Source: Chloroflexota bacterium
Lineage (GTDB): Bacteria > Chloroflexota > Anaerolineae > JAAYZQ01
Length of the DNA: 64,000 nt
Assembly: GCA_018606645.1 (NCBI GenBank)
Contig: JAGVRI010000008.1
Coordinates: 68,036-132,035 of the forward strand
Direction of reading: 5' to 3'
In this document: in pieces, positions 1-64,000 of the stretch
How the letters are laid out: every line of letters starts with the position of its first letter
Position numbering within the stretch: position 1 is the first letter of the stretch
Translations under genes and position numbers: made by a program
The notes under the pieces: model-generated
The model's database searches: none
What the model was told of the DNA's origin: nothing
Seen by the model: the letters and a program-made list of their open reading frames with translations, nothing else

Positions 1-80
1 GCCACAGCGGGCTTGTCAACCTACTGTGCACAGCCGCAGCAGAGTCAAAGGGACGACACGAACGTAAGGGAGGTGTTTCG

Positions 81-1217
81 ATGTCTGCCACGGATGAAAA
101 GGAGATTGCCCGCCTGCAAGCCTATTGGCGGGATGAGGTCGAAGCCGCCCAGGTATATCAGAAGCTGGCCGAAGCGGCTCAGGATGAACGAACCCGGCGG
201 CTTCTGTTGGAGATGCGCGATGCGGAGCAGCGTCATGCGGCGCGTTGGGAGGCGCGCATCCGCGAGCTGGGGGGCACCCTGCCACCGCCTCCGTCCGACC
301 GGCGAGCCCGCTGGCTGGGGTTCCTGGCCCGCCTGGGCGGACAGCAGCCGATCCTCCGTCGGTTGGAAGCGGTAGAGCGGGGGGCGATGGCCGGCTACGG
401 AGTCGACCTGGCTGACGCCGAGAGTGCGCGCATCGCGGCGGAAGCCCAGGCCGATGAGCACGGACACGCCATTGCCCTGCGGGCCATGGGCAGACCGCAA
501 GCCCAAGGAGTGGAGGCGATCCTCAGTCGGGAGCGCTGGCATCGTGGGGGCGGTGGGGCGATGCGCGATCTGATCTTTGGCATCAACGATGGGCTGGTTT
601 CGACTCTCAGCCTGGTGTCGGGGGTGGCCGGGGCCGACCCAGGCCGGGCGATCGTCCTGCTGGCCGGCTTGGCCGGTCTGCTGGCTGGCGCTATCTCCAT
701 GGCCGCCGGGGCCTATATCTCGACCAAGTCGCAACGGGAAGTCTACGAGGCAGAGGTGGCCCGCGAGCGGGAGGAGATCGAACAGGAACCGGAGGAGGAG
801 AAAGAAGAGCTGCGCATCCTCTACCAGCTCAAGGGGTTCAGCGCCGAGGAGGCGGAGCGGATGGTCGAGCGGGTCAGCCGGGAGCCGGAACTCTTTCTCG
901 AGGGTCTGGTGCGGGACGAACTGGGCTTAATGCCCGAAAGTTTTCCTAATCCATGGAAGGCAGGTGCCTTCTCCGGGGGATCGTTCATTCTCGGAGCCAT
1001 CGTCCCGCTAATCGGCTATCTCTTCCTACAGGGGCTGCCGGCTCTCTTCCTCTCGGTCACCCTGAGCATCGTCGCCCTCTTTGTCATCGGCGCGCTCAAG
1101 ACGGTGTTCACCGGCCTGCCATGGCTCAAGAGCGGTCTGGAGATGGTGGGTATTGGCATTTTTGCGACGGCGATTACCTACCTGATCGGTCGTATCTTTG
1201 GCGTGCAACTGTCATAG
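81..1217 (+). CDS. VIT1/CCC1-family iron/manganese transporter with N-terminal ferritin-like (rubrerythrin-type) domain
   Basis: C-terminal motif DLIFGINDGLVSTLSLVSGVAG and multiple TM segments typical of VIT1/CCC1 (DUF125); N-terminal EAAQ..EQRHA ferritin-like helix pattern. Confidence 0.7.
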   Translation: MSATDEKEIARLQAYWRDEVEAAQVYQKLAEAAQDERTRRLLLEMRDAEQRHAARWEARIRELGGTLPPPPSDRRARWLGFLARLGGQQPILRRLEAVERGAMAGYGVDLADAESARIAAEAQADEHGHAIALRAMGRPQAQGVEAILSRERWHRGGGGAMRDLIFGINDGLVSTLSLVSGVAGADPGRAIVLLAGLAGLLAGAISMAAGAYISTKSQREVYEAEVAREREEIEQEPEEEKEELRILYQLKGFSAEEAERMVERVSREPELFLEGLVRDELGLMPESFPNPWKAGAFSGGSFILGAIVPLIGYLFLQGLPALFLSVTLSIVALFVIGALKTVFTGLPWLKSGLEMVGIGIFATAITYLIGRIFGVQLS

Positions 1218-1438
1218 AACCGTCCGCCGCCAGCTCTCAGATTCATAGAAGGTGTCAATTCTGATCAAAATCCTCGACTCCCGAGCGAAAGGGAGTAGAG
1301 GCTTCAGACAATTCTCCGGCTAAAGCCTCGACTCCCGCGCATCCGCACACCAATCCACATGCGACTTGCAGAATCGAGGAAGGTGGAGTATCATTGCAAT
1401 GCATCGGAGCCACCAGAGCGAGAAGGGATGAATAAACC

Positions 1439-2902
1439 ATGGCGATCACAATTCTCGGCCTGGGACCCGGTGGGCCGGCGTATCTGACCCGCGAAGCATG
1501 GGACCTGCTCTGTGAGGCGGACGAAATCTATCTGCGCACCCGGCACCATCCCATTGTCGCTGCATTGCCAACCCATCTGGTGCTTCATAGCTTTGACGAG
1601 CTGTACCAGCAAGCTGACGACGTTGCCGAGGTGTATGAGACCATTGCACAGCGGATCATTGCCTTGGGGCAGCGGCCTCAGGGGGTGGTGTATGCAGTTC
1701 CAGGCCATCCGTGGGTAGGCGAGTCCTCGGTCCAGCGCATCGTCGCCCGCGCGCGCCAGATCGGTTTGCCGGTGCGCCTGGTCGAAGGCTTGAGCTTCAT
1801 CGAACCGACACTAGCTGTCCTCGAGGTGGATGCGCTGAACGGTCTGCAGGTCGCAGATGCCAGCGATCTGGCAGCCGCTCATCATCCGCCGCTCGACCCC
1901 GACCGACCGGCGCTCATCGGACAGCTTGATAGCCAGCAATTGGCCAGCGACGTCAAACTGACGTTAATGAATGCCTACCCGGATGAACACCCGGTGACCT
2001 TGGTACGGGCTGCCGGCACGCCCCAGTGCACCCGGATGACGATTCCTCTGTACGAACTCGATCAGGGGCAGCCGCTGGACCATCTGACATGTCTATACGT
2101 ACCGCCGCTACCCCACCCTGGCGGATTGCCGGCCCTTCAGGAGACGGTGGCCCGGCTGCGGGCGCCTGACGGTTGCCCGTGGGATCGAGAACAGAGTCAT
2201 CAAACGCTTCGTTCCAATTTGCTGGAGGAAACGTATGAAGTCCTGGCCGCCCTCGATGCCGATGATCCGGAAAGGTTGTGTGAAGAGCTGGGCGACCTGC
2301 TGATGCAGATCGCGATGCATGTCCAGATCGCTACGGAGGAGGGTACGTTTCGGTTTGCCGATGTGATCGGCCGGATTGACGCGAAGCTCAAACGTCGCCA
2401 TCCGCATGTCTTTGGCGGCCAGACCGTTCAAGACTCGGCTGAGGTACTGCGCAATTGGGAGGCGATCAAAGCGGACGAACGAGTGGCAGAAGGGCATGCG
2501 CCGCAATCCCGCCTGGAGGGGGTGCCGTCAGCGCTACCCGCCCTGGCCCGCGCCCAGGCGATTAGCGATCGGGCGGCGCGGTTGGGCTTTGACTGGTCGG
2601 ACGTCGAGGGGGTGCTCGACAAGGTTGTTGAAGAGGTGCGTGAACTCCGCGCCTGTGAGGATGCGGCGGCCCGGGAACGGGAAATGGGCGATCTGTTGTT
2701 CACGCTGGTCAATCTGGCTCGCTGGCTGGGGGTGGACGCTGAGAGTGCCTTACGGCGTGCCTGTGACCGCTTCACTCAGCGATTTGCCCAGATGGAACAG
2801 GAAGCCCGTTTGCAACACAGCGATTTTGCCTCCCTAGCCCCGGCTGAGCAGGAAGTCCTCTGGCAAAAGGCCAAGGCCCAGCAAGGGGAGGGCAGCGCCT
2901 GA
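1439..2902 (+). CDS. MazG-family NTP pyrophosphohydrolase fused to an N-terminal tetrapyrrole-methylase-like domain (YabN-type)
   Basis: N-terminus ITILGLGPGGPAYLTREAWDLL resembles tetrapyrrole methylase; C-terminal half has MazG-like EE..YE..A and ELGDLL motifs. Confidence 0.7.
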   Translation: MAITILGLGPGGPAYLTREAWDLLCEADEIYLRTRHHPIVAALPTHLVLHSFDELYQQADDVAEVYETIAQRIIALGQRPQGVVYAVPGHPWVGESSVQRIVARARQIGLPVRLVEGLSFIEPTLAVLEVDALNGLQVADASDLAAAHHPPLDPDRPALIGQLDSQQLASDVKLTLMNAYPDEHPVTLVRAAGTPQCTRMTIPLYELDQGQPLDHLTCLYVPPLPHPGGLPALQETVARLRAPDGCPWDREQSHQTLRSNLLEETYEVLAALDADDPERLCEELGDLLMQIAMHVQIATEEGTFRFADVIGRIDAKLKRRHPHVFGGQTVQDSAEVLRNWEAIKADERVAEGHAPQSRLEGVPSALPALARAQAISDRAARLGFDWSDVEGVLDKVVEEVRELRACEDAAAREREMGDLLFTLVNLARWLGVDAESALRRACDRFTQRFAQMEQEARLQHSDFASLAPAEQEVLWQKAKAQQGEGSA

Positions 2903-2913
2903 TTCGGTCTTCT

Positions 2914-3870
2914 GTGGATCATTGGGTCGGGTGTCTTGTGAAGATCCTTGTCACTGGAGGGGCCGGATTCATCGGCTCGCACGTCGTGGATGCCTATGTG
3001 GCGGAAGGCCATGACGTGATCGTTGTGGACAATCTGAGCTCGGGAAAGCGGGAGAATGTGCATCCGGCGGCCCGGCTGGTGGAAATGGATATCGGTGAGC
3101 CTAACCTTCTCGATCTGTTCCTGGCCGAACGGCCAGATGTGGTGAACCATCACGCAGCCAACCCGAGCGTCGTCACGTCATTGCGACAGCCTCTGTTTGA
3201 TGCGACCCAGAACATCCTGGGGACTCTGAATCTGTTAGAGGCGGCGCGTCGAGCCGGCGTGGCCAAGTTCATCTATAGCTCGTCTGGTGGGGCGATGTAT
3301 GGTCATCCCCGTTACCTGCCGGTCGATGAGACCCATCCAGTGAACCCCGTTTCCCCGTATGGGCTGAGCAAGTATACCGGCGAGCGCTATGTAAGCCTCT
3401 ATGGAACGGCGTATGGCTTGCGCTGGACCAGTTTGCGGTATGCCAACGTCTATGGCCCGCGCCAGGACCTGTGCGGGGAAGCGGGTGTCGTGGCTATCTT
3501 TTGTCAGAACCTCGTGGACGGAGTTGCCCCCGAGATTCACGGGGATGGAGAGCAGACGCGAGATTTTGTGTACGTAGACGATTGCGCACGAGCGAACGTG
3601 CTGGCACTGGAAGGAGGCGACGGCCAGGCGTACAATGTGGGTACCGGAGTGAACACCAGCATCCGCATGCTATTGTGCACTTTGATGGAAGTGACGGGTC
3701 GCATTGTGGAGCCCAGGCATGGCCCCCCTCGGCCGGGCGATGTCCGCCATTCGCGGCTGGATTGTACCAAGATTAAACAGGAGTTAGGCTGGCAGGCAGA
3801 GATCGATCTTGCCGAGGGCCTGGAACGAACGTGGAGCTACTTTTTGCAGAAAGCGGCGGGTTGTCGCTAG
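2914..3870 (+). CDS. NAD-dependent sugar epimerase/dehydratase, UDP-glucose 4-epimerase family (SDR)
   Basis: KILVTGGAGFIGSHVVD Rossmann motif, YxxxK (YGLSKY); start may be GTG at 2914 or 2938. Confidence 0.75.
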   Translation: MDHWVGCLVKILVTGGAGFIGSHVVDAYVAEGHDVIVVDNLSSGKRENVHPAARLVEMDIGEPNLLDLFLAERPDVVNHHAANPSVVTSLRQPLFDATQNILGTLNLLEAARRAGVAKFIYSSSGGAMYGHPRYLPVDETHPVNPVSPYGLSKYTGERYVSLYGTAYGLRWTSLRYANVYGPRQDLCGEAGVVAIFCQNLVDGVAPEIHGDGEQTRDFVYVDDCARANVLALEGGDGQAYNVGTGVNTSIRMLLCTLMEVTGRIVEPRHGPPRPGDVRHSRLDCTKIKQELGWQAEIDLAEGLERTWSYFLQKAAGCR

Positions 3871-3873
3871 CCG

Positions 3874-4362
3874 ATGAAACACTGGTACGCGGTATACACC
3901 AAGCCGAAGAAAGAGGCCCAGGTTCATGCGCTGTTGCAGGAACAGGGGCTGGAGACCTATCTGCCTGCCGTGCGGCGCAAGGTCCAACGGCGGGACCGAC
4001 CCGAGTGGGTGGTATACTTTCCCTGCTACCTCTTTGTCCGGGTTGATTTCCAGACCACGCCTCGCTCCTCCATTGACTGGTTGCCTGGGGTGCGGCATAT
4101 CGTTCGCTCCGGAGAACAACCCACGGTGGTAGCCGACGAGATTATCGAACTGATCCGTCAACGACTGGACAATCTGGAGATTGTGGGGTATAGTGATTTG
4201 AAGCAGGGCGACCGGGTGCGGATCACCGCCGGGCCTTTGCGGGACCTGGAAGCGATCTTTGACCGCCCCCTGCCGCCCAAGGAACGGGTTCGCATCTTGC
4301 TGGATGTCATGGGCCGGATGACGCCGGTCGAGATCGATCCCAGGCAGGTCGAGAAGCTCTAG
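3874..4362 (+). CDS. NusG/RfaH-family specialized transcription antiterminator paralog (NGN + KOW domains)
   Basis: MKHWYAVYTKPKKE..YLPA...FPCYLFVRVDF matches the RfaH/NusG NGN domain; C-terminal GDRVRITAGPLRDLEAIF is a KOW motif; small (162 aa) and embedded in a polysaccharide locus like RfaH/UpxY/LoaP paralogs. Confidence 0.75.
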   Translation: MKHWYAVYTKPKKEAQVHALLQEQGLETYLPAVRRKVQRRDRPEWVVYFPCYLFVRVDFQTTPRSSIDWLPGVRHIVRSGEQPTVVADEIIELIRQRLDNLEIVGYSDLKQGDRVRITAGPLRDLEAIFDRPLPPKERVRILLDVMGRMTPVEIDPRQVEKL

Positions 4363-4408
4363 ATAGCGTGGTTTTCGCCTGGCTCCCTACCTTCTCAGCG
4401 AAGAGAGG

Positions 4409-5527
4409 GTGGGGGAGTCCGGGTTTAGGTTGGGCCGGTCTGACGGACAGAGTTTGTCAGATCGGCGGAGCCTGCCCACAATTTTGCCCATCACATGGAG
4501 GACTAGATTGAGGATTTTGATAACCGGGGGGGCCGGTTTCATCGGGAGCAACCTGGCTCACCGGCTGATCGGACAGGGCCATGACGTGGTCGTCTATGAT
4601 AATTTATCGCGGCGAGGCGCGGACCAGAATGTCGCCTGGCTGCGAACCGAGCACGGCGATGCCTGGAGGTTGCTCCAGGCGGACATCCGCGATTTCGAGA
4701 CGCTGCGTGAAGCCGCAGCCGAGGTGGAGGTTGTCTATCACCTGGCTTCCCAGGTAGCGGTGACAACCTCTGTGCAAGACCCACGGTACGATTTTGAAGT
4801 GAACGCCCTAGGTACCTTCAACGTATTGGAGGCAGCGCGGCTTTCGGACCGCCGTCCTATCGTCCTCTACGCTTCCACCAACAAAGTCTATGGTGGGATG
4901 GAAGAGGTAGCCGTGATCGAGGGCGAGACTCGGTACGCCTACCGTGATTTCCCCTACGGCATTGCCGAGACCCATCCTCTCGACTTTCACTCGCCCTACG
5001 GTTGTTCCAAAGGAGCTGGCGATCAGTATGTGCGCGATTACGCCCGCATCTATGGCCTGCCGACGGTGGTCTTCCGTCAGTCGTGCATCTATGGTCCACG
5101 GCAATTCGGCGTCGAAGATCAAGGATGGGTTGCCTGGTTCCTGATTGCGGCCGTGACCGGCCAGCCGATCACCATTTACGGCGATGGTAAGCAGGTGCGC
5201 GACGTGTTGTGGGTGGATGACCTGTTGGACCTGTACCAAAAGGCGGTGGACCAGATCGAGATCTCTGCCGGGCAGGTCTATAACGTGGGAGGTGGACCGG
5301 ACAATACTCTGGCCGTGTGGAGCGAGTTGGGGCCGATGCTGGAGGATATCCTGGGTCGTCGCATCGAGGTGACCTACAGCGACTGGCGTCCCGGCGATCA
5401 GCGTATCTTTGTCGCGGACATCCGCAAGGCGGAGCGGGAGCTGGGATGGCGGCCCCGGGTGGGGAAGGAGGAGGGTGTGCGCCGCCTGGCAGCCTGGGTG
5501 GTGGAACATCGGCAGTTGTTTGTGTAG
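4409..5527 (+). CDS. NAD-dependent epimerase, CDP-paratose/tyvelose 2-epimerase-like (SDR)
   Basis: ILITGGAGFIGSNLAHRL..VVYDNLSRRGADQNVAWL resembles the Tyv/RfbE N-terminus; true start probably near 4500 (ORF track start 4409 is upstream of the Rossmann motif). Confidence 0.6.
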   Translation: MGESGFRLGRSDGQSLSDRRSLPTILPITWRTRLRILITGGAGFIGSNLAHRLIGQGHDVVVYDNLSRRGADQNVAWLRTEHGDAWRLLQADIRDFETLREAAAEVEVVYHLASQVAVTTSVQDPRYDFEVNALGTFNVLEAARLSDRRPIVLYASTNKVYGGMEEVAVIEGETRYAYRDFPYGIAETHPLDFHSPYGCSKGAGDQYVRDYARIYGLPTVVFRQSCIYGPRQFGVEDQGWVAWFLIAAVTGQPITIYGDGKQVRDVLWVDDLLDLYQKAVDQIEISAGQVYNVGGGPDNTLAVWSELGPMLEDILGRRIEVTYSDWRPGDQRIFVADIRKAERELGWRPRVGKEEGVRRLAAWVVEHRQLFV

Positions 5528-5715
5528 TGAGTAACATCCCGAAGACCACCTCGTTTCGGTGTACGGCTGAGGAGCGGGAAAGGCTTCTCTCGACGTTGCG
5601 AGAATCTCTGGCGACCAGAGAGAGCATCGTGTTTGCCTACGAGTACGGCTCGTTCTGGGTATGGATCTGAAGCCATTGCGTCACGCGGCTCTGAAGGAAG
5701 CGATGAATACAACGG

Positions 5716-6717
5716 TTGTTTCTGGAAAAGGATGATTTCGTGGCTTCTTATCTGGTGACCGGCTGTGCTGGCTTTATCGGATGGAAGGTGGCCGAGTTCC
5801 TGTTGGCTGAGGGCCACACCGTTGTCGGGGTGGATAATCTGAACGACGCCTACGACGTGCGCTTGAAGCGATGGCGCCTCACCCGGCTCCAGGACCAGCC
5901 GAATTTCACCTTCCACTGGTTGGATATCACCGACCGATCCGCGTTAGAACGTTCAACGTTCAATGTTCAACGTTTCGACGCCGTGATCAACCTGGCGGCA
6001 CGCGCCGGGGTGCGGCCCTCGGTGGAGAACCCGTGGGTGTACTATGAGACCAATGTGATGGGAACTCTGAACCTGCTGGAGCTGTGTCGGGAATTGGGGA
6101 TTGCCAAGTTTGTCCAGGCCTCAAGCTCCAGCGTGTATGGTCAAGGGAACCCGATGCCCTACCGCGAGGATCAGAACACCGACCATCCGCCTTCGCCCTA
6201 TGCGGCCTCGAAGAAAGCTGCGGAGACGTTGTGTTCGACCTATCATTCTCTCCATGGGCTGGACATTACCGTCCTCCGCTACTTTACGGTGTATGGTCCG
6301 GCGGGGCGGCCGGACATGAGTCCGTTTCGCTTTGTGCAGTGGATCAGCGAGGGGCGGCCGGTGACGATCTATGGCGATGGCACGCAGTCGCGGGATTTCA
6401 CCTACGTCGACGACATTGCGCGCGGTACCCTGGCTGCGCTCCGGCCGCTAGGCTTTGAGGTGATCAACCTGGGATCGGATCGGCCGATCGGGCTGATGGA
6501 TGCGATCCGGGTCATCGAGAAGCTGGTCGGTCGGCGGGCGCTGGTGGAATACCAGCCGCGCCATCCGGCGGATGTAAAGGATACCTGGGCGGAGATCGGC
6601 AAGGCGGAGTGGATGTTGGGCTGGCGGCCGGAGGTAGCCTTTGAGGAGGGAATGGCGCGGGTGGTGGAGTGGTATCGCGAGAATCGGGCGTGGGCGCGAG
6701 AGGTAGAGACGGGGTGA
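5716..6717 (+). CDS. NAD-dependent epimerase, UDP-glucuronate 4-epimerase-like (SDR)
   Basis: VTGCAGFIGWKVAEFLL..VVGVDNLNDAYDVRLKRWRL..F.FHWLDITD resembles CapI/WbnF/Gla-type nucleotide-sugar epimerases; YxxxK present (YAASKKA). Confidence 0.7.
   Translation: MFLEKDDFVASYLVTGCAGFIGWKVAEFLLAEGHTVVGVDNLNDAYDVRLKRWRLTRLQDQPNFTFHWLDITDRSALERSTFNVQRFDAVINLAARAGVRPSVENPWVYYETNVMGTLNLLELCRELGIAKFVQASSSSVYGQGNPMPYREDQNTDHPPSPYAASKKAAETLCSTYHSLHGLDITVLRYFTVYGPAGRPDMSPFRFVQWISEGRPVTIYGDGTQSRDFTYVDDIARGTLAALRPLGFEVINLGSDRPIGLMDAIRVIEKLVGRRALVEYQPRHPADVKDTWAEIGKAEWMLGWRPEVAFEEGMARVVEWYRENRAWAREVETG
5943..5978 (+). repeat. in-frame heptanucleotide array (GTTCAAC)x~4-5 inside the epimerase CDS, encoding RSTFNVQRF
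   Basis: direct reading: gttagaa c gttcaac gttcaat gttcaac gtttcga; 21 nt = 3 units keeps frame. Confidence 0.8.
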
Positions 6718-6783
6718 GAGACTGAAGGGCTGGTGAGGGTGGATTAATGAAATGCCAATTGGCCTGTAAGCGGAGCATTCTCA

Positions 6784-6894
6784 ATGATCAGGGCTGAAGT
6801 CATCTGCAAAGGTTTGAACAAGCTGGACGAATGCCTGGCAATCCTCCAGGGGCTGCGCTCGTACACGTTCGAGGAATTCAGCGCCAATTGGTAA
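6784..6894 (+). pseudogene. HepT/DUF86-like (HEPN toxin) N-terminal fragment, 36 codons then stop
   Basis: translation MIRAEVICKGLNKLDECLAILQGLRSYTFEEFSANW resembles the N-terminus of DUF86/HepT proteins (...tfEEFl.n motif) but is far too short. Confidence 0.3.
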
Positions 6895-6895
6895 G

Positions 6896-7147
6896 ATGAG
6901 AGAACTGGCTGGGATGGGAAAATATGAATTTGGCCGCCTGTTAGGGGAGCGAAGCATTGTGTGGCATTATGGCCGGGAGGAACTGAAGGACGACCTGGCG
7001 TATGCGCGTGGTGAGCAACACTTTACCGGTCCTCAACCCGGTGATTGTCGGTTGGCTTGCTCTGCTTCACGAGCAATTCGGAGAGGTACGGATTCCGGCA
7101 GCGGTCTTGGAGGAGTTGTGCCTCACCGAAGATCTGCGCGGCTCTGA
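6896..7147 (+). pseudogene. UPF0175-family antitoxin-like fragment
   Basis: GKYEFGRLLGERSI... resembles UPF0175 proteins; overlaps the next fragment in another frame. Confidence 0.3.
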
Positions 7148-7205
7148 AGCGGTGCAAGAGGCAGTACAGGCGAAGGCGGAATGTGTGCTGTTTGATGAGC
7201 GGTAA
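7002..7205 (+). pseudogene. DUF3368 (PIN-like toxin) C-terminal fragment
   Basis: NTLPVLNPVIVGWLALLHEQFGEVRIPAAVLEEL resembles the C-terminal part of DUF3368 proteins, which pair with UPF0175; only 67 codons. Confidence 0.3.
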
Positions 7206-7442
7206 GGACGAAAGGCTGCAAAATCGCTGGGGTTAAGGGTTACGGGGACTCTAGGGGGTTTTGATTCGCGCCCAGCGTGAGGGCAAGATGCCAACGTTAC
7301 GAGAGCCGATGGAAGAACTGCAGGAGAAGGCAGGTTTTCGCATTGGAGCGGATTTGTTTGCTGAGTTGCTGAGAGCGGCCGACGAAGAATGAGCGCCTGC
7401 CATTTTCTTAAATCGCGTGGGCTACATGGGGGATGGTGGCAG

Positions 7443-7580
7443 CGATTCAGGTCGTCGAGAAGCTGGTGGGCCGGCGGTCGCTGGTGGAATACCAGCGCCG
7501 TGGCATCCGGCGGATGTGAAGGATACCTGGGCGGAGATCGGCAAGGCGGAACCGGATGTTGGGCTGGTGGCGAGATCCGG
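7443..7580 (+). pseudogene. degenerate, frame-broken duplicate of the 3-prime end of the 5716..6717 epimerase gene
   Basis: about 90% nucleotide identity to 6503..6637 (tcgagaagctgg...ctggtggaataccagc...ggatacctgggcggagatcggcaaggcgga...) with small indels. Confidence 0.75.
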
Positions 7581-7622
7581 TTGAGACTTTTTGCGACGGG
7601 ACGAGTATGCTAGCTTCCACAA

Positions 7623-7651
7623 GTGACATGGATGATGTTGTGAGATAGAAT
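7623..7651 (+). promoter_or_regulatory. candidate sigma70-type promoter (GTGACA -17- TAGAAT) upstream of the GT4/wzx block
   Basis: hexamer spacing read directly; about 110 nt upstream of the 7764 start. Confidence 0.3.
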
Positions 7652-7763
7652 GGGGCGGTCAGTCAAGGTCAAGGGAACAGCAATCGCATACCTGCTCTCT
7701 GGAGGGTTCAGGTTCTTAAATGCGGCTGCTAGGAACAGGTTGGGTCAGGGAGATACAGCGTAG

Positions 7764-8936
7764 ATGTCTGAGGAAAAGCGGTTGAAGGTGTTGTTTATTA
7801 CTGCCTGGTATCCCACAAAGGAACACCCAATAGAGGGCATATTTGTGCGGGAGCATGCCAGAGCTGTTCGGCTTTACGACGATGTTGTTGTGCTCCACTG
7901 TGCAGGACCAGATCAGGGATTGAGCAAGCTTTGGCGGTTGGAATTGGAGAGCGATGCCAGCCTTACACAAGGCATTCCAACCTATCGAGTATGGTATCGG
8001 AGATCGAGGCTTCCCAAGGTTTCTTACTTGGGCTACCTTCTTAGTAGCCTCTGGGCGTTCGCTACCGTTGTAAAAGGTGGATTTCGTCCAAACGTGATTC
8101 ATGGGCATATTTATCAAGCAGGCGTGCCAGCGGTTCTAATTGGCAGGATGTTCCGTATTCCGGTGATCATAAGTGAGCATTACTCTGCTTTTCCAAGGCA
8201 TTTACTCTCCCGTCGCGAACTCTTGAAAGCACGTCTTGCGTTCACTTCGGCAGATCTCGTTCTACCTGTAAGCTACGCACTAAAAAATGGAATTGAGCAC
8301 TGTGGCATTCGGGCAAAGTTTGAGGTTGTGCCGAATGTCGTTGATGTGTCTCTGTTCCATCCCCCCGCTAGCAGGAATTCCGCACATGCGCTGAAGAGAA
8401 TCCTGTTCGTGGGGTTGTTGGATACTACTCACATAAAGGGGGTGCCAGATCTGCTGCAGGCGTTAGCCCGGTTACGAGAAGAGCGGAATGACTGGCATTT
8501 AGATATCGTGGGGGATGGGCCTGCGCGTGATGAATATGAACGACAGGTTCTGGAACTTGGGCTTGCTGGCAAGGTTACGTTTCATGGTATCAAATCCAAG
8601 GAAGACGTTGCTGAGTTTATGCGTCAGGCAGACTTTTTCGCATTGCCCAGCCTTTGGGACAATTTGCCCTGTGCAGCGATTGAGGCCGTGGCAAGTGGGT
8701 TGCCTATAGTTGCGACTTGTGCAGGCGGGATCCCCGAGATCGTTAAAGATACGGAAATGGGTTTCCTTGTACCACCGGGCAATGTGGTTGAGCTATCGAA
8801 AGCGATGGTGCGGATGATAGAGTGTTTAAATGAATTCGACCGCTGTGCAATTGCGGAGGAGGCCCGCAATCGATATGGGTTCGAGTCAGTGGGCGGTTTG
8901 ATGCATTCTATATATGCGAAGTATGGTGGGGGATGA
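7764..8936 (+). CDS. glycosyltransferase family 4 (GT-B fold)
   Basis: C-terminal PSLWDNLPCAAIEAVASGLPIVATCAGGIPEIV GT4 signature; lower GC than flanks. Confidence 0.75.
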   Translation: MSEEKRLKVLFITAWYPTKEHPIEGIFVREHARAVRLYDDVVVLHCAGPDQGLSKLWRLELESDASLTQGIPTYRVWYRRSRLPKVSYLGYLLSSLWAFATVVKGGFRPNVIHGHIYQAGVPAVLIGRMFRIPVIISEHYSAFPRHLLSRRELLKARLAFTSADLVLPVSYALKNGIEHCGIRAKFEVVPNVVDVSLFHPPASRNSAHALKRILFVGLLDTTHIKGVPDLLQALARLREERNDWHLDIVGDGPARDEYERQVLELGLAGKVTFHGIKSKEDVAEFMRQADFFALPSLWDNLPCAAIEAVASGLPIVATCAGGIPEIVKDTEMGFLVPPGNVVELSKAMVRMIECLNEFDRCAIAEEARNRYGFESVGGLMHSIYAKYGGG

Positions 8937-9046
8937 CTCTAACCGTTTAGCTCCCGAGAAGCTTGTTGCAGGCGGACAACAAGGATTATCCTTGCCCGAT
9001 GCAGAGCAGGAGAGTTTGAACTTTTAGAGGTCCTGAGCATTTCTCA

Positions 9047-10354
9047 ATGACTCGGAGAATCGTCGCATTGGTAAGAGACAAAGGCAGTAGAGCTACGTTT
9101 GCTCGAAATGTCACCTTAACTTTTTTTGTTCATGTCTTCTCTCTCCTCTTAGGAATTGCCACTTCTGCGATTATTGCCCGCCAGTTAGGGCCCGAGGGCA
9201 AGGGTGTCATGAACCTGGCTCTATTGTTGCCCGGGATGCTGGGGCTTTTCTTGAGTAGTGGGATTGGAGTGGCGAACGTGTACTTTGTGAGCTCGAGGCG
9301 TCTAAATGTGCCTACCCTTACAGCGAACTCCACTTGCTACGCTATGCTCTCCTTACTTGCTGGCGTCGGTATAATGGCCATTTTGGTTCCCACAGGTTGG
9401 CTGCAAATGTTAGTGCCGGGGGTTCCCATCTGGATCGTCCTGCTGACGATGTTGGCGCTTCCGATCGAGTTGCTCCGTGGTTACTTCAACGCAATTCTAC
9501 AAGGACTCCAACGAATTATTGCTGTCAACATAGTCAGTCTGGCTCAAAGTGCACTGGCGCTGACGTTCACTTTTGTGCTTGTTCTTGGCTTCCAACTGGG
9601 TGTGCTTGGTGCTGTCTTGTCTTCCTTGATGGCTGGAAGTATGGGCCTCATGAGCGTAGCTGTTCTTTTGCGCCGGGAAGGAGGCGTTTTCAGACCACGC
9701 CTGGATTTTATTGTTATGCGCTCGATGCTGTCCTTTGGCCTGCGAGGGCATGTGGGTAACGTTCTGCAATTCTTCAACTACCGCCTAGACCTGTTTGTTG
9801 TAAACTATTTCCTGGGACCGACAGCCGTAGGAATCTATAGCGTGTCAGTACGGCTTGCCGAGCTGTTGTGGTATCTTCCGAATGCGGTAGGCTTTGTTCT
9901 CTTTCCGAAAGCTGCAGCTAGCAAGCCGGAAGCGCTAAATGTCTTCACACCGAGAATCTTACGCACAACACTGGTTTTGACGGCGCTGGGCGCTCTTGGA
10001 CTCGCGCTCCTCGGCCGACCTGTCATACAGTTCATATACTCTTTCGCTTTTATTGAGGCTTATGTTCCGATGCTCGTGCTCTTGCCCGGTGTGGTACTGT
10101 TGGGAGGTTCTAAGGTACTGACTAATGAGATCGCTGGACGGGGCTACCCGCATTACAATTCCATAACCTCTGGCCTGGGACTTATACTGACATTGCTGCT
10201 GGACCTGCTGTTCATTCCACAATATGGTATAGTTGGTGCCTCCTTGGCATCCAGTCTCGCGTACACAGTGATTTTCTTTGCTGCAGCTACTTGCTATCGC
10301 GCTGTTAGTCGAAGGTCGGAAAAAATTGCACCTATCGGGTCGGTCGAACGATAG
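9047..10354 (+). CDS. wzx: Wzx-like oligosaccharide flippase (MOP/polysaccharide biosynthesis protein family)
   Basis: 435 aa, about 12 predicted TM helices, typical flippase layout and placement among GTs. Confidence 0.65.
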   Translation: MTRRIVALVRDKGSRATFARNVTLTFFVHVFSLLLGIATSAIIARQLGPEGKGVMNLALLLPGMLGLFLSSGIGVANVYFVSSRRLNVPTLTANSTCYAMLSLLAGVGIMAILVPTGWLQMLVPGVPIWIVLLTMLALPIELLRGYFNAILQGLQRIIAVNIVSLAQSALALTFTFVLVLGFQLGVLGAVLSSLMAGSMGLMSVAVLLRREGGVFRPRLDFIVMRSMLSFGLRGHVGNVLQFFNYRLDLFVVNYFLGPTAVGIYSVSVRLAELLWYLPNAVGFVLFPKAAASKPEALNVFTPRILRTTLVLTALGALGLALLGRPVIQFIYSFAFIEAYVPMLVLLPGVVLLGGSKVLTNEIAGRGYPHYNSITSGLGLILTLLLDLLFIPQYGIVGASLASSLAYTVIFFAAATCYRAVSRRSEKIAPIGSVER

Positions 10355-10436
10355 ATACGGACCACAGCAATTCCACGTGGCTGCGGCAGGGCTGGTTGCC
10401 GGGCAACACCCGTAAGACAGCCTGTGGGGCTGGTGG

Positions 10437-11795
10437 ATGACAGGACGCTGGGGGGAGATGAAACCGAAGGTGCCGAACCAAGTGCTCTTTATAGTGCATG
10501 ATTTTCCTCCACTGGGTGGCGGCAATGTGATGCGTGCACTAAAATTTATCAAGTATCTACCCGAATTTGGTTGGCAGCCTATCGTTCTCACGGTTGACAG
10601 CAAGTACTACCGGCCAGATTTACTGGATTATGCGTTATTAGAAGACCTTTCCACAACGACCCCAGTCTACCGGACTCGTAGTCTTCGCAAGGGGTACGAG
10701 CAAACGACTTCCGTTCGCCGATGCGCGCCGAGCAACAACAAAGCTCGTGCTGGATGGTTGTATAAGGCCGAGGACTGGTTAGTGGGTGGGTTAAGGATGG
10801 ATAACTTTCCTGGCCTCCGCTGGTTGCCGTATGCCTGTGCACACGCTCGAGTCGTTTTGGATCAAGCGCAGCGTGTAGACTTGATATTCACTACCTCACC
10901 ACCGCACGATGTTCATATGATCGGGCTTGTGTTGAGTAAGACTTATCGCTTGCCTTGGGTGGCAGACTTTCGCGATGGATGGATGGGTACTCAGATGTTT
11001 GTGTCACCCCATCCTTTGCGAAGATGGTTTGATAGAACTTGCGAGAGGTGCGTCATTTACAATGCGACGAGAATCATTTGTGCAACTGATCCCATCGCTA
11101 ATAACTTCAGCCAGCGTTATCGGGAGGCAAGGAACAAGATTCATACCCTATATAACGGGTTTGACCCTGGTGACTTTGAGATGCACGGCCCAACGTCAAA
11201 TGACGAAAACACGTTCTGTCTTGCATACGTGGGGTCAATGGGCTTACCGCATCGGAGTCCCGAGTTCTTCCTTAAGGCTGTCCGTTCTCTGGCCAGTAAG
11301 AATAAGGCTTTTGCGCAAAAGTGCAGAATTAGGTTTGTTGGACCTGTATGGCATTTTGACCTTACTGGTATGATCCACAACTTTGGAGTCAGTTCATTGT
11401 GCTCGGCCGTTGGGGCTGTTTCCCATGAACGGGCTGTACATTTGATGCAACAGGCAGATGTTTTGTTGTTATTCCTTAACGATCACGGGTTTGGTAGTGA
11501 TAGCATACTGACCGGTAAGTTTGGCGAGTATGTTGCGGCTCGGAAGCCGATTCTGGCAATGGTTCCAGAGGGAATCGCCGCGGATTTTATACGACAATAC
11601 GAGCTTGGCATTGTTGTCAGCCCTAATGATGTGACTGGCATAGAGCAGGCACTGTGTGAGCTGTTCTATCGCTGGCAGAGAGAAGAGTTACGGAATCCGG
11701 ATGTCTCGCAGTTGCTAGAACTGTTCAATCGCAGGCGAACCACAGAGAAGTTGGCGAGGATTTTTGGCGAGGCCATATTGTCCAGTGGGGTCTAA
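10437..11795 (+). CDS. glycosyltransferase, GT4-like with N-terminal glycosyltransferase-4-like domain
   Basis: N-terminus LFIVHDFPPLGGGNVMRALKFIKYLPEFGWQPIVLT; GT-B C-terminal half; alternative start at 10458. Confidence 0.6.
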   Translation: MTGRWGEMKPKVPNQVLFIVHDFPPLGGGNVMRALKFIKYLPEFGWQPIVLTVDSKYYRPDLLDYALLEDLSTTTPVYRTRSLRKGYEQTTSVRRCAPSNNKARAGWLYKAEDWLVGGLRMDNFPGLRWLPYACAHARVVLDQAQRVDLIFTTSPPHDVHMIGLVLSKTYRLPWVADFRDGWMGTQMFVSPHPLRRWFDRTCERCVIYNATRIICATDPIANNFSQRYREARNKIHTLYNGFDPGDFEMHGPTSNDENTFCLAYVGSMGLPHRSPEFFLKAVRSLASKNKAFAQKCRIRFVGPVWHFDLTGMIHNFGVSSLCSAVGAVSHERAVHLMQQADVLLLFLNDHGFGSDSILTGKFGEYVAARKPILAMVPEGIAADFIRQYELGIVVSPNDVTGIEQALCELFYRWQREELRNPDVSQLLELFNRRRTTEKLARIFGEAILSSGV

Positions 11796-11848
11796 GAGAA
11801 AACTGTTGAGCCCCGAAAGACGACAGTAACGATAATGGAGAGTTAACC

Positions 11849-12826
11849 TTGCGGACCTGCCCAACAGGGTATTCGACCGTAGGTGAGCAGAGCGGTAATC
11901 TGAAGGTGGGTGTTGTGTTGGTGAATTGGAACGGTGGCGAGTTGACAATACCCTGTATCAATTCGATCCTGGCTTCAAGTTATGCCCCGTGGCGAATATT
12001 AGTTATTGACAACGCTTCAACAGATGGATCGCCGGATCAGATCGCCAAGGTTTTCCCTGAGGTAATCCTTATCAGGAACAAAGAGAACCTTGGGTTCGCA
12101 GGGGGCAATAACATTGGTATTCGCGAGCTTATGCGAGCTGGTGCGGACTTGGTATGGATCCTGAATAATGACACCGTTATTGATGAAAAGTGCCTGGAGG
12201 CATTGGTACGGCAGATGGAAAAGGAACCAGACATTGCGGCCGCTACAGGAAAAATCCTGTATGAGACACCGCCAAATCGGATATGGTATGCTGGAGGATA
12301 CTGGCGGTACTGGTCTATGACCGCTCCTCACCGAGGACGGCTGGAAGTGGACAAAGGACAATACGACTGTGCGGCTGATGTGGATTTCATTTCCGGTTGC
12401 TGTATGTTGGTGAGGCATTGGGCCTTGGAAAGAAATGGCCTATTCAATGAACGGTATTTCGCCTACTTTGAAGATGTTGAGTGGTGTCTACGGGCGAGGA
12501 GTGCTGGCTTGCGTCTGCACTATGTTCCAAAGGCTGTCTTGTGGCATAAAGTCGCAGCTAGTGTACACAAAAATGCGATGGGTATAAGCGGTGGAAAGTC
12601 ACCACCGCTTGTGTATTACCTGACAACCCGTAATCATATCCTTTTGATTCGTCAGTATGCCGATTGGCCTTGGCAATGGATGTCAGCGCTGGTTTGTCTG
12701 CTGACTAGTCGTCTCTATTTGTCCTTGGGTCTAACTGTACTGGGGCGGTGGGACAAATTGCATAATCTGTGGCAAGGCGTATATGAAGGTTTGACAGATG
12801 GTCTGTGCTGTGACGTGGCTACGTAA
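11849..12826 (+). CDS. glycosyltransferase family 2 (rhamnosyltransferase/WbbL-like)
   Basis: VVLVNWNGGELTIPCINSIL...ILVIDNASTDGS and DxD region typical of GT2. Confidence 0.75.
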   Translation: MRTCPTGYSTVGEQSGNLKVGVVLVNWNGGELTIPCINSILASSYAPWRILVIDNASTDGSPDQIAKVFPEVILIRNKENLGFAGGNNIGIRELMRAGADLVWILNNDTVIDEKCLEALVRQMEKEPDIAAATGKILYETPPNRIWYAGGYWRYWSMTAPHRGRLEVDKGQYDCAADVDFISGCCMLVRHWALERNGLFNERYFAYFEDVEWCLRARSAGLRLHYVPKAVLWHKVAASVHKNAMGISGGKSPPLVYYLTTRNHILLIRQYADWPWQWMSALVCLLTSRLYLSLGLTVLGRWDKLHNLWQGVYEGLTDGLCCDVAT

Positions 12827-14105
12827 AGGTTTTCTGTTCTTGGCAGTGGTAGCCGCGACAATGCCTCGGCTGGTGGGCTCAGCCTATCTCAACCTGGCAT
12901 CCGTTTATCTGTTCCGTGGATTGTCGCAGAGTCATGTCTCTTTTTCGTATACAGCCGAACGTGCAGTATACGTGACAGAGGAAATAGGAGCGCGGGAATT
13001 GCAGCGAGCTAGTACATGGGCTAAGGCGGGATCAAACGTTGACGGTGATCATCCCCGTCTTCTCTGTGTGGCATTACGTGCAGCGTTCGGCCGTATGGAC
13101 TGGGGCGAGGTCGTGGATTCTGACTCGTCTTGTGACGATCTCAGCCTTAGAGCTCGAGCAGCGCCTTGGGCGGCCGTGGAGGGTCTGCGGCAGCTGCAGC
13201 GAGGCCGGCTTTCAGAAGCGCGGTATAGCTTCCGTCGATCTCTTGTCCAAGGCACAGGATTACTGAGCTTGTCCTTGGATCCATGGTTAAGGCAGGTTCG
13301 CGAGTCAGACGTTGACAGCCAGCTTGCTGGGACAGTGCTTCAGGCTGATGCTCCTCGCTTTCTTGTCGGGCGTATGGTGAATTATGAATGGCGTCCGAGT
13401 CCAGAACCTGTCTCCAAAGATTGGATGCTGGTGGGATATGACCTTGACGAAAGAGCGTTAGAACTCGGAGAGATGGTTGGGATGTCTATCTTCTGGCAGC
13501 CAAGAAATCCGGGTGCCCAGCCAGAAGCGGGTTGGCTGCGGGTTGGTGATTTCTGGCGTGAGGATTTGCGCTTGGTGAATCTGATCCCGGACGCGGGCTT
13601 TGAGTGGGAGGCAGAGGGTCAACCGGGCTGGTATGGTCCGTCTGATGCAACTCGGATTATACGCGTCGAGCGTAACGGCTACATGACCTATGCGAAAGCG
13701 ATCATGGCGAATCCAACTGGTGGAGGTACGATCGTCTCGACTCCAATTATGCCATTAGGGCGCGATTGCGCTTACCTGATCGGGGGATGGGTACGTAGTG
13801 AAGGCGGAGGTCCAACCTTGAGCGTAGTTTGGGCTGGGCTCGAGGATAAACCCGACGATCGCGCATTTCTTAACCTAATGGAGGGGATCAGAGACCTGCC
13901 ATGGACTCACGTTTCTGTGTTGGTTACTTCTCCTAAATCCGGAGCACGTGGGGTCTCAGTTTATGCCAGTAACTGGGCCGGTATTCGGCCTGAGGCTATG
14001 CGCCTTCCGGCACTCGTGGTGGTTGACAATATATTTCTAATTCCACTTTCGGTTCCCGGTGCAGCCAATCCGTGTGCCTTCTACGGCCTTAACAATGAAC
14101 AGTGA
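12798..14105 (+). CDS. secreted hypothetical protein with C-terminal CBM4/9-like (jelly-roll carbohydrate-binding) region
   Basis: N-terminal signal-like LFLAVVAATMPRLVGSA; C-terminal pattern NLIPDAGFEWE..GWYG...Y.LIGGWVRSEGGG...VVDNIF resembles CBM_4_9; no catalytic domain recognized; alternative start 12861. Confidence 0.45.
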   Translation: MVCAVTWLRKGFLFLAVVAATMPRLVGSAYLNLASVYLFRGLSQSHVSFSYTAERAVYVTEEIGARELQRASTWAKAGSNVDGDHPRLLCVALRAAFGRMDWGEVVDSDSSCDDLSLRARAAPWAAVEGLRQLQRGRLSEARYSFRRSLVQGTGLLSLSLDPWLRQVRESDVDSQLAGTVLQADAPRFLVGRMVNYEWRPSPEPVSKDWMLVGYDLDERALELGEMVGMSIFWQPRNPGAQPEAGWLRVGDFWREDLRLVNLIPDAGFEWEAEGQPGWYGPSDATRIIRVERNGYMTYAKAIMANPTGGGTIVSTPIMPLGRDCAYLIGGWVRSEGGGPTLSVVWAGLEDKPDDRAFLNLMEGIRDLPWTHVSVLVTSPKSGARGVSVYASNWAGIRPEAMRLPALVVVDNIFLIPLSVPGAANPCAFYGLNNEQ

Positions 14106-14147
14106 GCCGTGGTTGGTTAGGCAGGCCAGCAGAATAGTGATAACAGG

Positions 14148-15704
14148 ATGAGCATTTCGGCGCCACCCTCTCATGGGCTAATACCCCCGGTGATCAAAAC
14201 AGTGCCTTTCAGCGCCAGTGAAATGTTTCGCGCGACCAGGCCAGGTAGCTGGTATCGTTCAAATTGGCTTCGAACTGGACTGGGGCTGATGGTTCTCGTG
14301 ACTGTTCTGACTGCCCTTGCGACTGAAGCAACTTGGGAGTATTTGTTAGGCCAGCTGTCTCTAGCTCTAAGTGTATATGTATCATTATACATCCTATCCG
14401 ACCGCCCCTTGATTAGCCCGATCCAGGCAGTCGTATTCGTTTTCTACTGGTGGTTTGGCGTCGCTCCGGTGGTTTCTGCTGTCCATGCTTACCTGGCAGG
14501 GGCTCCAATCCGCGCTATCTATTACCAGGAGACGGGCAAGGAGGCGCTATGGATTGTGGCTTTCGGATTACCCCTCTATGCTATAGCGGCTAGACGGACT
14601 CTAGATTGGCTGGAAGAGAGAACTCGCCATGCCCGTTTTCTGATGCCAGATGGGTATTTCTACAAGCCTCGCACTTTGCTCGTCTATTGGTGTGTGGGAT
14701 GGCTGGCTTCGGTGGCAGTCCGAGGATTGGAGTTGCTTGGCATTCAGGGTATCACTGAAGTCAACTACCTTGGTGGAACGAGAACAGATATCTGGGTGGT
14801 AGGTGTCTTGCTCCAGATGGGGAGGATTTCTGACTTTGCCACTGTAAGCGTAATGGGCTACCTAAGTGCGCCGGCGCGATCCGTCCCGTGGTGGCTTAAG
14901 GCCATCGGCGTAGCCCTCATCGTGCAGGCGATGGCAGGTGCACTTACCAGTGGCATGAAGTTTGCCTTCGTCAGTCTATTTCTAGTCATCATATGCGCTC
15001 GTCTATCTACTACTCAGCGCCTTCCGTGGCGTTTCGTGCTATTGGTTCTATTTTTATACCTTGCCATAGTCGAGCCGTTTGTCATGTCTGCACGTCAACT
15101 GGCCACAGTGGTTCATGCATCCACCTCCTCAGAGCGAGAAGCCATCTTCCTTGATTATTTTCTTGAGGAGGGTATTAAGATACGGAGTGATTGGCGTGAC
15201 TGGAAGGTGAACTCCTTGTTTCGTGGCATCTATCCCCTCGCAGGTGAAGTGGTGCGTACAACGTCTTTGCTAGAGGGTGTATGGGACGGATCAACGATCT
15301 TATGGGGGCTTGAGGTCATCGTGCCCAGAATTTTGTCCCCGGAAAAGCCCGAGTCATCGATCGGTAATTTTTTCTCCAGGACGGTCGGGGTTTCGGCTGG
15401 TATCACCTCGCCTCAAGATTACATCAACAGCGTTGCCATAAGTATTCCGTTTGAACTTGTCGGGAATTTTGGATGGTGGGCCGGGGTCTTGTTCTTCCCG
15501 CTGTTTGGCTTGCTGTGGACATTCATTTGTGGTTGGCTACTTTCGGCGTCGAGGATCTCGGATCATCCTCTATCACCCATGTTTGTTATTATGACAATGG
15601 GGGTTGAACAACCTCTGGGTAGCTTTCTGGCTAGTGTTCGGAATCTCGTCATGCCTTTGGCCGTAGCCATGTTTCTTTGGATCTTGCTTCGCAAGAGACT
15701 GTAA
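14148..15704 (+). CDS. polytopic membrane protein, putative Wzy-like repeat-unit polymerase
   Basis: 518 aa with many TM helices and a large loop; no conserved motif, assignment by topology and context (next to wzx and GTs). Confidence 0.4.
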   Translation: MSISAPPSHGLIPPVIKTVPFSASEMFRATRPGSWYRSNWLRTGLGLMVLVTVLTALATEATWEYLLGQLSLALSVYVSLYILSDRPLISPIQAVVFVFYWWFGVAPVVSAVHAYLAGAPIRAIYYQETGKEALWIVAFGLPLYAIAARRTLDWLEERTRHARFLMPDGYFYKPRTLLVYWCVGWLASVAVRGLELLGIQGITEVNYLGGTRTDIWVVGVLLQMGRISDFATVSVMGYLSAPARSVPWWLKAIGVALIVQAMAGALTSGMKFAFVSLFLVIICARLSTTQRLPWRFVLLVLFLYLAIVEPFVMSARQLATVVHASTSSEREAIFLDYFLEEGIKIRSDWRDWKVNSLFRGIYPLAGEVVRTTSLLEGVWDGSTILWGLEVIVPRILSPEKPESSIGNFFSRTVGVSAGITSPQDYINSVAISIPFELVGNFGWWAGVLFFPLFGLLWTFICGWLLSASRISDHPLSPMFVIMTMGVEQPLGSFLASVRNLVMPLAVAMFLWILLRKRL

Positions 15705-15754
15705 ATGGTATTAGGATTCAGGGCTTTAATAGGCCATAAGGCGATACAAATGGT

Positions 15755-16981
15755 GTGAGCGATTCTATGCAGCGCACTAGGTTGCGGATCGTCATCCCCA
15801 CGCTCCACTATTTCCCTGATTTCCCTAGCGGTTCAGCCCGCCTCGCGTTTGATGAAGCGCTGCTACTAGCTAACCTCGGTCATGAAGTGTATGTTCTCAC
15901 ACAGGACATTAGAGGGGTTATGCCGGAATATTGTTTGCAGGATGGCCTTCATGTTCTGCGTTATCCAAGCCCACGGGCTGGCGTGTTTGACCCTAGACGC
16001 ATAACAATGCATCAGGAGCGAGCGAAGGACTTGTTGTCGCGCTACGTTGGCAATCAGGTGGATCTGGTCCACGGGCACTCTTTACTCCAGTTCGACGGTA
16101 CCTTGTCGCTGTATTATGGAAAGTGCAGGCAGGGCTATTCTGTACATTCACCGGTGCTCTTGGAGATGCGGGCTGCCAGTCGGGGAGTGCCGGTGCTAAA
16201 GCGTTGGTGGTTGAGAATGGTCGGGCGCTTGGCACATCGGATTGAGCGCCGGTGTCTAGCGAGTTCTGATTTCATTACGGTCGAATCTAACTATACAAGT
16301 TCTCTGCTGGGGGAGCTTCACGGTGACAGAATACTCAAGAAGACGCGGGTGATTCCAGGGTGGGTCGATGTGGAGAGATTCAGAATTATTCCCGATCGTG
16401 AAGAAGTGAAGTCCGCGTTGGGATGGCCGACAGATGTTCCTGTTTTCTTCACCCTGCGGCGCTTGGAGCCCCGCATGGGATTAGACCGTTTACTGAAGGC
16501 GCTGCATCAGGTCAAGCTAGCAGGGTGGCGGTTTCACATGATGATTGGGGGTGACGGCTCGTTGCGCACCCGGTTGGAGAGACTGACGTTCGAGCTGCAA
16601 CTCGATAAGCAGGTGTGCTTCGCTGGCTTTGTGCCTGAAGAGAAGCTGCCTCTGATGTATGGCGCGGCCGATGCATTCATTTTGCCCACGGCAGAGCTAG
16701 AGTGTTTTGGTCTGATTGCTTTGGAATCCCTGGCTTGCGGACGGCCAGTATTGGCGACGCCTGTCGCCGTGATACCTGAGCTTCTGGGTCACTTTGAACC
16801 GCGATGGATGGCTCAGAACGCCAGTGAAGATGGTATAGCGCAGTTGCTAATAGAGTTCCTGAGTGGGAAGCTGCCATCATATGAGCCGGAGTCGTTGAGA
16901 CGCACAGTGGTCAAGCACTACTCGAAAGAACGTGTGCTTGAAGAATTGGTAGCAGTAGCTTTGTCTGCAGGCAGACTGTAA
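15755..16981 (+). CDS. glycosyltransferase family 4
   Basis: ILPTAELECFGLIALESLACGRPVLATPVAVIPELL GT4 E-x7-E region. Confidence 0.75.
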   Translation: MSDSMQRTRLRIVIPTLHYFPDFPSGSARLAFDEALLLANLGHEVYVLTQDIRGVMPEYCLQDGLHVLRYPSPRAGVFDPRRITMHQERAKDLLSRYVGNQVDLVHGHSLLQFDGTLSLYYGKCRQGYSVHSPVLLEMRAASRGVPVLKRWWLRMVGRLAHRIERRCLASSDFITVESNYTSSLLGELHGDRILKKTRVIPGWVDVERFRIIPDREEVKSALGWPTDVPVFFTLRRLEPRMGLDRLLKALHQVKLAGWRFHMMIGGDGSLRTRLERLTFELQLDKQVCFAGFVPEEKLPLMYGAADAFILPTAELECFGLIALESLACGRPVLATPVAVIPELLGHFEPRWMAQNASEDGIAQLLIEFLSGKLPSYEPESLRRTVVKHYSKERVLEELVAVALSAGRL

Positions 16982-18271
16982 GTGATTTCTATCCGAAAGA
17001 CTTTACACTTTGACAGATTAGCTGCATCGGGCAGCGACTATGCGCCTGTGGATATGCCTTGTGGTTGTGATTCGAAGCAACTGAACATTCTGCACTTGGT
17101 CGCTTCGGTCGGGCAGCGTTCAGGAGGAGTCGGTCAGTCGTGCCTTGATCTTGTCCGGCACCAACGCGTCCTAGGACTTAATACGACAATCTGGAGCCTC
17201 ACTTCATCAACCGAGGCAGCTCAGACCGCTGGAGACTATGGGCTAGATGGAGCGAGTGTTGTCACTTATCCGGTTCTGGGGCCGCATTCCATTGGTTATA
17301 GCTCAGCTATGGAGAAAGCGATTGCCTCGGGCAGGGGAGCCATGTATGATGTTCTTCATCAACACAGCATCTGGATGGCTAACTCGCGTGCTGCCAATGA
17401 GTGGCGCGCCGCTTTCGGACGCCCAACGGTGGTAGCCCCTCATGGTACACTCGAGCATTATGCACTAAAGCGCTCGGCTTGGAAGAAATGGCTTGCAGCA
17501 GTTGCCTACGAGAACAAGAATCTCAGGTCGGCGTCTTGTTTGCATGCTACTTCGAACAGCGAGGCGGTCAGCTTTCGCAGATTTGGCCTTGTCAATCCAA
17601 TAGCGATCATTCCAAATGGTGTTTCCGAAACGTGGCTCCGCAGTACGGGTGACGCGGAGTGCTTCCGCCGTCGCTTCGGCATCCCGCCAGATCGACCATT
17701 CTTTCTGTTCCTTTCCAGAATACACCCGACAAAAGGTTTACCTTTGTTGCTGAAGGCTCTGTCAGGTCTTGGGCAACGAGGCAAGGACTGGTCTCTCGTG
17801 ATCGCAGGGCCGGATGAATGCCGGCACACAGAAGAACTTCAGGCTTTGATTCAGAGCCTAGGCATCGACAAACAGGTCATATTTGTCGGTCCACTTTATG
17901 GGCAAGACAAACGTGATGCTTTTGCAGCTGCCGATGTCTTTATCTTGCCCACCTATAGCGAGAACTTTGGCCTTGTCGTCGCTGAGGCTCTTGGTGCAGG
18001 TGTTCCGGTGTTGACGACACGAGGCGCACCATGGGAAGAGCTAGAAACTCATCAGTGCGGCTGGTGGGTAGATGTGGGTGAGATGGCCATTCGGGATGCC
18101 TTGTTGGACGCCATCCAGCGCTCGAAGGATGAGTTGGTGGCAATGGGACAGCGTGGCAAGGTGTTGGTTGCCGAGCGATACACCTGGCTGCAAGCAGCGC
18201 AAAGATCGCTAGAACTATATCATTGGCTATTGGGTCGAGGTAGGAAGCCAGACTTTGTGATAACCGATTGA
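16982..18271 (+). CDS. glycosyltransferase family 4
   Basis: ILPTYSENFGLVVAEALGAGVPVLTTRGAPWEEL; true start probably near 17087 (LNILHLVASVG). Confidence 0.7.
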   Translation: MISIRKTLHFDRLAASGSDYAPVDMPCGCDSKQLNILHLVASVGQRSGGVGQSCLDLVRHQRVLGLNTTIWSLTSSTEAAQTAGDYGLDGASVVTYPVLGPHSIGYSSAMEKAIASGRGAMYDVLHQHSIWMANSRAANEWRAAFGRPTVVAPHGTLEHYALKRSAWKKWLAAVAYENKNLRSASCLHATSNSEAVSFRRFGLVNPIAIIPNGVSETWLRSTGDAECFRRRFGIPPDRPFFLFLSRIHPTKGLPLLLKALSGLGQRGKDWSLVIAGPDECRHTEELQALIQSLGIDKQVIFVGPLYGQDKRDAFAAADVFILPTYSENFGLVVAEALGAGVPVLTTRGAPWEELETHQCGWWVDVGEMAIRDALLDAIQRSKDELVAMGQRGKVLVAERYTWLQAAQRSLELYHWLLGRGRKPDFVITD

Positions 18272-18493
18272 TGCACATTGTAGCAGTGTGTTGATTCGTG
18301 GATTCTTCGGATGCTTTTTTGAATTTGACATCTTTTGTGGTCTTCTGCTTGCGGCTATCAACGTTTTCCCCAAAATGAGTAGCGAAAAACTCTCTTGGTT
18401 GTTGTCACTGCTGGCAGAGAATTCAGGTGCCACCCAGATCGGGCGGGAATAACAGCCCTACAGGTTGGATTAGCGGCAAGGAGCTGGTACTTG

Positions 18494-19543
18494 ATGTTCA
18501 CAGGCAAGACTCTCCTCATCACCGGGGGCACCGGCACTTTTGGCAATGCCGTCCTCGACCGGTTTCTCAATACGGACATTGGGGAGATCCGCATCTTTTC
18601 CCGCGACGAGAAGAAGCAGCATGACATGCGGCTGGCCTACAACAATCGCAAGCTCAAATTCTACATTGGTGATGTGCGCCGGCCCGAAAGTTTGCTCGAT
18701 GCGATGGCCGGCGTGGATTTTGTCTTCCACGCCGCTGCGCTCAAGCAAGTGCCCTCTTGCGAGTTCTATCCCATGGAGGCGTTGTTGACCAATGCCGTGG
18801 GCGCGGAAAACGTGATGAACGCTGCATTAGCCAGCGGCGTCAAACGCGTGGTGCTCCTGAGCACGGACAAGGCCGCCTATCCGATCAACGCCATGGGCAT
18901 CTCCAAGGCGATGATGGAAAAACTGGCCATCGCCAAGTCCCGCGTGGCGGCCGATCGCGGGTGCGTTATCAGCATCACCCGCTACGGCAATGTCATGGCC
19001 TCGCGCGGCTCGGTAATTCCTCTCTTTGCCGAACAGATCCGGGCTGGTCAGCCGCTCACCGTCACCGATCCCACCATGACTCGTTTTATGATGAGCATTG
19101 ACGATGCACTGGACCTGGTGCTTCATGCTTTCACACAAGGGCAACCTGGCGATCTGTTTGTCCGCAAGGCACCTGCCGCGACCATCGAGACTTTGGCGTT
19201 GGCAATGAAACAGGTTTTTCAGGCTGATAACCCGATCCGGATCATCGGCACACGCCATGGCGAAAAAAAGTATGAAACCTTGCTGACCCGCGAGGAATTA
19301 CTCCATGCCCAGGACCTCGGCGACTATTATCGCGTGCAGGCCGACAATCGGGACCTCAACTATGCTCTCTACTTTAGCGAAGGCAAAGCCTCGTTGCCGG
19401 AGGAAGATTATAACTCGCATAACGCCCGGCGGCTGAGCCTGGCGGAGATGGTCGAGATGCTGCTGGGGCTTAAGTTCATTCAGGACCAACTGGCGGAGAT
19501 GAGAGAGCAGAGAACTGGCGTCAGGCTGGCTGCCGGCCTGTGA
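18494..19543 (+). CDS. fnlA: UDP-N-acetylglucosamine 4,6-dehydratase/5-epimerase (FnlA/CapE/WbjB family)
   Basis: MFTGKTLLITGGTGTFGNAVLDRFLNTDIGEIRIFSRDEKKQHDMRLAYNNRKLKFYIGDVR is near-identical in pattern to Cap5E/FnlA N-termini. Confidence 0.85.
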   Translation: MFTGKTLLITGGTGTFGNAVLDRFLNTDIGEIRIFSRDEKKQHDMRLAYNNRKLKFYIGDVRRPESLLDAMAGVDFVFHAAALKQVPSCEFYPMEALLTNAVGAENVMNAALASGVKRVVLLSTDKAAYPINAMGISKAMMEKLAIAKSRVAADRGCVISITRYGNVMASRGSVIPLFAEQIRAGQPLTVTDPTMTRFMMSIDDALDLVLHAFTQGQPGDLFVRKAPAATIETLALAMKQVFQADNPIRIIGTRHGEKKYETLLTREELLHAQDLGDYYRVQADNRDLNYALYFSEGKASLPEEDYNSHNARRLSLAEMVEMLLGLKFIQDQLAEMREQRTGVRLAAGL

Positions 19544-19555
19544 CTGGACGCTCCC

Positions 19556-20848
19556 ATGAACGTGCTGGTTACTGGATCGAGAGGCTTTATCGGGAAGAAC
19601 CTGATCGCGTGGCTGGCCCAGGAGACAGATGTACAGGTCCTGGAGTTTGATCTAGAGCACACCCAGTCGGAATTGGCGGAGCGACTGGCGGTGGCGGATC
19701 TGGTTTACCATCTGGCTGGCGTGAATCGGCCCCAGTCGGTGGAGGAATTCCATACCGGTAATGTGGAGCTGACGGCTCAGATCTGCGAACTGTTGCTGCG
19801 CAACGGCCGGGTCACGCCCATTGTGTTCTCCTCCTCGATCCAGGCGGAATTAGACAACCCGTATGGTGTCAGCAAACGTTGGGCTGAGGCGGTGCTGGCC
19901 GACTATGCCCAGCGCAGTAGCGCAGCCGTGGCCATCTTCCGCCTGTCCAACGTCTTTGGCAAGTGGTGTCGGCCTCACTACAACTCGGTGGTCGCTACCT
20001 TTTGCTACCAGATAGCTCACGACCTGCCGATCACGATCTCTGACCCCAGCCGGGAGGTGCCGCTGGTGCATGTGGACGACGTGGTCCAGGCGTTCTTGGA
20101 GGCAGGTGAAGAGATCACAAGGCAGAAGTCAGAGGTCAAAGGTCAGAGGTCAGAGGTCAGAAAGCGTCGAGACACCTTGCATTTCTCGCCGTTGGCCATC
20201 AAGGATCTACCCCTGACGGCTGGCAATCCCTCGCGAGCAACCCTTGTCTACTGCGAAGCACGGCCGATCTACACCGTCACGCTTGGCCGGCTGGCAGATC
20301 TGATCCGCTCCTTCCGTGCGAGTCGTCAGACGTTGGTGGCTCCGGATTTGAGCGATCCGTTCGTTTATAAGCTGTATGGCACCTATCTCTCCTATCTGGA
20401 GCCGAGTGACTTTGCCTATGACCTAACGCAGCGCACCGATGCCCGAGGCGCGCTCGCCGAGTTCATCAAATCGCCTGCTTTCGGTCAGATTTTTGTCTCG
20501 CGCACAAGACCGGGCGTCACCCGCGGCAACCATTTCCACCACACCAAGGCCGAGAAGTTCCTGGTACTGGAGGGGGAGGCCGTTATCCGGTTGCGAGCGA
20601 TCAGGAACCAGAGGACAGGGGTCGGAGGACAGAGGTCAGAGGTCGGGGATCAGGGGGCAGAGGGTGGTGGGCAGGGAGTAGAGGTGGTCGAGTATCGGGT
20701 GTCGGGGCGGGATTTTCGGGTGGTGGACATCCCGCCCGGTTACACCCACTCTATCGAGAACGTGGGGGACGGGGAGCTGGTGACTTTATTTTGGGCCAGT
20801 GAGGTCTTTGATTCGGACAAATCGGATACATATTACGAGCAAGTATGA
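19556..20848 (+). CDS. fnlB: UDP-2-acetamido-2,6-dideoxy-hexulose reductase/epimerase (FnlB/CapF/WbjC family; SDR + C-terminal cupin), with two heptamer-derived in-frame insertions
   Basis: colinear with S. aureus Cap5F ([95 protein letters not shown]). Confidence 0.85.
20127..20161 (+). repeat. heptanucleotide array AGTCAGA GGTCAAA (GGTCAGA)x3 inside the fnlB-like CDS
   Basis: direct reading; encodes [13 protein letters not shown], absent from CapF homologs. Confidence 0.85.
20608..20690 (+). repeat. degenerate heptanucleotide array (about 11 units, GGTCAGA-like) inside the cupin domain of the fnlB-like CDS
   Basis: GGACAGG GGTCGGA GGACAGA GGTCAGA GGTCGGG GATCAGG GGGCAGA ...; encodes [25 protein letters not shown] inserted where CapF has about 6 residues. 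Confidence 0.8.
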
Positions 20849-21978
20849 AAGTTGCTACGATTCTGGGTACGCGGCCTGAAATTATCCGCCTATCGCGGGT
20901 CATGGCTGCGCTGGACCGCTATACCGATCACGTCATCATCCATACTGGTCAGAACTATGACTATGAACTGAACCAGATCTTCTTTGAGGATCTGGAGATC
21001 CGCAGGCCAGACCTTTTTCTGGATGCTGCCGGCCAGACGGCGGCGGAGACCATCGGCTTGGTCATTGCACGGTCCGATGCGGTATTGCGCCAAATTCAAC
21101 CCGATGCGGTCCTGATTTTGGGCGACACCAACAGTTGTCTGGCGGCGATCGCCGCCAAGCGGTTAAAAATCCCTGTCTTTCATATGGAGGCCGGCAATCG
21201 TTGCTTCGACGAGCGAGTGCCGGAGGAGATCAATCGGCGCATTGTGGATCACATCAGCGATGTCAACCTGCCCTATTCGCAGATCTCGCGCGAATATCTG
21301 TTGCGTGAAGGGCTGCCGCCTGACCGGATCATTGTCACCGGCAGTCCGATGTACGAGGTCCTGCATTACTATATGCCAAAGATCAAGGCATCCGATGTCC
21401 TGAAGCGGCTGAACTTGCAGGCTCAGGAGTATTATTTGGTCAGCGCCCACCGTGAGGAGAACGTGGATGATCCGCAGCAGTTCGCTGCGTTGTTGGAGGT
21501 GCTGACGAACCTGGCAGAGATGGGGCATCGCGTGGTCGTATCTACGCATCCCCGTACGCGCAAGCGCATTGAAGCGACCGGTGTGGTGTTGCCGACCCGA
21601 GTAGAGCTGATGAAGCCCTTTGCCTTCTCCGACTATGTCCATCTGCAAATGCATGCTTGTGCCGTACTCTCTGATAGCGGTACCATCACGGAGGAGTCGT
21701 CCATCCTCAACTTCCCCGCGCTGAACATCCGTCAGGCGCACGAGCGGCCGGAGGGGATGGAAGAAGGGGCGGTGATGATGGTGGGGCTGGAGTGGAAACG
21801 CGTCCGGGAGGGGTTGGCGATTCTCGAAGGCCAGTCGCGCGGTGAGCGACGTACTCTGCGTATCGTGGCCGATTATGCCGTTCCCAACGTATCGGAGAAA
21901 GTGGTTCGTATCATCCTGAGCTACACAGACTATGTCAACCGGGTAGTGTGGCAAAGAACGATTGGAACGGGGTGCTGA
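20845..21978 (+). CDS. fnlC: UDP-N-acetylglucosamine 2-epimerase, non-hydrolysing (FnlC/CapG/WbjD family)
   Basis: [40 protein letters not shown] is the WecB/FnlC N-terminal signature; ATGA overlap with upstream and downstream genes. Confidence 0.85.
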
Positions 21979-23213
21979 TGCGTATCTTGCTTCTGACTCA
22001 GTGGTTTCAACCTGAGCCTACGAGCAAAGGGTTGCCTTTTGCCAAGGCGCTGGCAGGGCGTGGACATTACGTGGAAGTGCTCACCGGCTTTCCGAACTAT
22101 CCGGGGGGCAAGTTGTATCCTGGCTATCGAGTCCGTCCTTGGCAGCAGGAAATCATGGAGGGCATTCCCGTGAATCGGGTGGCGCTGTATCCTAGCCATG
22201 ACCGGTCTGGACTGCGCCGCATGGCCAATTACTTGAGTTTCGCGTTGGCCGCCCTGACCCTGGGGCCCTGGCTGGTATCAAGGCCTGAGATCATCCATGT
22301 GTACAACCTGGTTACGTTGATCCCCGCAGCTCTTCTGCTGCGATGGATATTCAGGGCCAAAGTGCTGTTGGACGTGCAGGACCTGTGGCCCGAGTCTGTG
22401 ATCAACTCCGGTATGTTGAACAATCGGCTACTTCATCGGATTCTGACGGCAGGCTCCATCTGGGCGTATCGGCAGGCTGACTGGATTACCGTTCAGTCGC
22501 CCGGCTTTCAACGGGCGTTAATACAACGCGGCGTGTCATCGGACCGGATCGAAGTGATCTATAACTGGTGCAATGAGGCTGAACAACGCCGTGCTCCGCG
22601 TGACGGGGCACTGGCCCAGCAACTGGGCCTGGACGGTCGTTTCAATGTGCTCTTTGCCGGCACGATGGGGGTCATGCAAGGTCTGGATACTGTCCTGGAG
22701 GCAGCGCGACTTTGCCATGGGCGTGTGCCGCAAGCTCAATTTGTACTGATCGGAGGTGGGGTGGAGCGAGATCGCCTAGAAGCCAAGGCGACTGCCATGG
22801 GCTTGACCAATGTGCGGTTCTTGCCCCGCCAGCCTCCTGACGGTATCGGACGTTTCTATGCACTGGCGGACGCGCTGCTCGTACATCTTAAGGATGACCC
22901 CTTGTTCCAGATCACCATTCCGTCCAAGACTCAAGCGTACCTGTATATGGGCAAACCGATCATCATGGCGGTTCGGGGTGATGCTGCAGAACTGGTTCAG
23001 CAGGCTGGGGCAGGATTGATGTGCGCGCCTGAAGATCCTGTCGCGCTGACCGACGCGGTAGCCTGCCTGGCAGCAATGGCTCCCGAGGAACGGGAACGGC
23101 TTGGGCGCTCTGGAGCCGAGTTTTATGCCCGGAATCTGTCCATGGAGGCCGGGGTCGATCGGTTTGAGCGACGGATGCAGCAGATCGTCCATTGCCCGGG
23201 CCCGAGACGGTGA
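21978..23213 (+). CDS. glycosyltransferase family 4, WbuB-like (putative L-FucNAc transferase)
   Basis: [40 protein letters not shown] resembles WbuB N-terminus; follows fnlABC as in O-antigen clusters. Confidence 0.7.
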   Translation: MRILLLTQWFQPEPTSKGLPFAKALAGRGHYVEVLTGFPNYPGGKLYPGYRVRPWQQEIMEGIPVNRVALYPSHDRSGLRRMANYLSFALAALTLGPWLVSRPEIIHVYNLVTLIPAALLLRWIFRAKVLLDVQDLWPESVINSGMLNNRLLHRILTAGSIWAYRQADWITVQSPGFQRALIQRGVSSDRIEVIYNWCNEAEQRRAPRDGALAQQLGLDGRFNVLFAGTMGVMQGLDTVLEAARLCHGRVPQAQFVLIGGGVERDRLEAKATAMGLTNVRFLPRQPPDGIGRFYALADALLVHLKDDPLFQITIPSKTQAYLYMGKPIIMAVRGDAAELVQQAGAGLMCAPEDPVALTDAVACLAAMAPEERERLGRSGAEFYARNLSMEAGVDRFERRMQQIVHCPGPRR

Positions 23214-23249
23214 TTCGAGATTTGAACGCACAAGTGGTGGTGCCAGGTC

Positions 23250-23468
23250 TTGGAACACAGCGATCAATTGAACATGCGGCAAGTGCTGCAACGCCGACGC
23301 GAGACCCATCGGAAAACGCTCCAACAGGACGTGGAACGTCTGACGACGGCCGCCGCAGCGCTGGGTGTCCAGCGGGTGGTCTTGTTTGGTTCTCTGGCAC
23401 GACAGGAGGCGCGTTTGACGAGCGACCTGGACTTTATGAAGCGTGAGCCACGCCGAGGTGTGCGGTGA
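23250..23468 (+). CDS. minimal nucleotidyltransferase (MNT) fragment or small ORF
   Basis: VLFGSLARQEARLTSDLDF = GS...DxD nucleotidyltransferase motif; only 72 codons, overlaps the next MNT ORF in a different frame. Confidence 0.35.
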   Translation: MEHSDQLNMRQVLQRRRETHRKTLQQDVERLTTAAAALGVQRVVLFGSLARQEARLTSDLDFMKREPRRGVR

Positions 23469-23869
23469 CTGATCGGCCCACGTTCGATCTGGCTGCCAGC
23501 CGGTCCTATCTCAGGTCCCGTCAGGAGCGGGAGTTTCGCGTCAGAGAGCAACGACGGCAGGAGGCGTTGCAGGCTGTGCGCGCGGCGGCTCAGTCTGTCC
23601 TGCCCCGCTTTCCTGGGGTGCGCCGGGCCTATCTGTTTGGTTCAGTGCTGCGCCCCGGCGCAATGCATGCTATGTCGGATGTCGACGTTGCCCTCGAAGG
23701 CGACCTCGATGCGGAAGCCTACTTTGCTGTCTGGCGCGAGCTGGAAAGGGCGGCTCCAGGTTGGCAGATCGAGCTGATCGAACTGGGCGTTGATGTATAC
23801 GTTTCCGCTCGCGTGCGTGAACAAGGGGAGCTGATCTATGAACGTGCAGATTCGGACGCTGAAAGCTGA
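23465..23869 (+). CDS. MNT-type nucleotidyltransferase, MntA-like antitoxin
   Basis: AYLFGSVLRPGAMHAMSDVDVALE motif; overlaps the downstream HEPN-like gene by 32 nt. Confidence 0.55.
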   Translation: MTDRPTFDLAASRSYLRSRQEREFRVREQRRQEALQAVRAAAQSVLPRFPGVRRAYLFGSVLRPGAMHAMSDVDVALEGDLDAEAYFAVWRELERAAPGWQIELIELGVDVYVSARVREQGELIYERADSDAES

Positions 23870-24317
23870 TATTTCGGCCGATCTCGAGGCAATCTCCGAG
23901 ATCTATCAGGCAATCCATCAGTTTGGAGCAGACCTGCGTGATGAGCGCGAACGCATTGTTGTTGCCTACTATCTGCACAATCTCTACTGCGCTTTCGAGA
24001 GCATTTTTGAGCGCATTGCGCAGACCTTTGGCAATCAGATTGCTGACCGTGCTGGTTGGCACGCCGATCTGTTGCGTCGGATGACGTTGGACATCGAGGG
24101 GGTGCGTCCACGCGTGCTGAGCGCGCCAGCCTATGACAGCCTGGACGAACTGCGTCGTTTCCGCCACGTGTTCCGCAGCGCGTATCGCCTGCGACTGGAT
24201 GCTGACCGACTGGCTTTGGTATATCGAAAGGCCCAGGCCTTGGAGCATGTCTATCGCGCTGACATTGAGCGATTTCTGGCCTTCCTGGATGACCTGCTGC
24301 AGGTCGAGGATGAGTGA
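23838..24317 (+). CDS. HEPN-like protein, putative HepT-like toxin partner of the upstream MNT
   Basis: all-helical 159 aa ORF immediately after and overlapping an MNT gene; candidate R-x-x-x-H (LRRFRHVFRSAY) motif; family assignment tentative. Confidence 0.4.
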   Translation: MNVQIRTLKADISADLEAISEIYQAIHQFGADLRDERERIVVAYYLHNLYCAFESIFERIAQTFGNQIADRAGWHADLLRRMTLDIEGVRPRVLSAPAYDSLDELRRFRHVFRSAYRLRLDADRLALVYRKAQALEHVYRADIERFLAFLDDLLQVEDE

Positions 24318-24951
24318 GCACAGAAGTATCCCGGTGTCCGATGGCGTCTACCGCCGCTACGGCAAACGCTTGTTGGACCTGGCGCTGACGGTTCCCGCGC
24401 TCGTTCTGCTCTCGCCGCTGCTGGCGCTCATCGCCGTCCTAGTGCGGGTGACGATGGGCGAGCCGGTGCTCTTCCGCCAGCAGCGTCCCGGGTTGCACGG
24501 CCAGCCGTTTATTCTGTACAAGTTCCGCACCATGACCGACGCCTATGACGCTGAAGGTCGAGTCCGTTCAGAGGCCGATCGTCTTACCCCGTTGGGCCGC
24601 TTGTTGCGGAGCGCCAGCCTGGATGAACTGCCCGAGCTGTGGAACGTGCTCAAGGGGGAAATGAGCCTGGTCGGCCCGCGGCCGCTGCTGATGAAATACC
24701 TGGAGCGCTACACGCCAGAGCAGGCCCGCCGCCATGAAGTGAGACCGGGCCTCACCGGTTGGGCGCAGGTCAACGGCCGGAATGCCATCTCCTGGGAGCA
24801 AAAGTTTGCCCTGGACGTGTGGTATGTGGACCATTTCTCGTTCTGGCTGGATCTGAAGATCATGGCGCTGACCGCCTGGAAAATCCTGAAGCGTGAGGGG
24901 ATCAGCCAGCCGGGCCATGTGACGATGGAAGAGTTCAGAGGTTCCTTGTAA
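24310..24951 (+). CDS. pglC: small phosphoglycosyl transferase, PglC-type (undecaprenyl-phosphate N,N-diacetylbacillosamine 1-phosphate transferase family)
   Basis: colinear with C. jejuni PglC: single N-terminal TM ([25 protein letters not shown]), [47 protein letters not shown]-terminal GHVTMEEF; start ATG 24310 overlaps the HEPN stop. Confidence 0.85.
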
Positions 24952-25217
24952 TGTCTAAACCGACGACGATAGTCTACACAAGTCATGCTCGGGAAAAGTT
25001 CGAGCTTCTGGCTCGCTATGGCTTCCCAATCACCCAGCAGCAAGTAGAAGATACAATCCGCGAGCCCACTTTGGTAATCAAGCAAACCGGTGGTAGACTG
25101 ATCGCGCAGAAGGAGATCGGCCAACACCATCTGTTGCGTGTGATTTACCGGATAGAAGGACAATTCGCCATTGTGATCACCTTCTATCCGGCGCGGAGGA
25201 GGCGTTATGAAACTTAG
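24951..25217 (+). CDS. DUF4258-family protein (putative toxin of a DUF4258/DUF2283 pair)
   Basis: 88 aa, ...HAREKFELLARYGFPITQQQVEDTI... pattern; followed by overlapping DUF2283-like gene. Confidence 0.45.
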   Translation: MSKPTTIVYTSHAREKFELLARYGFPITQQQVEDTIREPTLVIKQTGGRLIAQKEIGQHHLLRVIYRIEGQFAIVITFYPARRRRYET

Positions 25218-25425
25218 CTATGACCGCTCTGAGGATATTCTAACCATCGAGACCACAGAAGAAGGCGTCATTGAATATGCCGAACAAGTAGAGAGCTTTA
25301 TCGCGCACTTTAGTCACGATGGTAGACTGCTCGTACTTGAGATTCTAGATGCCAGCGAATTCCTGACCAATGTCTTCAAGAGTACGGTCCGTGATCCGGG
25401 AGAAAAGTTGCTGGTGACCGCCTAA
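25207..25425 (+). CDS. DUF2283-family protein (putative antitoxin partner)
   Basis: [47 protein letters not shown] matches the DUF2283 pattern (..YD.E.D.LYI). Confidence 0.5.
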
Positions 25426-25433
25426 CGGATTCG

Positions 25434-25955
25434 ATGATGGCAAACCGGGAGATTATCACACCGCAAGCGATGGCGAGCAGGCCATCGGCTGTGCAAAGGC
25501 CATCCTGCGCTTCTGTGCAGATTGCCTTTCTCGATAGGAACCAGGCCATCGCGGAGCTGGTCGAATGCGCCGGACGGCTGCTAGCGTGTGATGATCGGGT
25601 ACTTGCGGTCGGGTTGTTCGGTTCGCTGGCCCGGAGCCAAGCCCTGCCCAGGAGCGACGCTGACCTGCTCATTGTGAGAGAGCATCCCCAGCAACGCTGG
25701 TTCGACCGCATCCCGAGTTATGCCGACGCCTTTGCAGGCGTTTCGTTGCCGGTGGATGTCTTTCCCTACACGGTGGAGGAACTCAGGCGGATGATCGCGG
25801 GTCGTTCCGGCTTTCTGCGCACTATCCTGAGAGAAGTGATTCCCCTCGGCGGGGATGCTGAGATTTGGAGCGACTTATCAGGGGTCAGAGCTCGGCGGTC
25901 AGAGGTCAGGGATCAGGGGGATGACGGATGCCGATCAGGTCGGCGAAGGACTTGA
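25434..25955 (+). CDS. MNT-type nucleotidyltransferase; C-terminus extended through a heptamer array
   Basis: [25 protein letters not shown] motif; the last about 25 codons are read through the GGTCAGA-type array. Confidence 0.55.
25881..25922 (+). repeat. heptanucleotide array (GGTCAGA-like, about 6 units) at the MNT/four-helix-bundle gene junction
   Basis: GGGTCAG AGCTCGG CGGTCAG AGGTCAG GGATCAG GGGGATG. Confidence 0.75.
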
Positions 25956-26308
25956 TGGTATATCAGAAAGCCTATCAACTGGCAATGGCGGTGTTCGAGG
26001 CAAGCAAGGAGTTCCCACCGGAAGAACGGTTTGCCTTGACCAGCCAGATTCGCCGCTCGTCACGTTCGGTGTGCCTGAATCTGCGCGAGGCGTGGGCCAA
26101 GCGTCGCTATGAAGCACATTTCGTGAGCAAACTCACCGATTGTGACGGCGAAAACGGTGAAACTGACTCGTCGCTCGATTTTGCCCGGGATTGCGGCTAC
26201 ATCAATTCCGATGAGCACGCTCAGCTCACTGCCCTCTGCGCGGAAATCGGCAAAATGCTCGGTAGCATGCTCAACAACCCCACCCCATTTCTGATCTGTG
26301 ACCGCTGA
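25928..26308 (+). CDS. four-helix-bundle protein (23S rRNA intervening-sequence protein family; HEPN-related)
   Basis: [45 protein letters not shown] matches the conserved N-terminal half of this family. Confidence 0.6.
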
Positions 26309-26318
26309 TCTCTGACTT
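26290..26318 (-). repeat. heptanucleotide array in inverted orientation (reverse complement AGTCAGA GATCAGC GGTCACA GATCAG)
   Basis: direct reading; forms the 3-prime end of the four-helix-bundle CDS. Confidence 0.7.
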
Positions 26319-26325
26319 CTGTGGC

Positions 26326-26366
26326 ATCAGCCAGCCGGGGCATGTGACGGTAGAAGAGTTCAGATG
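26326..26366 (+). repeat. direct duplicate of the pglC 3-prime end (24901..24941), about 37/41 identical
   Basis: atcagccagccgggccatgtgacgatggaagagttcagagg versus atcagccagccggggcatgtgacggtagaagagttcagatg. Confidence 0.85.
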
Positions 26367-26392
26367 TCAGAGATCAGCGTCAAGGGGGATGG
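26357..26392 (+). repeat. heptanucleotide array (GTTCAGA TGTCAGA GATCAGC GTCAAGG GGGATGG) continuing from the duplicated pglC end
   Basis: direct reading. Confidence 0.7.
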
Positions 26393-26457
26393 ATGTGAGC
26401 ATCTATTGGCTTGACATCAGGGAGGCGCAGGCGCGAATTCACTAGGCAGCGCAACGT

Positions 26458-26739
26458 TTGGCGGAGAAGTACCCGGAGATCGAGGAGATCTGGCTCTTTG
26501 GATCACTGGCGTGCGGCGACGCGGTGCCGAGGAGTGACGCGGATTTGCTGATCGTCTTAAGCGATAGCGACCTGGCGTTTTGGGCTCGCTCCGTACGGTA
26601 TCAGCCCGAGTTTTGCGGGATCGGCGTGGATGTACTGGCGTACACTTGCGCTGAACTCTTGCATTTGCGAGACGAGTGCGGAGGACTGTGGCACGAGGTA
26701 GAACGTGAGGGCATCTGTTTGTTTTGGCGAGTGCCCTGA
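26458..26739 (+). CDS. MNT-type nucleotidyltransferase (antitoxin-like)
   Basis: [24 protein letters not shown] motif, 93 aa. Confidence 0.55.
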   Translation: MAEKYPEIEEIWLFGSLACGDAVPRSDADLLIVLSDSDLAFWARSVRYQPEFCGIGVDVLAYTCAELLHLRDECGGLWHEVEREGICLFWRVP

Positions 26740-26748
26740 GGAGGGCGG

Positions 26749-27414
26749 GTGAGCATCCGGCAAATCGCCATTTATGGAGCTGGAGGATTCGCGCGGGAGG
26801 TGGCCTGGCTGGTTCAGGCCTGCAACGAGGGAGTTGAGAGATACCAGGTCGTTTGTTTCATTGATGATGACGTCGGAAAACATGGCACAATCCTCAACGG
26901 CATCCCCATTATGGGCCTGGAGCGCGCCCGCCAGCGATTCCCCGAAGCGCGGGTGGTCGGCGGTGTGGGCAGTCCCCAAACCCGCCAACTCCTCATGGAG
27001 AAGGCAGCCCGGGTTGGATTCGAGTTCGATACAATCATCCATCCCAGGGTGGAGCGGTCCGCCTGGATCGAAATCGGCGCGGGCACGGTGATCTGCGCCG
27101 GGAATATCTTGACCACCAACATTGTCCTGGGGCGACACGTACAGATCAATCTAGATTGCACCGTCGGCCATGATGTGATCATGGGGGATTATACCACGTT
27201 GGCTCCGGGAGTCCACGTGTCGGGATGCGTGCACCTGGGTCGGCGGGTTTATGTCGGCACTGGCGCGGTGATTATCAACGGCACGCTCGAGGAGCCGATC
27301 CGGATTGGCGATGATGCAGTGATCGGTGCTGGCGCGTGCGTGATCGGATCGGTACCGGCTGGCGTGACGGTGGTCGGGGTACCGGCGCGCCCGTTGCCGC
27401 GCTCCCAATCATGA
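26749..27414 (+). CDS. PglD/NeuD/WbpD-family sugar N-acetyltransferase (Rossmann-like N-domain + left-handed beta-helix)
   Basis: IAIYGAGGFAREVAWLV...VVCFIDDD N-domain plus hexapeptide repeats. Confidence 0.7.
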   Translation: MSIRQIAIYGAGGFAREVAWLVQACNEGVERYQVVCFIDDDVGKHGTILNGIPIMGLERARQRFPEARVVGGVGSPQTRQLLMEKAARVGFEFDTIIHPRVERSAWIEIGAGTVICAGNILTTNIVLGRHVQINLDCTVGHDVIMGDYTTLAPGVHVSGCVHLGRRVYVGTGAVIINGTLEEPIRIGDDAVIGAGACVIGSVPAGVTVVGVPARPLPRSQS

Positions 27415-28088
27415 GGGACGAGACGAAAGCGTTGATGAGTGAAGAACACAGACGTCTGGTGGTCTATGGCGCCGGCGGCCATGCCAAAGTGGTGCTGGCG
27501 ACGATCGAGGCCGAGGGAAAGTACCAGGTGGTCGGTGTGCTCGATTACAATCCGGCCAGGCATGGTCAACAGGTCTATGGCTATCCGGTGCTGGGGGGCT
27601 GGGAACAGCTCGAAACGCTGCAAAGTCAGAACGTCTATGCGGCGTTTGTGGCGATTGGCGATAACGAGCATCGGGCCCAAGTGGCTCGGCGATTGATTGA
27701 GCATGGATTCGAGTTGGTCACGGCGATCCACCCATCAGTTGTCCGCCTGCGGGGTTCGTGCATCGGTCCGGGGACGCTGGTCGCACCGTATGCATTCGTC
27801 GGGGGCGATTGCACCATCGGCGATGGGGTTATCATCAACACGGGCGCGGTGGTGGGGCACGATAGCAGGGTCGGTTCCTGGGTACACATCGGCGCGGGTG
27901 TGATTTTGGCCGGACAAGCCCGGGTCGGGGACTATTCGTTCCTGGGCATCAGCGCGTCTGTGTTGCCCGGAGTGACGGTGGGTCGGCGGGTCATAGTCGG
28001 GGCCCATGCCGTGGTCACCGAAGACCTTCCGGACGATGTCACCGCGGTCGGGGTGCGGGCGCGGATCATCAAACAGAGGTCGCCTTGA
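27411..28088 (+). CDS. second PglD/NeuD-family sugar N-acetyltransferase (tandem paralog)
   Basis: LVVYGAGGHAKVVLATIEAEGKYQVVGVLD.N plus hexapeptide repeats; ATGA overlap with previous gene if start is 27411. Confidence 0.7.
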   Translation: MRDETKALMSEEHRRLVVYGAGGHAKVVLATIEAEGKYQVVGVLDYNPARHGQQVYGYPVLGGWEQLETLQSQNVYAAFVAIGDNEHRAQVARRLIEHGFELVTAIHPSVVRLRGSCIGPGTLVAPYAFVGGDCTIGDGVIINTGAVVGHDSRVGSWVHIGAGVILAGQARVGDYSFLGISASVLPGVTVGRRVIVGAHAVVTEDLPDDVTAVGVRARIIKQRSP

Positions 28089-29308
28089 GTAGATCCCAGA
28101 TGTCCATTCCCATGTCGTCTCCAGACATCACCGCCGCTGAGATCGAGGCGGTCAACCAGGTCCTCCGCACCCCGTATTTGAGTATTGGCCCTCAACTGGA
28201 ACAGTTCGAGCGGGCAGTGGCTTCCTATGTGGGTGTGGCCCACGCCATCGGCGTCAATTCTGGCACGAGCGGTCTGCACCTGTGCATGATCGCGGCTGGG
28301 GTTTCTGCCGGCGATCTGGTCATTACGTCGCCTTTCTCGTTCGTGGCTTCGGCCAACTGCATCCTGTACGAACGGGCGATTCCGGTCTTTGTCGATGTGG
28401 ACCCGGTGACGGGCAATCTGAATCCGGTCAGTGCAGCGGAAGCGGCTCACGACCTGAATCAGGGAGGGCGGATGGCCAAGCGCTGGCTTCCCCGATCGAT
28501 GGCTGACGCTCCGCGCGGCAAGCTGAAAGCCATCCTGCCGGTGCACTCCTTCGGACAACCTGCAGATATGGCACCGATCCTGGAGACCGCCCGCCAGCGT
28601 GGGGTGATGGTCGTCGAGGATGCGTGCGAGGCTTTGGGGGCGGAGTACCGGGGGCAGAAGGCCGGCACTCTGGGCACGGCGGCGGTTTTTGCGTTCTACC
28701 CGAACAAGCAGATCACCACCGGCGAAGGGGGTATGGTTGTCACCGACAGTGACCAGTGGGCGGCTCTCTTGCGTTCGCTGCGCAATCAGGGGCGCGACGT
28801 GTTCGACGCCTGGCTGAACCACACGCGCCTCGGCTACAACTACCGGCTGGATGAGCTGAGTGCGGCCTTGGGACTGGTGCAAATGGGGCGCATTGAAGAA
28901 CTGCTGGCGAAGCGCGAACGGGTGGCCGGCTGGTACAACGAGCGCCTAGCCGACCTGGAGTGGATCGAGCGGCCGCCCATCGTATCCACCACAACGCGCA
29001 TGTCGTGGTTTGTGTATGTCATCCGGGTCAGGCCGCCGATCAGCCGTGACGAGGTCATGCGCCGGCTGGCCGAGGTTGGCATCCCCAGCCGGCCTTATTT
29101 TACGCCGATCCATCTCCAGCCTTTTTACCGTCAGCGGTTTGGCTATCAACGCGGTGATTTCCCCGTGACCGAGTATCTGGGCGATGTGTGCCTGGCCTTG
29201 CCGTTTTCAAGTGTGATGCAGGAAGAGCAGGTGGACCAGGTGTGCGACCGGTTGCGGGCTGCGGTGATGGCGGCTCTTGGCAGTGCGGCGCCTGGTTCTG
29301 CCCCGTAG
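28085..29308 (+). CDS. DegT/DnrJ/EryC1/StrS-family PLP-dependent nucleotide-sugar aminotransferase (PglE/WbpE-like)
   Basis: family-typical N-terminus (ITAAEIEAVNQVLRTPYLSIGPQLEQFERAVASYVGVAHAIGVNSGTSGLHL) and length. Confidence 0.8.
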   Translation: MSRSQMSIPMSSPDITAAEIEAVNQVLRTPYLSIGPQLEQFERAVASYVGVAHAIGVNSGTSGLHLCMIAAGVSAGDLVITSPFSFVASANCILYERAIPVFVDVDPVTGNLNPVSAAEAAHDLNQGGRMAKRWLPRSMADAPRGKLKAILPVHSFGQPADMAPILETARQRGVMVVEDACEALGAEYRGQKAGTLGTAAVFAFYPNKQITTGEGGMVVTDSDQWAALLRSLRNQGRDVFDAWLNHTRLGYNYRLDELSAALGLVQMGRIEELLAKRERVAGWYNERLADLEWIERPPIVSTTTRMSWFVYVIRVRPPISRDEVMRRLAEVGIPSRPYFTPIHLQPFYRQRFGYQRGDFPVTEYLGDVCLALPFSSVMQEEQVDQVCDRLRAAVMAALGSAAPGSAP

Positions 29309-29350
29309 CCGGGTTGGGGTCTCAGATTCTTATACGGTTCAAGTAGAACG

Positions 29351-31225
29351 ATGCTGGCTCTGCGCAACCGACACTTTTTTGTTATCGATCTGATCCTGCT
29401 ACCCGTCACTGCCGTGTTGGCCTTTGCGATACGGCTTGACGCCCGGGGGATGGAAAGGTATCTGTCGGCCATGGCGCTTTTTGTTGCTCTGGCCGTGCCG
29501 ATCAAGCTGATTATCTTCCGCTGGTTAGGGCTCTATCGGCGGTTCTGGCGCTTTGCCAGCGTGGATGAGCTGCTGCTGATTGCCATGGCGGTGGGCATGA
29601 GCCTGGTGATCATTTTGGCGCTCATCCTGGGGGTGATCGTGCCCTTTCAGTGGATCAAAGGCTTCCCCCGCTCTGTCCCGTTGATCGACGCCTTGCTGAC
29701 CTTCGGCGTGGTGGGCGGGCCGCGCTTTGCGGTGCGACTGGCCGAGAAGAGACATCAACAGGAAAGGCGTCGGAAATGGAAGGGGCCGGAAAAACGGGTG
29801 CTAGTCATGGGGGCCGGCAGCGCGGGGACGACCGTTGTCAAGGAGCTGCAGGCCAACCCTCACCTGGGATTGGTGCCCTTTGGATTTGTAGACGATGACC
29901 AGCAGAAGCACGGGGTCCAGATCCTGGGTCTGCCGGTCCTGGGGGGGAGGGAGCGCATCCCGGATTTGGCGCGGCGCTATCGTATCGATGAAGTGATCAT
30001 TGCCATGCCGGCCGCGCCGGGCGCGGTGGTGCGCGAGATCGTCAAGATCTGCCAGCAGGCCGGTGTTCAGGTTCGCACCGTTCCCGGTTTGTCCGAGATC
30101 CTCTCTGGTCGGGTCAGCATCAGTCAGGTGCGGAAGGTGGATGTCGAGGACCTGCTGCGTCGGGAGCCGGTACAAACCGATACTCTGGCGTCGGAGCGGA
30201 TGTTGCGCGACTGCCGGGTGTTGGTGACCGGGGCGGGAGGATCGATCGGAAGTGAACTATGCCGACAGATTGCTCGCTACCGCCCTGCCCTTCTCATCCT
30301 GGCCGGACATGGCGAGAATAGCATCTTTGCTATTGCGAATGAACTTCAGCGGCAGTGGCCCGAGTTCCCCATCCGCCGGGCCATTGTGGATATCCGCGAC
30401 TTCGACCGGCTAAGTCAAATCTATGAGACGTATCGGCCTCAAACAGTCTTTCATGCCGCAGCCCATAAACATGTCCCGTTAATGGAAGAGAATATCGCCG
30501 AGGCGATCACCAATAATGTGCAAGGAACAGCCAATCTCCTGCATCTGTCCGAACTCTATGGCGTGGAACGCTTTGTCCTCATCTCTACCGACAAGGCGGT
30601 GAACCCTTCCAGCGTCATGGGGGCAACGAAATGGCTGGCTGAACGGCTGGTCCAGGCGTCAGCGCGGCGGACCGGTTCCGCGTACGTCTCGGTGCGTTTT
30701 GGCAATGTGCTGGAAAGCCGGGGGAGTGTGGTGCTCCTCTTTCGGGAACAGATCGCCCGCGGAGGGCCGGTGACAGTAACTCATCCGGATGTGTGCCGCT
30801 ACTTTATGACTATACCTGAGGCGGTACAACTGGTCTTGCAGGCCGCGGCCCTGGGTCAGGGCGGCGAGGTCTTTGTCCTGGATATGGGGGAACCGATCCG
30901 GATTGCCGATCTGGCCCGGGACATGATCCACCTTTCCGGGTTGGAGGTGGGCCGGGATATCGAGATCGTGTATACCGGGCTGAGGCCGGGCGAAAAGCTG
31001 ATGGAGGAGCTGGTTGCACCGGGTGAACAGGTGGTGCCGACCTGTCACGACAAGATATTGTCCCTCAATGGGACCGGGGATTGGGGCACTGCGGAACTGG
31101 AGCAGGCGGTGCAGGGACTGATCCACCTGGCTCGCCACGGGGACGAAGGTCAAATCCGCGCTAAACTCCGGGAGCTGGTGCCGCATTACAAGCCCTGTCC
31201 CTCTGGGCCGGGAGGCCGGATGTGA
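29351..31225 (+). CDS. membrane-anchored UDP-GlcNAc 4,6-dehydratase (PglF/CapD/WbpM family)
   Basis: four N-terminal TM helices, then VLVMGAGSAGTTVVKEL and VLVTGAGGSIGSEL Rossmann motifs, 624 aa as for PglF/WbpM. Confidence 0.8.
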   Translation: MLALRNRHFFVIDLILLPVTAVLAFAIRLDARGMERYLSAMALFVALAVPIKLIIFRWLGLYRRFWRFASVDELLLIAMAVGMSLVIILALILGVIVPFQWIKGFPRSVPLIDALLTFGVVGGPRFAVRLAEKRHQQERRRKWKGPEKRVLVMGAGSAGTTVVKELQANPHLGLVPFGFVDDDQQKHGVQILGLPVLGGRERIPDLARRYRIDEVIIAMPAAPGAVVREIVKICQQAGVQVRTVPGLSEILSGRVSISQVRKVDVEDLLRREPVQTDTLASERMLRDCRVLVTGAGGSIGSELCRQIARYRPALLILAGHGENSIFAIANELQRQWPEFPIRRAIVDIRDFDRLSQIYETYRPQTVFHAAAHKHVPLMEENIAEAITNNVQGTANLLHLSELYGVERFVLISTDKAVNPSSVMGATKWLAERLVQASARRTGSAYVSVRFGNVLESRGSVVLLFREQIARGGPVTVTHPDVCRYFMTIPEAVQLVLQAAALGQGGEVFVLDMGEPIRIADLARDMIHLSGLEVGRDIEIVYTGLRPGEKLMEELVAPGEQVVPTCHDKILSLNGTGDWGTAELEQAVQGLIHLARHGDEGQIRAKLRELVPHYKPCPSGPGGRM

Positions 31226-32445
31226 ACCCACAGAATCCAGAAGGGTTGGAATTGCTGGCGCGGTTATTGGCCGGCAATTCGCCGGGCGTGGAGATCGATT
31301 GGCAGGGGGTGCTTACGCTCGCTCGACGCCACGCGGTCCTGCCCCTTCTATACTGGGAGATCACCCGGCGCCAGGCCGCCGGCCTCTGGGACTTCTCGGT
31401 CCCCGGTGAGCTCTATGAGAAATTGCGCCGCGATTTTCTGGCAGCGGCGGCCCGGGCGATGGTGGCGGAGCGGCAATTGGCCCAGGTGCTCCAGGCGCTG
31501 GCCGAGGCCGGCGTGTCGACGCTGGTGGTCAAGGGCGCAGCAATGGGAGCCTACTATCCGGATCCGGCGCTGCGGAGCTACGGCGATCTCGATGTGGTGG
31601 TGCCCCACCATCAATTGGAGCAGGCAGCAACAGCGCTGTCCAGGATCGGCTATCGAGGTTCGGATCAGAAACAGTGGCGTCTGGCCCATCATTTTCATCT
31701 TTCGCCGTTGCATAGTGAGGATGGCCGACTGACCGTTGAGATCCACTGGCAGCTTGCCCGACCGAATCAACCATGGACCCTACCGATGGAGGAGCTATGG
31801 GCGCGGGCCATCCCCTGGTCGGTGGCCGGGCAACCCACGTTGCGCCTGGACGCGGTGGATACCGTGTTGTACCTGAGCCTTCATACCCTGATCCACCATC
31901 TGGCGCGGTTGGGATTGCGCCCACTATGCGATCTGAGACAGGTAATAAAGGACTGGGGGCCGCTTGAGTGGCAGGCCCTGGTCAGGCGGGCGGTGGAGTA
32001 TCGCTTGGCGCGGGCGGTGTATCTGATGTTGAGGCTGGCGGAGCAGATTTTGCAGGTCACGGTGCCGGCGCAGGTCAAAGAGGGCCTCGGTCCAGGCCTG
32101 GAGGAGCCCTCGTTGACGGAGTGGATCGCCGGCTTTCTGGCCTCGGACTCGCCATCGGCGCCGCACATGCCAGCCAGCGCCGTCCAGGCCTGGGCGCACG
32201 GGGCGGGGTCTAAGAAGTTCCGGTATTTGTGGCGGCGTCTGTATCCGCCGCGAGAGGAGATGGCATCCATTTATGGCATACCGCCGGATTCGCCCCGCAT
32301 CTGGTGGGCCTATCTGCAGCGTCCGTTTGATCTCCTCCGACGCTATCGCTCGGCCCTGGTACACATGGTCCGAAAGGACCCGAAGGCCATCGCCGTGTGG
32401 AAGCAGGAAACCTGGTTGAGGAAGTGGTTAGGGGAAGTGGCGTGA
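31222..32445 (+). CDS. uncharacterized nucleotidyltransferase-family protein (NTP_transf_5-like)
   Basis: YGDLDVVVPHHQLEQAATAL..GY motif and size typical of the 'uncharacterised nucleotidyltransferase' family; tentative. Confidence 0.4.
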   Translation: MNPQNPEGLELLARLLAGNSPGVEIDWQGVLTLARRHAVLPLLYWEITRRQAAGLWDFSVPGELYEKLRRDFLAAAARAMVAERQLAQVLQALAEAGVSTLVVKGAAMGAYYPDPALRSYGDLDVVVPHHQLEQAATALSRIGYRGSDQKQWRLAHHFHLSPLHSEDGRLTVEIHWQLARPNQPWTLPMEELWARAIPWSVAGQPTLRLDAVDTVLYLSLHTLIHHLARLGLRPLCDLRQVIKDWGPLEWQALVRRAVEYRLARAVYLMLRLAEQILQVTVPAQVKEGLGPGLEEPSLTEWIAGFLASDSPSAPHMPASAVQAWAHGAGSKKFRYLWRRLYPPREEMASIYGIPPDSPRIWWAYLQRPFDLLRRYRSALVHMVRKDPKAIAVWKQETWLRKWLGEVA

Positions 32446-32465
32446 CGGAGGGGCTGTCTACCAAG

Positions 32466-32493
32466 TTGTCCTTTCGCGGGAATATGGTATAAT
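32466..32493 (+). promoter_or_regulatory. candidate sigma70-type promoter TTGTCC -16- TATAAT upstream of the wzc-like gene
   Basis: hexamers read directly; places the likely start at ATG 32550 rather than 32508. Confidence 0.4.
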
Positions 32494-32549
32494 CTTCCCG
32501 GGTCAGGTTGGCAGCGGCGGGTCGTCATATCCAAACGGAGAACGGATCA

Positions 32550-34253
32550 ATGGAACTTGTACAGTATTGGCACTTGGTGCGCAAATGGTTGTGGCTCATC
32601 GTCCTGGGGAGCGTTCTAGCTGGTGGTATGGCGTTTGTCGTCAGTCGAAACATGACGCCGGTCTATCAGGCCAACACGACTCTGCTGATCACGCCGGGCG
32701 GGGCGCAGGGGCTGGATAACTACACGAATCTCATGGCCAGCGAACGACTGGCCCGGACCTATGCACAATTGGTGGTCAGCCCCTCTATCCTGCAGCAGAC
32801 GTATCAGCGGGTAGCAGAAATCTGGGGCGCAGACGCAACTAACCGAAGACCACTCTCTGGCTTTTCGGTTTCCGCCGAACCGGTCCGGGACACCCAGCTC
32901 TTGCGCATCGCCGTCACCGGCACCGATCCGGAACTGATCGCCGTGGCAGCCAACACGGCGGCTCAGGTGTTCATCGAATGGCAGACCACGATCCGCAAGT
33001 CGCGGTATGCCGACGCCCAGGACAAGCTCACGGCCGAGATGCATCAGGTGGAGGCCAACATCCAGGAACTCGAAGCCCAGATCCAGGCGCTTGAGGCGGA
33101 AGAGAGTGAGGATAATGCGGAAACAGTGGCTCGCTTGCGGGAGGAACTGACCCGCTATCGCAGCAGTTACTCGGCCTTGCTGAACAGCTACTCCAGCCTC
33201 ACCCTGTCGGAAGCCAGTTCGGGGGATACGGTCACGGTCGTGTCGGAGGCGGTGCGACCGGCAGCGCCGATCCGTCCCCAGGTGATGCGGAACACGATAC
33301 TGGCGGCCATTGTCGGCGCCATGTTGGCCATCGGCGTGGCCTACCTGGTTGAGTACCTGGATGATACGGTCAAAACCCCTGATGACCTTCGGGTGGCCGA
33401 TCTGAATGTCGTCGCTGCGGTGCAGGAGATGCATCTCAATAGCAAAGGACCTGGCCGGGAACCGTTTGTCCTAAAGGAGCCGAAATCGCTCGTGGCCGAA
33501 GCGTATCGCACCCTCCGCACCAACCTGCAGTTCTCGTCCCTGGATCGTCCCTTGCGCAGCCTGGTGGTGACCAGCGCCGTAGCCACGGAGGGGAAAACGA
33601 CGACGGCTGCCAACTTGGCGGTGGTGCTGGCTCAGGCGGGCAAGCGGGTAGTGCTGGTGGACGCTGACCTGCGCCGTCCCTCTGCCCACAAGTTATTTGG
33701 CCTGTCCAATCGCGATGGACTGACCACGGCCCTGGTGCAGGACCCAGGCCAGTTGGATGGCTATCTGCAGGACACCCCAGTGGAGAACCTGCGGGTGTTG
33801 ACCTCGGGGCCGGTTCCGCCCAACCCCCAGGAACTGTTGGGGTCGCAGCGCATGGAGGAGCTGCTCCGCCAGCTCGAGCAGGCTTCTGACATTGTGCTGG
33901 TGGATACTCCACCCTCTCTGGTGGTTGCTGATGCCAACGTCTTGGCCGCTCGCACCGACGGGGTCTTGCTGGTGGTCAATGCCGGAACGACCCGCCGGGC
34001 GGCTATTCAGCAGGCGGTCGCCAGCCTGCGGCAGATCGGGGCCCACGTGGTGGGCGCTGTGCTCAACCGGGTGAATGTCCGGGGCGGCCGCGGGTACTAT
34101 TACTACTATTCCTACTACTCCCACTACTATCGTGACGAAGAGAAAGATGGCAGGCGCAATCTGATCGCTCGCCTGCGGCGTCGGAGGCCGCGTTCCACTC
34201 GCAGCGAATCGACCGAGGGTGTGCCGTCTGAGAGTCGGGAAAAGGAGGAGTAG
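32550..34253 (+). CDS. wzc: polysaccharide co-polymerase fused to BY-kinase (Wzc/PCP-2 family tyrosine autokinase)
   Basis: two TM segments around a coiled-coil periplasmic domain, Walker A VTSAVATEGKTTTAANLA, and C-terminal tyrosine cluster GGRGYYYYYSYYSHYY. Confidence 0.8.
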   Translation: MELVQYWHLVRKWLWLIVLGSVLAGGMAFVVSRNMTPVYQANTTLLITPGGAQGLDNYTNLMASERLARTYAQLVVSPSILQQTYQRVAEIWGADATNRRPLSGFSVSAEPVRDTQLLRIAVTGTDPELIAVAANTAAQVFIEWQTTIRKSRYADAQDKLTAEMHQVEANIQELEAQIQALEAEESEDNAETVARLREELTRYRSSYSALLNSYSSLTLSEASSGDTVTVVSEAVRPAAPIRPQVMRNTILAAIVGAMLAIGVAYLVEYLDDTVKTPDDLRVADLNVVAAVQEMHLNSKGPGREPFVLKEPKSLVAEAYRTLRTNLQFSSLDRPLRSLVVTSAVATEGKTTTAANLAVVLAQAGKRVVLVDADLRRPSAHKLFGLSNRDGLTTALVQDPGQLDGYLQDTPVENLRVLTSGPVPPNPQELLGSQRMEELLRQLEQASDIVLVDTPPSLVVADANVLAARTDGVLLVVNAGTTRRAAIQQAVASLRQIGAHVVGAVLNRVNVRGGRGYYYYYSYYSHYYRDEEKDGRRNLIARLRRRRPRSTRSESTEGVPSESREKEE

Positions 34254-34254
34254 C

Positions 34255-36750
34255 ATGGGCGAGGGGCATCCTCAATCCAGCCCCCGACTGCGAGCGGTTT
34301 TTCTTGTTCTTCTTCCCGTTTTGGTACTCGTCATTGGATTGTTACAAGTTCAGCGGGCTGCTGCGGCCGACCCGAACTGTCCGGTTCCTCTGACCGAGCG
34401 GCAACGATATGGATTTGTGGCGACGTCCGCCAACTGGCCACAGCAGTTCGACTATGCGTCTCTCAATGCCGGCTGGGTGGTGGACTTTGCCTATCGGACC
34501 TACAGTGGGCCCCCGCCCGGTCTCGATCGGGCGTTGGTCATCCGCATCCACGAGGGCTATCGGGTGGACCCGGCACGGTTGGGCCCGGTGGTGGATAGCA
34601 ACCCGGGCGTCATCTGGCTGATCGGCAACGAGCCGGACTGTGTCTGGCAGGACAACGTCCGGCCCGAGGAGTACGCCCGCATCTACCATGACCTCTATGC
34701 TTTTATCAAGAGCCGGGATGCAAGCGGCCAGGTGGCAGCCGGGGGCATTGTCCAGCCGACACCCCTGCGCCTGGAGTACCTGAACCGGGTCCTGGCCGCC
34801 TACCAGGCCCGCTACCGGCAGGCGATGCCGGTAGATGTATGGAACATCCACAATGCCATACTCAACGAGGTGAGTTGTGACTATGATCCCGGCAACTGTT
34901 GGGGGGCGGGGATTCCGCCGGGCATTGACGCTCCATTTGGCGAGGTCCGGTTGATCGACGACAATGACAATATGACCCTGTTCCGCAATCAGATCTGGGC
35001 CTTCCGCCAGTGGATGGCCGACCATGGCTATGGCAGCTACCCGCTGATCGTCACCGAATATGGGGTCCTGATGCCGGCGAGTTATGGCTTTGGTCCGAGC
35101 CGGGTGAACACCTTTATGAACAACACTTTTGCCTTTTTCCAGAACACGACCCATCCCAGCCTGGGCGATCCGACGGACGGTTGGCGGCTGGTGCAGCGCT
35201 GGGCTTGGTTCAGTCTGGATGTGCCGCCCTGGAATCCGATGACAGGGGGCTTTAACGGCAACCTCTTTGATCCGGATACGACCTCGAAAACGGTCTATGG
35301 ACTGAACTATAGCAACCAGACGGGCGCGTTTCCTCCGGTGGAATATGCAGATCTGGCGCTGGGCGCCTGGCGGGTGGGGCCCACGGTGGATCTGGCCGGC
35401 CCTGGCCAGCCCATCACCTGGACGGTTCAGATTCGGATCGTGAACCTGGGGACGGCCGATGCGGGAGGGTTTACCGTTCGTCTGACGTACACCGGCCCGG
35501 TGAGCGGTGTGCTGGAACAGACGATGTCCGGCCTGGCTCACTCTTCGGCGGCGTGGCGTACGTTTGTCCTGTCTGACCTGCCAATGGGCCGCTATGACCT
35601 CTCCCTGGAGATCGACGCCGCCGCTCAGGTGAACGAATCGCGGGAGTGCAACAACCAGGCGATGATGACGCTCATCGCGCCGCAGTTCCGCTATCAGCTT
35701 CCACTGGTCCCGAACCTGCGGACGGGGGCGTCGGTGCAAGGCGTCGCTTCCTCGGCGCCCGTTCGGGAGTCGGGGGTTCCATCTAAAACGACAGAGGCTG
35801 CCTCGGTGGAGCCCGGCTTTCGGGAGTTCCCGGTGCCGACTGCGGCCAGCTACCCCGGGCAGATCGCCATCGACGGCCAGGGCCGGGTATGGATCACGGA
35901 GCGGGATGCCAATCAGATCGCCCGCTTTGATCCCCAGAGCGAGACCTGGGTGGAATACCCCATCCCCACCGCCAACAGTCAGCCGTGGGGACTGGCTGCC
36001 GATGGGCAGGGCAACATCTGGTTCGCCGAGACGGCAGCAAATCAGATCGCCCGGCTGGTGGAAGCCAGCGGCGCGGTCACCGAATATCCGGTTCCCACGC
36101 CCAACAGTCAGCCGTGGGAGGTGGCCGTCAGTGGGAACGTGGTCTGGTTCACGGAAAAGGCGGGGAACCGGATCGGCAACCTGGTACCGGGCACGGGAGC
36201 CGTCACCGAATATCTGGTTCCGACCGCGAACGCCGAACCCCGCGGACTGGCGGTTTCGGGCAATGAGGTATGGTTTGTCGAGGGCGCGGCGAACAAGCTG
36301 GGCCGGTACAATATCAGTACCGGGCAATTCTTCGAGGTGGCCAGGCCAGCCGGCAGTCTCCCCCAGGACATTGTGTTAAATCCAGTCGGCCAACCCTGGT
36401 TCACCGAAGCGGGCGGGAATCGGATAGTCAAGTTCGAGCCGTCTACCGTTGGGTGGTGGATCGTCATCAACGCGGTGACGCCCAACAGCGAACCGTACGG
36501 CATCGCCATGGAAGGCAGCAAGGCGGTGTGGTTCACGGAACGTGCCGCGAATCGACTGGCGCGCTATGATGCTGCTCGCAACCGCATCTTTGAGTATGTG
36601 CTCCCCACGCCCAACAGCGCCCCGACCGGGGTGGTGGTGGACGGCAATGGTTGCGCCTGGTACGCTGCCCCCGGGGCCAATCGCATTGCTCGCCTGTGCC
36701 CCCCGCCGAACCGCTTCACCTATATCCCGGTGATCTACAAACGCTGGTAG
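34255..36750 (+). CDS. secreted multidomain protein: GH-clan-A-like (TIM-barrel glycoside hydrolase-like) domain + CARDB domain + seven Vgb-type beta-propeller repeats
   Basis: strong SD AAGGAGG 6 nt upstream of ATG 34255; signal peptide; IWLIGNEPD and LIVTEYG motifs about 135 residues apart (clan GH-A acid/base and nucleophile pattern); CARDB-like ...ESRECNN...; seven repeats of EYP.PT.NS.P.G.A....G.WF.E...N.I.R. Confidence 0.6.
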   Translation: MGEGHPQSSPRLRAVFLVLLPVLVLVIGLLQVQRAAAADPNCPVPLTERQRYGFVATSANWPQQFDYASLNAGWVVDFAYRTYSGPPPGLDRALVIRIHEGYRVDPARLGPVVDSNPGVIWLIGNEPDCVWQDNVRPEEYARIYHDLYAFIKSRDASGQVAAGGIVQPTPLRLEYLNRVLAAYQARYRQAMPVDVWNIHNAILNEVSCDYDPGNCWGAGIPPGIDAPFGEVRLIDDNDNMTLFRNQIWAFRQWMADHGYGSYPLIVTEYGVLMPASYGFGPSRVNTFMNNTFAFFQNTTHPSLGDPTDGWRLVQRWAWFSLDVPPWNPMTGGFNGNLFDPDTTSKTVYGLNYSNQTGAFPPVEYADLALGAWRVGPTVDLAGPGQPITWTVQIRIVNLGTADAGGFTVRLTYTGPVSGVLEQTMSGLAHSSAAWRTFVLSDLPMGRYDLSLEIDAAAQVNESRECNNQAMMTLIAPQFRYQLPLVPNLRTGASVQGVASSAPVRESGVPSKTTEAASVEPGFREFPVPTAASYPGQIAIDGQGRVWITERDANQIARFDPQSETWVEYPIPTANSQPWGLAADGQGNIWFAETAANQIARLVEASGAVTEYPVPTPNSQPWEVAVSGNVVWFTEKAGNRIGNLVPGTGAVTEYLVPTANAEPRGLAVSGNEVWFVEGAANKLGRYNISTGQFFEVARPAGSLPQDIVLNPVGQPWFTEAGGNRIVKFEPSTVGWWIVINAVTPNSEPYGIAMEGSKAVWFTERAANRLARYDAARNRIFEYVLPTPNSAPTGVVVDGNGCAWYAAPGANRIARLCPPPNRFTYIPVIYKRW

Positions 36751-36758
36751 AGCCTGGT

Positions 36759-38111
36759 GTGAGTCCTCAGACCCCTCGTCCGATCGAGCGCAAGAGCGCT
36801 CCCCCTTGGCTGGTCTGGCTGGAGATCGGAATGGTCTCCTTGGCCGCCCCGTTTTTGCTCTTCCCGACCTTCCAACGGCGTGGGACGGTCACCGCTCTGG
36901 CTGCCCTAATCCTGGTCTGGATGTTCCGATGGTTGGTCACCGGCCGGCCCGGCGCCCCGACTCCTTTGGATGTCTCGCTGCTGGTGTTGAGCCTGACGAT
37001 TCCCATTGCCGTCTGGGCCTCGGCCTTGCCAGAAGTGACCCTTCCCAAACTGACCGGCCTGATCCTGGGGCTGGCCGTCTTGCGGCTGACCACTGCCGCC
37101 GTGCGCACGCGGCGCGGTCTGACAGGTGCGACGGCTGCCTTTCTGGTCGTTGGTCTGGGGGTGGCGATATTCGGGGCGCTGGCTACGGCATGGCCAGACA
37201 AGTGGCGGGCGGTGGAATTCTTGCTGAATGCTCTCCCGCAATGGTTGCAAGGCCTGCCGGGTGCTGAAGCGGGCATCAACCCCAACGAGTTGGCCGGCGC
37301 GTTGATCATGGTGATACCGGTGTCATTGGCAATGCTTGTGGCGCCGACGGCCGGACATCCATGGCGCGGTTGGGCGGTGCGCCTCCTGGGATTGTTCCTT
37401 TCGCTGTTCCTGGGTGTCTTGCTTTTCCTCACTCAATCGCGCAGTGCCTGGATTGGCCTGGCCGTGGGGTTGGCGACGATGATCGGCCTCCGCTGGCGCT
37501 GGGCGCGCATTCTGCTTGCGGGTGCACTCGCGGCGGTGGTCCTCATCCTGTGGCGGCTGGGACCTGAATCGGTTATGCAAAGGCTCTTTCAGGTGGTGAA
37601 TCAGAGCGAAATCGGGGGACTGGTCGGCACAGTCAGCCTTGAGGGACGGATGGAGATATGGAACCGGGCGCTATATGCCATCCAGGACTTTCCGTTCACC
37701 GGCACGGGGTTGGGGACCTTTCGCCAGGTGGTACGAGTGCTATATCCTCTGTTTCTGATCGGTCCGGATTTTGACATCGGCCATGCCCACAATGTGTTCC
37801 TGCAAGTGGCGCTGGACCTGGGGCTGCCGGGGCTGATCGCCTATCTGGCGCTGGTAGGGACGGCCGGATGGTTCTGCTGGCGGGCCGCGCAGTCTGCAAG
37901 GAGCCCGGACCGATGGCTGGCCGTTGGCGTACTGGGTTCTCTGGCCGCGTTCCACACCTACGGAATGACCGATGCCATTGCTCTGGGCGCCAAGCCGGGC
38001 GTGGTCTTTTGGTTGCTGGTGGCCCTGGCCGTGCTTCTGGGGACGATCGGCCAGAGAGCAGAAACGGATTCACACGAAACCATGACATCGGCTGAGGCAG
38101 CAGACGGATGA
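36759..38111 (+). CDS. O-antigen ligase/polymerase-family membrane protein (Wzy_C domain)
   Basis: polytopic; LFLTQSRSAWIGLAVGLATM block typical of the Wzy_C/O-antigen ligase domain; start approximate (GTG 36759 or downstream ATG). Confidence 0.6.
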   Translation: MSPQTPRPIERKSAPPWLVWLEIGMVSLAAPFLLFPTFQRRGTVTALAALILVWMFRWLVTGRPGAPTPLDVSLLVLSLTIPIAVWASALPEVTLPKLTGLILGLAVLRLTTAAVRTRRGLTGATAAFLVVGLGVAIFGALATAWPDKWRAVEFLLNALPQWLQGLPGAEAGINPNELAGALIMVIPVSLAMLVAPTAGHPWRGWAVRLLGLFLSLFLGVLLFLTQSRSAWIGLAVGLATMIGLRWRWARILLAGALAAVVLILWRLGPESVMQRLFQVVNQSEIGGLVGTVSLEGRMEIWNRALYAIQDFPFTGTGLGTFRQVVRVLYPLFLIGPDFDIGHAHNVFLQVALDLGLPGLIAYLALVGTAGWFCWRAAQSARSPDRWLAVGVLGSLAAFHTYGMTDAIALGAKPGVVFWLLVALAVLLGTIGQRAETDSHETMTSAEAADG

Positions 38112-40453
38112 TCGACGGGTGGGGCGTTTTCAGCCAGGCACTGTGGATTATCGGCCTGGCGGTCAATCTGGCGGTAATCAGCACGGCGAACTATCAGGCC
38201 CAGGTGGAGCGGGTTCGCTTGCGACAGAAACTGGGCGAAGCTGGGTTCCAGCTTGGGATCAACCTGGGCATGGTTCTGTTTTGCGTGGGACTGCTTCTTG
38301 CCGGACGTTCCTGGTGGGAGAAGGCGCTGTGGGGCCTGGTGGGCGTGTCATTTTTGGCCCAGTTGCTCTGGGTCGGGCGCGTAAGGTTCTTGGCCTCCTC
38401 ACGCGCCGTACTTCGAGAGGAAGCGTCCCAACCCGAACCTTCAGCCGAAACCGCGAAACCGCGCTCAGGGGGACCGCGCCGCTGGCTGGGCATGGTATTC
38501 CTGGTGGCAGGGGTGTTGATCCTGCTGGGCTGGCTGGTGGTGACCAGTGTCCAGGTGTTTCAGCATACCCTCTCGCTCCGTGCCCATCTCCAATCGTTGG
38601 AAAGGGTCGCGCGGGGCAACATCAGCCGGTTAGGGCCGGCTGAATGGAAAGAGGCTGGAGGCCATCTGACCGGGATGCGCCAGGACCTGGAGGCCTTGGA
38701 TGCTCAGCTAGGGCCTTTTCTGCCGCTGGGACGTTTCCTGGGCTGGGTACCGACCTATGGAGGGGACCTGGCGGCAGCTCCTGATCTCCTGGACTTGGCG
38801 GTGGCGATGGTCAGCGCCGGGGACCGGACATTCCGTGCTCTGGCGCCGGCTCTGGACCTTCTTGCTGGCGAGGAATCCGGTACGGACGCCGGGGCAGCAA
38901 TAACCGAGCGCTTGCTTTCGATATTGGAGACGGCGCAACCGGAGTTGCAGGCGGCGCAGCAAGAGCTGGCGATGGCCCAGGAACTGCGGTCCCGTCTTGA
39001 CCGGAACCGGTTGTCCCCCCAAGTGGCTGGATTGCTCGATCGGTTGGATCGCTATGGGCCATGGTTCGAGACGGCCGTGCAGGGGGCAAGCCTGGCCCCG
39101 GGCCTGTTGGGGGCGGAAGAAGCACGAACCTATCTCATCCTGGCCCAAAACAACCAGGAATTACGGGCTACTGGCGGCTTTATCAGCGGGGTGGGTGAAC
39201 TCAGAATTCGGAAAGGGCGTTTGGAATCGTTGACGTTCAGCGATAGTTACGCGGTGGACAACCTGGCGGTGCCCCATGATCTGACTCCGGTTGATTTTCA
39301 GCGGACTCTGTTCGGACAGTTGTGGTTTTTCCGGGACACGAACTGGGATCCGGATTTTCGCACTTCGGCCCGGCGCGCCCTGGAAGTCTATGCCCGGGAC
39401 CGGGGGGTGCGGGCTGATGGCGTCATCGCTCTGGATCTGACCGCCCTCCAACGCCTGGTGAAGGCGGTGGGTCCGCTCCAGGTGGAAGGCATTGCCGAAC
39501 CGGTGACCGGTCAGAATCTGCTCCAGGTGCTCCGCCAGGAATGGGGCCGGTCGTCGGCCGAAGAGGGGCAAGAATGGCGTGAGTGGTGGCTGCATCGCAA
39601 AGATTTTATGGGTCCTATCGCTCGGGCGCTGATGGAAAGGCTCACAACAGGTCGAGGCTTGCAAGCAGCAGCCTTGATCCCAGCCTTGATCCAGATTCTG
39701 GAGGAGAAACATCTGCTGATCTATATGGCTGATCCTGAGGTGGCCGAGTTGCTGCGCGCCAGAAACTGGGATGGAGCGTTGGTAGCCCCGCCTGCATCGG
39801 ATGCCTTGTTGGTGGTAGATACGAATGTCGGTTTCAACAAAGTGGATGTCAACATTGAGCGCTCGATTCATTACCAGGTGGATTTGACGACTCCAGAGAA
39901 CCCCCGGGCGCAACTGGTTCTGACCTACCAGAACCAAAGCCGCCGCGTGGCGGAGGCGTGTATCCAGGAAGCGCGGTATGGCCGTACCTACGCCGACATG
40001 ACCGAGCGCTGCTACTGGGACTATGTTCGAGTGTATGTGCCCGCGGGTAGTCAGCTTGTATCGGGACCGCCACCCGCCCTGCCGGCCGGCAGCCTGTTGG
40101 CTCGCAGCGGCGAGGCCTACCCTCAGCCGCCGATCAGTCCGACGCTCCAGGCTGACGATTGGGAGGTATGGACGGTGTTCTTTGCCCTGGAGCCGCTGGG
40201 GCAGCAGACGTGGACGTTTGTGTATGACTTGCCGCCTGATGTGTTGGATTATAGTCCCGATGGGTCGGTTCGCTACCGACTTTGGGTTTTCAAACAACCC
40301 GGCACGGGAGCCGCGCCGCTTGAGGTAGAGCTCGTGCTGCCAGCGAATAGCAAAGTGGTGAGTGCATCGCCCAAGGATCTGCCTGTGATCTCCACCGATT
40401 TGAAGGTGGACCGCACGTTCGAGCTTCTGTTTCGAAGGGAGACCCGTCCATGA
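38108..40453 (+). CDS. large membrane-anchored extracytoplasmic protein, uncharacterized (possibly DUF4012 family)
   Basis: N-terminal TM helices then about 600 soluble residues; motif LILAQNNQELRATGGFISGVGE recalled as DUF4012-like but not verifiable here; ATGA overlap with upstream ligase gene. Confidence 0.45.
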   Translation: MIDGWGVFSQALWIIGLAVNLAVISTANYQAQVERVRLRQKLGEAGFQLGINLGMVLFCVGLLLAGRSWWEKALWGLVGVSFLAQLLWVGRVRFLASSRAVLREEASQPEPSAETAKPRSGGPRRWLGMVFLVAGVLILLGWLVVTSVQVFQHTLSLRAHLQSLERVARGNISRLGPAEWKEAGGHLTGMRQDLEALDAQLGPFLPLGRFLGWVPTYGGDLAAAPDLLDLAVAMVSAGDRTFRALAPALDLLAGEESGTDAGAAITERLLSILETAQPELQAAQQELAMAQELRSRLDRNRLSPQVAGLLDRLDRYGPWFETAVQGASLAPGLLGAEEARTYLILAQNNQELRATGGFISGVGELRIRKGRLESLTFSDSYAVDNLAVPHDLTPVDFQRTLFGQLWFFRDTNWDPDFRTSARRALEVYARDRGVRADGVIALDLTALQRLVKAVGPLQVEGIAEPVTGQNLLQVLRQEWGRSSAEEGQEWREWWLHRKDFMGPIARALMERLTTGRGLQAAALIPALIQILEEKHLLIYMADPEVAELLRARNWDGALVAPPASDALLVVDTNVGFNKVDVNIERSIHYQVDLTTPENPRAQLVLTYQNQSRRVAEACIQEARYGRTYADMTERCYWDYVRVYVPAGSQLVSGPPPALPAGSLLARSGEAYPQPPISPTLQADDWEVWTVFFALEPLGQQTWTFVYDLPPDVLDYSPDGSVRYRLWVFKQPGTGAAPLEVELVLPANSKVVSASPKDLPVISTDLKVDRTFELLFRRETRP

Positions 40454-41082
40454 AGCGGAGAGATGACCGATGGACCTGGATCGTGGCCCTGGCCGGGATG
40501 CTGATCATCCGGTTACTCGCCGGGGGTGGGGGAAGCGATCTGACCGTCCAGGCTGACCGTCCGAACCAGACGATCCCGACTCCAACCACGCCGGCTCCCC
40601 CGGTTGCCTCACCGACGCCCAAAGCTACATTCACCTCTGTGCCCACGGAACCGCCGGTCACGCCTCGGCCGGCGACCGAAACAGCACCGGCACTTGATAC
40701 TCTTACGCCGACGGCGATGCCGGTTTCGCCGTCACCCACCGCCACTGCCCCGGTCCCCGGCACCCCATCTCCATCGGTGACTGTTCCCGGACCGACGGAG
40801 ACACCGACTGCCACCTCTGAACCAGAACAGAAACCCGTTTCGGTCAGTCCCACTTCCCCGATACCACCATCGGCCCCGGCATTAAGCGTCACCCCAGAAC
40901 TGGCGCAACCCACTCCGGTTGCCTCCAGGGAGGTCGCGCCGACTCCGGAGGCCACTGCACCGACGCCTCCTGCTGCGGAGGCTCGATCCGGATGGTGGTC
41001 CTGGCCGTACCTGTGGATCGCCGTGGGTTTGATCTTGATCGGCGCCGGATTGGTCATGCTGGTGCGACGGCGAAGCTCATGA
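40450..41082 (+). CDS. Pro/Thr/Ser-rich low-complexity protein with N- and C-terminal TM segments
   Basis: PTPTTPAPPVASPTPKATFTSVPTEPPVTPRP... linker flanked by hydrophobic segments; ATGA overlaps on both sides. Confidence 0.45.
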   Translation: MKRRDDRWTWIVALAGMLIIRLLAGGGGSDLTVQADRPNQTIPTPTTPAPPVASPTPKATFTSVPTEPPVTPRPATETAPALDTLTPTAMPVSPSPTATAPVPGTPSPSVTVPGPTETPTATSEPEQKPVSVSPTSPIPPSAPALSVTPELAQPTPVASREVAPTPEATAPTPPAAEARSGWWSWPYLWIAVGLILIGAGLVMLVRRRSS

Positions 41083-42395
41083 CCATTGGTTCGCCCTCCC
41101 GTCGATCGGCGATGCTGGCGTTAACGCTGGTGATCGTGGGGGCGGTTCTGATCGGATGGAGTCTGGTCCGCCTGTGGCCCCACGTCGTTCCTCAATCCGG
41201 CCCGGCAGTCACCGTGTCGCCCACCGTTCCACCTGCGACGGCTACCGAGCCGATCCTGCCTCCTGCCCCCACGGGGCTGTCCCTCGCTACTCAGGAGCGG
41301 CCCATCCACGCCACCCCCTCCCCTCGCTTCCAGACTGCGTCCCCGACGGCAACCGCTGTGGTAGGAGCCGGGCTCTCCCCGACACCGTCGGTGGGTCCGG
41401 GGCCGGTCACGCTGGCGCCATCCTCCAGCTTTACTCCGTCCTCTGTGCCTTCGGCGACGCCAGTACCAGTGTCAAAGGGGCTGTATTCCTTGCGACAGCG
41501 ATTGGGCGTTGGCGCCTCGAGTCGGCGCGTGACACAGGAGGTCGCCCGCGAACTGGAGTTCGGTTGGTACCTGGACTGGACGGCTCGGGCCGACGCGTTT
41601 CGGTCGCCTGAGGTGGAATATCTGCCCATGATCCGGATCAAGAACGGCCAGCCGCATCTGAAGGGGGACGCCCTGCGCCAGGCGGTGAAGGCTCTGCCTG
41701 GAGCGGTATGGCTGATTGGCAATGAACCGGATGTCAAATGGCAGGATAACGTCCCGCCAGAGGTGTATGCCCAGGTCTATCATGATCTGTACGACCAGCT
41801 CAAAGTCCTCGATCCCGCCTGTCAGGTGGCCATCGGCGGCGTGTCGCAGCCAACCCCTCTGCGGATGCGGTACCTGAACCTGATTCTGGAGGCGTACCAG
41901 AGCCAGTACGGCGAGCCCATGCCGGTGGACGTGTGGAACGTGCACAACTTTATCTTGCGTGAAGAACGGGATAGTTGGGGGGTGGACATTCCCCCGGGCC
42001 TGACCGAGCAGACTGGCATCCTGTATGAAATCACCGATCACGATGACCTGACCATCTTCCGTCAGCAGATCGTCGAGTTTCGGAAGTGGATGCGGGACCG
42101 AGGCCAGCAAGATAAACCCCTTATCGTCAGTGAGTACGGGATTCTCATGCCCAATGAGTATGGATTTCCCGCGCGCCGAGTCGAGCAGTTTATGGTGGAC
42201 ACCTTTGAGTTCTTTCGCACAGCGGTCGATCCCGCGTTGGGTTATGCCGCCGACGGGTATCGACTGGTGCAACGTTGGTGCTGGTTCAGTCTGGCCGATC
42301 CCCGCTATCCAACCGGCAACCTCGTCCAACTGGAGAGTGGACAACTGACCCCCCTCGGCAAAGCATTTCGATCCTACGCTGAGTCCCCCCACTAA
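41079..42395 (+). CDS. membrane-anchored GH-clan-A-like protein, paralog of the N-terminal domain of 34255..36750
   Basis: AVWLIGNEPDVKWQDNVPPEVYAQVYHDLYDQLK..QVAIGGVSQPTPLRMRYLN..MPVDVWNVHNFIL..KPLIVSEYGILMP aligns block-for-block with the 34255 protein; N-terminal TM + P/S/T linker. Confidence 0.6.
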   Translation: MTIGSPSRRSAMLALTLVIVGAVLIGWSLVRLWPHVVPQSGPAVTVSPTVPPATATEPILPPAPTGLSLATQERPIHATPSPRFQTASPTATAVVGAGLSPTPSVGPGPVTLAPSSSFTPSSVPSATPVPVSKGLYSLRQRLGVGASSRRVTQEVARELEFGWYLDWTARADAFRSPEVEYLPMIRIKNGQPHLKGDALRQAVKALPGAVWLIGNEPDVKWQDNVPPEVYAQVYHDLYDQLKVLDPACQVAIGGVSQPTPLRMRYLNLILEAYQSQYGEPMPVDVWNVHNFILREERDSWGVDIPPGLTEQTGILYEITDHDDLTIFRQQIVEFRKWMRDRGQQDKPLIVSEYGILMPNEYGFPARRVEQFMVDTFEFFRTAVDPALGYAADGYRLVQRWCWFSLADPRYPTGNLVQLESGQLTPLGKAFRSYAESPH

Positions 42396-42713
42396 CAGCC
42401 TATCCGAAAACTCGGACTACTCCCGCCGCGCCACGGCCCGATGGCGGACTGTCGCCCGCTGTGAGCAGGTCTTGGGCTGGTGCTGGCAGGAAGCCTCTCG
42501 GTGTGACCATCGGCCGCCCTACCGGGAGCCATCGTCTCCGCCAACTTGATCCGGCTGTTGCAAAGTAGATTGACAAGCCCGTTGCGGTTTTGTGGAACAG
42601 CCCAGGAGAGTGGACGCCTTCGCTGGGTTCTGCGTGATTCTGTTCCGGCTGAAGCTTCCACTCCCAGCGGGTGTTGGACCTTGCAGCAGCTCTAGCCGAC
42701 CACGCCAGTCGGC

Positions 42714-42742
42714 TTGACAGAGGTAGTGCTATCTGCTAAAAT
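42714..42742 (+). promoter_or_regulatory. candidate sigma70 promoter TTGACA -17- TAAAAT for the TetR gene
   Basis: hexamers read directly. Confidence 0.45.
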
Positions 42743-42764
42743 GATACCGACCGGTCGGTATCAT
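42741..42764 (+). promoter_or_regulatory. perfect 24-bp palindrome ATGATACCGACC|GGTCGGTATCAT, putative TetR operator overlapping the -10
   Basis: exact inverted repeat, 15 nt upstream of the TetR start. Confidence 0.6.
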
Positions 42765-42778
42765 TTTCGGAGAGAACA

Positions 42779-43426
42779 ATGGCTACCCAACGACGAGGAG
42801 AAGAAACGCGTTCCCATATTCTGGACGTTGCCCTGGAATGTTTTGCCCGAAACGGCTATGACGCCACCAGTGTAGCAGAGATCTGCTCTCAGGCTGGTGT
42901 CACCAAGGGGGCCTTCTATCATCACTTCTCGGGCAAGCAGTCTCTCTTTCTGGATTTGCTGGAGCGCTGGTTGCAAGGCGTCGATGTCCAGTTGGAAGAA
43001 GCCCACCTCGAGGGGCGGAGTGTGCCGGAGGAGTTACTTCATATGACGGCGCTGGTCGGGCGGGTCTTCCAGGAAGCGAGAGGGAAACTTCCAATTTTCC
43101 TGGAGTTTCTGACCAAAGCCGGGCAGAGTCCTATCGTCTGGCAGGCGACAGTCGTACCCTTTCGCAAGTATCAGCGGTTCTTTGCCGGTCGGATCCAGCA
43201 GGGGATTGAGGAGGGGGCATTCGAGGCGGTGAATCCAGAAATGGCAGCCAACGTCCTCTTGTCTTTTTCGGTCGGGTTGGTGGCGTTGGGTCTGTTGGAC
43301 CCCCATGGCGCGGATTGGGCCCAGGTGGCCCAGGAAGGCATGAGGATCATGCTGGATGGACTGAGAAAGCATCAACGCGACTCAGCGATGAACGATAACA
43401 AACCACGAGAAGGGATGGGAAGATGA
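42779..43426 (+). CDS. TetR/AcrR-family transcriptional regulator
   Basis: N-terminal HTH TRSHILDVALECFARNGYDATSVAEICSQAGVTKGAFYHHFSGKQSLF. Confidence 0.85.
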   Translation: MATQRRGEETRSHILDVALECFARNGYDATSVAEICSQAGVTKGAFYHHFSGKQSLFLDLLERWLQGVDVQLEEAHLEGRSVPEELLHMTALVGRVFQEARGKLPIFLEFLTKAGQSPIVWQATVVPFRKYQRFFAGRIQQGIEEGAFEAVNPEMAANVLLSFSVGLVALGLLDPHGADWAQVAQEGMRIMLDGLRKHQRDSAMNDNKPREGMGR

Positions 43427-44460
43427 AGGTATTGCTTACTGGAGCATTTGGCAACATTGGCCAGAGTACACTGGCCGAGCTCATTCGAAAAGGGTATACG
43501 GTACGCTGTTTTGATGTCCCCACCCGGGCCAACCGGAAGGCGGCTCGCCGATTTCGAGGTCAGATCGAAGTGATCTGGGGTGACTTGCGCCGCCCGGAGG
43601 ATGTGGCGGCCGCAGTGCGTGATCAGGAGGCAGTGATCCACCTGGCTTTTATCATCCCCAAGCTGTCCGTCACTGGGTTCGAGTGTGAGGAACACCCGGA
43701 CTGGGCGTGGGAGATCAATGTCGGCGGCACCCGGAATCTTCTGGAGGCGATGAAGGCGATGGCTCAGCCTCCGAGACTGCTTTTTGCGTCATCGTATCAC
43801 ATCTACGGCCGCACTCAGGATCAACCGCCACCCAGAAAGGCGACCGATCCGGTCCAGCCGGTTGAACATTACGCTCATCACAAGATCGAATGTGAGGCCA
43901 TGATCCGTGCCTCTGGACTGGAATGGGCTATCCTGCGGCTCGCTGCGACGCTGCCTATCGCCTTGAGGCTGGATCCAGGGATGTTCGATGTGCCGCTCTT
44001 TAACCGGATGGAGTATGTGCACACGCGGGATGTAGGTCTGGCTTTTGCCAATGCGGTCTCTCATCCGGATGTGTGGGGCAAGATCTTGTTGATCGGGGGA
44101 GGTCCCCGCTGTCAGTACACCTATGGAGAGATCGTCCGCCGCGTATTGGAGAGTATGGGGCTTGGGATGTTGCCGGAAGAAGCGTTTACCAAAGTCCCGT
44201 TCCCTACCGACTGGATCGATACAACCGAGAGCCAGCGGCTTCTCCAGTACCAGCGGCATACCCTGGATGACTATATACAGGATATGCTCAGCCAACTGGG
44301 CTATCGGCGGTACCTGATCCGCGTGTTTCGCCCGCTGATCCGGTTCATGCTGTTGAGACAATCGCCGTATTACCGTCCGGCCCAGGCGCGATGGTTCACC
44401 GTGCTCAGCCAGGGACTCAAGATGCTGAAGGGCAAGCCTGGTAGGGTTGGCATCCATTAG
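43423..44460 (+). CDS. NAD-dependent epimerase/dehydratase-family SDR protein
   Basis: MKVLLTGAFGNIGQSTLAEL Rossmann motif; ATGA overlap with TetR gene. Confidence 0.65.
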   Translation: MKVLLTGAFGNIGQSTLAELIRKGYTVRCFDVPTRANRKAARRFRGQIEVIWGDLRRPEDVAAAVRDQEAVIHLAFIIPKLSVTGFECEEHPDWAWEINVGGTRNLLEAMKAMAQPPRLLFASSYHIYGRTQDQPPPRKATDPVQPVEHYAHHKIECEAMIRASGLEWAILRLAATLPIALRLDPGMFDVPLFNRMEYVHTRDVGLAFANAVSHPDVWGKILLIGGGPRCQYTYGEIVRRVLESMGLGMLPEEAFTKVPFPTDWIDTTESQRLLQYQRHTLDDYIQDMLSQLGYRRYLIRVFRPLIRFMLLRQSPYYRPAQARWFTVLSQGLKMLKGKPGRVGIH

Positions 44461-44498
44461 GCATGACCTTGGGGAGAACTTGCCGACCCGCATCGGGC

Positions 44499-44533
44499 GC
44501 GGCTGTCTTGGGTGAGACAGCCGCGTTTTTCTT
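44499..44533 (+). terminator. Rho-independent terminator (10-bp GC-rich stem, 6-nt loop, GTTTTTCTT tail)
   Basis: GCGGCTGTCT tgggtg AGACAGCCGC gtttttctt read directly. Confidence 0.6.
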
Positions 44534-44683
44534 ATAGGTCGGAATCGTTGAGTGGAACGACTCTTCAGCCTGAGCGGAACTCGACGGCTCTGGTTTGCCT
44601 GCCTTGGATTCATCAAGTATAATGGAGGGGATGTCGCAGACGTAAGAAGGAACCCTTCTAGCAATGGCGCAGAGGAGGACCCA

Positions 44684-45841
44684 ATGGATTTCAAATTGAC
44701 CGAAGAACAGAAGATGATCCAGGCGATGGCCAGGGATTTTGCCCAAAAAGAGATCAAGCCGATTGCCGCCCGGATTGACGAAGAGGCGATCTTTCCTGTC
44801 GAAACAGTCAAAAGAATGGGTGAGCTTGGGTTTATGGGCATCGAGATCCCGGAAGAATATGGCGGGGCCGGGATGGATACGATCAGTTACGTACTGGCGG
44901 TCATCGAGATCTCCAAGGCGTGCGCTTCACACGGGGTGATCATGTCGGTCAACAACTCTCTGGTCTGCTATGGCCTGTATGCATTTGGCACTGAGCGGCA
45001 GAAGGAAACATTTCTGGTCCCCCTGGCGAGTGGGAAGAAGCTAGGGGCTTACTCGCTGACCGAGCCCCAGGCAGGTTCTGACCCGGCCAGCATACGCTGT
45101 ACAGCCGAATATGATCCGGTTGCGGACGAATATGTCATCAGTGGGACCAAAGCCTGGGTGACGAGCGGTCCTAATGCGGATGTGATTATCTTGTTCGCCA
45201 TGACCGACCGGAGCAAGGGGAGCCGGGGGATTTCAGCCTTTATCGTCGATACCAAACGTCCTGGTTTCTCGGTGGGCAAAGTGGAACCCAAACTGGGCAT
45301 TCGCGCGTCTCATACTTCAGAACTGATCTTTGAGAACTATCGTCTACCAGCCTGGCACCGGTTGGGGGACGAGGGGATGGGGCTCAAGATCGCCCTGGCC
45401 ATCCTGGATGCCGGGCGGATTGGCATTGCGGCTCAGGCGGTTGGCATCGCCGAAGCTGCCTACGAGGCAGCTCGCGACTATGCCAAGGAGCGGGAACAGT
45501 TCGGTCAGCGCATTGCCGAGTTCCAAGCCATCCAATGGATGTTGGCTGACATGAAGACACGTATCGAAGCATCTCGCCTGTTGACCTATCAGGCAGCGTT
45601 GGCCAAGGAGGAGGCGAAAAAGTCGGGACAACGCTACAGCCTTGAGGCTTCCATGGCCAAGCTCTTTGCGTCGGAAACGGCGATGTGGGTGACGACCAAG
45701 GCCATCCAGATCTTTGGAGGCAATGGCTATAGCAAAGAGTATCCGGTGGAGCGTTACTTCCGGGATGCCAAGATTACGGAGATCTATGAAGGGACCAGCG
45801 AAATCCAGCGGCTGGTAATAGCCCGGAGTATCCTGTCGTGA
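44684..45841 (+). CDS. acyl-CoA dehydrogenase (short/medium-chain, butyryl-CoA dehydrogenase-like)
   Basis: MDFKLTEEQKMIQAMARDFAQKEIKPIAARIDEE..FP and C-terminal IYEGTSEIQRLVIAR are classic ACAD signatures. Confidence 0.85.
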   Translation: MDFKLTEEQKMIQAMARDFAQKEIKPIAARIDEEAIFPVETVKRMGELGFMGIEIPEEYGGAGMDTISYVLAVIEISKACASHGVIMSVNNSLVCYGLYAFGTERQKETFLVPLASGKKLGAYSLTEPQAGSDPASIRCTAEYDPVADEYVISGTKAWVTSGPNADVIILFAMTDRSKGSRGISAFIVDTKRPGFSVGKVEPKLGIRASHTSELIFENYRLPAWHRLGDEGMGLKIALAILDAGRIGIAAQAVGIAEAAYEAARDYAKEREQFGQRIAEFQAIQWMLADMKTRIEASRLLTYQAALAKEEAKKSGQRYSLEASMAKLFASETAMWVTTKAIQIFGGNGYSKEYPVERYFRDAKITEIYEGTSEIQRLVIARSILS

Positions 45842-45883
45842 GAGGAGTCGTGGTAGATTCTCTTGCCTCTTGAGCCAGGGATA

Positions 45884-46858
45884 ATGCTCGATCTGGGAAT
45901 TGTCATTGTCAATTACAATGTCCGCGATCTTTTGCGGGAGTGCCTGGCGTCGGTCCTGGAGAGCCGGGGGGATTTTACTTTTGAGGTGTGCGTGGTGGAT
46001 AATGGCTCGGGGGATGGCAGCGCCGAGATGGTGGCTTGCGACTTCCCCCAGGTACGCCTTATCCAGGCGGAAAACCAGGGCTATGCGGCGGGAAACAATC
46101 TAGGGTTGCGCGCCTTTGGGTTTCGGGACAAGCGGGAAGCGGAGAGCAGCGAGGATCAAGGAGAAGCGGAGGCGCTGCCCCGCTATCTATTGCTGCTGAA
46201 TCCTGATACCGTGCTGCCGCCGTCAGCCCTGGCCGATATGCTCGCCTTCATGGAGGAGCATCCTCGGGCGGGCGTCGCCGGCCCTCGTCTGGTGCGCGAG
46301 GACGGCAGCCTCGATTATGCCTGTCGGCGGAGTTTCCCCACGCCGGAAGTGGCTTTCTATCGGTTCTCTGGCTTGAGTCGGTTGTTCCCGCGCAGCCGGC
46401 GCTTCGGTCGCTACAATGTCACCTACCTGTCGCCCGACGTAACGACCGAAGTGGACTCGGTCGTCGGCGCCTTTATGCTGATCCGCAGCGAGGTACTGAC
46501 CCAGATCGGCCTGCTGGATGAACGATATTTCATGTACGCTGAAGACCTTGACTTTTGCTATCGGGCCAAGCAGCACGGCTGGCAGGTGTGGTACAATGCC
46601 GACGTGGTCGTGCTCCACTACAAGGGTGAATCAAGCCGACAAAGAAGCTCGTTCGCCACCCTCCAGTTCTATCGAACAATGCGCTTGTTCCACGATAAGC
46701 ACTACAAAGAACAGACCTTCTTCCTGGTGAACTGGATGATCTATGCGGCGGTGGCTCTTATGGGCGGGTGGGCGCTCTTGCGGGATCGAATGCGGCCAGC
46801 CGGTCAGCGGGGCGTGGCCTCGGCAGTCCCAGTGAGTGGGGGAAAGAGATCGAAATGA
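45884..46858 (+). CDS. glycosyltransferase family 2
   Basis: IVIVNYNVRDLLRECLASVL...VCVVDNGSGDGS. Confidence 0.75.
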   Translation: MLDLGIVIVNYNVRDLLRECLASVLESRGDFTFEVCVVDNGSGDGSAEMVACDFPQVRLIQAENQGYAAGNNLGLRAFGFRDKREAESSEDQGEAEALPRYLLLLNPDTVLPPSALADMLAFMEEHPRAGVAGPRLVREDGSLDYACRRSFPTPEVAFYRFSGLSRLFPRSRRFGRYNVTYLSPDVTTEVDSVVGAFMLIRSEVLTQIGLLDERYFMYAEDLDFCYRAKQHGWQVWYNADVVVLHYKGESSRQRSSFATLQFYRTMRLFHDKHYKEQTFFLVNWMIYAAVALMGGWALLRDRMRPAGQRGVASAVPVSGGKRSK

Positions 46859-48264
46859 AGCATAGAGCGAATCTCTTGTTCACCGTGTTGCTGGTACTCA
46901 ACGACGCGGCCATGGTCGTTGTCGCTTTCTACCTGGCCTATTGGCTGCGTCGCGTGGTGCCCGTGCCTCCAGCCATCAATATTGCACCCTTTGCGAATTA
47001 TGCCACGATGGTGATCATCCAGGTCATTGTCATGATCACCGTCTACTTTTTCTCCCGCCTGTACGACTTGAAACGGACCATGCCCCGGCTGGATGAATTC
47101 TACCGCCTCTTCGCGGTGACTTCGGTGGGCACCCTCATCACCGTGGCCCTTACCGCGATCCTGTTCAAGAACAGCACGCTCGAACTGGACTTTCCTCGGG
47201 TGATGATCATTTATGCCTGGCTTCTCACGGTGTTCCTGGTTGCCCTTGGTCGGTCCGTGCTGGTGATGGTGCGGAATTGGCTCCGCCGACGAGGGATATG
47301 GACAGACCGGCTGCTGATCGTAGGGACCGGGGATGTGGGACGGATGATCTTGCAAAAGGTTCGGCAGATGCCGCAGTTGGGCTATCAGGCCATCGGCTTT
47401 GTGGACGGGGAGCTTCCTTCGGGTCAGGAGATCATGGGCGTACCGGTGTTAGGCACGGTGGAGGATATCCCGGATCTGATCAAAGCTCACGGCATTCAGG
47501 AGGTAATCATTGGCCGTCCCGAGCTGAGCCATGAGGAACTGCTGGACATCATCGCCCGTTGTGAACGAGGCCAGGTAGGGATCAAGATCTTCCCGGATCT
47601 ATTCCAGATCATTGCCACCGAGCTCAGCATCGGGGACCTGGGCGGGTTACCGTTGCTCAGTGTACGGGATGTCGCTCTGCGGGGTTGGAAGCTAACGCTT
47701 AAGCGGGCGGTGGATCTGGTGGGCAGCGCGGTGCTGTTGGTGCTGCTTTCGCCGTTCCTGATGCTGGTGGCACTGGCTATCAAGCTGGATTCGCGAGGGC
47801 CCGTCTTCTACGCCCAGGAGCGAATGGGTCTGGATGCCAAACCGTTCTGGTGCCTGAAATTTCGCTCGATGCACACCGAGGCTGAGAAAGACGGACCCGG
47901 TTGGACCGTCGAGCAAGATCCGCGCGTGACGCGCCTGGGCCGGTTCATCCGTCGCTTTTCAATTGATGAGCTGCCGCAACTGATCAATGTGCTGTTAGGG
48001 GAAATGAGCCTGGTGGGTCCACGGCCTGAGCGACCGGTCTACGTCGAGCAATTCCGGCGCAGCATCCCTCGCTACATGGACCGCCACCGTGAAAAAGCGG
48101 GCATGACCGGCTGGGCGCAGGTGAATGGGCTTCGAGGGGACACGTCTATCGCCGAGCGAACCAAGTATGATCTATGGTATATTGAGAACTGGTCGCTCTG
48201 GCTTGATTTCAAGATCATGCTTCGGACTCTTTTGCGTATCTTTGGCGATCGTCACGCTTATTGA
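46855..48264 (+). CDS. full-length polyprenyl-phosphate hexose-1-phosphate transferase (WbaP/WcaJ/EpsL family initiating enzyme)
   Basis: N-terminal TM block, central Rossmann-like domain, C-terminal sugar-transferase domain with [24 protein letters not shown] and GWAQVNG. Confidence 0.8.
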   Translation: MKHRANLLFTVLLVLNDAAMVVVAFYLAYWLRRVVPVPPAINIAPFANYATMVIIQVIVMITVYFFSRLYDLKRTMPRLDEFYRLFAVTSVGTLITVALTAILFKNSTLELDFPRVMIIYAWLLTVFLVALGRSVLVMVRNWLRRRGIWTDRLLIVGTGDVGRMILQKVRQMPQLGYQAIGFVDGELPSGQEIMGVPVLGTVEDIPDLIKAHGIQEVIIGRPELSHEELLDIIARCERGQVGIKIFPDLFQIIATELSIGDLGGLPLLSVRDVALRGWKLTLKRAVDLVGSAVLLVLLSPFLMLVALAIKLDSRGPVFYAQERMGLDAKPFWCLKFRSMHTEAEKDGPGWTVEQDPRVTRLGRFIRRFSIDELPQLINVLLGEMSLVGPRPERPVYVEQFRRSIPRYMDRHREKAGMTGWAQVNGLRGDTSIAERTKYDLWYIENWSLWLDFKIMLRTLLRIFGDRHAY

Positions 48265-51200
48265 GACTGACTGGCCCTTTCCTGGTCCGATCGTTTGGTG
48301 GTGATCGCCTTTTTGATCTCATCTAGAAGCATCTCGACCGACAATGGTTTGGTCAGATATTGATCGGCTCCCAAACCCAACACGTGTACGCGGTCCTTTT
48401 CCTTATCCACGGGACTGGCGGTGATCACCACAATGGGGATGGAGCGGGTCGCCTCGTTCCCTTTGAGTTCTCGAATCACCTCGTAGCCATCCAGTCCAGG
48501 CATCTTGAGATCAAGCAAGATCAGGTCCGGTGGGTGTTGTTGCACCAGGTCCAGGGCCTGTTGACCCTCCGAAGCGGTCCCCACCTGGTAGCCATGGAAC
48601 GTCAGCGCCTGTTTCAAAAAGTCCAAAATATCAGGATCGTCATCCACGACCAGCACCTGGTCGGCCTGCTTGGTTCCAGCGCGGGATAAGGCCTGGCGGA
48701 CGCTGTGCAGCAGCTTTTCCTCATCGAAGGGCTTGACGACATAATCCACGGCGCCAAGGGCATATCCCTCTTCGGCGTGGTTGAGAATGGAGACCAGGAT
48801 GACAGGGATCGGCGCCGTCACCGGATCTCTCTTGAGTTGTTCCAACAGGTCGAATCCGTCTTGACCAGGAAGCATGATGTCCAAGGTGATCACCTGAGGT
48901 TGCTCTTCTCTGGCCAACCACAATGCGTCCTCGCCACTTCCGGCGAGGAGGACCTGGTATCCTTCCAACTCGAGATGTCGTCGCATCAGGAGTGCCAGGT
49001 CAGGATCGTCCTCAACAACCAGGATTTTGGATCGGCGGCCGCTCACGGTGGCGGGCTCGGGAGTCAATAATTCCGGCGGGATCTCGGGTGTAGCGTGAAC
49101 CGTGCGTGGCAAAGTGAAGCTGAAAGTAGAACCCTCTCCAAGTTTGCTCTCGACCCAGATCTGGCCGCCCAATAACTCTACGAACATCTTGACGATAGAC
49201 AACCCCAGACCGGTGCCACGGACCTCTCGCACCAGCGGATGATCGACTCGATAGAAGCGGTCAAAGATCCGCCCGATATCGTCTGGGCTGATGCCGATGC
49301 CGGTATCGCTCACATCCACCTGGACAAATCCTTCGGTGGGCTGCACCGAGATGCGGACTCGACCTCCACTGGGCGTATATTGCCAGGCGTTCGCGAGCAG
49401 GTTGTTCAGTATCTGGGTAACGCGGGCTGCGTCCCCACGCACCTGGGGCACGTCGGGTGGCGCCTGCCATTCCAGCGTCAGGTCTTTCTCGCGATATTGC
49501 TCCTGAAAAGCGATGACTGCGTCGGTGATGATCTGGCCCAGGTCCAAGGGCTCGATATTGAGACGTAGGCGCCCCGTTTCGATCCGCGAGATATCTAGAA
49601 TGTCGTTCACCAGAGCGGTCAGCCGATCGGCGTTCGATTTGATGATTTGCAAGAAACTGCGCTGGGCATCGGTAAGGCCCCCGGCCATGCCCAGGAACAG
49701 CAGATCGGTATAGCCTTTTATCGAGGTCATGGGAGTGCGAAGTTCGTGGGACACCGTCGAAATGAATTCGTTTTTCAGCCGCTCTACCTCGGCTTCCCGG
49801 CTAATGTCCTGCAGGGCTGCAACCAGGCCGGGCGGCTCCCCGCTGGCTGTGATCAGGGGTGTGATGTGCACCATCAGCACCCGATTCCCCGCTTCCAGGC
49901 GGACTGTTCCGCTTTGCAGGAGCTGGTTCTCATCCTTGGTCTCCAGTCGGGTGCGGAGTTCATGGTAGAGAGCCTGGGCAAGCTCGCATTGAGATGGTGT
50001 AGTTCCCAATCCCAGCATGAACCGGAAATGCCGTCCCTCGATCTTCTCTGCCGAGAACCCCAACAGCTCTTCAGCTACCGGGTTGACCAGGAGCACCTGC
50101 CCAGCGGGGTCCAAGACTAGAACGCCGTCCGCGATCGACTCCAGGATGGCCCGGTTCTTGGCCGCTTCGGCCCGCAGCACCTGGAGCATCTTCCCCAATT
50201 GATCGGCCTGTTCCGTAATGTAGCTGTATAAATCGGAGTTGTTGACCGCCACCGCAATCTGGGCCGCAGCGGCGGTGACCAGCCGCAAATGGTCCTCTGT
50301 AAAGTATCCGATCTCCGGATGTCCTAATGTAATCACGCCCAGGATGTCGCCGCCGCCCAGGGCCAGGGGAGCAGCGATGACTGACCGCACATTCAGGGTC
50401 GTTCCATTGATCTCGATCCAGCGGGGATCCTCCGCAATGTCGGGGACGAGCACTGGGGTGCGGTGGTCCAGGACCCAACCGGCCAGGCCCACGCCACTGC
50501 GCAGGGGAGTGCGCTCGCCTTTCCTTGCTCGCCCCTCATCGGGCCCCAGCGCCGCTCTCAGGTGGAGATAGCCTGTTTCCTGATCGAGTAAGGTAATCGT
50601 GCCATACTGAATTCCTAGCGCTTCTGCGAAGAGCTGGAGGGCGTGCTGGAGGACCCGTTGCAGATCGAACATGGCACTCAATTCACTGGTAATGCGGTAC
50701 AAGGTTTCGGCCCGATCTCGTTGAATTGTCAATTCGTGCAAGGCCTCAGCCAGATCTCGCGTGCGGGCCTCGACCCGGTCCTCGAGTTCATTGCTCAGAT
50801 TCACGATCCTCCGGTAAAGTTGGGCATTGCGCACAGCCACAGCCACCTGGGCGGCAATCGTGGACAGGAGGGCCAGCTCTTGTTCGCCATAGAGGCCTTC
50901 TCGATCGTAGCTCTGAACTGCCATCACTCCGACCACCTGGTCGGCAACGATCAGCGGCACTCCCATCCATGACTGGGCCCACTCTTGCGGTGACTCAATC
51001 CCATGTTCCTCATAAAAGGCCATCTGCTCCTGCCTACTTCGGAACAGCACCGGCTGACGGGTACGGATCATGTAGCCGATCAATCCTTCTTCTAATCTAT
51101 ATCGGGCCGGTGGTTCCGGTTGGCCATCTTTCAAAGCGTAGGCCAGTTCCCACTCGTCACTACCTTGGTCATGGGTGGCTACCAGGAAGCTGGTAGTATC

Positions 51201-52994
51201 CAGAACCCGCCCCACCTGCTGGTGTACGGTTTGCAAGAGATCGTCCAGTTGTAGAGCACTGTTGATGGCCCAGCCGATCTCGTTGACCGTGGCCAGTTCC
51301 TGCACCCGTTGCTGTAGCTGTTCGAACAAACGGGCGTTTTCCACGGCGATCGCTGCTTGATTGGCAAAAATGGAGAGCATTTCCAAAGTAGAACGGGAGG
51401 GGCGTTGGCCATCTTGCGGACCGTCCACAGAGATGTAGCCTAACAGTCGCCCGCCAGCGCCTCTCAACGGCGCCAGGAGCATGTCGTCCGGGTGCCACTG
51501 TCCCTCATGCCACTCGCGGATGGCCGGCATGGGAACCAGCGTATGGACCTCGGATTCCCAGTCTTGTTGCTTCTGAAAGGGGAAGAAGTAGCACAGGCCC
51601 TGGCGATACTCCTCGCGAAAGAGCCGTTCATAGCGTTCTGCCGGTTGAACGACTGCTTTCATCTCCTCGAACATGGCCAGGGGCACGCCAGCCGCTGCCA
51701 CCCGATGGACCATCGGAGGAGTGCCTTTGATCACGTTGATGACTACATAGTTAAAGCCCACTGTCTCCTGGATCGCGTAGGCAATCTCTTCCAGGATCTC
51801 TTCCAGGGGAACATCGGCCCGAAGCTTGTGGCTGACCTTCAGCAAACTGCCCATCTGTTCGCTGCGGCGCCGCAAGGCAGCGTTGAGTTGGACCTGTTCC
51901 TCGTAACGCATGGCATTGCCAATGGCAATCGATGCCTGTTCGGCCAGCGCCTGGACAAAATTCAGGTCCTCTGGGCTGAACGCCTCAACCCTGGTATGTT
52001 GCAAATGGATCAGACCCACCGTCTCGCCTTCGTACAAGATCGGCACAGCCATTGATGAACGTACGTCGGCCTGGGGCCAGGCTGCATCGCTCTCGATTCC
52101 AACATCGTTCATGAGCTGCGCCCTGCTGCTCTCCAGAGCCTCACGGGTGAGGCGGCAGTGCATCGGATCCAGGTTCGCAAGGACCTGCTGTTCTTCGGTT
52201 GAACCTCCATAGGCGGTGTGCAAGGTGAACTGTCCGGAGCTTGGTTCTTTGATCATGACATATCCACGAACTGCCCGGGTGGTCTGAGCCGCTGCTTCGA
52301 GGACCACTCGCAGGATGTGGTCTCGATCCAAGGTAGCCGTCAGCTCGCGAGCGATATGCTGCAGGGCCATCCATTCTTCCATCTGAGCGGGCGGCTCATG
52401 GTCAAGACGTCCGTCCGGGTTGCGGCAAGAAGTGCGTTCCAACTGTTCTCGGGAGGAGTGCACGATCAAAGTCAATCCCACGTAGATCAACAGACTACCG
52501 ATGAGCGGCACCCAGAACGATCCGCTCTCCAAGGTCCAGAACGATCCGTTCTCCAAGATCCAGGAAGTTGACCCTGAGCAGACAAACAGAAACCAGACAA
52601 TACCATTTGCGGCCAGGGCCGGCCCCAGGTCCAGGCGGGCGGCTATCAGCCCGATCAGGCTGCATCCCCACAATGCGGCCTGCATCGGGGAGCCACGGGT
52701 CCCCCAGAAGGCCCAGCCGGCGAAGGCGATGTCCGCTGCCGTCCATCCCCAGCCTTTCCACTGCGCCGGGCAAAACCGAGCCAATCCCCAATAGGCGGCA
52801 ATATGACCTCCCGCGGCCGCCACCAAAGCCAGGGCCCTGAGCCAGTCGCGCTCCAACGCCGCATAGCTTACGGGGAACAAGATTGCTATGCGCAACACCC
52901 AGACCAGGGCGTGCTCAATAGGATTGTGGGGCCAGATAAGCAGGTTCCTTTTGTTCGTGACTCTCGGTTGCAACCTGCGTTTCCTCCTGGACAC
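48258..52994 (-). CDS. 1578-aa hybrid sensor histidine kinase: N-terminal TM region, multiple GAF and PAS domains, HisKA + HATPase_c, two C-terminal receiver domains
   Basis: H-box SHELRTPMTSIKGYTDLL, G-box GTGLGLSIV, REC motifs KILVVEDDPDLA..LDIMLPGQDGF and QVLVVDDDPDIL..LDLKMPGLDGY. Confidence 0.8.
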   Translation of the reverse strand: MSRRKRRLQPRVTNKRNLLIWPHNPIEHALVWVLRIAILFPVSYAALERDWLRALALVAAAGGHIAAYWGLARFCPAQWKGWGWTAADIAFAGWAFWGTRGSPMQAALWGCSLIGLIAARLDLGPALAANGIVWFLFVCSGSTSWILENGSFWTLESGSFWVPLIGSLLIYVGLTLIVHSSREQLERTSCRNPDGRLDHEPPAQMEEWMALQHIARELTATLDRDHILRVVLEAAAQTTRAVRGYVMIKEPSSGQFTLHTAYGGSTEEQQVLANLDPMHCRLTREALESSRAQLMNDVGIESDAAWPQADVRSSMAVPILYEGETVGLIHLQHTRVEAFSPEDLNFVQALAEQASIAIGNAMRYEEQVQLNAALRRRSEQMGSLLKVSHKLRADVPLEEILEEIAYAIQETVGFNYVVINVIKGTPPMVHRVAAAGVPLAMFEEMKAVVQPAERYERLFREEYRQGLCYFFPFQKQQDWESEVHTLVPMPAIREWHEGQWHPDDMLLAPLRGAGGRLLGYISVDGPQDGQRPSRSTLEMLSIFANQAAIAVENARLFEQLQQRVQELATVNEIGWAINSALQLDDLLQTVHQQVGRVLDTTSFLVATHDQGSDEWELAYALKDGQPEPPARYRLEEGLIGYMIRTRQPVLFRSRQEQMAFYEEHGIESPQEWAQSWMGVPLIVADQVVGVMAVQSYDREGLYGEQELALLSTIAAQVAVAVRNAQLYRRIVNLSNELEDRVEARTRDLAEALHELTIQRDRAETLYRITSELSAMFDLQRVLQHALQLFAEALGIQYGTITLLDQETGYLHLRAALGPDEGRARKGERTPLRSGVGLAGWVLDHRTPVLVPDIAEDPRWIEINGTTLNVRSVIAAPLALGGGDILGVITLGHPEIGYFTEDHLRLVTAAAAQIAVAVNNSDLYSYITEQADQLGKMLQVLRAEAAKNRAILESIADGVLVLDPAGQVLLVNPVAEELLGFSAEKIEGRHFRFMLGLGTTPSQCELAQALYHELRTRLETKDENQLLQSGTVRLEAGNRVLMVHITPLITASGEPPGLVAALQDISREAEVERLKNEFISTVSHELRTPMTSIKGYTDLLFLGMAGGLTDAQRSFLQIIKSNADRLTALVNDILDISRIETGRLRLNIEPLDLGQIITDAVIAFQEQYREKDLTLEWQAPPDVPQVRGDAARVTQILNNLLANAWQYTPSGGRVRISVQPTEGFVQVDVSDTGIGISPDDIGRIFDRFYRVDHPLVREVRGTGLGLSIVKMFVELLGGQIWVESKLGEGSTFSFTLPRTVHATPEIPPELLTPEPATVSGRRSKILVVEDDPDLALLMRRHLELEGYQVLLAGSGEDALWLAREEQPQVITLDIMLPGQDGFDLLEQLKRDPVTAPIPVILVSILNHAEEGYALGAVDYVVKPFDEEKLLHSVRQALSRAGTKQADQVLVVDDDPDILDFLKQALTFHGYQVGTASEGQQALDLVQQHPPDLILLDLKMPGLDGYEVIRELKGNEATRSIPIVVITASPVDKEKDRVHVLGLGADQYLTKPLSVEMLLDEIKKAITTKRSDQERASQSQ

Positions 52995-53026
52995 GGGGAA
53001 AGCTCCTTAGCCTATGCCCGTTGGGT

Positions 53027-53911
53027 TCAACCACGACGTCGCGCCTCGGCCGCCACCTCGGTGATCTCTCGAATGTCGGAAAAAGGAACGGTGTCGTGCT
53101 GGATCTGTCCAATGGCTAATGTCATCAAAGGCGCTCGCTGCGTTCTGCCGCTGCTGTCCACGATTTCGACGTAACCGCGCTCCCGATCCTTGAAACTATA
53201 GAAAGTGACAACCTCGTTCTGGAAACGTTGTTGGAGGCGAGCCTTCATGGGGGCAGCGGCCTCCGGGGTGGTGATGATCAGAAAATCATCCCGGCCGATA
53301 TGGCCGACAAATTCGGTCCCGGCGCCGAGTTCATCCACGACCTCGGTGAGGAGCATCGCCGTGAAACGCAGTACATCATCACCGGCCACGAACCCGTAGA
53401 CGTCGTTGAATTCGTCCATGTGATTGACCCCGATGTACAACAATGCCCAATCCTTGCGGCGCATAAGCTGACGAAGCTGGTCTTCAATCAGTTTACTGCT
53501 AGGCAAGCCGGTCACCGGGCTGGTCAGGCTCAGTCGGTTAGCTCGCTGGAGTGAATTCTGTACCCGGAGCAGCAAGAGCTGCAGATCGAAGGGTTTGGTG
53601 ATATAGTCATCGGCTCCCAGTTCCAGACCGGCAATCTGATCGCTCCGTTCGTCCCGCTGGGTCAGGAAGATAATCGGGATGTGGCTGGTGCGGAGGTTGG
53701 CACGCAAGCGACGGCAGACCTCATATCCATCGATGTCGGGCAACATGATATCCAGGATAATCAGGTGAGGCAGCTTGCGCCGGCATATGTCCAGCGCTTC
53801 TTCGCCACGGAGGGCGACCATCGTTTCAAACCCCTGGGAATCGAAATAGATTCGTAGCATTTTGGAAATATCCACGTCATCCTCGACGATAAGTAAACGA
53901 CCCTTGCCCAT
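53027..53911 (-). CDS. response regulator with GGDEF domain carrying a degenerate GRDDF active-site motif
   Basis: REC N-domain (LLIVEDDVDI...LDIMLPDIDGY); GGDEF-fold C-domain with HIGRDDFLII where RYGG(D/E)EF is expected. Confidence 0.7.
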   Translation of the reverse strand: MGKGRLLIVEDDVDISKMLRIYFDSQGFETMVALRGEEALDICRRKLPHLIILDIMLPDIDGYEVCRRLRANLRTSHIPIIFLTQRDERSDQIAGLELGADDYITKPFDLQLLLLRVQNSLQRANRLSLTSPVTGLPSSKLIEDQLRQLMRRKDWALLYIGVNHMDEFNDVYGFVAGDDVLRFTAMLLTEVVDELGAGTEFVGHIGRDDFLIITTPEAAAPMKARLQQRFQNEVVTFYSFKDRERGYVEIVDSSGRTQRAPLMTLAIGQIQHDTVPFSDIREITEVAAEARRRG

Positions 53912-53992
53912 CTCGCTTCATTCCTCCCTTGCCCTTGGATTCTTTCATCTCTCGCAGTGCCTAGCCGGCTTTTGCTGGTATCCATCAGTTTC

Positions 53993-55078
53993 TCAGATTT
54001 TGACATACAATGCCTGGTGAGCTTTCTGCTTAACCCGTGCGATCATTTCAGGGGTCAGGTTCTTTCCCAGGCTGTACAGATTTGAAAGGTGAAACCCGTG
54101 TTTCCGGGCCAGTTGAGCGATCTCGTCAATTCGTTGCAGAGATAGTTCTTTGCCGAGAGTAAAACACTCGTACCGCCCTTCCAGGGTAAGGATCATCGTC
54201 TCGGCCATACAGCCGTAGACTGTGCCTGGCGGAAGGCCAATGTCAAACCCGAGGTTCATTTCTCCGGGAACAGCCGCCACTCCGCCATCGATCAGGAGCA
54301 CATCAGTTCGCACTCTGCGGACCTCAGGGTGGACGCTGGGAGGGCGGGCCACATCACACACGATGGCTCCCCGTTTGAGGTGCTCCGGTTTGATGATGGG
54401 GACCGTCGCACTGGAAACGGCCACCACCAGATCGGCTTCCGAAAGGGCGGCGAGATCGGTGGCGACCACGGCCTGAGTTCCAAATGATTCGACCAGGTGC
54501 TGCACTGCCTGTAATCGATCTCTGTGGCGGCCGATCAGGATCAGTCTGGGAACGTTTCGGGCAAGCAAGTGGCTGCACGCTTTTCCCAAAGAGCCTGAAG
54601 CGCCCACGATCGCGGCCGAGCAATCTGTCAATTCGATATTCATCCGCTTTGCCGCCTCATGAACCGCCTCCATGGTGAGAGCGACGGTATAGCTGTGGCC
54701 AGTCGTGACCGGTATCGACAAGCGGTTCGAAATGGTAACGCCGGCATCTCCGACGACGGAGGTAAAGGCTCCTAACCCCAACAGCCGGGCGCCTAGCCGT
54801 TCAGCAAGATGGCCCGTCTGGACGATTTTGTCATAGGCGGTGGACAGGGGGGCCTGGAGCATCTGTTTTGGTGTGAGAGGGCAGGCCAGCAACCAGCCTT
54901 CGATCTCTTGTCCCGTGGCTTCCGAACGGATGCCGGTGATGTGGGCCAGACGGACGGGAGGAAAGAAGCGGGAGCCAAAGTCTACCACGGACGGCGGCAG
55001 CCTGCCCAGCAAGGGAAATTTGCGGGCGACATCCCTTTGAGGTTCGACAGGATGGACTATAAAGGCAAAAGAGGTCAT
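53993..55078 (-). CDS. NAD(P)-binding Rossmann-fold oxidoreductase, shikimate/quinate dehydrogenase-like
   Basis: glycine-rich loop AIVGASGSLGKA and overall two-domain layout; family assignment tentative. Confidence 0.35.
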   Translation of the reverse strand: MTSFAFIVHPVEPQRDVARKFPLLGRLPPSVVDFGSRFFPPVRLAHITGIRSEATGQEIEGWLLACPLTPKQMLQAPLSTAYDKIVQTGHLAERLGARLLGLGAFTSVVGDAGVTISNRLSIPVTTGHSYTVALTMEAVHEAAKRMNIELTDCSAAIVGASGSLGKACSHLLARNVPRLILIGRHRDRLQAVQHLVESFGTQAVVATDLAALSEADLVVAVSSATVPIIKPEHLKRGAIVCDVARPPSVHPEVRRVRTDVLLIDGGVAAVPGEMNLGFDIGLPPGTVYGCMAETMILTLEGRYECFTLGKELSLQRIDEIAQLARKHGFHLSNLYSLGKNLTPEMIARVKQKAHQALYVKI

Positions 55079-55134
55079 CCTTACCGGTCCAGACGATGAA
55101 TTACTTGCCTTCTATTCCGTCCGTTCACCAGCTA

Positions 55135-56382
55135 TTAACGCGGGTAGAATCTTGGATGCAACCCGGCGTCGGGCCATCGAAGATGGTCGCTGTCCTCGTA
55201 GGTGACATTGTGCGAAATCACAGACCTCGTATCCGTGTGGGCCAGCACTACATCTGATTCGATGGTTCTGGCCGGATAAATGGTCAGATCGGCCCCGATA
55301 CGGCAATGATGCCCGACACATCCCCCCAGCACAGTCATGCCCACTTCTTCCAGTTGGCCACGATGGAGAGTCCGAAGTGGCTTGGGGATCAGGTTAAAGT
55401 CGGTAAAGGTTGTGCCTGCACCGACGAACGAATCCCGTCCAACCACACAGAATTGGAGACAGGCGTTCTGGGCCACCATGGTGTCTTCCATCAAGGTGGT
55501 CATGAACAGCGAAGCACGGAACGGGAGATAACAGCGATCGCCGACGACGCTGATCAGCAGTTTGTTCCCATGCAAGATACTGACATTGTTGCCGATGATG
55601 CAGTTCGAAATGACCACGCCAGCCCCGATGTAGACATTGTCGCCGATGACGGTGGGTCCCTGAATCACGGCCGTGGGATCGATCTGGGTGTTGCGGCCGA
55701 CCTTGACCAGTTTGGAGCAGGAGAGAAACTGTTTCCGTTCCAGCAGGGCCCTCCAAAAGATCGAAAGCCGCACACCGAGTTTGTCCAGACTTCTCTCCAT
55801 CCGCGCCCCCTCGGCCAGAACGCCAAACAGGCAGTTGGCGGTAAAGATGTGCACCCAGTTCTCAATGGATAGGAAAGCCCGCAAGGGAATCTGAAAAATC
55901 AGATCCCCCTTCTCGTCCGACATATGCGTGGGGACGTGGTAGGATCCAAACTCGTAGGCACCCGTATCGATCACCAGAGGTCGGGTGATCTCTTCCAGTC
56001 CGCGGGGGTAATACCACATATTGGCCACGTAGACATCGCCTTCTCGTCGAATGCCACTCTGCAGAGGCAAGGCGTGCCTGTTGATGACCGGATCGTCCAA
56101 GGAAAAGGCCACACGGCATGCTTTTCCCAGCCTTCGAGCTTTAGCCAGAAAGGTCTCGATAAACGCCTGGTCGAAAAAGAGGTTATCCTGGTAGATCAAA
56201 GTCTCTTCGTATTGGTCGGGCGGAATCTGCTCAAAGAAATCTACCTCAAGCTCCGAGGTGCAGCACGGTTCGAGCAAATCCTTCTGATGCAGCCACAGCG
56301 GCTTGTTCAGCACCCTCAGATCGCGTGCCGGCTCGTTGAACGGTGAGATCTTGCGTTTGTCACGAATCACTACTATTCTCAT
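55135..56382 (-). CDS. hexapeptide-repeat (left-handed beta-helix) protein, GlmU C-terminal-like, with an N-terminal nucleotidyltransferase-like domain
   Basis: runs of [LIV]G.N..IG....I hexapeptides in the C-terminal 200 aa. Confidence 0.45.
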   Translation of the reverse strand: MRIVVIRDKRKISPFNEPARDLRVLNKPLWLHQKDLLEPCCTSELEVDFFEQIPPDQYEETLIYQDNLFFDQAFIETFLAKARRLGKACRVAFSLDDPVINRHALPLQSGIRREGDVYVANMWYYPRGLEEITRPLVIDTGAYEFGSYHVPTHMSDEKGDLIFQIPLRAFLSIENWVHIFTANCLFGVLAEGARMERSLDKLGVRLSIFWRALLERKQFLSCSKLVKVGRNTQIDPTAVIQGPTVIGDNVYIGAGVVISNCIIGNNVSILHGNKLLISVVGDRCYLPFRASLFMTTLMEDTMVAQNACLQFCVVGRDSFVGAGTTFTDFNLIPKPLRTLHRGQLEEVGMTVLGGCVGHHCRIGADLTIYPARTIESDVVLAHTDTRSVISHNVTYEDSDHLRWPDAGLHPRFYPR

Positions 56383-56391
56383 GTTGCCCCA

Positions 56392-57045
56392 CTAGTCCAG
56401 GGGCCTCTTGCCCACCCGGTAAGTGCAGCTTGGATCTCCCTTGGCAATGCACAGAACCTCTTCCACCGGGATGTTCTTGCCGCCTGTCACCCAGTGCAAT
56501 CCCTCTTGTAAGAGGCCCAACCCACCATAGCAGATTGGGATTTCAGCCTTGCGTCCCCAGCACACGGGACAGCGGTCAATATGGTAGTAGAAGTGGTTCG
56601 CATCCTCTTCGATCCGGACGATTTGATCGCTGGTTTTGTTAAAGGTCTCGGCCATCGCATTCAGGCCGATCTTGACCTTGACCCCCAGTGGGAGCAAACG
56701 GAATGCCAGGTCCGCAATGCCCATCACTGCGGCAAAGTCTTTGAGCGCATAGTACAGGCCCGCCCGTCCGGCTCGGATGGCCAGTCCCTTTCCGCCCCGT
56801 GGTCCGTACATATCTTCCAGTGCCTGGTTGAGGGCTCCCATCTCATCAAAACTCCAGCCGAGGTCCAGGTTGTTGGGCGGATAATTGTTGATCCGATGGC
56901 GCAGCCTGGCATAGTTGAGCACTGCGTTCACTCCATTTTTCCCCATCACATCTTCCAGGGCCAGCAGGAACATGCGGCCCATTTTGTTGGGCCAATAGTA
57001 TTGTGGAGTGAGTATTCGGTTGTCCTGTTCGTCATTGTCTGTCAT
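56392..57045 (-). CDS. V4R (4-vinyl-reductase-type small-molecule-binding) domain protein
   Basis: C-terminal CPVCWG...PICYGGLGLLQEGLHWVTGG cysteine pattern resembles V4R domains; tentative. Confidence 0.4.
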   Translation of the reverse strand: MTDNDEQDNRILTPQYYWPNKMGRMFLLALEDVMGKNGVNAVLNYARLRHRINNYPPNNLDLGWSFDEMGALNQALEDMYGPRGGKGLAIRAGRAGLYYALKDFAAVMGIADLAFRLLPLGVKVKIGLNAMAETFNKTSDQIVRIEEDANHFYYHIDRCPVCWGRKAEIPICYGGLGLLQEGLHWVTGGKNIPVEEVLCIAKGDPSCTYRVGKRPLD

Positions 57046-57094
57046 TCGCGTGCCAGCTTTAAAGGTTTCGGTTCTCCACAGGCCATCGGGTCGC

Positions 57095-57877
57095 TTACGA
57101 GGCCAGAAAATCCATCAAGATGGAATAGAATTGCTCAGGCTCATCCAGCATAGGGAAGTGTCGGGAGCCGGCCATCATCTCGACTCGCGCTGCCGGTACG
57201 CTATCGAACAATTCTGCCTGGCGGGGGTCCACGATCTTGTCGCCTCGTCCATACACCCCCAAGGTGGGCATCTGCAATTCTCCGATTCTAGGTCTCAGAT
57301 CGGTGTGATGGAGCGAGTGAATGCTCCACAGAAAAGATTCCAGGGTCATTTTGGATAGGTCGTGCATGAGCAACTGATACCACTGGCTCCAATTGGCAGC
57401 GATCCAGGGAGCAAACAGTTTGATACCCAGACGCAGCAGTGAGGGGGAGTTCCAGACGAGAAAGGCGATCCATGGATACCCGGCGAGCTTCAAGAAGATG
57501 TTTAATGAGCGGCCGTCGATCGGGGAACCGACGGCAGCTACCTTCTCAACCCGTTCAGGATGATCGAGGGCCAGGTTCAAAGCCACTGTCCCTCCCATAG
57601 AATGGCCGATCACCGGCGCACGGGAGATGCCCAACTGCTCCATGAACTGATCCACCAGGTCCACAAAATCAGCGAGTGAATATTTTTCTCGGCGTTTATC
57701 CGATTCGCCAAATCCCCAGAAATCCAAGGCATAGGTTCGGTATCGGGACGAGAGGGCTTCCATTGTGCCCAGCCAACACCCCCAGGAACCGAGCCAACCA
57801 TGGAGCAACACCACCGGCCTGCCCCGGCCTACCACCTCATAATGGACGATCCCCTGATCGGTAACGACCGAGCTCAA
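57095..57877 (-). CDS. alpha/beta-fold hydrolase
   Basis: HGWLGS oxyanion region and GHSMGG nucleophile elbow. Confidence 0.7.
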   Translation of the reverse strand: MSSVVTDQGIVHYEVVGRGRPVVLLHGWLGSWGCWLGTMEALSSRYRTYALDFWGFGESDKRREKYSLADFVDLVDQFMEQLGISRAPVIGHSMGGTVALNLALDHPERVEKVAAVGSPIDGRSLNIFLKLAGYPWIAFLVWNSPSLLRLGIKLFAPWIAANWSQWYQLLMHDLSKMTLESFLWSIHSLHHTDLRPRIGELQMPTLGVYGRGDKIVDPRQAELFDSVPAARVEMMAGSRHFPMLDEPEQFYSILMDFLAS

Positions 57878-57914
57878 CGTCTCTCTCTGATGCGGACCTG
57901 TGCCTGAGGGCTTG

Positions 57915-58286
57915 TCAGATCAGCCGCCCCAAATCCTCGGCAGCGCGTCGCATGTCAAGGAATACTAACCCCAACTTGGCGTCCGGACGGGCAAGTACTG
58001 TAAGGACAGCCTCTTCTCCTACCGCACTCAGGATCACATAACCATTCGTTCCACGGATATATACCTGTTCGAGCGTCCCCCGCCGGAGCTCACTGGCGAT
58101 CCGTTCTCCCAGGCTGAGCATGGCTGCGCTCATCGCCGAGACGCGCTCTTCCTCCACATCCGGGGGCAGGGCCGAGGCGATGATCAACCCGTCCACGCTG
58201 ACCAAAGCCGAAGCCTCGATGTCGGGCGTGCTGTGCTGCAAATCTTTGAGCCGTACCACCATCTGTTCTGTGCGTGTACGTGGCAT
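57915..58286 (-). CDS. roadblock/LC7-domain protein (MglB-like)
   Basis: 123 aa; ...ALVSVDGLIIAS....EEERVSAMSAAMLSLGERIA... typical roadblock pattern. Confidence 0.6.
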   Translation of the reverse strand: MPRTRTEQMVVRLKDLQHSTPDIEASALVSVDGLIIASALPPDVEEERVSAMSAAMLSLGERIASELRRGTLEQVYIRGTNGYVILSAVGEEAVLTVLARPDAKLGLVFLDMRRAAEDLGRLI

Positions 58287-58341
58287 AGAGCCCTACCTCC
58301 TTGCCGCCAAGGGCGGATGATACCGCACGGTCAGCGCTCGC

Positions 58342-58872
58342 TTATTCAGGCACCGTTTCCAGAATACTATACAATAGTTCCAGCAGAACCTTCTTTACAC
58401 TCTCTTTGTCGGTGGCCACACAGGGCAGCACTTTGACCCCAGGATGGATCTTGAGAGCGATGCGCAAATCCTCCACCGGCCATGCATCTGCCAGGTCCTG
58501 CTTGTTCGCCGCTACTACATAGGGCGTGTCGGCATAAGTCCGAAACACATCCAGAATCTGTCTCGCCTCGCGGAAGGTTTCAGGGCGTGTGCTGTCTACC
58601 AGGACGATAAAGCCCAGCATCCCCTCCGAGAGGATCTCCCACATGAAATCAAAACGCTTTTGCCCAGGTGTCCCAAATAGATACAGGACCAGATCGTTAT
58701 CCACCGTGATCCGGCCAAAGTCCATGGCCACCGTAGTTTCCTTTTTGATCCGGGATGAGGTATCGGTAATCTTGCGTTCGGTCGAGACGACCTCGATCTC
58801 GCTTACGGACCGAATGAATTCCGTCTTGCCTGCGTTGAACGGCCCAGTAATCACCATCTTTACCGTCTGCAT
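58342..58872 (-). CDS. small Ras-like GTPase (MglA-like ATP/GTP-binding protein)
   Basis: G1 GPFNAGKT, G3 LFGTPGQ, G4 ANKQD; start likely at MQTVKMVITG. Confidence 0.65.
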   Translation of the reverse strand: MQTVKMVITGPFNAGKTEFIRSVSEIEVVSTERKITDTSSRIKKETTVAMDFGRITVDNDLVLYLFGTPGQKRFDFMWEILSEGMLGFIVLVDSTRPETFREARQILDVFRTYADTPYVVAANKQDLADAWPVEDLRIALKIHPGVKVLPCVATDKESVKKVLLELLYSILETVPE

Positions 58873-58950
58873 CTCTGCGTCTATCCTATTTGTCTTCCAT
58901 CGGTTGAGATACTGCCACACACGGGACGCGTGTTGAGCTAGATGCCAGAA

Positions 58951-59769
58951 TCACAAACGCTTGATGCGGTTGATCAACTTGTGGATGACCGAGCGTTTGG
59001 CTGCCGGCGAGCGAGAAACCATTTCGGTGACCGGGGGTTGCTTCGGCGGCAGACCTTCGGGCTCCACGATCTCGACCAGGCCGACCTGAAGGAGACCATA
59101 GACCAGCTTGCGAATTTGAAATTCATCCATGCCGATCCGCTGGGCGATCTGTTTGATCGAGTTGCGAGGGTTGATATAGGAGATGACCCGCCACTCGTCC
59201 ACGGTGAGGTTGATGTTGCGCAGTTGGGTTTGAGGACGATCGGTAAACTTGAGGGCCATGTTCAGGTCCGGCAATTCGTCTTTGAGTCGTTCCCACTCCT
59301 TCATCCGGCGGCTGCCTTCGAGGATGATATTCTCCAGGTCAATGGACACGGTGATCACATCCTCAGAGGGCAACCGGTTAGGCTCAAAATGGAACAGACC
59401 ATCGGACCAGGCAAACAGGCCATACACAGTCTCCAGGATGTCGCGTCGGACGCTATCCACGATATCACGTTGGCTCAGATAACCAGCGCTGATGAGGAGC
59501 ATAGCCAGTTCCTTGTCGCTGCGATCGGCCGCGTGTTGGCGGATGCCTCGCGCCTGCTCCTCGGTAAGCCGACCTGCACGGGCCAACATGCTGGTCAGGT
59601 GCCCGTCCTGGCCGCTGGTAGCCGCGTACACCAATTTGCCTTCTCGGAAGAACAAGGACGTCACACCGGAAGGAACCTGGATGGTCAAGGCACCGGTCTT
59701 GCGGGCCAGATGAATCAGATTCAGGAGTTGGGTTGTGCTAAAGTCCCTGAGGTTGCCTTTTAGCGCCAT
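58951..59769 (-). CDS. DUF4388 (PATAN-like) domain protein
   Basis: N-terminus GNLRDFSTTQLLNLIHLARKTGALTI matches the DUF4388 signature; first gene of the minus-strand operon. Confidence 0.55.
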   Translation of the reverse strand: MALKGNLRDFSTTQLLNLIHLARKTGALTIQVPSGVTSLFFREGKLVYAATSGQDGHLTSMLARAGRLTEEQARGIRQHAADRSDKELAMLLISAGYLSQRDIVDSVRRDILETVYGLFAWSDGLFHFEPNRLPSEDVITVSIDLENIILEGSRRMKEWERLKDELPDLNMALKFTDRPQTQLRNINLTVDEWRVISYINPRNSIKQIAQRIGMDEFQIRKLVYGLLQVGLVEIVEPEGLPPKQPPVTEMVSRSPAAKRSVIHKLINRIKRL

Positions 59770-59867
59770 GTCGATCGATCCTCAACCCGCCATCAGATTG
59801 GGCACAACACTTGGACCGAGGGATGAACGGCTGAGCCCCGGCCTGCTCCCGGAAACCATCTTGGCTC

Positions 59868-59896
59868 ATTATACCCGGTCTCTAAGGATATGTCAA
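59868..59896 (-). promoter_or_regulatory. consensus sigma70 promoter on the minus strand (TTGACA -17- TATAAT) driving the DUF4388-GTPase-roadblock operon
   Basis: reverse complement reads TTGACA TATCCTTAGAGACCGGG TATAAT; about 90 nt upstream of the 59769 start. Confidence 0.55.
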
Positions 59897-59948
59897 CCGT
59901 CTTACGGGTCCAATCCAGAGGCGTAATTGACTTGGGCTCCAGGCGGAC

Positions 59949-59978
59949 TTGAAGAAAAATCCTTGGCTGTGCTATAAT
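59949..59978 (+). promoter_or_regulatory. divergent sigma70-type promoter TTGAAG -18- TATAAT for the 60035 gene
   Basis: hexamers read directly. Confidence 0.45.
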
Positions 59979-60034
59979 GGGCAACGCTCACTACGAGACG
60001 AAAAGCTGTTCCGAGCCAGGGAGGGCCAGTCCGA

Positions 60035-61300
60035 ATGGATGAAAGACGAAGAGGATGGGGAATGGCGGCCGTTGCGGCGGGGCTTTTTCTGGTTGCTCTC
60101 TATCTTGGGAGCTGCCTGGCGCCCAATGACGGCGATGTGACGCCCACGCCGACCAAGACGCCGCGGCCTATCAGTACCCTGGCCTCGGTGCTCCCCACCT
60201 GTACTCCAACGCCCTCTCCGTCGGCCCTTCCGGCCTTGGCCGTAGCGCCAGTCTCCACCGATGTCCTGGTCTTGAATCCGACAGCAGTAGTGACCCCAAC
60301 CCTCACCCCGTGGCCCACGCTGGCTCCAGGAATTTGTCCCCTTACGGGCAAGCCGGTGAGCGATCTGGCTTTGTTGGAGCGACGTCCGCTGGCCATCAAG
60401 GTCCAGAATGCGACCCTGTCTCGTCCTCAGTTCGGTCTGCCCCAGGCTGACCTGGTCTACGAACATCTCTCTGAAGCCGGGATCACCCGTTTCACGGCTA
60501 TTTATCTCTGTCAGCAAGTCCAGAAGGTCGGGTCTGTCCGCAGCGCGCGCTTCATTGACCTGGAGATCCCGGCGATGTACAAGAGCCTCTTCGCCTTTTC
60601 TGGAACCAGCCCCGGCTTGTATCCCAAGTTCAAAAACGCAGACTTTCGAGAGCGTGAATTCTGGTACGATCAAGGCATCCATTCGGAAGGGTTTTATCGT
60701 GACCAGGAGCTACGCGCCAAGGGGGTTCCGATCGAGCACACCCTTTTCGCCGATGCGGTCAAGATTTGGGAGATCGCCGACCGATTGGGGATCAATCAGC
60801 CCCAGGATCTGCAGGGATTGGCGTTCTCGGCCGAGACGCCGTCGGGCGGCGAGCCAGCTCCTCATATCCACATTCCATATCCCCATCGGGATATGATCGT
60901 GGACTATTACTATGATCCGGCTCTGGGTGTGTACCGTCGGTGGGACGGGAATCAACCCCATGTGGACGCAGCAACGGGTGAACCGATCACGGTCACCAAC
61001 GTCGTCGTCATCTATGCCAACCACGTAGACGCTGATTTCTACGAGGATTATCCACGGACCAACCATCCCTCGGTCCAGATCCAGTTGTGGGGCACCGGCC
61101 CGGCGGTCATCTTTCGCGATGGTCAGGCGTTTGAAGGGCTGTGGGCTCGTCCGAAACGAGAGGACATGGTGGTCTTTCGCGATCCAACTGGACAGGTTCC
61201 CATTCCGTTGAAGCCAGGCAATACCTGGATTCAACTGGTCCCGTTGCCAGGCCACCGTTGGACCTTTGAAGTGACATGGGATGCGCAGCCTGAGCCCTGA
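60035..61300 (+). CDS. putative lipoprotein with Pro/Thr-rich linker and DUF3048-like (YerB-like) C-terminal domain
   Basis: signal + LGSC lipobox-like site; ..RPLAIKVQNATLSRPQFGLPQADLVYEHLSEAGITRFTAIY..VGSVRSARF resembles DUF3048; tentative. Confidence 0.4.
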   Translation: MDERRRGWGMAAVAAGLFLVALYLGSCLAPNDGDVTPTPTKTPRPISTLASVLPTCTPTPSPSALPALAVAPVSTDVLVLNPTAVVTPTLTPWPTLAPGICPLTGKPVSDLALLERRPLAIKVQNATLSRPQFGLPQADLVYEHLSEAGITRFTAIYLCQQVQKVGSVRSARFIDLEIPAMYKSLFAFSGTSPGLYPKFKNADFREREFWYDQGIHSEGFYRDQELRAKGVPIEHTLFADAVKIWEIADRLGINQPQDLQGLAFSAETPSGGEPAPHIHIPYPHRDMIVDYYYDPALGVYRRWDGNQPHVDAATGEPITVTNVVVIYANHVDADFYEDYPRTNHPSVQIQLWGTGPAVIFRDGQAFEGLWARPKREDMVVFRDPTGQVPIPLKPGNTWIQLVPLPGHRWTFEVTWDAQPEP

Positions 61301-61336
61301 GTTGATTCAATTGTTAAGGAACCATATCCGCAGCCT

Positions 61337-62152
61337 GTGGGCCCGGATGCCATTGTGATTTGGATTATAGCATACGGCTCAGTCCGACACAATAGGCTTT
61401 TGGTAAGGGATGGGGGGCAGTCAGGGGCGAACGGATATGGTGGAGAGGTAACAGGTTGCGTGTCTGCTCGAGGAATTGGCCAGGGCCCGCGAGAACTGTC
61501 CGGCCGTGATGGTCCGATCGCTCACCATGTGCAGCCCTGGCTCCAGGCCAGGGTGAAACTGATGCCTGACCTGTTGGTTCAGTCACCCCCCTGGGTTCGT
61601 GCCGTGTTCGATCATGCCTGGGTGCCGGTGCGGATGCTGGCTCAACAGCTCCAGTGTTTGCCCGCTGCTTTGTGGGCGTTTCTCCTGAGCTGCCAGGGAG
61701 GTTACGTGGTGCTCACTGCTGGCGAGTCCCAGTATGCTCCCGGCCCCGCGACCCTTCGGCGTCGAACGGTGCAGAATGTAGCTTGGATCTCGATCCAGGA
61801 CCTGGCCCGGAACAGCGAACGGCCGCTTCACATTATCGGCCATCTGATCGATCACCACCTGGGATGCGCGGGCGAGGAGGGCCCCTGGTTCTCTGAAGGA
61901 GGAGGGGTAGTGCCGATTTGGAGGGAAGAGGGGGCGCGACTTCAGGGATTGTTTGCGCTCGGTTATGGGGTCGATGAGATAGCGCGGTTGAGCCTACGCG
62001 ATTATTTTGCCCAATCGCTGGCTTATTATTGCCGGGACCGAAAGCATCTGAACATGGTCGATCCACCAATGGAAAGATGGCTTCGTCACACATTATGGAA
62101 TCGAACCTTCTGGCAAGTTGCTGTCCAAGGACAGCGTTCATCCGATACGTGA
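61337..62152 (+). CDS. hypothetical protein
   Basis: ORF only; no recognizable motif; start uncertain. Confidence 0.25.
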   Translation: MGPDAIVIWIIAYGSVRHNRLLVRDGGQSGANGYGGEVTGCVSARGIGQGPRELSGRDGPIAHHVQPWLQARVKLMPDLLVQSPPWVRAVFDHAWVPVRMLAQQLQCLPAALWAFLLSCQGGYVVLTAGESQYAPGPATLRRRTVQNVAWISIQDLARNSERPLHIIGHLIDHHLGCAGEEGPWFSEGGGVVPIWREEGARLQGLFALGYGVDEIARLSLRDYFAQSLAYYCRDRKHLNMVDPPMERWLRHTLWNRTFWQVAVQGQRSSDT

Positions 62153-62165
62153 GGGAAGGTAGACC

Positions 62166-63182
62166 GTGATCACTTTGGGTCAGATTGGACTGGGCCGCTG
62201 GGGACCGAATGTCCTGCGCAATTTCATGAGCCTACCTGGCGGTCGGGTGAAGAGATGTTGTGATCTGGACGAACGGGCTCTGGCCAGGGCCAGATCGTCC
62301 TATCCCGATTTGCAGATCACCACTGAGTATGGCGAGCTGCTTGACGATCCGGAAATCGATGCGATCGTGATCACTTCGTCAGCTCGCTCGCACTATGCGC
62401 TGGCGAAGGCGGCTCTAGAACAGGGAAAGCATGTTTTTGTGGAAAAGCCGCTGGCATTGCGCGTAACGGAAGGGCAGGAGTTGGTTTCTCTGGCGCGGAA
62501 GCAGGGCCTGCGCCTCATGGTGGGGCACCTCCTGCTGTATCATCCGGCGGTCCAGCGGCTGAAGGCGTATATCGACAGTGGCGAGTTGGGCGAGATCCGC
62601 TATATCTATTCACAACGGCTGAATCTGGGACAGGTCCGTCAGGATGAGAATGCGATGTGGAGCCTGGCTCCGCACGACATTTCGGTCGCCCTCTATCTGT
62701 TAGATCGGGAGCCCGAATCGGTCAGCGCCCAGGGACGCGACTATCTACGCGTCGGCGTGCCCGATCTGGTCTTTCTGACGATGAGCTTTGCCAACGGCGT
62801 GCTGGCTCACTGCCATGTAAGCTGGCTGGACCCCCATAAGGTGCGGAGCTTTACCGTGGTAGGGAGCAAAAAGATGGCGGTGTTCGACGATATGGCCGGT
62901 CGTGAGAAGCTGCGCATCTTTGATCAGGGGGTGGATTTCCCGGAGGTGGGGTATGGCGACCTGCACACGTTGCGCTTTGGCGATATCTATATCCCGCGTA
63001 TTGACATGACCGAACCACTGGCCCTGGAATGTCAGCACTTCCTGGAGTGTGTCCGGGATGGAAAGACCCCTCTAACCGACGGAGAGAACGGCCTGGCTGT
63101 GTTGCGAGTGTTGACGGCTGCCCAGCAATCCCTTGATCGAGAGGGAGAGCGGGTTGTGCTTCAAGACGTTGCAGGGACTTGA
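62166..63182 (+). CDS. Gfo/Idh/MocA-family NAD-dependent oxidoreductase (WbpB-like nucleotide-sugar 3-dehydrogenase candidate)
   Basis: N-terminal Rossmann GQIGLGRWGPNVLRNF and conserved EKP (FVEKPLA) motif. Confidence 0.7.
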   Translation: MITLGQIGLGRWGPNVLRNFMSLPGGRVKRCCDLDERALARARSSYPDLQITTEYGELLDDPEIDAIVITSSARSHYALAKAALEQGKHVFVEKPLALRVTEGQELVSLARKQGLRLMVGHLLLYHPAVQRLKAYIDSGELGEIRYIYSQRLNLGQVRQDENAMWSLAPHDISVALYLLDREPESVSAQGRDYLRVGVPDLVFLTMSFANGVLAHCHVSWLDPHKVRSFTVVGSKKMAVFDDMAGREKLRIFDQGVDFPEVGYGDLHTLRFGDIYIPRIDMTEPLALECQHFLECVRDGKTPLTDGENGLAVLRVLTAAQQSLDREGERVVLQDVAGT

Positions 63183-63191
63183 GGGGAGAAG

Positions 63192-63944
63192 ATGAGCCAG
63201 GCGAGCATTGATCCGACCGCTGAACTGGGAGAAGGTTGCCACTTGGGGCAGAACGTTGTGGTGATGGAAGGAGTCAGACTGGGAAAAGGCGTCGTCGTCG
63301 GGCATCACGTGGTTCTCCATCCCGGCACAGTCCTGGGGGACGAGGTGACGGTGGGGGATCACAGTGTGCTGGGTCGGCAGCCCAAGCCGGCCAAAACGAG
63401 CACGCTGAGGTCTGCCGACGAACTCGCGCCGCTGGAAATCGGGTCCGGCACCACCGTCGGTAGCGGCGTGGTGCTCTATGCGGGAACTCGCATTGGCTGC
63501 GATTGTTTCATCGCCGACCATGCGTTCATCCGCGAGAAATGTGTGATCGGTGATGCGGTTTTAATTGGTCGCGGGGTCACGGTGGAAAACGAAACGACCA
63601 TTGGCTCCTACACCAAGATCCAGTCTCAGGCGTACATCACTGCCTGGACCACCATTGAGGATCACGTCTTTATTGCTCCCTGTGTGGTGACGACCAACGA
63701 CAATTTCATGGGACGCACGGCGGAGCGCTTCAAGTACCGGAAGGGGCCTACCATCCGATATGGCGCCCGGGTGGGAGCGAACGTGACTCTACTGCCGGGC
63801 ATTACCGTCGGCCGAGAGGCGTTTGTGGCCGCGGGTTCCGTGGTCACCCGGGATGTGCCTGACGAGACGCTGGTGATGGGGAGTCCGGCACGGCCGGTGC
63901 GGGCGGTGCCGGAGCGGGAGTTCGTGGAGCCTCCTGCTGGATGA
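63192..63944 (+). CDS. hexapeptide-repeat N-acetyltransferase (WbpD-like)
   Basis: continuous left-handed beta-helix hexapeptide pattern; directly downstream of the Gfo/Idh/MocA gene as in wbpB-wbpD pairs. Confidence 0.65.
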
Positions 63945-64000
63945 AAACGACCACGTATGGGTGCTGATACGTTGACGAAGGCCCGCTTGCTGTTGATCCG

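Follow-up and report, generated by a model that had tools for sequence, protein, structure and literature searches.

A protein of three modules, encoded within a polysaccharide cluster of an Anaerolineae genome, probably acts outside the cell on the polysaccharide of this cluster, as a retaining glycanase or transglycosylase; its C-terminal propeller would have no catalytic activity and would serve for binding or targeting. The protein consists of a clan GH-A (β/α)8 barrel, a CARDB domain and a seven-bladed Vgb-type β-propeller; this anatomy, proposed in an earlier note on the same DNA, was confirmed by Pfam, by profile matches to PDB sequences and by Foldseek, and the features of the fusion protein are no chance match. 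The architecture, which the note considered unprecedented, is actually common in Chloroflexota: public databases contain at least 70 nearly full-length homologues (49-78% identity, query coverage ≥ 93%) that agree with it in length and domain composition, most of them under automatic names such as 'streptogramin lyase'.

The gene was delineated in a stretch of 64,000 nucleotides (hereinafter, the window; Table 1). The open reading frame extends on the forward strand from the ATG at 34255 to the stop codon at 36748-36750, and a single nucleotide separates this ATG from the stop codon of the upstream Wzz/BY-kinase gene (34251-34253). The strong Shine-Dalgarno sequence noted previously was found at this start. 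The product length of 843 residues given along with it is inconsistent with the start coordinate of that same note and corresponds to initiation at an upstream GTG (34219). The N-terminus, as read by eye, combines R11 and R13 with a hydrophobic segment (residues 14-30) and three alanines (35-37), and part of it is modelled as a helix; it is probably the signal peptide that had been claimed or else a membrane anchor.

Table 1. Features of the fusion gene and its neighbours (positions in the window)
Feature	Coordinates	Strand	Basis and remarks
Coding sequence, three-module protein, 831 aa	34255..36750	+	ORF list; identical in sequence to a called protein in public data
Shine-Dalgarno sequence AAGGAGG	34242..34248	+	6 nt 5' of the ATG; within the 3'-terminal part of the preceding Wzz/BY-kinase gene; read directly
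Probable Sec signal peptide or N-terminal membrane anchor, residues 1-37	34255..34365	+	By eye; AlphaFold helix 11-36
Clan GH-A (β/α)8 barrel, residues about 44-360	34384..35334	+	Closest to GH128/Pfam Glyco_hydro_cc
GNEPD, residues 124-128	34624..34638	+	Invariant in alignments A1 and A2; strand order from model
VTEYG, residues 266-270	35050..35064	+	Invariant in alignments A1 and A2; strand order from model
CARDB Ig-like β-sandwich, residues about 365-476	35347..35682	+	Pfam PF07705, 4e-8; profile matches 2l0d, 3idu, 2kl6
Internal QLPLVPN copy of YLPLVxR, residues 481-487	35695..35715	+	L482 and P483 conserved in ≥ 90%; modelled disordered
Disordered linker, residues 488-517	35716..35805	+	pLDDT < 50
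Seven-bladed Vgb/NHL-type β-propeller, residues 518-816	35806..36702	+	Pfam, PDB sequence match, Foldseek, blade map
C-terminal YIPVIYK copy of YLPLVxR, residues 823-829	36721..36741	+	P825 invariant; L824 ≥ 90% (Ile in the query)
Wzz/GNVR chain-length regulator fused to BY-kinase-type P-loop ATPase, Tyr-rich tail	32508..34253	+	Pfam; translation; upstream
Wzy_C (O-antigen polymerase/ligase family) membrane protein	36651..38111	+	Pfam PF04932, 2.4e-23; downstream
DUF4012 protein, recurrent neighbour of the gene family	38108..40453	+	Pfam
Paralogue: membrane anchor, Pro/Thr-rich stalk, GH128-like barrel	40992..42395	+	BLASTP 4e-82; PF11790 1.9e-8

The assignment of the N-terminal domain to clan GH-A, already suggested in the note, was upheld by the (β/α)8 fold and by the placement of two glutamates in the AlphaFold model. 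The predicted acid/base, Glu126 in the NEP tripeptide N125-E126-P127, directly follows strand β4 (residues 120-123), and Glu268, the predicted nucleophile, is located at the C-terminal end of strand β7 (residues 264-269). Both glutamates, together with H199 and W316/W318, are invariant in an alignment of 44 sequences (A1, the N-terminal segment of the query, 42 short homologues and the paralogue from the window) and in an alignment of 68 long-form fused homologues (A2). The expected NEP and TEY motifs are present with invariant glutamates, at a spacing of 142 residues rather than the approximately 135 reported before. The score against the Glyco_hydro_cc profile (PF11790) is 20.8 bits for the whole protein, compared with the cutoff of 21, and 22.1 bits for the N-terminal domain alone, and the profile matches 38 of the 44 members of A1 (E ≤ 1e-3). 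A search of all PDB sequences with the N-terminal family profile returned CARDB matches and not a single glycosidase, so that the family assignment of the barrel rests on its fold together with the borderline Pfam score. By structure comparison, the nearest structures are the β-1,3-glucanases of GH128. The CARDB domain, also recognized in the note, scores above the Pfam threshold (33.8 bits compared with the cutoff of 22.7), is matched by PF07705 in 43 of the 44 members of A1, and is in agreement with the PDB profile matches, among which 2l0d was found by the family profile at 4e-10. The linker that follows varies in both length and sequence among the homologues, where the segment aligned to residues 468-522 comprises 42-101 residues.

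The location of the gene in a glycan cluster, as originally described, is borne out by the genes on both sides, Wzz/BY-kinase upstream and Wzy downstream (the true start of the latter is probably near 36831), and by the presence in the cluster of a Wzx flippase, many glycosyltransferases (among them GT4 and GT2 enzymes) and PglF/E/D-like sugar-modification genes. The paralogue encoded further downstream shows 47% identity over 289 residues, retains the GNEPD and SEYG motifs, reaches 34.6 bits with PF11790 and lacks the CARDB domain and the propeller. Genes for the barrel were identified at 318 genomic loci, the named sources of which are nearly all Chloroflexota. Homologues with 50-52% identity are located in comparable glycan clusters (four loci), and the synteny with glycan-assembly genes is kept at 50% protein identity and across Chloroflexota classes. 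Among 42 related loci, each at least 15 kb long, 38 contain at least one glycan-assembly marker, 20 encode DUF4012, which in the literature we found mentioned in passing only, and 27 have a propeller within 10 kb of the glycoside hydrolase gene.

At 20 other loci, likewise inside glycan-assembly clusters, the same modules are split between separate genes that are encoded on the same strand in a fixed order: propeller, GH5-like protein, GH128-like-CARDB protein. This order implies that the fusion required a rearrangement; a simple read-through of adjacent genes is not claimed here, the propeller being two genes upstream of the GH128-like gene in the split loci. The window contains no full homologue of the GH5-like partner, and the paralogue described above may take its place. 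The gene set is also found beside pathways of the ABC-transporter (Wzt) type, which suggests that the target may be a common envelope glycan and not the product of this particular cluster. Our literature search on Vgb propellers in connection with polysaccharides, and on streptogramin lyases in Chloroflexi, yielded nothing relevant.

A short motif, YLPLVxR, recurs in the proteins of this set. It is found within the last 16 residues in 65 of the 68 long forms; in the split loci, the propellers and the GH128-like-CARDB proteins carry it C-terminally and the GH5-like proteins just past the signal peptide. Unrelated secreted proteins (a Peptidase C25 protein and proteins with cohesin domains) terminate in the motif as well, which favours a general sorting or anchoring tag over a propeller-specific ligand. 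An LPXTG/sortase signal was considered and rejected given that neither a hydrophobic segment nor a basic tail follows the motif and that it also occurs at the N-terminus. A sortase gene adjoins one of the homologues. Literature searches with the motif strings found nothing relevant, and the motif may belong to a system of protein sorting or docking that is yet to be described in Chloroflexota.

The seven repeats that had been compared with Vgb in the note form a seven-bladed propeller, with blades at residues 524-566, 567-609, 610-651, 652-693, 694-737, 738-779 and 780-816 and core tryptophans at positions 546, 589, 631, 673, 715, 759 and 802. The Pfam Vgb_lyase profile (PF24684) matches with an E-value of 2e-60 (204 bits compared with the cutoff of 50), Vgb itself is retrieved from PDB by sequence (E-value of 1e-50, 30-34% identity), and the Foldseek superposition with Vgb (2z2n) has a TM-score of 0.93 over 300 residues. 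These matches, along with the 'streptogramin lyase' names of the homologues, could be taken to indicate a genuine streptogramin B (virginiamycin B) lyase and hence a resistance protein, as the automatic annotations state, yet we regard this as extremely improbable. The catalytic and Mg2+-binding residues of Vgb, reportedly His228, Glu268, His270 and Glu284 (Korczynska et al. 2007), are all replaced. In the blade-registered alignment (n = 68), H228 corresponds to Y748 (Tyr or Phe family-wide, Tyr in 81%), E268 to A789 in the query and to variable residues across the family, H270 to T791 in all 68 sequences, and E284 to P806 in 65 of the 68; the position of Vgb Y18 is occupied by Ala, Gly or Val. 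The entry for PDB 2z2p is described as 'catalytically inactive H270A' Vgb, which supports H270 in this list and indicates that a replacement at this single position inactivates the enzyme. Furthermore, the scores with the NCBIfam models, 147 bits for Vgb(A) and 144 bits for Vgb(B), are below the cutoffs of 600, and the protein is secreted, fused to a glycosidase and encoded inside a glycan cluster. Identity with streptogramin lyase was accordingly rejected: given the family-wide replacement of the catalytic positions, the database label is erroneous and there is no support for a lyase role. At the blade positions of Y18, H228 and H270 in Vgb, the protein has W578 (100%), W621 (87%), Y748 (81%) and T791 (100%), aromatic or uncharged residues that, judging from the alignment, appear more like a sugar-binding face than like a metal site.

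The replacement of every Vgb catalytic and Mg2+ position also bears on the lyase or esterase activity that the earlier note envisaged for the propeller, in which case the protein would be a bifunctional enzyme with a second catalytic domain (a polysaccharide lyase, esterase/deacylase or lactonase) and a new site in blades 6-7 in place of the His/Glu/Mg2+ site of Vgb. The most conserved propeller residues of the fused subfamily (E746, 91%; Y748 or Phe; T791, 100%; D796, 96%; Y803, 98%; P806, 96%; the pair C800/C815, 100%) indeed cluster in these blades, where Vgb binds its substrate and Mg2+ (PMC8916777), and the lactonase-type Pfam profile SGL scores 47 bits, above its cutoff of 26.3. However, the SGL match underlies the far stronger Vgb_lyase match; the 68 fused propellers have in common with the 26 stand-alone ones the scaffold residues Pro, Trp, Phe, Gly and Ile only, with no His/Asp/Glu or other polar constellation among them; no polysaccharide lyase is present among the top 50 structural neighbours identified by Foldseek; and the central Ca2+ ligands E/N/N/D of propeller lactonases (PMC13578688) are not matched by any obvious conserved residues at the strand-A entry positions (G/Q, W, W, R/S, Q, Y and T). 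A second enzymatic activity of the propeller thus appears unlikely. Also to be considered is a nutritional role, under which the barrel would be a GH128-like β-1,3-glucanase degrading an exogenous β-glucan-type polysaccharide and the position in the cluster would be incidental; this is consistent with β-1,3-glucanases being the nearest structures, with the combination of a glycoside hydrolase and a binding module that is typical of degradative enzymes, and with the cohesin-domain proteins encoded close to some of the relatives. The conservation of the glycan-assembly synteny at 50% identity and across classes, the tight packing of the gene between Wzz/BY-kinase and Wzy, the lack of sugar-uptake and catabolic genes flanking it within the window, and an identity to GH128 of just 17-20% make such a role rather improbable. 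A similarly low probability is assigned to a primarily structural function, whereby the propeller and the YLPLVxR tags would build an extracellular multi-enzyme complex of propeller, GH5-like and GH128-like proteins or an envelope anchor, with glycan binding not the main role. The motif is common to the propeller, GH128-like-CARDB and GH5-like proteins and is kept internally in the fusion, and propellers of the NHL/Vgb type are often platforms for protein or ligand binding (the PknD sensor and the TRIM71 NHL domain are among the structural neighbours here), but the occurrence of the same tag on the unrelated secreted proteins mentioned above speaks against this reading.

Under the interpretation that we favour, a processing enzyme of the polysaccharide cluster, the protein would be secreted or surface-tethered, and the barrel would most likely cleave or transglycosylate the polymer made by the cluster itself outside the membrane, through retaining double displacement with Glu126 as the acid/base and Glu268 as the nucleophile. 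The CARDB β-sandwich would pack against the barrel, serving as its spacer or support, and the flexible linker would tether the propeller, which lacks the Mg2+/His catalytic site of Vgb and is therefore most likely devoid of catalysis and used for binding or targeting, with the glycan or a cell-envelope component as the presumed partner. The folds, the conservation or loss of catalytic residues, the synteny and the split and fused forms are direct results; the substrate, the choice between hydrolysis and transglycosylation, and a binding function for the propeller are inferred. β-1,3-Glucans are the substrates of GH128 enzymes, and the polymer made by the cluster may be a different one, a point that weighs against the favoured interpretation. 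The fusion would then be one arrangement of a Chloroflexota-wide set of propeller, GH5-like and GH128-like-CARDB proteins. A more far-reaching and clearly tentative possibility is that this set is an unrecognised, Chloroflexota-specific module of extracellular glycan remodelling that is attached to export pathways of both the Wzy and the ABC type, with the dead propeller as a new carbohydrate-binding or docking module and YLPLVxR as a signal, new and specific to the phylum, for sorting, anchoring or docking.

With respect to annotation, dozens of database proteins named 'streptogramin/virginiamycin B lyase' are unable to use the Vgb mechanism, and resistome surveys that count such propeller proteins as resistance genes would err. 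The existence of split as well as fused forms cleanly ties a Vgb-type propeller to glycosidases in function, which would add to the roles known for propellers of this family. The barrel, a GH128-like lineage that branches deeply, could come to be classified as a new subgroup of GH128 or as a family of its own. The protein is also a candidate enzyme for the trimming or remodelling of surface polysaccharide in filamentous Anaerolineae, organisms that are important to the structure of flocs and biofilms in wastewater and sediments and whose envelope and matrix biology is almost unknown.

Among known systems, a probable match in role is PslG, which trims Psl, along with other cluster-encoded hydrolases of exopolysaccharides, the gene described here being likewise located within an assembly cluster and conserved together with it; PslG (PDB 4zn2) is GH39-like and has no propeller. 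The characterized GH128 structures (PDB 6uax, 6uay, 6uav, 6uaq, 8j3x) share merely 17-20% identity with the barrel, which is approximately 100 residues larger, contains a conserved β6-α6 insertion (residues 200-233, WGAGIPPGID) and, unlike those enzymes, is encoded in a biosynthetic cluster. In the -1 subsite of GH128, exemplified by N167, E168 (β4), H245, Y247 (β6 H-x-Y) and E272 (β7) of CBM6E, the tyrosine of the H-x-Y motif appears, by its position in the sequence, to correspond to Ala201 here. Seven-bladed β-propeller lectins of the Photorhabdus PLL/PHL family, which are non-catalytic and bind sugars via blade-repeated aromatic residues, may offer a functional analogy only. Vgb (2z2n, 2z2o, 2z2p, 2qc5) has the same seven-bladed fold and the blade repeat …EYxLPTxxSxPxGI…WFTExxxNxIGR…, but is a stand-alone cytoplasmic protein, whereas the propeller analysed here is secreted, is fused to glycosidases or encoded in operons with them, and contains a Cys800-Cys815 pair that is invariant (100%) in the fused subfamily. 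A precedent for a fused Vgb-like propeller without the polar active-site residues of Vgb is CylK, in which the propeller is joined to a Ca2+-binding domain (PMC8916777). CylK is an alkylating enzyme of natural-product biosynthesis that forms C-C bonds in an active site at the domain interface; the propeller described here, in contrast, is placed on a disordered linker and has no predicted interface in the whole-protein AlphaFold model (pTM 0.59).

The fusion gene starts a single base after the upstream stop codon and is preceded by a Shine-Dalgarno sequence, as the earlier note had claimed. Translation from the ATG yields 831 aa, and a public NCBI contig of 199,889 bp carries a called protein with exactly this sequence; the length of 843 aa stated previously counts from an upstream GTG at 34219. 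With its two Arg, 17 hydrophobic residues in a row and AAA at 35-37, the N-terminus resembles, when read by eye, either the signal peptide proposed earlier or a signal anchor. The whole-protein model (pTM 0.59) is disordered at residues 480-517 and 821-831 and predicts no fixed interface between barrel and propeller.

Features of the window and related loci (L0xx, loci in other genomes)
Feature	Position	Strand	Remarks
Shine-Dalgarno AAGGAGG	34242-34248	+	ATG 6 nt downstream
Upstream gene, stop codon	34251-34253	+	
Fusion CDS	ATG 34255, stop 36748-36750	+	Direct sequence reading, ORF list
Tail motif, internal	35695-35715	+	
Tail motif, C-terminal	36721-36741	+	
Wzx-type flippase	9047-10354		Polysaccharide cluster
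Low-GC central cluster	8000-18000		Wzx, GT4 and GT2 genes; GC 50-54%, about 58-64% either side
Two central-cluster ORFs	12798-14105, 14148-15704		No Pfam match
PglF/E/D-like set	26749-31225	+	Two PglD-like acetyltransferases, DegT-type aminotransferase, Polysacc_synt_2 dehydratase
210-aa ORF	40450-41082		No Pfam match
GH128-like paralogue	40992-42395	+	Membrane anchor, Pro/Thr-rich stalk, barrel 47% identical to that of the fusion
Hybrid sensor kinase	48258-52994	-	1,577 aa; four GAF, PAS, HisKA/HATPase, two receiver domains
Sortase gene, L001	8882-9670	-	
Split-form loci L017, L018, L023, L027, L028, L030, L031, L034-L037, L042, L047, L048, L053, L054, L061, L065, L078	~6000-14000 in each		
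Further motif sites, L015-L082			Stand-alone propellers, GH5-like and GH128-like genes
Further motif site, L019	17215-20106	-	
Further motif site, L063	756-1913		
Further motif site, L074	732-2366		

The N-terminal TIM barrel that had been proposed is recovered in the full-length model, with eight strands (52-55, 74-78, 91-96, 120-123, 159-166, 195-199, 264-269 and 315-318). Given that N125-E126-P127 directly follows β4 and E268 ends β7, the barrel has the '4/7' arrangement of clan GH-A. Across 44 short and 68 long homologues, E126, E268, H199, W316 and W318 never vary; the NEP/TEY pair claimed before is accordingly retained, at a spacing of 142 rather than about 135 residues. The AlphaFold model of residues 38-480, built from 44 sequences, reached pLDDT 90.6 and pTM 0.83. 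Pfam Glyco_hydro_cc (PF11790) scores 20.8 bits on the whole protein (cutoff 21) and 22.1 bits on the N-terminal segment alone, and is matched by 38 of 44 sequences in an alignment of this segment, 42 short homologues and the window paralogue. CARDB, also predicted earlier, is found at 4.2e-8 in the fusion and in 43 of the 44. The comparison list for the barrel has GH39 next, at 19.4-19.5, and PslG at 17.3. By sequence position only, the Asn, both Glu and the His of the -1 subsite of the GH128 enzyme CBM6E (N167, E168, H245, Y247, E272; PMC10956234) have counterparts in the query, whereas Y247 appears to correspond to Ala201, two residues past H199. Since the family profile found no glycosidase among PDB sequences, the barrel is a deeply branching lineage: a highly divergent GH128, or else a family that is sister to GH128.

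The seven Vgb-type repeats described earlier form seven blades of 42-44 residues (Trp cores 546, 589, 631, 673, 715, 759 and 802). The whole-protein Pfam scan gives Vgb_lyase (PF24684) at 2.1e-60, with SGL (2.6e-12) beneath it; the propeller matches PDB Vgb (virginiamycin B lyase) at E 1e-50 by sequence and at TM 0.93 across 300 residues (30-34% identity) in Foldseek, where the next neighbors are designed Pizza proteins, the PknD sensor domain and TRIM71 NHL domains, with no polysaccharide lyase among the top 50. With the NCBIfam models for Vgb(A) and Vgb(B), whose cutoffs are 600 bits, it reaches only 147 and 144 bits. Two Vgb sequences and 68 family propellers were aligned with MAFFT in blade register (blade 1 with 1 through 7 with 7). 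Y18, H228, E268, H270 and E284 of Vgb, reportedly its active-site positions (Korczynska et al. 2007), correspond to G535 (A, G or V in the family), Y748 (Y 55, F 11, V 2), A789 (variable), T791 (T in 68/68) and P806 (P in 65/68) of the query. The Vgb variant H270A is described as catalytically inactive (PDB entry 2z2p), and substrate and Mg2+ are bound on blades 6-7 (PMC8916777). With H228, E268, H270 and E284 all replaced, the fusion propeller, as judged from the alignment, cannot employ the Vgb mechanism, and the lyase or lactonase role suggested for it finds no support.

At the blade position equivalent to Y18/H228/H270, blades 1-7 carry A/G, W578 (100%), W621 (87%), S/R, Q704 (62%), Y748 (81%) and T791 (100%). 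With aromatic or uncharged side chains at this position, the propeller appears more like a binding face than like an active site that depends on a metal. It is possible that the fused propellers have another catalytic site at blades 6-7, where this subfamily strongly conserves residues of its own (E746, Y748, T791, D796, Y803, P806 and the pair C800/C815), and function cannot be predicted from a propeller fold by itself (PMC13578688). Against such a site, the 68 fused and 26 stand-alone propellers share no polar constellation; common to both is only the per-blade scaffold of P, W, F, G and I, also present in Vgb.

A protein search with the fusion retrieved 924 relatives. Among the cluster representatives, at least 70 align over nearly the whole query (≥93% covered, 49-78% identity) and share its length and domain set, and 318 loci encode the barrel (one genome per species); contrary to what had been supposed, the architecture is therefore not unprecedented. 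Literature searches found no paper on it. The few long homologues with an organism name are Anaerolineae MAGs, and nearly all of the 80 listed barrel loci come from Chloroflexota (Anaerolineae, Ardenticatenaceae, Thermoflexia, Ca. Leptofilum). Many further relatives are short forms of 460-530 aa that consist of barrel and CARDB alone. Most full-length homologues (P0003-P0068) are automatically named 'streptogramin lyase' or 'virginiamycin B lyase' despite the family-wide loss of catalytic residues, a likely origin of false antibiotic-resistance calls in metagenomes.

The glycan setting noted earlier is evident from the gene order Wzz/BY-kinase, fusion, Wzy_C, DUF4012 within a polysaccharide cluster of about 40 kb that also encodes glycosyltransferases (five GT4, two GT2), CapE/FnlA-like enzymes, one 2-epimerase and two phosphoglycosyl transferases; homologues 50-52% identical sit in comparable clusters. 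The PglF/E/D-like set resembles the route to 2,4-diacetamido-trideoxyhexose (a bacillosamine-type sugar) and hints at the chemistry of the polymer that the hydrolase may see. In the GH128-like paralogue, both catalytic Glu are retained; the 210-aa ORF overlaps the start listed for this gene. The low-GC central cluster shows a pattern typical of a horizontally exchanged, serotype-variable core. The sensor kinase adjoins the cluster end, convergent with it, and could be its regulator.

Window proteins were compared by tblastn with 42 loci, all non-duplicate and 15 kb or longer. Of these, 38 have one or more glycan-assembly markers. In 27, a Vgb-like propeller is encoded no more than 10 kb from the barrel: 7 have the fusion and 20 have three separate genes. 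The latter have a fixed same-strand order: propeller (~350-430 aa), GH5-like (~440-530 aa), GH128-like-CARDB, often with a Wzt-type ABC ATPase before and a weakly PMT-like membrane protein after (Pfam check of L028 and L031 only). This trio is the unfused counterpart of the window fusion; in L001 and L002 the GH5-like gene directly follows the fusion gene. Given that propeller and barrel are either fused or neighbors, they are functionally linked. The GH5-like family keeps N-E-P, the His on β6, T-E and the Trp on β8 and thus looks catalytically competent too. As the set accompanies Wzy-type as well as ABC-type pathways, its probable place of action is outside the membrane, on a stage that follows export.

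A short motif, approximately [YF]-[LF]-P-[LV]-[VI]-x-[RK], recurs in disordered tails (background 1.1% per 14-residue window). It ends 65 of 68 long forms, 39 of 44 short-form alignment members and nearly all stand-alone propellers, follows the signal peptide in the GH5-like partner, and, in related loci, ends one Peptidase C25 protein as well as two proteins that have cohesin domains and linkers rich in Pro/Thr. Long forms also keep an internal copy directly after CARDB, before the variable linker, so that they resemble an entire short form to which a linker attaches an entire propeller protein. NCBIfam sorting models did not match the motif and literature searches found no corresponding paper; it may serve Chloroflexota as a tag for sorting, anchoring or docking. 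A divergent sortase gene lies directly upstream of the L001 fusion homologue (P0031) and may or may not be related to the LP-containing motif.

Altogether, the original observation is confirmed and its interpretation was half right. The mechanism we favor, with fair confidence, is a retaining one: as a glycanase or transglycosylase, the barrel would act on the polymer once it is exported, and the propeller, derived from Vgb and non-catalytic, would guide or anchor the enzyme. The conserved propeller/GH5-like/GH128-like gene set, the systematic resistance-gene misannotation and the shared short motif are the points of interest. Of the earlier interpretation, the hydrolase barrel, the glycan cluster and the analogy with PslG are upheld.

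Follow-up and report, generated by a model that had tools for sequence, protein, structure and literature searches.

A surface-polysaccharide gene cluster ends in five chained same-strand genes, g1 to g5 (34255-42395), in the 64,000-nucleotide stretch of DNA that we analyzed as a whole (the window; Table 1). We give about an even chance to the reading that this cassette performs the late, extracytoplasmic steps of a Wzx/Wzy-type pathway in a monoderm bacterium of the Anaerolineae type, with transfer by a Wzy_C and a DUF4012 protein and with two clan GH-A glycanases. Such a reading would provide DUF4012, a large family of unknown function, with a first testable role, and what is new here is the cassette synteny, the Wzy_C::DUF4012 fusions, the proposed transferase partnership of DUF4012, and the separate Wzy candidate.

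Table 1. Positions and assignments of the cassette genes and of selected upstream genes in the window.
Feature	Coordinates	Strand	Length (aa)	Basis of assignment
Wzx flippase	9047..10354	+		Pfam Polysacc_synt and Polysacc_synt_3; 12 predicted hydrophobic segments
Wzy candidate, multi-TM	14148..15704	+		At least 8 predicted hydrophobic helices; context
NTP_transf_5 gene	31222..32445	+		PF14907, 3e-52
Wzc-like PCP / tyrosine autokinase	32508..34253	+		Pfam Wzz, GNVR, P-loop ATPase
g1, secreted GH-like protein	34255..36750	+	831	Signal peptide, clan GH-A PF11790-like hydrolase domain, CARDB, 7-bladed Vgb-lyase-family beta-propeller
g2, polytopic Wzy_C-family membrane protein (O-antigen-ligase-like, GT-C-type)	36759..38111	+	450	PF04932
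g3, DUF4012 protein	38108..40453	+	781	Pfam PF13196
g4, Pro/Thr/Ser-rich (~42%) protein	40450..41082	+	210	Composition and alignment with L083, L081, and L001
g5, membrane-tethered putative hydrolase	41079..42395	+	438	Clan GH-A PF11790

Layout and recurrence of the cassette

Tight chaining of the five genes behind a Wzc-like gene, as described in the first-pass annotation, is borne out at each junction. The wzc stop (34253) and the g1 ATG (34255) are separated by 1 nt, and the g1 TAG (36748-36750) and the GTG start of g2 (36759) by 8 nt, while ATGA overlaps join g2 to g3 (38108-38111), g3 to g4 (40450-40453), and g4 to g5 (41079-41082). From its GTG, g2 equals in length the called gene of the 78%-identical relative L083; an alternative ATG at 36831 has GGAG ahead of it, and a longer ORF for g5 begins at 40992. 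Promoter-like hexamers on the + strand, whose count is at chance level, are found only before wzc (32466-32493) and after g5, and the transcription unit probably includes the Wzc gene, likely as its first gene. The C-terminus of Wzc bears a YYYYYSYYSHYY cluster, and the NTP_transf_5 gene lies directly upstream of wzc also in L001, L081, and L083.

The full cassette is syntenic in relatives, with identities of 78% (L083), 56% (L081/L082), and 49% (L086), and in L001 (52%) the Wzy_C gene has moved and a PMT_2 gene lies within the cassette. Here, the gene-neighborhood search that had been proposed at the first pass found the cassette genes linked to one another as well as to Wzc and sugar-biosynthesis genes, with wzc kept beside them in four relatives (L001, L081, L083, and L086). 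Recurrence of the gene set in independent assemblies indicates that the arrangement is more than chance; it is a modular one that recurs in Anaerolineae and is not confined to the source genome. The association of the module with Wzc is not universal, as DUF4012-GH pairs occur away from Wzc loci in L085 and L088, and L087 has neither GH nor Wzc.

The g2-g3 pair as a putative transferase

As a Wzy_C protein (83 bits against a threshold of 31.7), g2 has at least nine predicted hydrophobic helices, and its sole relative in the PDB is WaaL (7tpg; profile E 2e-18), with which it aligns at QSR, GRLEIW, and HAHN. The invariant R228, R297, and H342/H344 agree in spacing with R215, R288, and H338 of WaaL (residue roles: PMC3643930). 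Within the cassette, g2 diverges fastest (36% identity versus 56-67% for its neighbors), as would be expected of a serotype-specific polymerase. Wzy_C domains are found in true polymerases too, and the role of g2 is ambiguous, with a ligase more likely than a polymerase because a separate Wzy candidate lies upstream. This candidate (ORF 14148-15704), which has no match in Pfam or NCBIfam, is encoded beside Wzx and GT genes, where the cluster is variable and low in GC. Two loci without a Wzy_C gene, a Geobacter Wza/Wzc/Wzx/Wzi locus and a FnlABC locus, have homologs flanked by Wzx and GT genes, and on context ORF 14148-15704 is the strongest candidate for Wzy, the polymerase of the repeat units.

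We also considered that g2 might itself be Wzy, with g3 as the sole, LCP-like transferase from lipid carrier to peptidoglycan, the fusions described below as polymerase-ligase chimeras, and the GH proteins acting in trimming or release. This we regard as possible but rather doubtful. Many Wzy polymerases do belong to the Wzy_C family, and g2 behaves like serotype-specific genes both in outpacing its neighbors and in shifting position in L001, yet ORF 14148 is better placed, and its homologs fill the Wzy slot in loci without Wzy_C. Of the L087 genes in view, only the Wzy_C gene, which comes straight after those for sugar biosynthesis, is an obvious polymerase candidate. A polymerase would hand its product to the LCP-like partner with no need for two ligases, and the LCP-fold evidence for g3 would apply equally, whereas a g2 ligase and an LCP-like g3 could be redundant as two transferases. 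Against a polymerase stand the Arg-Arg-His set of WaaL and PglL in g2, its only solved relative being a ligase, and the usual DUF4012 partner in Chloroflexota, a TMEM260-like GT-C enzyme that belongs to no polymerase family.

Fusions of Wzy_C to DUF4012 occur in several relatives as chains of 1,200-1,300 aa, with at least nine among the 120 homologs listed, and are present in L005 and L018 as well; L072 and L087 have the two as neighboring genes. In most Chloroflexota, the partner of DUF4012 is a TMEM260-like GT-C enzyme rather than Wzy_C, its gene adjoining DUF4012 in 54 of 80 loci. Polytopic lipid-linked-sugar transferases of either kind are encoded within 10 kb of DUF4012 in 63 of the 80 loci, the other 17 being mostly short contigs.

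The 781-aa g3 was initially described as uncharacterized, which is correct in that DUF4012 has no assigned function, but the protein is no orphan, as it belongs (112 bits against a threshold of 28) to a large catalogued family with ~14,500 cluster representatives. DUF4012 has been noted before in Bifidobacterium EPS loci (PMC5412050, PMC6744442) and is enriched in Gram-positives, Chloroflexi, and CPR (PMC6744442). In the EPS locus of Bifidobacterium longum 105-A, the DUF4012 gene BL105A_0406 lies between a priming transferase and wzz (PMC5412050), and thus shares with g3 the Pfam family and the type of locus, though it is known by annotation alone. Neither paper reports a Wzy_C fusion, a GT-C partnership, or an LCP-like fold for DUF4012.

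In g3, N-terminal TM helices are followed by a helical bundle (~124-333), an alpha/beta domain with an LCP fold (~340-565), and a beta-sandwich (~565-777). By structure prediction, as had been suggested for g3, the ectodomain, predicted to lie outside the membrane, was modeled with a pLDDT of 92.6 and a pTM of 0.92, and the model shares the fold of LCP enzymes, which couple polyprenyl-PP-linked polymers to the wall. Foldseek independently returned the LCP family, and the LCP identity of 10 of the 11 fold matches was verified by sequence (exception, 4obm). The relationship is at the fold level only: none of 68 DUF4012 family members matched PF03816 (LCP), an LCP HMM search did not recover DUF4012, and hhalign of DUF4012 with LCP gave a colinear but non-significant match (P ~0.02-0.03). 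A canonical LCP ORF was found neither within 10 kb of any DUF4012 locus nor in the window. The beta-sandwich is OST1-like in the model, with M1 aminopeptidase N-domains scoring nearly equal, and its likeness is generic.

Among known systems, the closest mechanistic precedent for g2 and g3 is in pneumococcus, a monoderm in which TacL (Wzy_C family) and LCP enzymes share one Und-PP-linked polymer (PMC5727136). There, the genes are unlinked, and the proteins act in parallel on different acceptors, whereas the translational coupling or fusion of g2 and g3 points to one complex; the polymer, moreover, is a teichoic acid in pneumococcus and would be a Wzx/Wzy-type heteropolysaccharide in the pathway of the cassette. 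The conserved 5′ genes of Wzy-dependent capsule loci in Streptococcus pneumoniae, cpsA-D, include the LCP enzyme Cps2A together with CpsC/CpsD. Unlike these, the present cluster has PCP and kinase in a single protein and no CpsB-like phosphatase that we could see, and its g3 lacks detectable sequence similarity to PF03816, carries an additional long helical bundle and beta-sandwich, and has a Wzy_C enzyme as its coupled or fused partner. The two glycanases and the Pro/Thr-rich stalk are extra.

The g4 stalk and candidate acceptors

With no Pfam family and a single sub-threshold match (LAVTG), g4 begins with a signal-like segment that contains an AxA site, includes a conserved NQTIPTPTP, and ends in SPxLW, a TM helix, and a tail rich in Arg. 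Of the double-TM, Pro/Thr-rich protein first proposed, the composition and the C-terminal TM hold, but the N-terminal "TM" resembles a signal peptide whose AxA is conserved. From these features, mature g4 would be a type-I, C-terminally anchored Pro/Thr-rich stalk. Homologs directly follow DUF4012 in L083, L081, L086, L087, and L001, as do similar Pro/Thr-rich ORFs in 12 of 68 distant loci, a count that depends on an arbitrary composition threshold.

Such a neighbor raises the alternative of protein O-glycosylation, which we consider unlikely. Here, g2 would be a PglL/PilO-type O-oligosaccharyltransferase (a TMEM260/PMT-like enzyme elsewhere in Chloroflexota) and DUF4012 an accessory subunit that holds the lipid-linked donor in its LCP-like domain and presents the substrate on its OST1-like beta-sandwich, while the g4 stalk and the Pro/Thr-rich linker of g5 would become the acceptors of a protein-anchored glycan coat. 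Acceptor genes typically adjoin O-OTase genes (PMC3643930), which agrees with the position of g4 in the five relatives, though the distant loci with such an ORF are a minority. Human TMEM260, a protein O-mannosyltransferase, is in the same family as the commonest DUF4012 neighbor (PMC10214176), and the L001 cassette holds PMT_2. PglL, PilO, and PglS (PMC3643930, PMC12800693) likewise share with g2 the Wzy_C domain and Arg/Arg/His set, and with the cassette an adjacent gene for a candidate acceptor rich in Pro/Thr/Ser/Ala, but the cited examples are Gram-negative with pilin-like acceptors and have no known DUF4012 partner. The resemblance of g2 and g3 to STT3 (GT-C) and OST1/ribophorin I of the eukaryotic oligosaccharyltransferase is one of fold only (9-12% identity), and a beta-sandwich this common, matched nearly as high by the M1 N-domains, does not imply common descent or protein substrates for g3. 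Moreover, protein O-glycosylation leaves the linkage of Wzc and two glycanases unexplained.

In the preferred reading of terminal transfer and trimming, for which we infer every biochemical activity, substrate, and acceptor, repeat units would be assembled on a polyprenyl carrier by genes at 7.7-32 kb (from their domain content), flipped by Wzx, and polymerized by the multi-TM ORF 14148-15704 product under the control of Wzc. The core of the cassette would be a two-protein transferase, one chain in some relatives, in which g2 may serve as the GT-C-type enzyme with the WaaL/PglL residue set and g3 may contribute the OST1-like sandwich and the fold by which LCP enzymes hold polyprenyl-pyrophosphate-linked glycans. 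Together, these would receive the polymer on its lipid carrier at the membrane's outer surface and pass it to an envelope acceptor, preferentially peptidoglycan or another wall polymer through the LCP-like domain, secondly the mucin-like membrane stalk g4 and the similar g5 linker, and thirdly a membrane glycolipid. Secreted g1 and tethered g5 would cleave that polymer to adjust its length, release it, or turn it over. The first-pass suggestion of an attachment, trimming, or release machine for the upstream glycan is strengthened by the linkage, fusions, LCP fold, and GH-A glutamates, all of which fit, while its tie to Wzc does not hold throughout.

Paralogous putative hydrolases g1 and g5

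The GH-like domains of g1 and g5 are, as originally proposed, homologous, being true paralogs with 47% identity over 289 aa (E 2e-82) and with the shared motif blocks present. Against Glyco_hydro_cc (PF11790; threshold 21 bits), g5 scores 34.9 bits and g1 slightly below threshold at 20.8, and both catalytic glutamates of clan GH-A are retained in each domain, with the NEP and EYG motifs invariant across 26 homologs. In g5, an N-terminal TM helix and a Pro/Thr/Ser-rich linker of ~110 aa precede the catalytic domain, whereas g1 has one predicted hydrophobic segment, at its N-terminus, and carries CARDB (4e-8) and a Vgb_lyase-type propeller (2e-60). The propeller matches PDB 2qc5 and 2z2n (E 1e-50) but scores far under the NCBIfam Vgb cut-off (147 versus 600), and the architecture of g1 is the same in L001, L081, L083, and L086. 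The structures closest to g5 are GH128 enzymes (E 3e-4 by single sequence), a similarity that is marginal and partial (profile E 2.7e-5 over ~90 residues).

That the five genes form an independent module for envelope remodeling or nutrient scavenging, with glucanases acting on foreign beta-glucans and the EPS cluster merely adjacent, would suit the GH128 beta-1,3-glucanases as closest solved relatives, the DUF4012-GH pairs outside Wzc loci, and a CARDB-propeller decoration frequent among secreted degradative enzymes, but is very improbable given that weak GH128 match, the 1-nt gap to wzc with no +-strand promoter-like site inside the block, the wzc linkage in four independent relatives, and Wzy_C and LCP-like folds that indicate handling of lipid-linked glycans.

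PslG, ExoK, and BcsZ are polymer-specific hydrolases encoded in EPS loci for trimming, release, or quality control. Similar to g1 and g5 in having their gene among biosynthetic genes and a clan GH-A (beta/alpha)8-type core with NEP and nucleophile glutamates, they differ from the present pair, which comprises a secreted and a tethered paralog, both PF11790-like with marginal similarity to GH128, and g1 fused to CARDB and a Vgb-family propeller. Homologs of g5 number more than 2,300, and those with source names given, together with the contigs examined, are from Anaerolineae. GH copies lie near DUF4012 in 20 of 80 loci, nine of which have two copies.

Arrangement and conservation of the cassette

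At 34255-42395 of the window, five genes on the + strand directly follow the wzc gene, and these encode a GH/CARDB/propeller protein (g1), a Wzy_C protein (g2), a 781-aa protein (g3), a 210-aa Pro/Thr-rich protein (g4), and a membrane-tethered GH-like protein (g5). The first-pass annotation had described a translationally coupled cassette here, which was borne out by the starts, stops, and ATGA overlaps. The Wzc stop codon ends at 34253, and g1 opens with an ATG two bases further on, at 34255, and itself ends at 36750. For g2, the most likely start is the GTG at 36759, which gives a 450-aa protein, as in a 78%-identical relative (L083), with the ATG at 36831 (GGAG in front) being the alternative. 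ATGA overlaps join g2 to g3 (38108), g3 to g4 (40450), and g4 to g5 (41079). Pfam assigned CARDB, a Vgb_lyase-family propeller, and a just sub-threshold Glyco_hydro_cc to g1, Wzy_C to g2, DUF4012 to g3, and Glyco_hydro_cc to g5, and matched no family in g4. In a promoter and terminator scan, the + strand showed promoter-like hexamers nowhere but ahead of wzc and ahead of the TetR gene, with their total count at shuffled-sequence level and their positions alone being suggestive. An Rfam search of the window returned no RNA family. Two long minus-strand ORFs within the cassette, a region of 62% GC, were taken as shadow ORFs.

Among loci of other genomes carrying homologs, the closest relatives (L083, L081/L082, L086, and L001; identities below are for g3) retain the full gene set. 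Foremost, L083 (78%) has the order NTP_transf_5, Wzc, GH/CARDB/propeller, Wzy_C, DUF4012, a 216-aa ORF, GH, and TetR. The same order is found in L081/L082 (56%), but with Wzy_C and DUF4012 as a single 1,220-aa protein. These two are likewise fused (1,307 aa) in L086 (49%), whose cassette also holds an additional 541-aa protein with clan GH-A-like motifs (WEFYNEPD and ICTETG) and no Pfam match. In L001 (52%), all five genes are present, with Wzy_C relocated ahead of g1 and a PMT_2-family GT-C gene (30.2 bits vs 26.1) inserted. Such Wzy_C::DUF4012 fusions make up 9 of 120 g3 homologs among the matches listed, and many g5 homologs lie on contigs equal in size to those of g3 homologs. The modular nature of the set is evident from variants at three other loci: in L087, Wzy_C, DUF4012, and a PT-rich ORF occur without GH or Wzc; L088 has GH5 and Wzy_C, then GH_cc and DUF4012; and L085 has DUF4012, GH_cc, LPG_synthase_TM, and GT2. 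A flippase-like LPG_synthase_TM gene recurs beside the DUF4012/GH_cc modules, its neighbor being GT2 in L085 and L086 and of GT1 type in L088. The pairing of LPG_synthase_TM with GT2 is typical of polyprenyl-phosphate-sugar synthesis and flipping, and would supply GT-C enzymes. Directly upstream of wzc, both in the window and in relatives, is a gene for NTP_transf_5 (PF14907, 'uncharacterised nucleotidyltransferase').

Coordinates of features in the window and in loci of other genomes
Feature	Locus	Position	Strand	Remarks
Wzx flippase	window	9047-10354		cluster member
435-aa ORF	window	12798-14105		N-terminal hydrophobic segment; no family
Multi-TM ORF	window	14148-15704		no family
Polbeta-type NTase	window	23465-23869	+	overlaps HepT-like gene 23838-24317
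DUF2283 gene	window	25207-25425	+	
NTase gene	window	25434-25955	+	
23S_rRNA_IVP/bAvd-like gene	window	25928-26308	+	
NTase gene	window	26458-26739	+	
PglD-like gene, first	window	26749-27414	+	
PglD-like gene, second	window	27336-28088	+	
NTP_transf_5 gene	window	31222-32445		
NTP_transf_5 gene	L001	1761-3062		
NTP_transf_5 gene	L081	4378-5514		
NTP_transf_5 gene	L083	1567-2769		
Shadow ORF	window	34342-36327	-	within cassette
Shadow ORF	window	39161-40297	-	within cassette
GT2/WbaP-type transferase genes	window	45863-48264	+	
Hybrid histidine kinase/receiver-GGDEF region	window	48258-53911	-	
PMT_2-family GT-C gene	L001	6141-7499		
541-aa protein	L086	4772-6397		
TMEM260-like gene	L007	8357-9949		example from L007-L080
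TMEM260-like gene	L023	3267-4964		example from L007-L080
LPG_synthase_TM region	L085	4624-6665		
LPG_synthase_TM region	L086	12274-14458		
LPG_synthase_TM region	L088	3797-4777		

The DUF4012 protein and its partner genes

Residues 338-478 of g3 match DUF4012 (PF13196) with 112.2 bits against a cut-off of 28, and all 68 of the aligned homologs match the same family. Our one factual correction to the first-pass annotation is that a named family exists for this protein, with 14,532 representatives (E up to 1e-3, clustered at 50% identity). The full-length AlphaFold model of g3 is confident (pLDDT 87.7, pTM 0.77) and is laid out as membrane helices, a long helical bundle, an alpha/beta domain holding the Pfam core, and a beta-sandwich. 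From the charge distribution, the large domain is predicted to be outside the membrane. A g3 profile search of PDB sequences gave no match. With the full model, Foldseek returned OST1/ribophorin I, the N-domains of M1/M61 aminopeptidases, six Cps2A entries, and further LCP structures, with 10 of the 11 entries in this LCP group being identifiable as LCP proteins by sequence (4obm is the exception). We concluded from the model that g3 has an LCP-type fold. Membership in the LCP (LytR-Cps2A-Psr) family itself was rejected, as there was no significant sequence match by Pfam, LCP HMM, or hhalign. In fact, PF03816 was found in none of 68 DUF4012 members, even at E up to 10, an LCP HMM run on 5,155 ORFs recovered no DUF4012 ORF, and hhalign of two DUF4012 profiles against LCP was colinear and non-significant (P about 0.02-0.03). 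In these low-stringency, non-significant alignments, FRD is paired with PRD, HRKD with an Arg-rich helix, and the beta-alpha unit ALDL..L..LV.A.GP with V.V....F..VVD.LGG. As candidates for a counterpart of the Arg/Asp site that binds pyrophosphate and Mg2+ in LCP enzymes, DUF4012 has invariant R353, D379, R409-D410, D443, and R497-K498.

Neither a TMEM260-like gene nor a canonical LCP gene is present in the window or in its closest relatives, where the partner of DUF4012 is Wzy_C. When the Pfam families of ORFs flanking DUF4012 were surveyed without prior selection in 80 Chloroflexota genomes, TMEM260-like (PF11028) was the upstream neighbor in 26 of 72 loci and the downstream neighbor in 17 of 69 (PMT_2 in 3), with one such neighbor confirmed at 107 bits. 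By an HMM built from the flanking-ORF matches, 58 of the 80 loci have a TMEM260-like gene no more than 10 kb from DUF4012, and in 54 the two are adjacent. Counting TMEM260-like and Wzy_C together, 63 of the 80 loci have one within 10 kb, the rest being mostly on short contigs. From these neighbors, DUF4012 appears to work with polytopic enzymes whose polyprenyl-linked donors are used on the outer side of the membrane. As a separate observation, the gene beside DUF4012 in most Chloroflexota genomes is a TMEM260-like (PF11028, formerly DUF2723) GT-C protein, and GH_cc genes are often located just upstream of this pair. The bacterial TMEM260-like/DUF4012 pairing seems undescribed, and we know of no bacterial TMEM260 member that has been characterized. 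Human TMEM260 is a protein O-mannosyltransferase (PMC10214176).

DUF4012, a large family for which we know of no tested function, occurs in Bifidobacterium EPS loci, Chloroflexi, and CPR bacteria (PMC5412050, PMC6744442). Our literature search found no account of a DUF4012-GT-C partnership, a Wzy_C::DUF4012 fusion, or an LCP-type fold for DUF4012. Here, the LCP-type fold, the natural Wzy_C fusions, and the near-constant GT-C adjacency are three independent and reproducible clues, and with them DUF4012 becomes a candidate, amenable to testing, for the factor still missing from attachment or hand-over.

Possible ligase or polymerase role of g2 in the polysaccharide cluster

The g2 protein belongs to Wzy_C (PF04932; 83 bits vs 31.7) and has at least nine predicted hydrophobic helices. 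As a single sequence it had no match in the PDB, and a profile of ten homologs matched WaaL of Cupriavidus metallidurans (7tpg) alone among solved structures (E 2e-18). In these ten homologs, R228, R297, and H342/H344 are invariant and align with GTRGA, VRLKIW, and HAHN of that WaaL. At intervals of 69 and 45-47 residues, they are spaced much like the functionally important residues of E. coli WaaL (R215/R288/H338) and of PglL (R224/R298/H349) (PMC3643930). While g2 has the Arg-Arg-His set of WaaL and PglL, these residues are not exclusive to ligases, and, going by sequence, they would fit a ligase or O-oligosaccharyltransferase and be compatible with a polymerase as well. A WaaL in the strict sense would transfer O-antigen to lipid A-core; the window showed no lipid A genes, and its relatives belong to the Anaerolineae. 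For a PglL-type O-oligosaccharyltransferase, a candidate PT-rich acceptor (g4) is encoded nearby.

The cassette forms the end of a 27-kb Wzx/Wzy-type polysaccharide cluster, which includes GT4 and GT2 genes, FnlA/B/C-like and PglF/E/D-like sugar-nucleotide genes, a small phosphoglycosyl transferase, the NTP_transf_5 gene, and a Wzc-type PCP/tyrosine kinase. This Wzc shows the features of a PCP-2/BY-kinase, namely Wzz and GNVR domains, two TM helices, a P-loop kinase domain, and a C-terminal Tyr cluster, whose tail reads YYYYYSYYSHYY. Between 8 and 18 kb of the window (8000-18000), GC is 50-54% against about 58-64% in the flanks (about 60% elsewhere), and this segment, which carries Wzx, GT4/GT2 genes, and the family-less 435-aa and multi-TM ORFs, has the look of a variable region of serotype type that is exchanged horizontally. 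Neither ORF matched anything in NCBIfam or Pfam. Of the two, the multi-TM ORF has just 67 homologs, patchy across phyla, and in a Geobacter Wza/Wzc/Wzx/Wzi locus and an FnlABC locus these lie between Wzx and GT genes with no Wzy_C gene within 10 kb. Since its homologs thus take the Wzy slot of Wzy_C-less loci, its product is, by context, the best candidate for the repeat-unit polymerase (Wzy).

An alternative is that g2 is the true polymerase and g3 the sole ligase. Besides having residues that a polymerase could also have, g2 diverges faster than any other gene of the cassette (36% identity to L081 vs 56-67% for its neighbors). Set against this, the polymerase slot beside the Wzx and GT genes is already occupied by the multi-TM ORF, a second Wzy candidate, which, by the same contextual reasoning, would leave g2 free for a different role. 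We consider this alternative rather unlikely, though one to be taken seriously.

Putative glycanases, PT-rich stalk, and proposed polymer hand-over

The claim that the GH-like domains of g1 and g5 are homologous was upheld (47% identity over 289 residues, E 2e-82), and the sequence blocks quoted in its favor are present. Against the Glyco_hydro_cc (PF11790) cut-off of 21, g5 scores above (34.9) and g1 just below (20.8). The nearest solved GH proteins are GH128 (E 3e-4 for a single sequence and 2.7e-5 for a profile) with partial domain coverage, and the best match, 6uaq (E 2.7e-5), extends over no more than about 90 residues at the N-terminal end and 22 at the C-terminal end. Neither N85-E86-P87 nor E222-Y223-G224 varies among 26 homologs, both paralogs included, and we take the glutamates of NEP and EYG to be the acid/base and the nucleophile (strand 7) of clan GH-A. 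With one N-terminal hydrophobic segment, g1 is predicted to be secreted, while g5 would be held at the membrane by its TM helix and by a linker, some 110 residues long, that is rich in Pro, Thr, and Ser. The g1 propeller is related to Vgb lyase (E 1e-50) and scores above the cut-off for PF24684 (204 bits vs 50). As a streptogramin B lyase it was rejected, since NCBIfam Vgb(A) and Vgb(B) gave 147 and 144 bits vs a cut-off of 600. GH copies are found up to 10 kb from DUF4012 in 20 of 80 loci, nine of which have two.

Conservation of g4 lies in its architecture rather than its sequence. Its N-terminus is basic and leads into a hydrophobic segment that closes with a conserved AxA site. The motif (L)NQT(I/V)PTxTP follows, and after it comes a variable stretch of about 130 residues in which Pro, Thr, Ser, and Ala are abundant. 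The C-terminal part is made up of SPxLW, a single TM helix, and a tail rich in Arg. Mature g4 would be a mucin-like stalk with a C-terminal anchor. Among 68 more distant loci, 12 have a g4-like ORF immediately 3' of DUF4012, as counted with an arbitrary composition threshold. We rejected the idea that g4 is a substrate of a sortase or PEP-CTERM system, having found neither a recognizable motif nor a sortase: among sorting-signal models, LAVTG alone was hit, sub-threshold (16.3 vs 27 bits), the conserved motif is SPxLW, and no sortase or exosortase was found among the scanned window proteins.

The anatomy and the comparative evidence are solid, and we infer every biochemical step of the following model. 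A lipid-linked polymer would be produced by Wzx, the candidate Wzy, and Wzc, and then taken over by the g2-g3 pair at the outer face of the membrane for transfer to an envelope acceptor, for which the wall, the PT-rich stalk g4, or a glycolipid are candidates. Afterwards, the g1 and g5 glycanases would trim or release the polymer. Taken as a whole, we give this model about an even chance. Its general logic is known: kinase/co-polymerase, terminal transferase, and dedicated glycanase come together in one Wzy-dependent locus. The closest precedent for g2-g3 is pneumococcal TacL (Wzy_C) and LCP enzymes, which share one Und-PP-linked chain (PMC5727136). In its position, g3 resembles the LCP gene cpsA of Gram-positive capsule loci, and likewise the DUF4012 gene of an EPS locus in Bifidobacterium (PMC5412050). 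Our literature search found no account of the attached PT-rich stalk and the paired glycanases.

We hold a protein O-glycosylation system, in which g4 is the acceptor and DUF4012 an OST1-like accessory subunit, to be improbable. More broadly, DUF4012 could be a dedicated accessory subunit of bacterial GT-C lipid-linked-sugar transferases (Wzy_C ligases in this clade, TMEM260/PMT-like in most Chloroflexota), combining an LCP-derived holder of the polyprenyl-PP-glycan with an OST1-like beta-sandwich that presents the substrate, so that an OST-like complex O-glycosylates mucin-like, PT-rich membrane stalks such as g4. This is a speculative proposal to which we assign a low probability; if true, the surface polysaccharide of these monoderms would be anchored on a dedicated protein, not on lipid or peptidoglycan. 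An unrelated glucan-degrading or envelope module seems very improbable.

Outside Firmicutes, the final attachment, sizing, and release of Wzx/Wzy polysaccharides are, to our knowledge, poorly known, and in Chloroflexota unknown. In practice, this bears on the retention versus release of EPS in probiotic bifidobacteria and on how filamentous Anaerolineae form floc and granule matrix in wastewater systems, as well as on glyco-engineering, if the pair moves whole polymers onto a simple Pro/Thr-rich acceptor.

Several lesser features of the locus were also noted. Inside the polysaccharide cluster, an island of small toxin-antitoxin-like and nucleotidyltransferase genes covers 23465-26739 (+ strand); as there is an overlap between its HepT-like gene and the long phosphoglycosyl transferase ORF, the true start of this transferase is probably later than 24133. 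Two tandem PglD-like hexapeptide acetyltransferase genes with overlapping ORFs come next and are possibly a duplication. Downstream of g5 are the TetR gene and then unrelated metabolism genes. Past the TetR, epimerase, and acyl-CoA dehydrogenase genes, there is a GT2 gene with a second, large WbaP-type phosphoglycosyl transferase (CoA_binding_3 and Bac_transf). With the small one of the cluster, this makes two priming transferases at the locus, and so there may be a second glycan pathway. Some 6 kb further downstream there is a hybrid histidine kinase of 1,578 aa (four GAF, one PAS, HisKA/HATPase, and two receivers), followed by a receiver-GGDEF protein, and through these the polysaccharide genes could be under the control of c-di-GMP.

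Follow-up and report, generated by a model that had tools for sequence, protein, structure and literature searches.

Nine co-directional genes on the minus strand of a Chloroflexota contig raise the question of whether a small GTPase, several putative ligand-handling proteins and a giant hybrid histidine kinase belong to one system and, if so, to what kind of system. The window, as the term is used here, is the whole 64-kb stretch of DNA analysed. All nine ORFs, running from 59769 to 48258, are real at the coordinates listed below, and searches against Pfam and NCBIfam reproduced every domain call made in a preliminary description of the region.

Promoter and gene array

59868..59896, minus strand: sigma-70-type promoter, TTGACA-17-TATAAT (12/12 exact match)
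59770..59867, minus strand: 5' leader of ~98 nt, from the -10 box to the PATAN start codon (read from the sequence)
58951..59769, minus strand: PATAN (PatA_N/DUF4388) protein, 272 aa (PF14332, 3e-28, residues 4-160)
58342..58872 (ORF extends to 58920), minus strand: Ras-like small GTPase, 176 aa (ATP_bind_1, Ras and Arf family matches)
57915..58286, minus strand: MglB-like Roadblock/LC7 protein, 123 aa (Robl_LC7, PF03259, 3e-20)
57095..57877, minus strand: alpha/beta hydrolase, 260 aa (Abhydrolase_1, 4e-36)
56392..57045, minus strand: stand-alone V4R protein, 217 aa (V4R 3e-6, under the Pfam cut-off)
55135..56382, minus strand: GlmU/ST0452-fold protein, 415 aa, nucleotidyltransferase-like N-domain and left-handed beta-helix, LbH (hexapeptide/LbH matches and fold)
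53993..55078, minus strand: acyl-thioester reductase of the AAR/PigE-N-domain family, 361 aa (PigE 2e-63, AcACP_reductase 5e-31)
53027..53911, minus strand: response regulator, 294 aa, REC and degenerate GGDEF (Pfam/NCBIfam)
48258..52994, minus strand: hybrid histidine kinase, 1578 aa, GAFx4, PAS, HisKA, HATPase_c, RECx2 (Pfam/NCBIfam)

The preliminary description had placed a consensus promoter at the head of a same-strand array with intergenic gaps of 9-81 nt, and coordinates, gaps and promoter were all recovered. The promoter is the single exact TTGACA-17-TATAAT in the 64 kb (59896..59868, minus strand), where two matches with at most one mismatch were counted against 0.02 expected. For the GTPase, the most likely start codon is the ATG at 58872 (MQTVKM...), the position at which 43 of 55 orthologues begin, and not the GTG at 58920; with this corrected start the PATAN-to-GTPase gap is 78 nt. 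Inside the cluster, no sigma-70-like site matching at least 9/12 positions was detected on the minus strand. Terminator-like hairpins on that strand are at chance level (14 against 13.7 expected), and none is intergenic, all of them falling within coding sequence. A comparison of the leader with Rfam returned no family at E<=1. Of 49 orthologous loci, 34 carry an 11/12 site, TTGAC(T/G)-17-TATAAT, 5' of PATAN, whereas random 300-nt windows contain one at a background rate of 1.4%. Given the tight spacing, the one strong conserved promoter and a gene order that is conserved amid differing flanks, the nine genes would be expected to behave as a single transcription unit, and we lean towards their forming one conserved operon, a judgement made jointly with the signalling reading developed below.

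Conservation of the linkage in Chloroflexota

The preliminary description proposed checking neighbourhood conservation, and the linkage was indeed found again among ~76 Chloroflexota loci with differing flanks; frequencies of individual members were counted over 57, 60 or 67 loci. In the commonest arrangement, PATAN is followed in turn by the genes for the GTPase, hydrolase, V4R protein, LbH protein, reductase, REC-GGDEF regulator and GAF kinase, and of the 49 loci with complete flanks, 24 have the first seven of these genes in this order. The PATAN and GTPase genes are each present in 47/57 loci, the hydrolase gene in 46/57, the V4R gene in 37/57, the reductase gene in 50/67 and the regulator gene in 58/67, with a kinase detected downstream in 46/60. 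Carriers span Anaerolineales, Thermoflexales, Caldilineales, Promineifilaceae and others, and the genes flanking the operon vary from locus to locus. These comparisons point to a linkage that is under selection rather than a chance juxtaposition, and to an operon that appears specific to Chloroflexota, chiefly to filamentous Anaerolineae. No account of this gene linkage was found in the literature, in agreement with the earlier view that the combination is not a described system.

The proposed module of GTPase, roadblock and DUF4388 genes did not emerge as the conserved core in this comparison. The roadblock gene was detected in 2/57 loci plus one divergent copy, being restricted to the close clade of the window (loci L001, L003/L004 and L005) with the divergent copy in L016, and it is a lineage-specific insert and not a conserved core member. 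The V4R, reductase and roadblock genes are each missing from some lineages; since each is dispensable somewhere, no single ligand pathway is obligatory.

In 10/57 loci the LbH, reductase, regulator and kinase part stands alone, and a kinase/LbH part without PATAN and GTPase also occurs in Chloroflexia (Roseiflexus, Kouleothrix); the G-protein branch is therefore separable. It could thus be argued that the operon combines two independent modules, a PATAN/GTPase(/MglB) switch and a kinase/REC-GGDEF/LbH set, which are functionally uncoupled and use a common promoter for economy. The order in Chloroflexia (V4R, LbH, regulator, kinase, hydrolase, the available flank having no GTPase gene) is consistent with such independence, as are the association of the LbH family with GAF kinases, which predates that with the GTPase, and the widely varying neighbourhoods of Group 1, 4 and 5 MglA proteins (Wuichet & Sogaard-Andersen, PMC4316618). 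However, the juxtaposition is kept in 47/57 species-level loci, in several orders and despite changing flanks. The conserved strong promoter is found only 5' of PATAN, stand-alone LbH loci having no site of at least 11/12. Moreover, the gaps between the halves, from GTPase to hydrolase, are typically ~20-50 nt, tying both together, and the halves are interleaved, since the GTPase gene is separated from the LbH gene by those for the hydrolase and the V4R protein. We consider two uncoupled modules unlikely.

State of the encoded proteins

In the PATAN protein, residues 174-265 form a C-terminal winged-helix-like region with a weak MarR-like match (E=0.018), and no REC domain was detected. The GTPase is the most conserved operon member (median identity 76%), and 55 orthologues show no variation in its P-loop, TT (G2), GTPGQ (G3) and NKQD (G4) motifs. 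Because of the GTPGQ and TT motifs and the lack of an arginine finger (TT occupies G2), it is placed outside Group 1, among relatives of MglA Groups 2-5 and most likely in Group 5 (groups as defined in PMC4316618). The label MglA-like therefore holds for the family, but not for the Group 1 MglA of polarity and motility. The roadblock protein contains an Asp-Gly pair (SVDGL).

Both enzymes look active, judging from their conserved residues. The hydrolase, which matched no specific family, has an intact triad of Ser93 (GHSMGG), Asp213 and His240, conserved in at least 57/60 orthologues. For the 361-aa protein, the earlier Rossmann call was reproduced and narrowed to an AAR/PigE-N-type reductase (PDB matches 4ppm, 5e-40, and AAR 6jzq, 6e-25), with a conserved Rossmann glycine motif and with Cys290 conserved in 53/53 sequences having a residue at that column. 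It is probably an acyl-thioester-to-aldehyde reductase; PigE itself is reported to convert a thioester into an aldehyde (PMC8341465).

The domain check suggested for the 415-aa protein identified a GlmU/ST0452 fold (model pLDDT 93; best folds ST0452, GMPPA/B, GlmU and VTC1-KJC). This protein is 70-94% identical across many Anaerolineae, and distant paralogues, forming a 28-31% identical subfamily, also adjoin GAF kinases. Its description as acyltransferase-like stands for the LbH fold but not for the catalytic motifs, as the NTP-binding G-x-G-T-R loop and the catalytic His at the GlmU position are absent from all 79 members examined, the latter being replaced by Phe in all members (Phe288 here). 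It is probably a pseudo-enzyme or ligand-binding scaffold, and through His358, nearly invariant in the family, it could still be an enzyme. The two-domain fold across its whole length is shared with GlmU/ST0452, GMPPA, KONJAC and eIF2B gamma/epsilon, and ST0452, GlmU and eIF2B epsilon/gamma can also be aligned to its LbH region. GMPPA, KONJAC and eIF2B gamma/epsilon have a non-catalytic role, and, because the loop and the GlmU-position His have been lost, the 415-aa protein is closer in character to these regulatory or scaffold relatives than to the enzymes.

Two intact active sites, a full GlmU/ST0452 fold and the near invariance of His358 also suit a chiefly biosynthetic operon, in which a GlmU-like enzyme that is still active would join the reductase and hydrolase in making a lipid- or sugar-nucleotide-derived envelope or signal compound, with the signalling genes regulating in cis. 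Control of the neighbouring glycan locus, suggested previously, would be included, considering that in this genome the kinase gene borders on a polysaccharide locus of ~45 kb and that glycosyltransferase and flippase genes lie nearby in L003. Elsewhere, however, glycan genes were found beyond the kinase in 0/20 loci, and the upstream flanks also differ, so that the comparison lends no support to the suggested control of that locus. The missing loop and His in the 79 members also count against biosynthesis, as do the absence of the reductase from 17/67 loci and of the V4R protein from 20/57 while signalling genes remain, and the share of signalling proteins, which make up five of the nine genes. 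This explanation seems improbable.

The V4R call is backed by a weak full-length BchJ-like match and by the predicted fold. The model (pLDDT 88) is closest to Nostoc H-NOX (TM up to 0.71), followed by MopR/PoxR/DmpR and TRAPPC3 in that order, and the protein is predicted to have the H-NOX/V4R/TRAPPC3 ligand-binding fold of ligand sensors, for which a hydrophobic cavity and a Zn-Cys4 site have been described (PMC10933270). Cys159, 162, 172, 199 and 207 are conserved, and no His is conserved among the orthologues. Matches of the model to the TRAPPC3 structures 6aq3, 7e8t and 7b6d (E about 1e-4 to 8e-4) raise the idea of a TRAPP- or Ragulator-like GEF/GAP platform, in which the V4R protein (TRAPPC3/Bet3 fold) and the roadblock protein would serve the small GTPase as a bacterial operon-encoded counterpart of eukaryotic and Asgard GTPase-regulator sets. 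The three genes are co-operonic here, which they generally are not in Asgard archaea (PMC10933270), and most orthologous clusters lack MglB, so that another protein must regulate the GTPase. Yet H-NOX and MopR/PoxR sensor domains outscore TRAPPC3 by TM-score, and the V4R gene tracks the LbH/kinase half, occurring in Chloroflexia loci without the GTPase and missing from at least 8 loci in which the GTPase is retained. The roadblock and V4R genes occur together only in the small clade of the window, and we regard such a platform as very unlikely.

The REC phospho-acceptor Asp of the response regulator is conserved. Its GGDEF domain reads GRDDF at the signature and most orthologues have GGDNF there, the catalytic Glu being lost throughout; in an alignment with solved cyclases, DID is replaced by GVN and RYGGEEF by HIGRDDF, the metal-binding Asp of the DxD segment being Asn. 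Because of this signature and the Asn, c-di-GMP synthesis by this protein is unlikely, contrary to its earlier designation as a c-di-GMP-type regulator. That it is an active, phosphorylation-controlled diguanylate cyclase with c-di-GMP as the system output is extremely doubtful on these residues and on a Pfam match covering only positions 5-109 of 161, even with its REC and GGDEF architecture, a PleD-family match (2e-41) driven by the REC domain and a full-length GGDEF domain (~160 aa).

The kinase has a hydrophobic N-terminus with TM-like segments in the first ~180 residues, and its orthologues range from 1006 to 2629 aa, reaching 3018 aa in L003.

Proposed signalling scheme and related systems

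We favour, with slightly better than even confidence, a multi-component signalling operon in which a kinase phosphorelay is joined to accessory ligand-handling proteins and a G-protein/PATAN branch. Its persistent backbone appears to comprise a membrane-anchored multi-GAF hybrid kinase, the REC and degenerate-GGDEF protein and the GlmU-fold protein. Around it would stand the hydrolase, the thioester reductase and the V4R protein as accessories, and the putative promoter-proximal branch consists of a Group-5-type GTPase and the PATAN-plus-winged-helix protein, joined by an MglB-like GAP in the lineage of the window only.

Starting from the gene content and order, promoter, conservation, folds and catalytic residues observed here, we infer the ligand, all protein-protein contacts, the signal direction and the output as follows. 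A hydrophobic acyl-derived ligand would be made or processed by the enzymes and bound by the V4R protein, possibly also by the GlmU-fold protein. [quoted passage not shown] The signal would set the nucleotide state or localization of the GTPase/PATAN pair, which may act on a cellular machine. By analogy with cyanobacteria, where PATAN serves as the output domain and binds PilB1/PilC (bioRxiv 10.1101/2021.06.11.447907), the type IV pilus motor is the obvious candidate; the window itself contains no pilus genes. Operons of kinase, GTPase and accessory sensors have a precedent (PMC13343842). The preliminary description had proposed that a small ligand is coupled to both kinase and c-di-GMP signalling; the kinase part of that proposal persists as the best reading, and the c-di-GMP part is made unlikely by the degenerate GGDEF domain.

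This operon is probably an undescribed relative of the kinase-coupled bacterial G-protein systems that were previously described only in actinobacteria. These conservons encode a CvnA kinase, an MglB-like CvnB, CvnC, a CvnD GTPase and an accessory CvnE P450 or CvnF GAF protein, the accessory proteins acting as sensory inputs to the kinase (PMC13343842; PMC4316618). Shared features are a sensor kinase and a GTPGQ-type MglA-family GTPase in one operon, extra ligand-handling accessories, a roadblock protein (in the window) and a phylum-restricted distribution, although the phylum here is Chloroflexota. In contrast to conservons, the Chloroflexota operon has a PATAN-plus-winged-helix protein instead of DUF742/CvnC, a G4 motif of NKQD and not the NxFD of Group 2, a true hybrid kinase (GAFx4, PAS and RECx2) and, where conservons lack a response regulator, a REC-GGDEF regulator. 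Its accessories are a hydrolase, a V4R protein, a GlmU-fold protein and a thioester reductase rather than a P450 or GAF protein, and most orthologous clusters lack the roadblock gene.

The pairing of an MglA-family GTPase with a Roadblock/LC7 partner recalls the Group 1 MglA/MglB(/RomR) systems of Myxococcus and Thermus, and earlier work had already remarked on proximity to PATAN (Makarova 2006, as cited in PMC4316618). Unlike those systems, the GTPase here has no intrinsic arginine finger and carries GTPGQ rather than TVPGQ at G3, its MglB partner is not conserved, and the cluster forms part of a kinase operon. Cyanobacterial PixG, PixE and PatA (PATAN-REC) share the PATAN domain, which here covers residues 4-160 against a 122-position profile, consistent with an alpha-helical insertion; whereas theirs is fused to REC, this one carries the winged-helix-like region, and receiver function resides on separate proteins. 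Cyanobacterial AAR and the PigE N-domain show full-length homology to the 361-aa reductase, including the catalytic Cys and the Rossmann motif, but its scores are far under the equivalog cut-offs (108 against 449.7 and 215 against 850), it has no aldehyde-deformylating oxygenase or aminotransferase partner, and it is found in a signalling context rather than one of hydrocarbon or pigment biosynthesis. Stand-alone H-NOX sensors partner with histidine kinases or GGDEF/EAL proteins, as in Shewanella HnoX/HnoK and Legionella Hnox1. The V4R gene likewise encodes a putative ~200-aa sensor of the same superfold beside a kinase and a REC-GGDEF-type regulator; unlike H-NOX, its product lacks a conserved His for haem ligation and has instead the clustered Cys residues that are typical of Zn sites in V4R proteins.

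Architecture and conservation of the gene cluster

All nine ORFs of the cluster run in the same direction on the minus strand, from 59769 down to 48258, with intergenic gaps of 9–81 nt and a recognisable Shine-Dalgarno sequence before most start codons. Pfam and NCBIfam searches reproduced all of the domain calls made in the preliminary description, in the following gene order:

PatA_N/DUF4388 (PATAN) protein
small GTPase
Robl_LC7 (roadblock) protein
alpha/beta hydrolase
V4R protein
hexapeptide/LbH protein (415 aa)
Rossmann oxidoreductase (361 aa)
REC-GGDEF protein
kinase (1578 aa)

For the GTPase gene, the start is corrected to 58872 as the most likely position (MQTVKM..., 176 aa), which is shared by 43 of 55 orthologues. 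The consensus promoter TTGACA-17-TATAAT reported at the head of the cluster (59896..59868, minus strand) proved to be an exact 12/12 match and the sole exact site in the window, where matches with at most one mismatch numbered 2 against 0.02 expected. Within the cluster, the minus strand showed no further promoter-like site scoring at least 9/12, and its terminator-like hairpins occurred at chance frequency, every one of them within coding sequence. A riboswitch was also considered, and neither the 98-nt leader nor the rest of the cluster gave an Rfam match at E≤1. The spacer at 59770–60034 appears to hold back-to-back promoters, given that a promoter-like site on the plus strand (59949–59978; TTGAAG-18-TATAAT, extended −10 TG, 10/12) diverges from the cluster promoter and faces a DUF3048 gene (60035–61300). 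A PADLOC scan of eight of the nine proteins (all except the kinase) indicated no defence-system membership, the sole matches being two weak ones to the REC-GGDEF protein (E about 2e-4).

Full-length relatives of the LbH protein, with 70–94% identity, were found in many Anaerolineae metagenome-assembled genomes. Scanning species-representative genomes with an LbH alignment of closer relatives yielded about 76 Chloroflexota loci (designated L001 onwards), belonging to Anaerolineales, Thermoflexales, Caldilineales, Promineifilaceae and Aggregatilineales, as well as Roseiflexus and Kouleothrix. The nine proteins were placed on these loci by tblastn and by iterative profile searches of called ORFs. 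The gene linkage was kept across Anaerolineae, so the neighbourhood noted in the preliminary description is a conserved one. The commonest order is PATAN-GTPase-hydrolase-V4R-LbH-reductase-REC-GGDEF-kinase, and the modal pattern, seen in 24 of 49 loci, is the full set without the roadblock gene.

Presence of cluster members in loci with sufficiently long flanks; these counts are subject to ORF calling and profile detection inside 10-kb flanks
PATAN: 47/57 loci
GTPase: 47/57 loci
Hydrolase: 46/57 loci
V4R: 37/57 loci
Reductase: 50/67 loci
REC-GGDEF: 58/67 loci
Kinase: 46/60 loci
Roadblock: 2/57 loci

The flanking genes differ from locus to locus: L001 has Hdr/FlpD genes, L088 has ABC/RND genes, and L003 and L089 have DUF3048. 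The linkage is therefore under selection, beyond inherited synteny. The DUF3048 gene, which recurs in the window and in these two loci, takes this divergent position upstream of the cluster in only 3 of the 36 loci surveyed. The PATAN gene is preceded by an 11/12 promoter, TTGAC(T/G)-17-TATAAT, in 34 of 49 loci, compared with a background rate of 1.4% for random 300-nt windows; the site is absent from stand-alone LbH loci. In three Chloroflexia loci (L053 from Roseiflexus sp., L058 from Kouleothrix aurantiaca, and L054), the order is V4R-LbH-REC-GGDEF-kinase-hydrolase, with no PATAN or GTPase gene within the available flank. These loci indicate that gain, or loss, of the G-protein branch took place independently of the kinase core.

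GTPase, roadblock and PATAN proteins

The GTPase is the most conserved member of the cluster (median identity 76%), and its motifs GPF(N/S)AGKT, TTVAMDFG (G2), GTPGQ (G3) and NKQD (G4) are invariant in 55 orthologues. MglA Groups 2–5 are defined by a GTPGQ G3 motif and a Thr replacing the G2 arginine, while TVPGQ and the arginine finger mark Group 1 (the motility MglA) and an NxFD G4 motif marks Group 2, of the conservon type (Wuichet & Sogaard-Andersen, PMC4316618). The GTPase has both defining features of Groups 2–5, and a Group 1 polarity or motility MglA is ruled out, since there is no arginine finger beside the G2 Thr and G3 reads GTPGQ instead of TVPGQ. Presence in Chloroflexi and, occasionally, a neighbouring PATAN gene characterise Groups 1 and 5, and the neighbourhoods of Group 5 "vary widely" (PMC4316618). 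Considering these motifs together with the Chloroflexi and PATAN context, the protein most likely belongs to MglA Group 5, a class assignment based on motifs, taxonomy and neighbourhood. The conserved neighbourhood reported here is not described in that survey, which mentions neither V4R nor hydrolase (PMC4316618).

The roadblock protein of the window is a putative MglB, or Roadblock-LC7 GTPase-activating protein, judging by its domain (PF03259, 3e-20), its Asp-Gly pair (SVDGL) and the position of its gene beside the GTPase gene. Roadblock genes were seen only in the close clade of the window (L001, L003/L004 and L005), and the GTPase-to-hydrolase gap is below 60 nt in most loci, too short for any gene. 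Among the larger gaps, only that of L016 (about 6912–7529) held a plausible hidden copy, a 123-aa ORF (…VVASGDGLPVAMVG…) with a very divergent Roadblock/LC7-like sequence (profile E=0.03), which is the sole candidate outside the window's clade. Given this confinement and the mostly gene-less gaps, the GTPase/roadblock/DUF4388 triad, initially regarded as the module, is better seen as a local elaboration.

In the PATAN protein, the PATAN domain covers residues 4–160 (3e-28) and is followed by a weak MarR-like winged-helix region at 174–265. It is not a PatA-type response regulator, as the C-terminal REC domain is missing. MglA/MglB homologues occur near PATAN genes (bioRxiv 10.1101/2021.06.11.447907), and by analogy the PATAN literature supplies a candidate output for the system. 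No pilus genes were found in the window.

Kinase core and accessory proteins

The kinase of the window (1578 aa) comprises N-terminal hydrophobic segments, four GAF domains, PAS, HisKA and HATPase domains and two REC domains. Across L003 (13372–21260) and loci L005–L080, the lengths of the partner kinases span a roughly three-fold range, 1006 to 2629 aa and up to 3018 aa in L003. The long kinases of L003, L088 and L089 carry many GAF repeats, while the rest of the operon is constant.

In the REC-GGDEF protein, the receiver Asp is conserved; the window's signature reads GRDDF, and most orthologues have GGDNF. When aligned to the solved cyclases 8c05 and 6tts, DID is replaced by GVN and RYGGEEF by HIGRDDF, so that both the GG(D/E)EF signature and the metal-binding Asp of the DxD segment, by which a diguanylate cyclase is recognised, are altered. 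Because of this degeneracy, canonical c-di-GMP synthesis is unlikely, contrary to the initial view of a c-di-GMP-type regulator, and a role as a phospho-dependent adaptor is more plausible. In one relative, L089, a gene for an Rce1-like/CPBP intramembrane protease (12514–13425) separates the REC-GGDEF gene from the kinase gene. Eukaryotic Rce1 processes lipidated small GTPases; the insertion is probably coincidental here, since the GTPase has no CAAX end.

The 415-aa protein was modelled with a pLDDT of 93, and the model supports the two-domain call, with a predicted nucleotidyltransferase domain followed by an LbH domain in the complete architecture of ST0452, GlmU, GMPPA/B and VTC1-KJC. Foldseek aligned it with 5z09 over the full length (E=1.6e-14, TM 0.5–0.6). 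However, neither of the canonical motifs (an N-terminal NTP-binding loop of the form G-x-G-T-R, and a catalytic His in the acetyltransferase site) is present in any of 79 aligned sequences; in the alignment, IRDKRKISPF stands opposite GGSGERLEPI, and LPFRA opposite IPHLS. With the canonical loop and His replaced, this protein looks like a pseudo-enzyme or a ligand-binding scaffold. Its His358 is nearly invariant, and non-canonical catalysis with this residue as the alternative is conceivable. A paralogous LbH subfamily, 28–31% identical, shares the N-terminal PF...R...N..L signature, and its gene lies directly upstream of a HisKA_7TM-GAF kinase gene in two of the three loci inspected (L085:8001–11558 and L087:8001–10825). 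Since this subfamily also adjoins GAF kinases, the partnership between LbH proteins and GAF kinases seems to predate the operon, and these loci point to a broader family of GAF-kinase accessory proteins with the GlmU fold, so far undescribed. In the third locus (L086:6954–9188), the paralogous gene immediately follows an extended-SDR epimerase/NAD_binding_4 gene.

The 361-aa protein falls by sequence within the acyl-ACP reductase (AAR)/PigE N-domain family of thioester reductases, which refines its earlier designation as an oxidoreductase. It matched PigE (2e-63), AcACP_reductase (5e-31) and the structures 4ppm (5e-40) and 6jzq (6e-25); as the scores fall below the equivalog cut-offs, it is a family member rather than an orthologue. 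The Rossmann motif G-x-x-G-x-x-G is conserved, and Cys290, present in 53 of 53 sequences, corresponds to the catalytic residue of AAR. For PigE, reduction of a thioester to the aldehyde has been demonstrated (PMC8341465). The hydrolase should be active, since its predicted triad Ser93-Asp213-His240 is conserved. No specific hydrolase family could be assigned, the matches being of the generic superfamily (esterases, MCP hydrolases, BioH, PcaD), and resemblances to BchO/BchJ, far under the cut-offs, were taken as superfamily noise.

For the V4R protein, the Pfam match was under the cut-off (PF02830, 2.8e-6) and no sequence relatives were found in the PDB at E≤1, so its fold was searched. The model (pLDDT 88) ranked stand-alone H-NOX proteins first (TM up to 0.71), followed by the sGC beta H-NOX, the V4R domains of MopR/PoxR/DmpR and TRAPPC3, and it also matched MJ1460. 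TRAPPC3/Bet3 is thus not the closest likeness, as it ranks below H-NOX and MopR/PoxR with lower TM-scores. The hallmark of H-NOX is the proximal His heme ligand, together with a YxSxR motif. In 48 aligned V4R sequences, no column has His in at least 60%, and a true heme H-NOX is therefore ruled out, the likeness being one of fold only. With the alpha/beta sandwich fold of V4R domains, and with five Cys and no His conserved, the protein is classed as a putative Zn-Cys V4R protein and not a heme H-NOX. Hydrophobic ligands are housed in an internal cavity of the H-NOX/V4R/TRAPPC3 superfold, palmitate in TRAPPC3 and phenols in PoxR (PMC10933270). The phyletic pattern offers no support for a strict reductase-to-V4R hand-off, since the co-occurrence counts show no dependence (both in 25 loci, V4R only in 8, reductase only in 11, neither in 5).

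Relation to actinobacterial G protein systems and the neighbouring glycan locus

To our knowledge, bacterial small-GTPase signalling coupled to kinases has until now been regarded either as peculiar to actinobacteria (the conservons, or actinobacterial G protein systems, AGPS) or as the Myxococcus polarity module. The nearest described concept for the cluster is the AGPS, which consists of a kinase, MglB, CvnC, a GTPase and accessory P450 or GAF proteins; these accessory proteins go with kinases without sensory domains, and CvnF8 binds and stimulates its kinase (PMC13343842). Like a conservon, the operon of the window combines a sensor histidine kinase, a roadblock protein and a GTPGQ-type small GTPase, although the roadblock is missing from most orthologous clusters. 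Unlike a conservon, it has no DUF742 (CvnC) in any of the nine proteins (E≤0.01) and a PATAN protein instead, its G4 motif is NKQD (invariant in 55 orthologues) where Group 2 has NxFD, and its kinase is of the true hybrid type and is accompanied by a response regulator. Conservon membership fails on these grounds; by analogy, the cluster plausibly works in a comparable way.

We read the cluster as a new version of kinase-coupled G-protein signalling, in which the ligand, the contacts, the direction of the signal and the output are all inferred. It was weighed against four less likely alternatives, namely independent modules, a biosynthetic operon, a GEF of the TRAPP type and an active cyclase. 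The kinase, the REC-GGDEF protein and the GlmU-fold protein form the backbone of the cluster, to which the hydrolase, V4R protein and reductase are variable additions, with the PATAN/GTPase pair joined at the promoter-proximal end in most Anaerolineae. As a joint reading, which we regard as rather doubtful, the Chloroflexota may possess a G-protein system of their own, in which a phosphorelay reads an endogenous acyl-derived ligand and switches the GTPase/PATAN pair. The multi-GAF hybrid kinase and the pseudo-cyclase adaptor would make up the phosphorelay, the ligand (of the aldehyde type) would be presented by the V4R protein as a carrier of the H-NOX/TRAPPC3 fold and by the GlmU-fold pseudo-enzyme, and, in multicellular filaments, the Ras-like GTPase/PATAN pair would control a polar or pilus machine.

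If this is true, the Chloroflexota system would be either independent in origin from the actinobacterial conservon or deeply related to it. Anaerolineae are abundant filamentous bacteria of sediments, hot springs and wastewater sludge; a second system in them, built differently and strongly conserved, would make the wiring of Ras-like switches to two-component kinases via ligand-handling accessory proteins a recurrent bacterial design. The V4R protein (of the TRAPPC3 fold), the roadblock protein and the small GTPase would also be brought together in one bacterial operon, one of the few to combine them, which bears on discussions of the origin of eukaryotic GTPase regulators. In the Asgard archaeon MK-D1, small-GTPase genes are generally not in operons with roadblock, longin or TRAPPC3 genes (PMC10933270). 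Tractable objects of study would include the GlmU-fold pseudo-enzymes tied to GAF kinases, the pseudo-diguanylate cyclase and a Group 5 MglA mostly without a cis-encoded MglB.

Convergent with the kinase gene, the window from about 2.9 to 48.3 kb is a single plus-strand locus:

2914–48264, plus strand, polysaccharide biosynthesis locus (about 45 kb)
parts: epimerases/dehydratases, GT4 and GT2 transferases, Wzx-like flippase, Wzy_C ligase/polymerase
further parts: Wzz and BY-kinase-like ATPase, Polysacc_synt_2, NTP_transf_5, DUF4012, Bac_transf priming transferase

From its position, the cluster had been proposed to regulate this glycan locus. The adjacency is specific to this genome, as homologues of 27 glycan-locus proteins were found beyond the kinase in 0 of 20 loci reaching at least 1.5 kb past it, which rules out a conserved association. 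The GC content of the core at 8–18 kb (0.50–0.54) is markedly lower than that around it (0.58–0.64), as would fit a segment that is variable or exchanged horizontally. Two ORFs of the window, at 61337–62152 (plus strand, 271 aa) and 12798–14105 (plus strand, 435 aa), had no Pfam match at the thresholds used. A second near-consensus promoter (42714–42742, plus strand; TTGACA-17-TAAAAT, 11/12) sits 37 nt upstream of a TetR-family gene (42779–43426), followed by epimerase-like and acyl-CoA dehydrogenase genes. An unusual member of the glycan locus is an 843-aa protein (34219–36750, plus strand) with CARDB, NHL and Vgb_lyase/SGL beta-propeller repeats.
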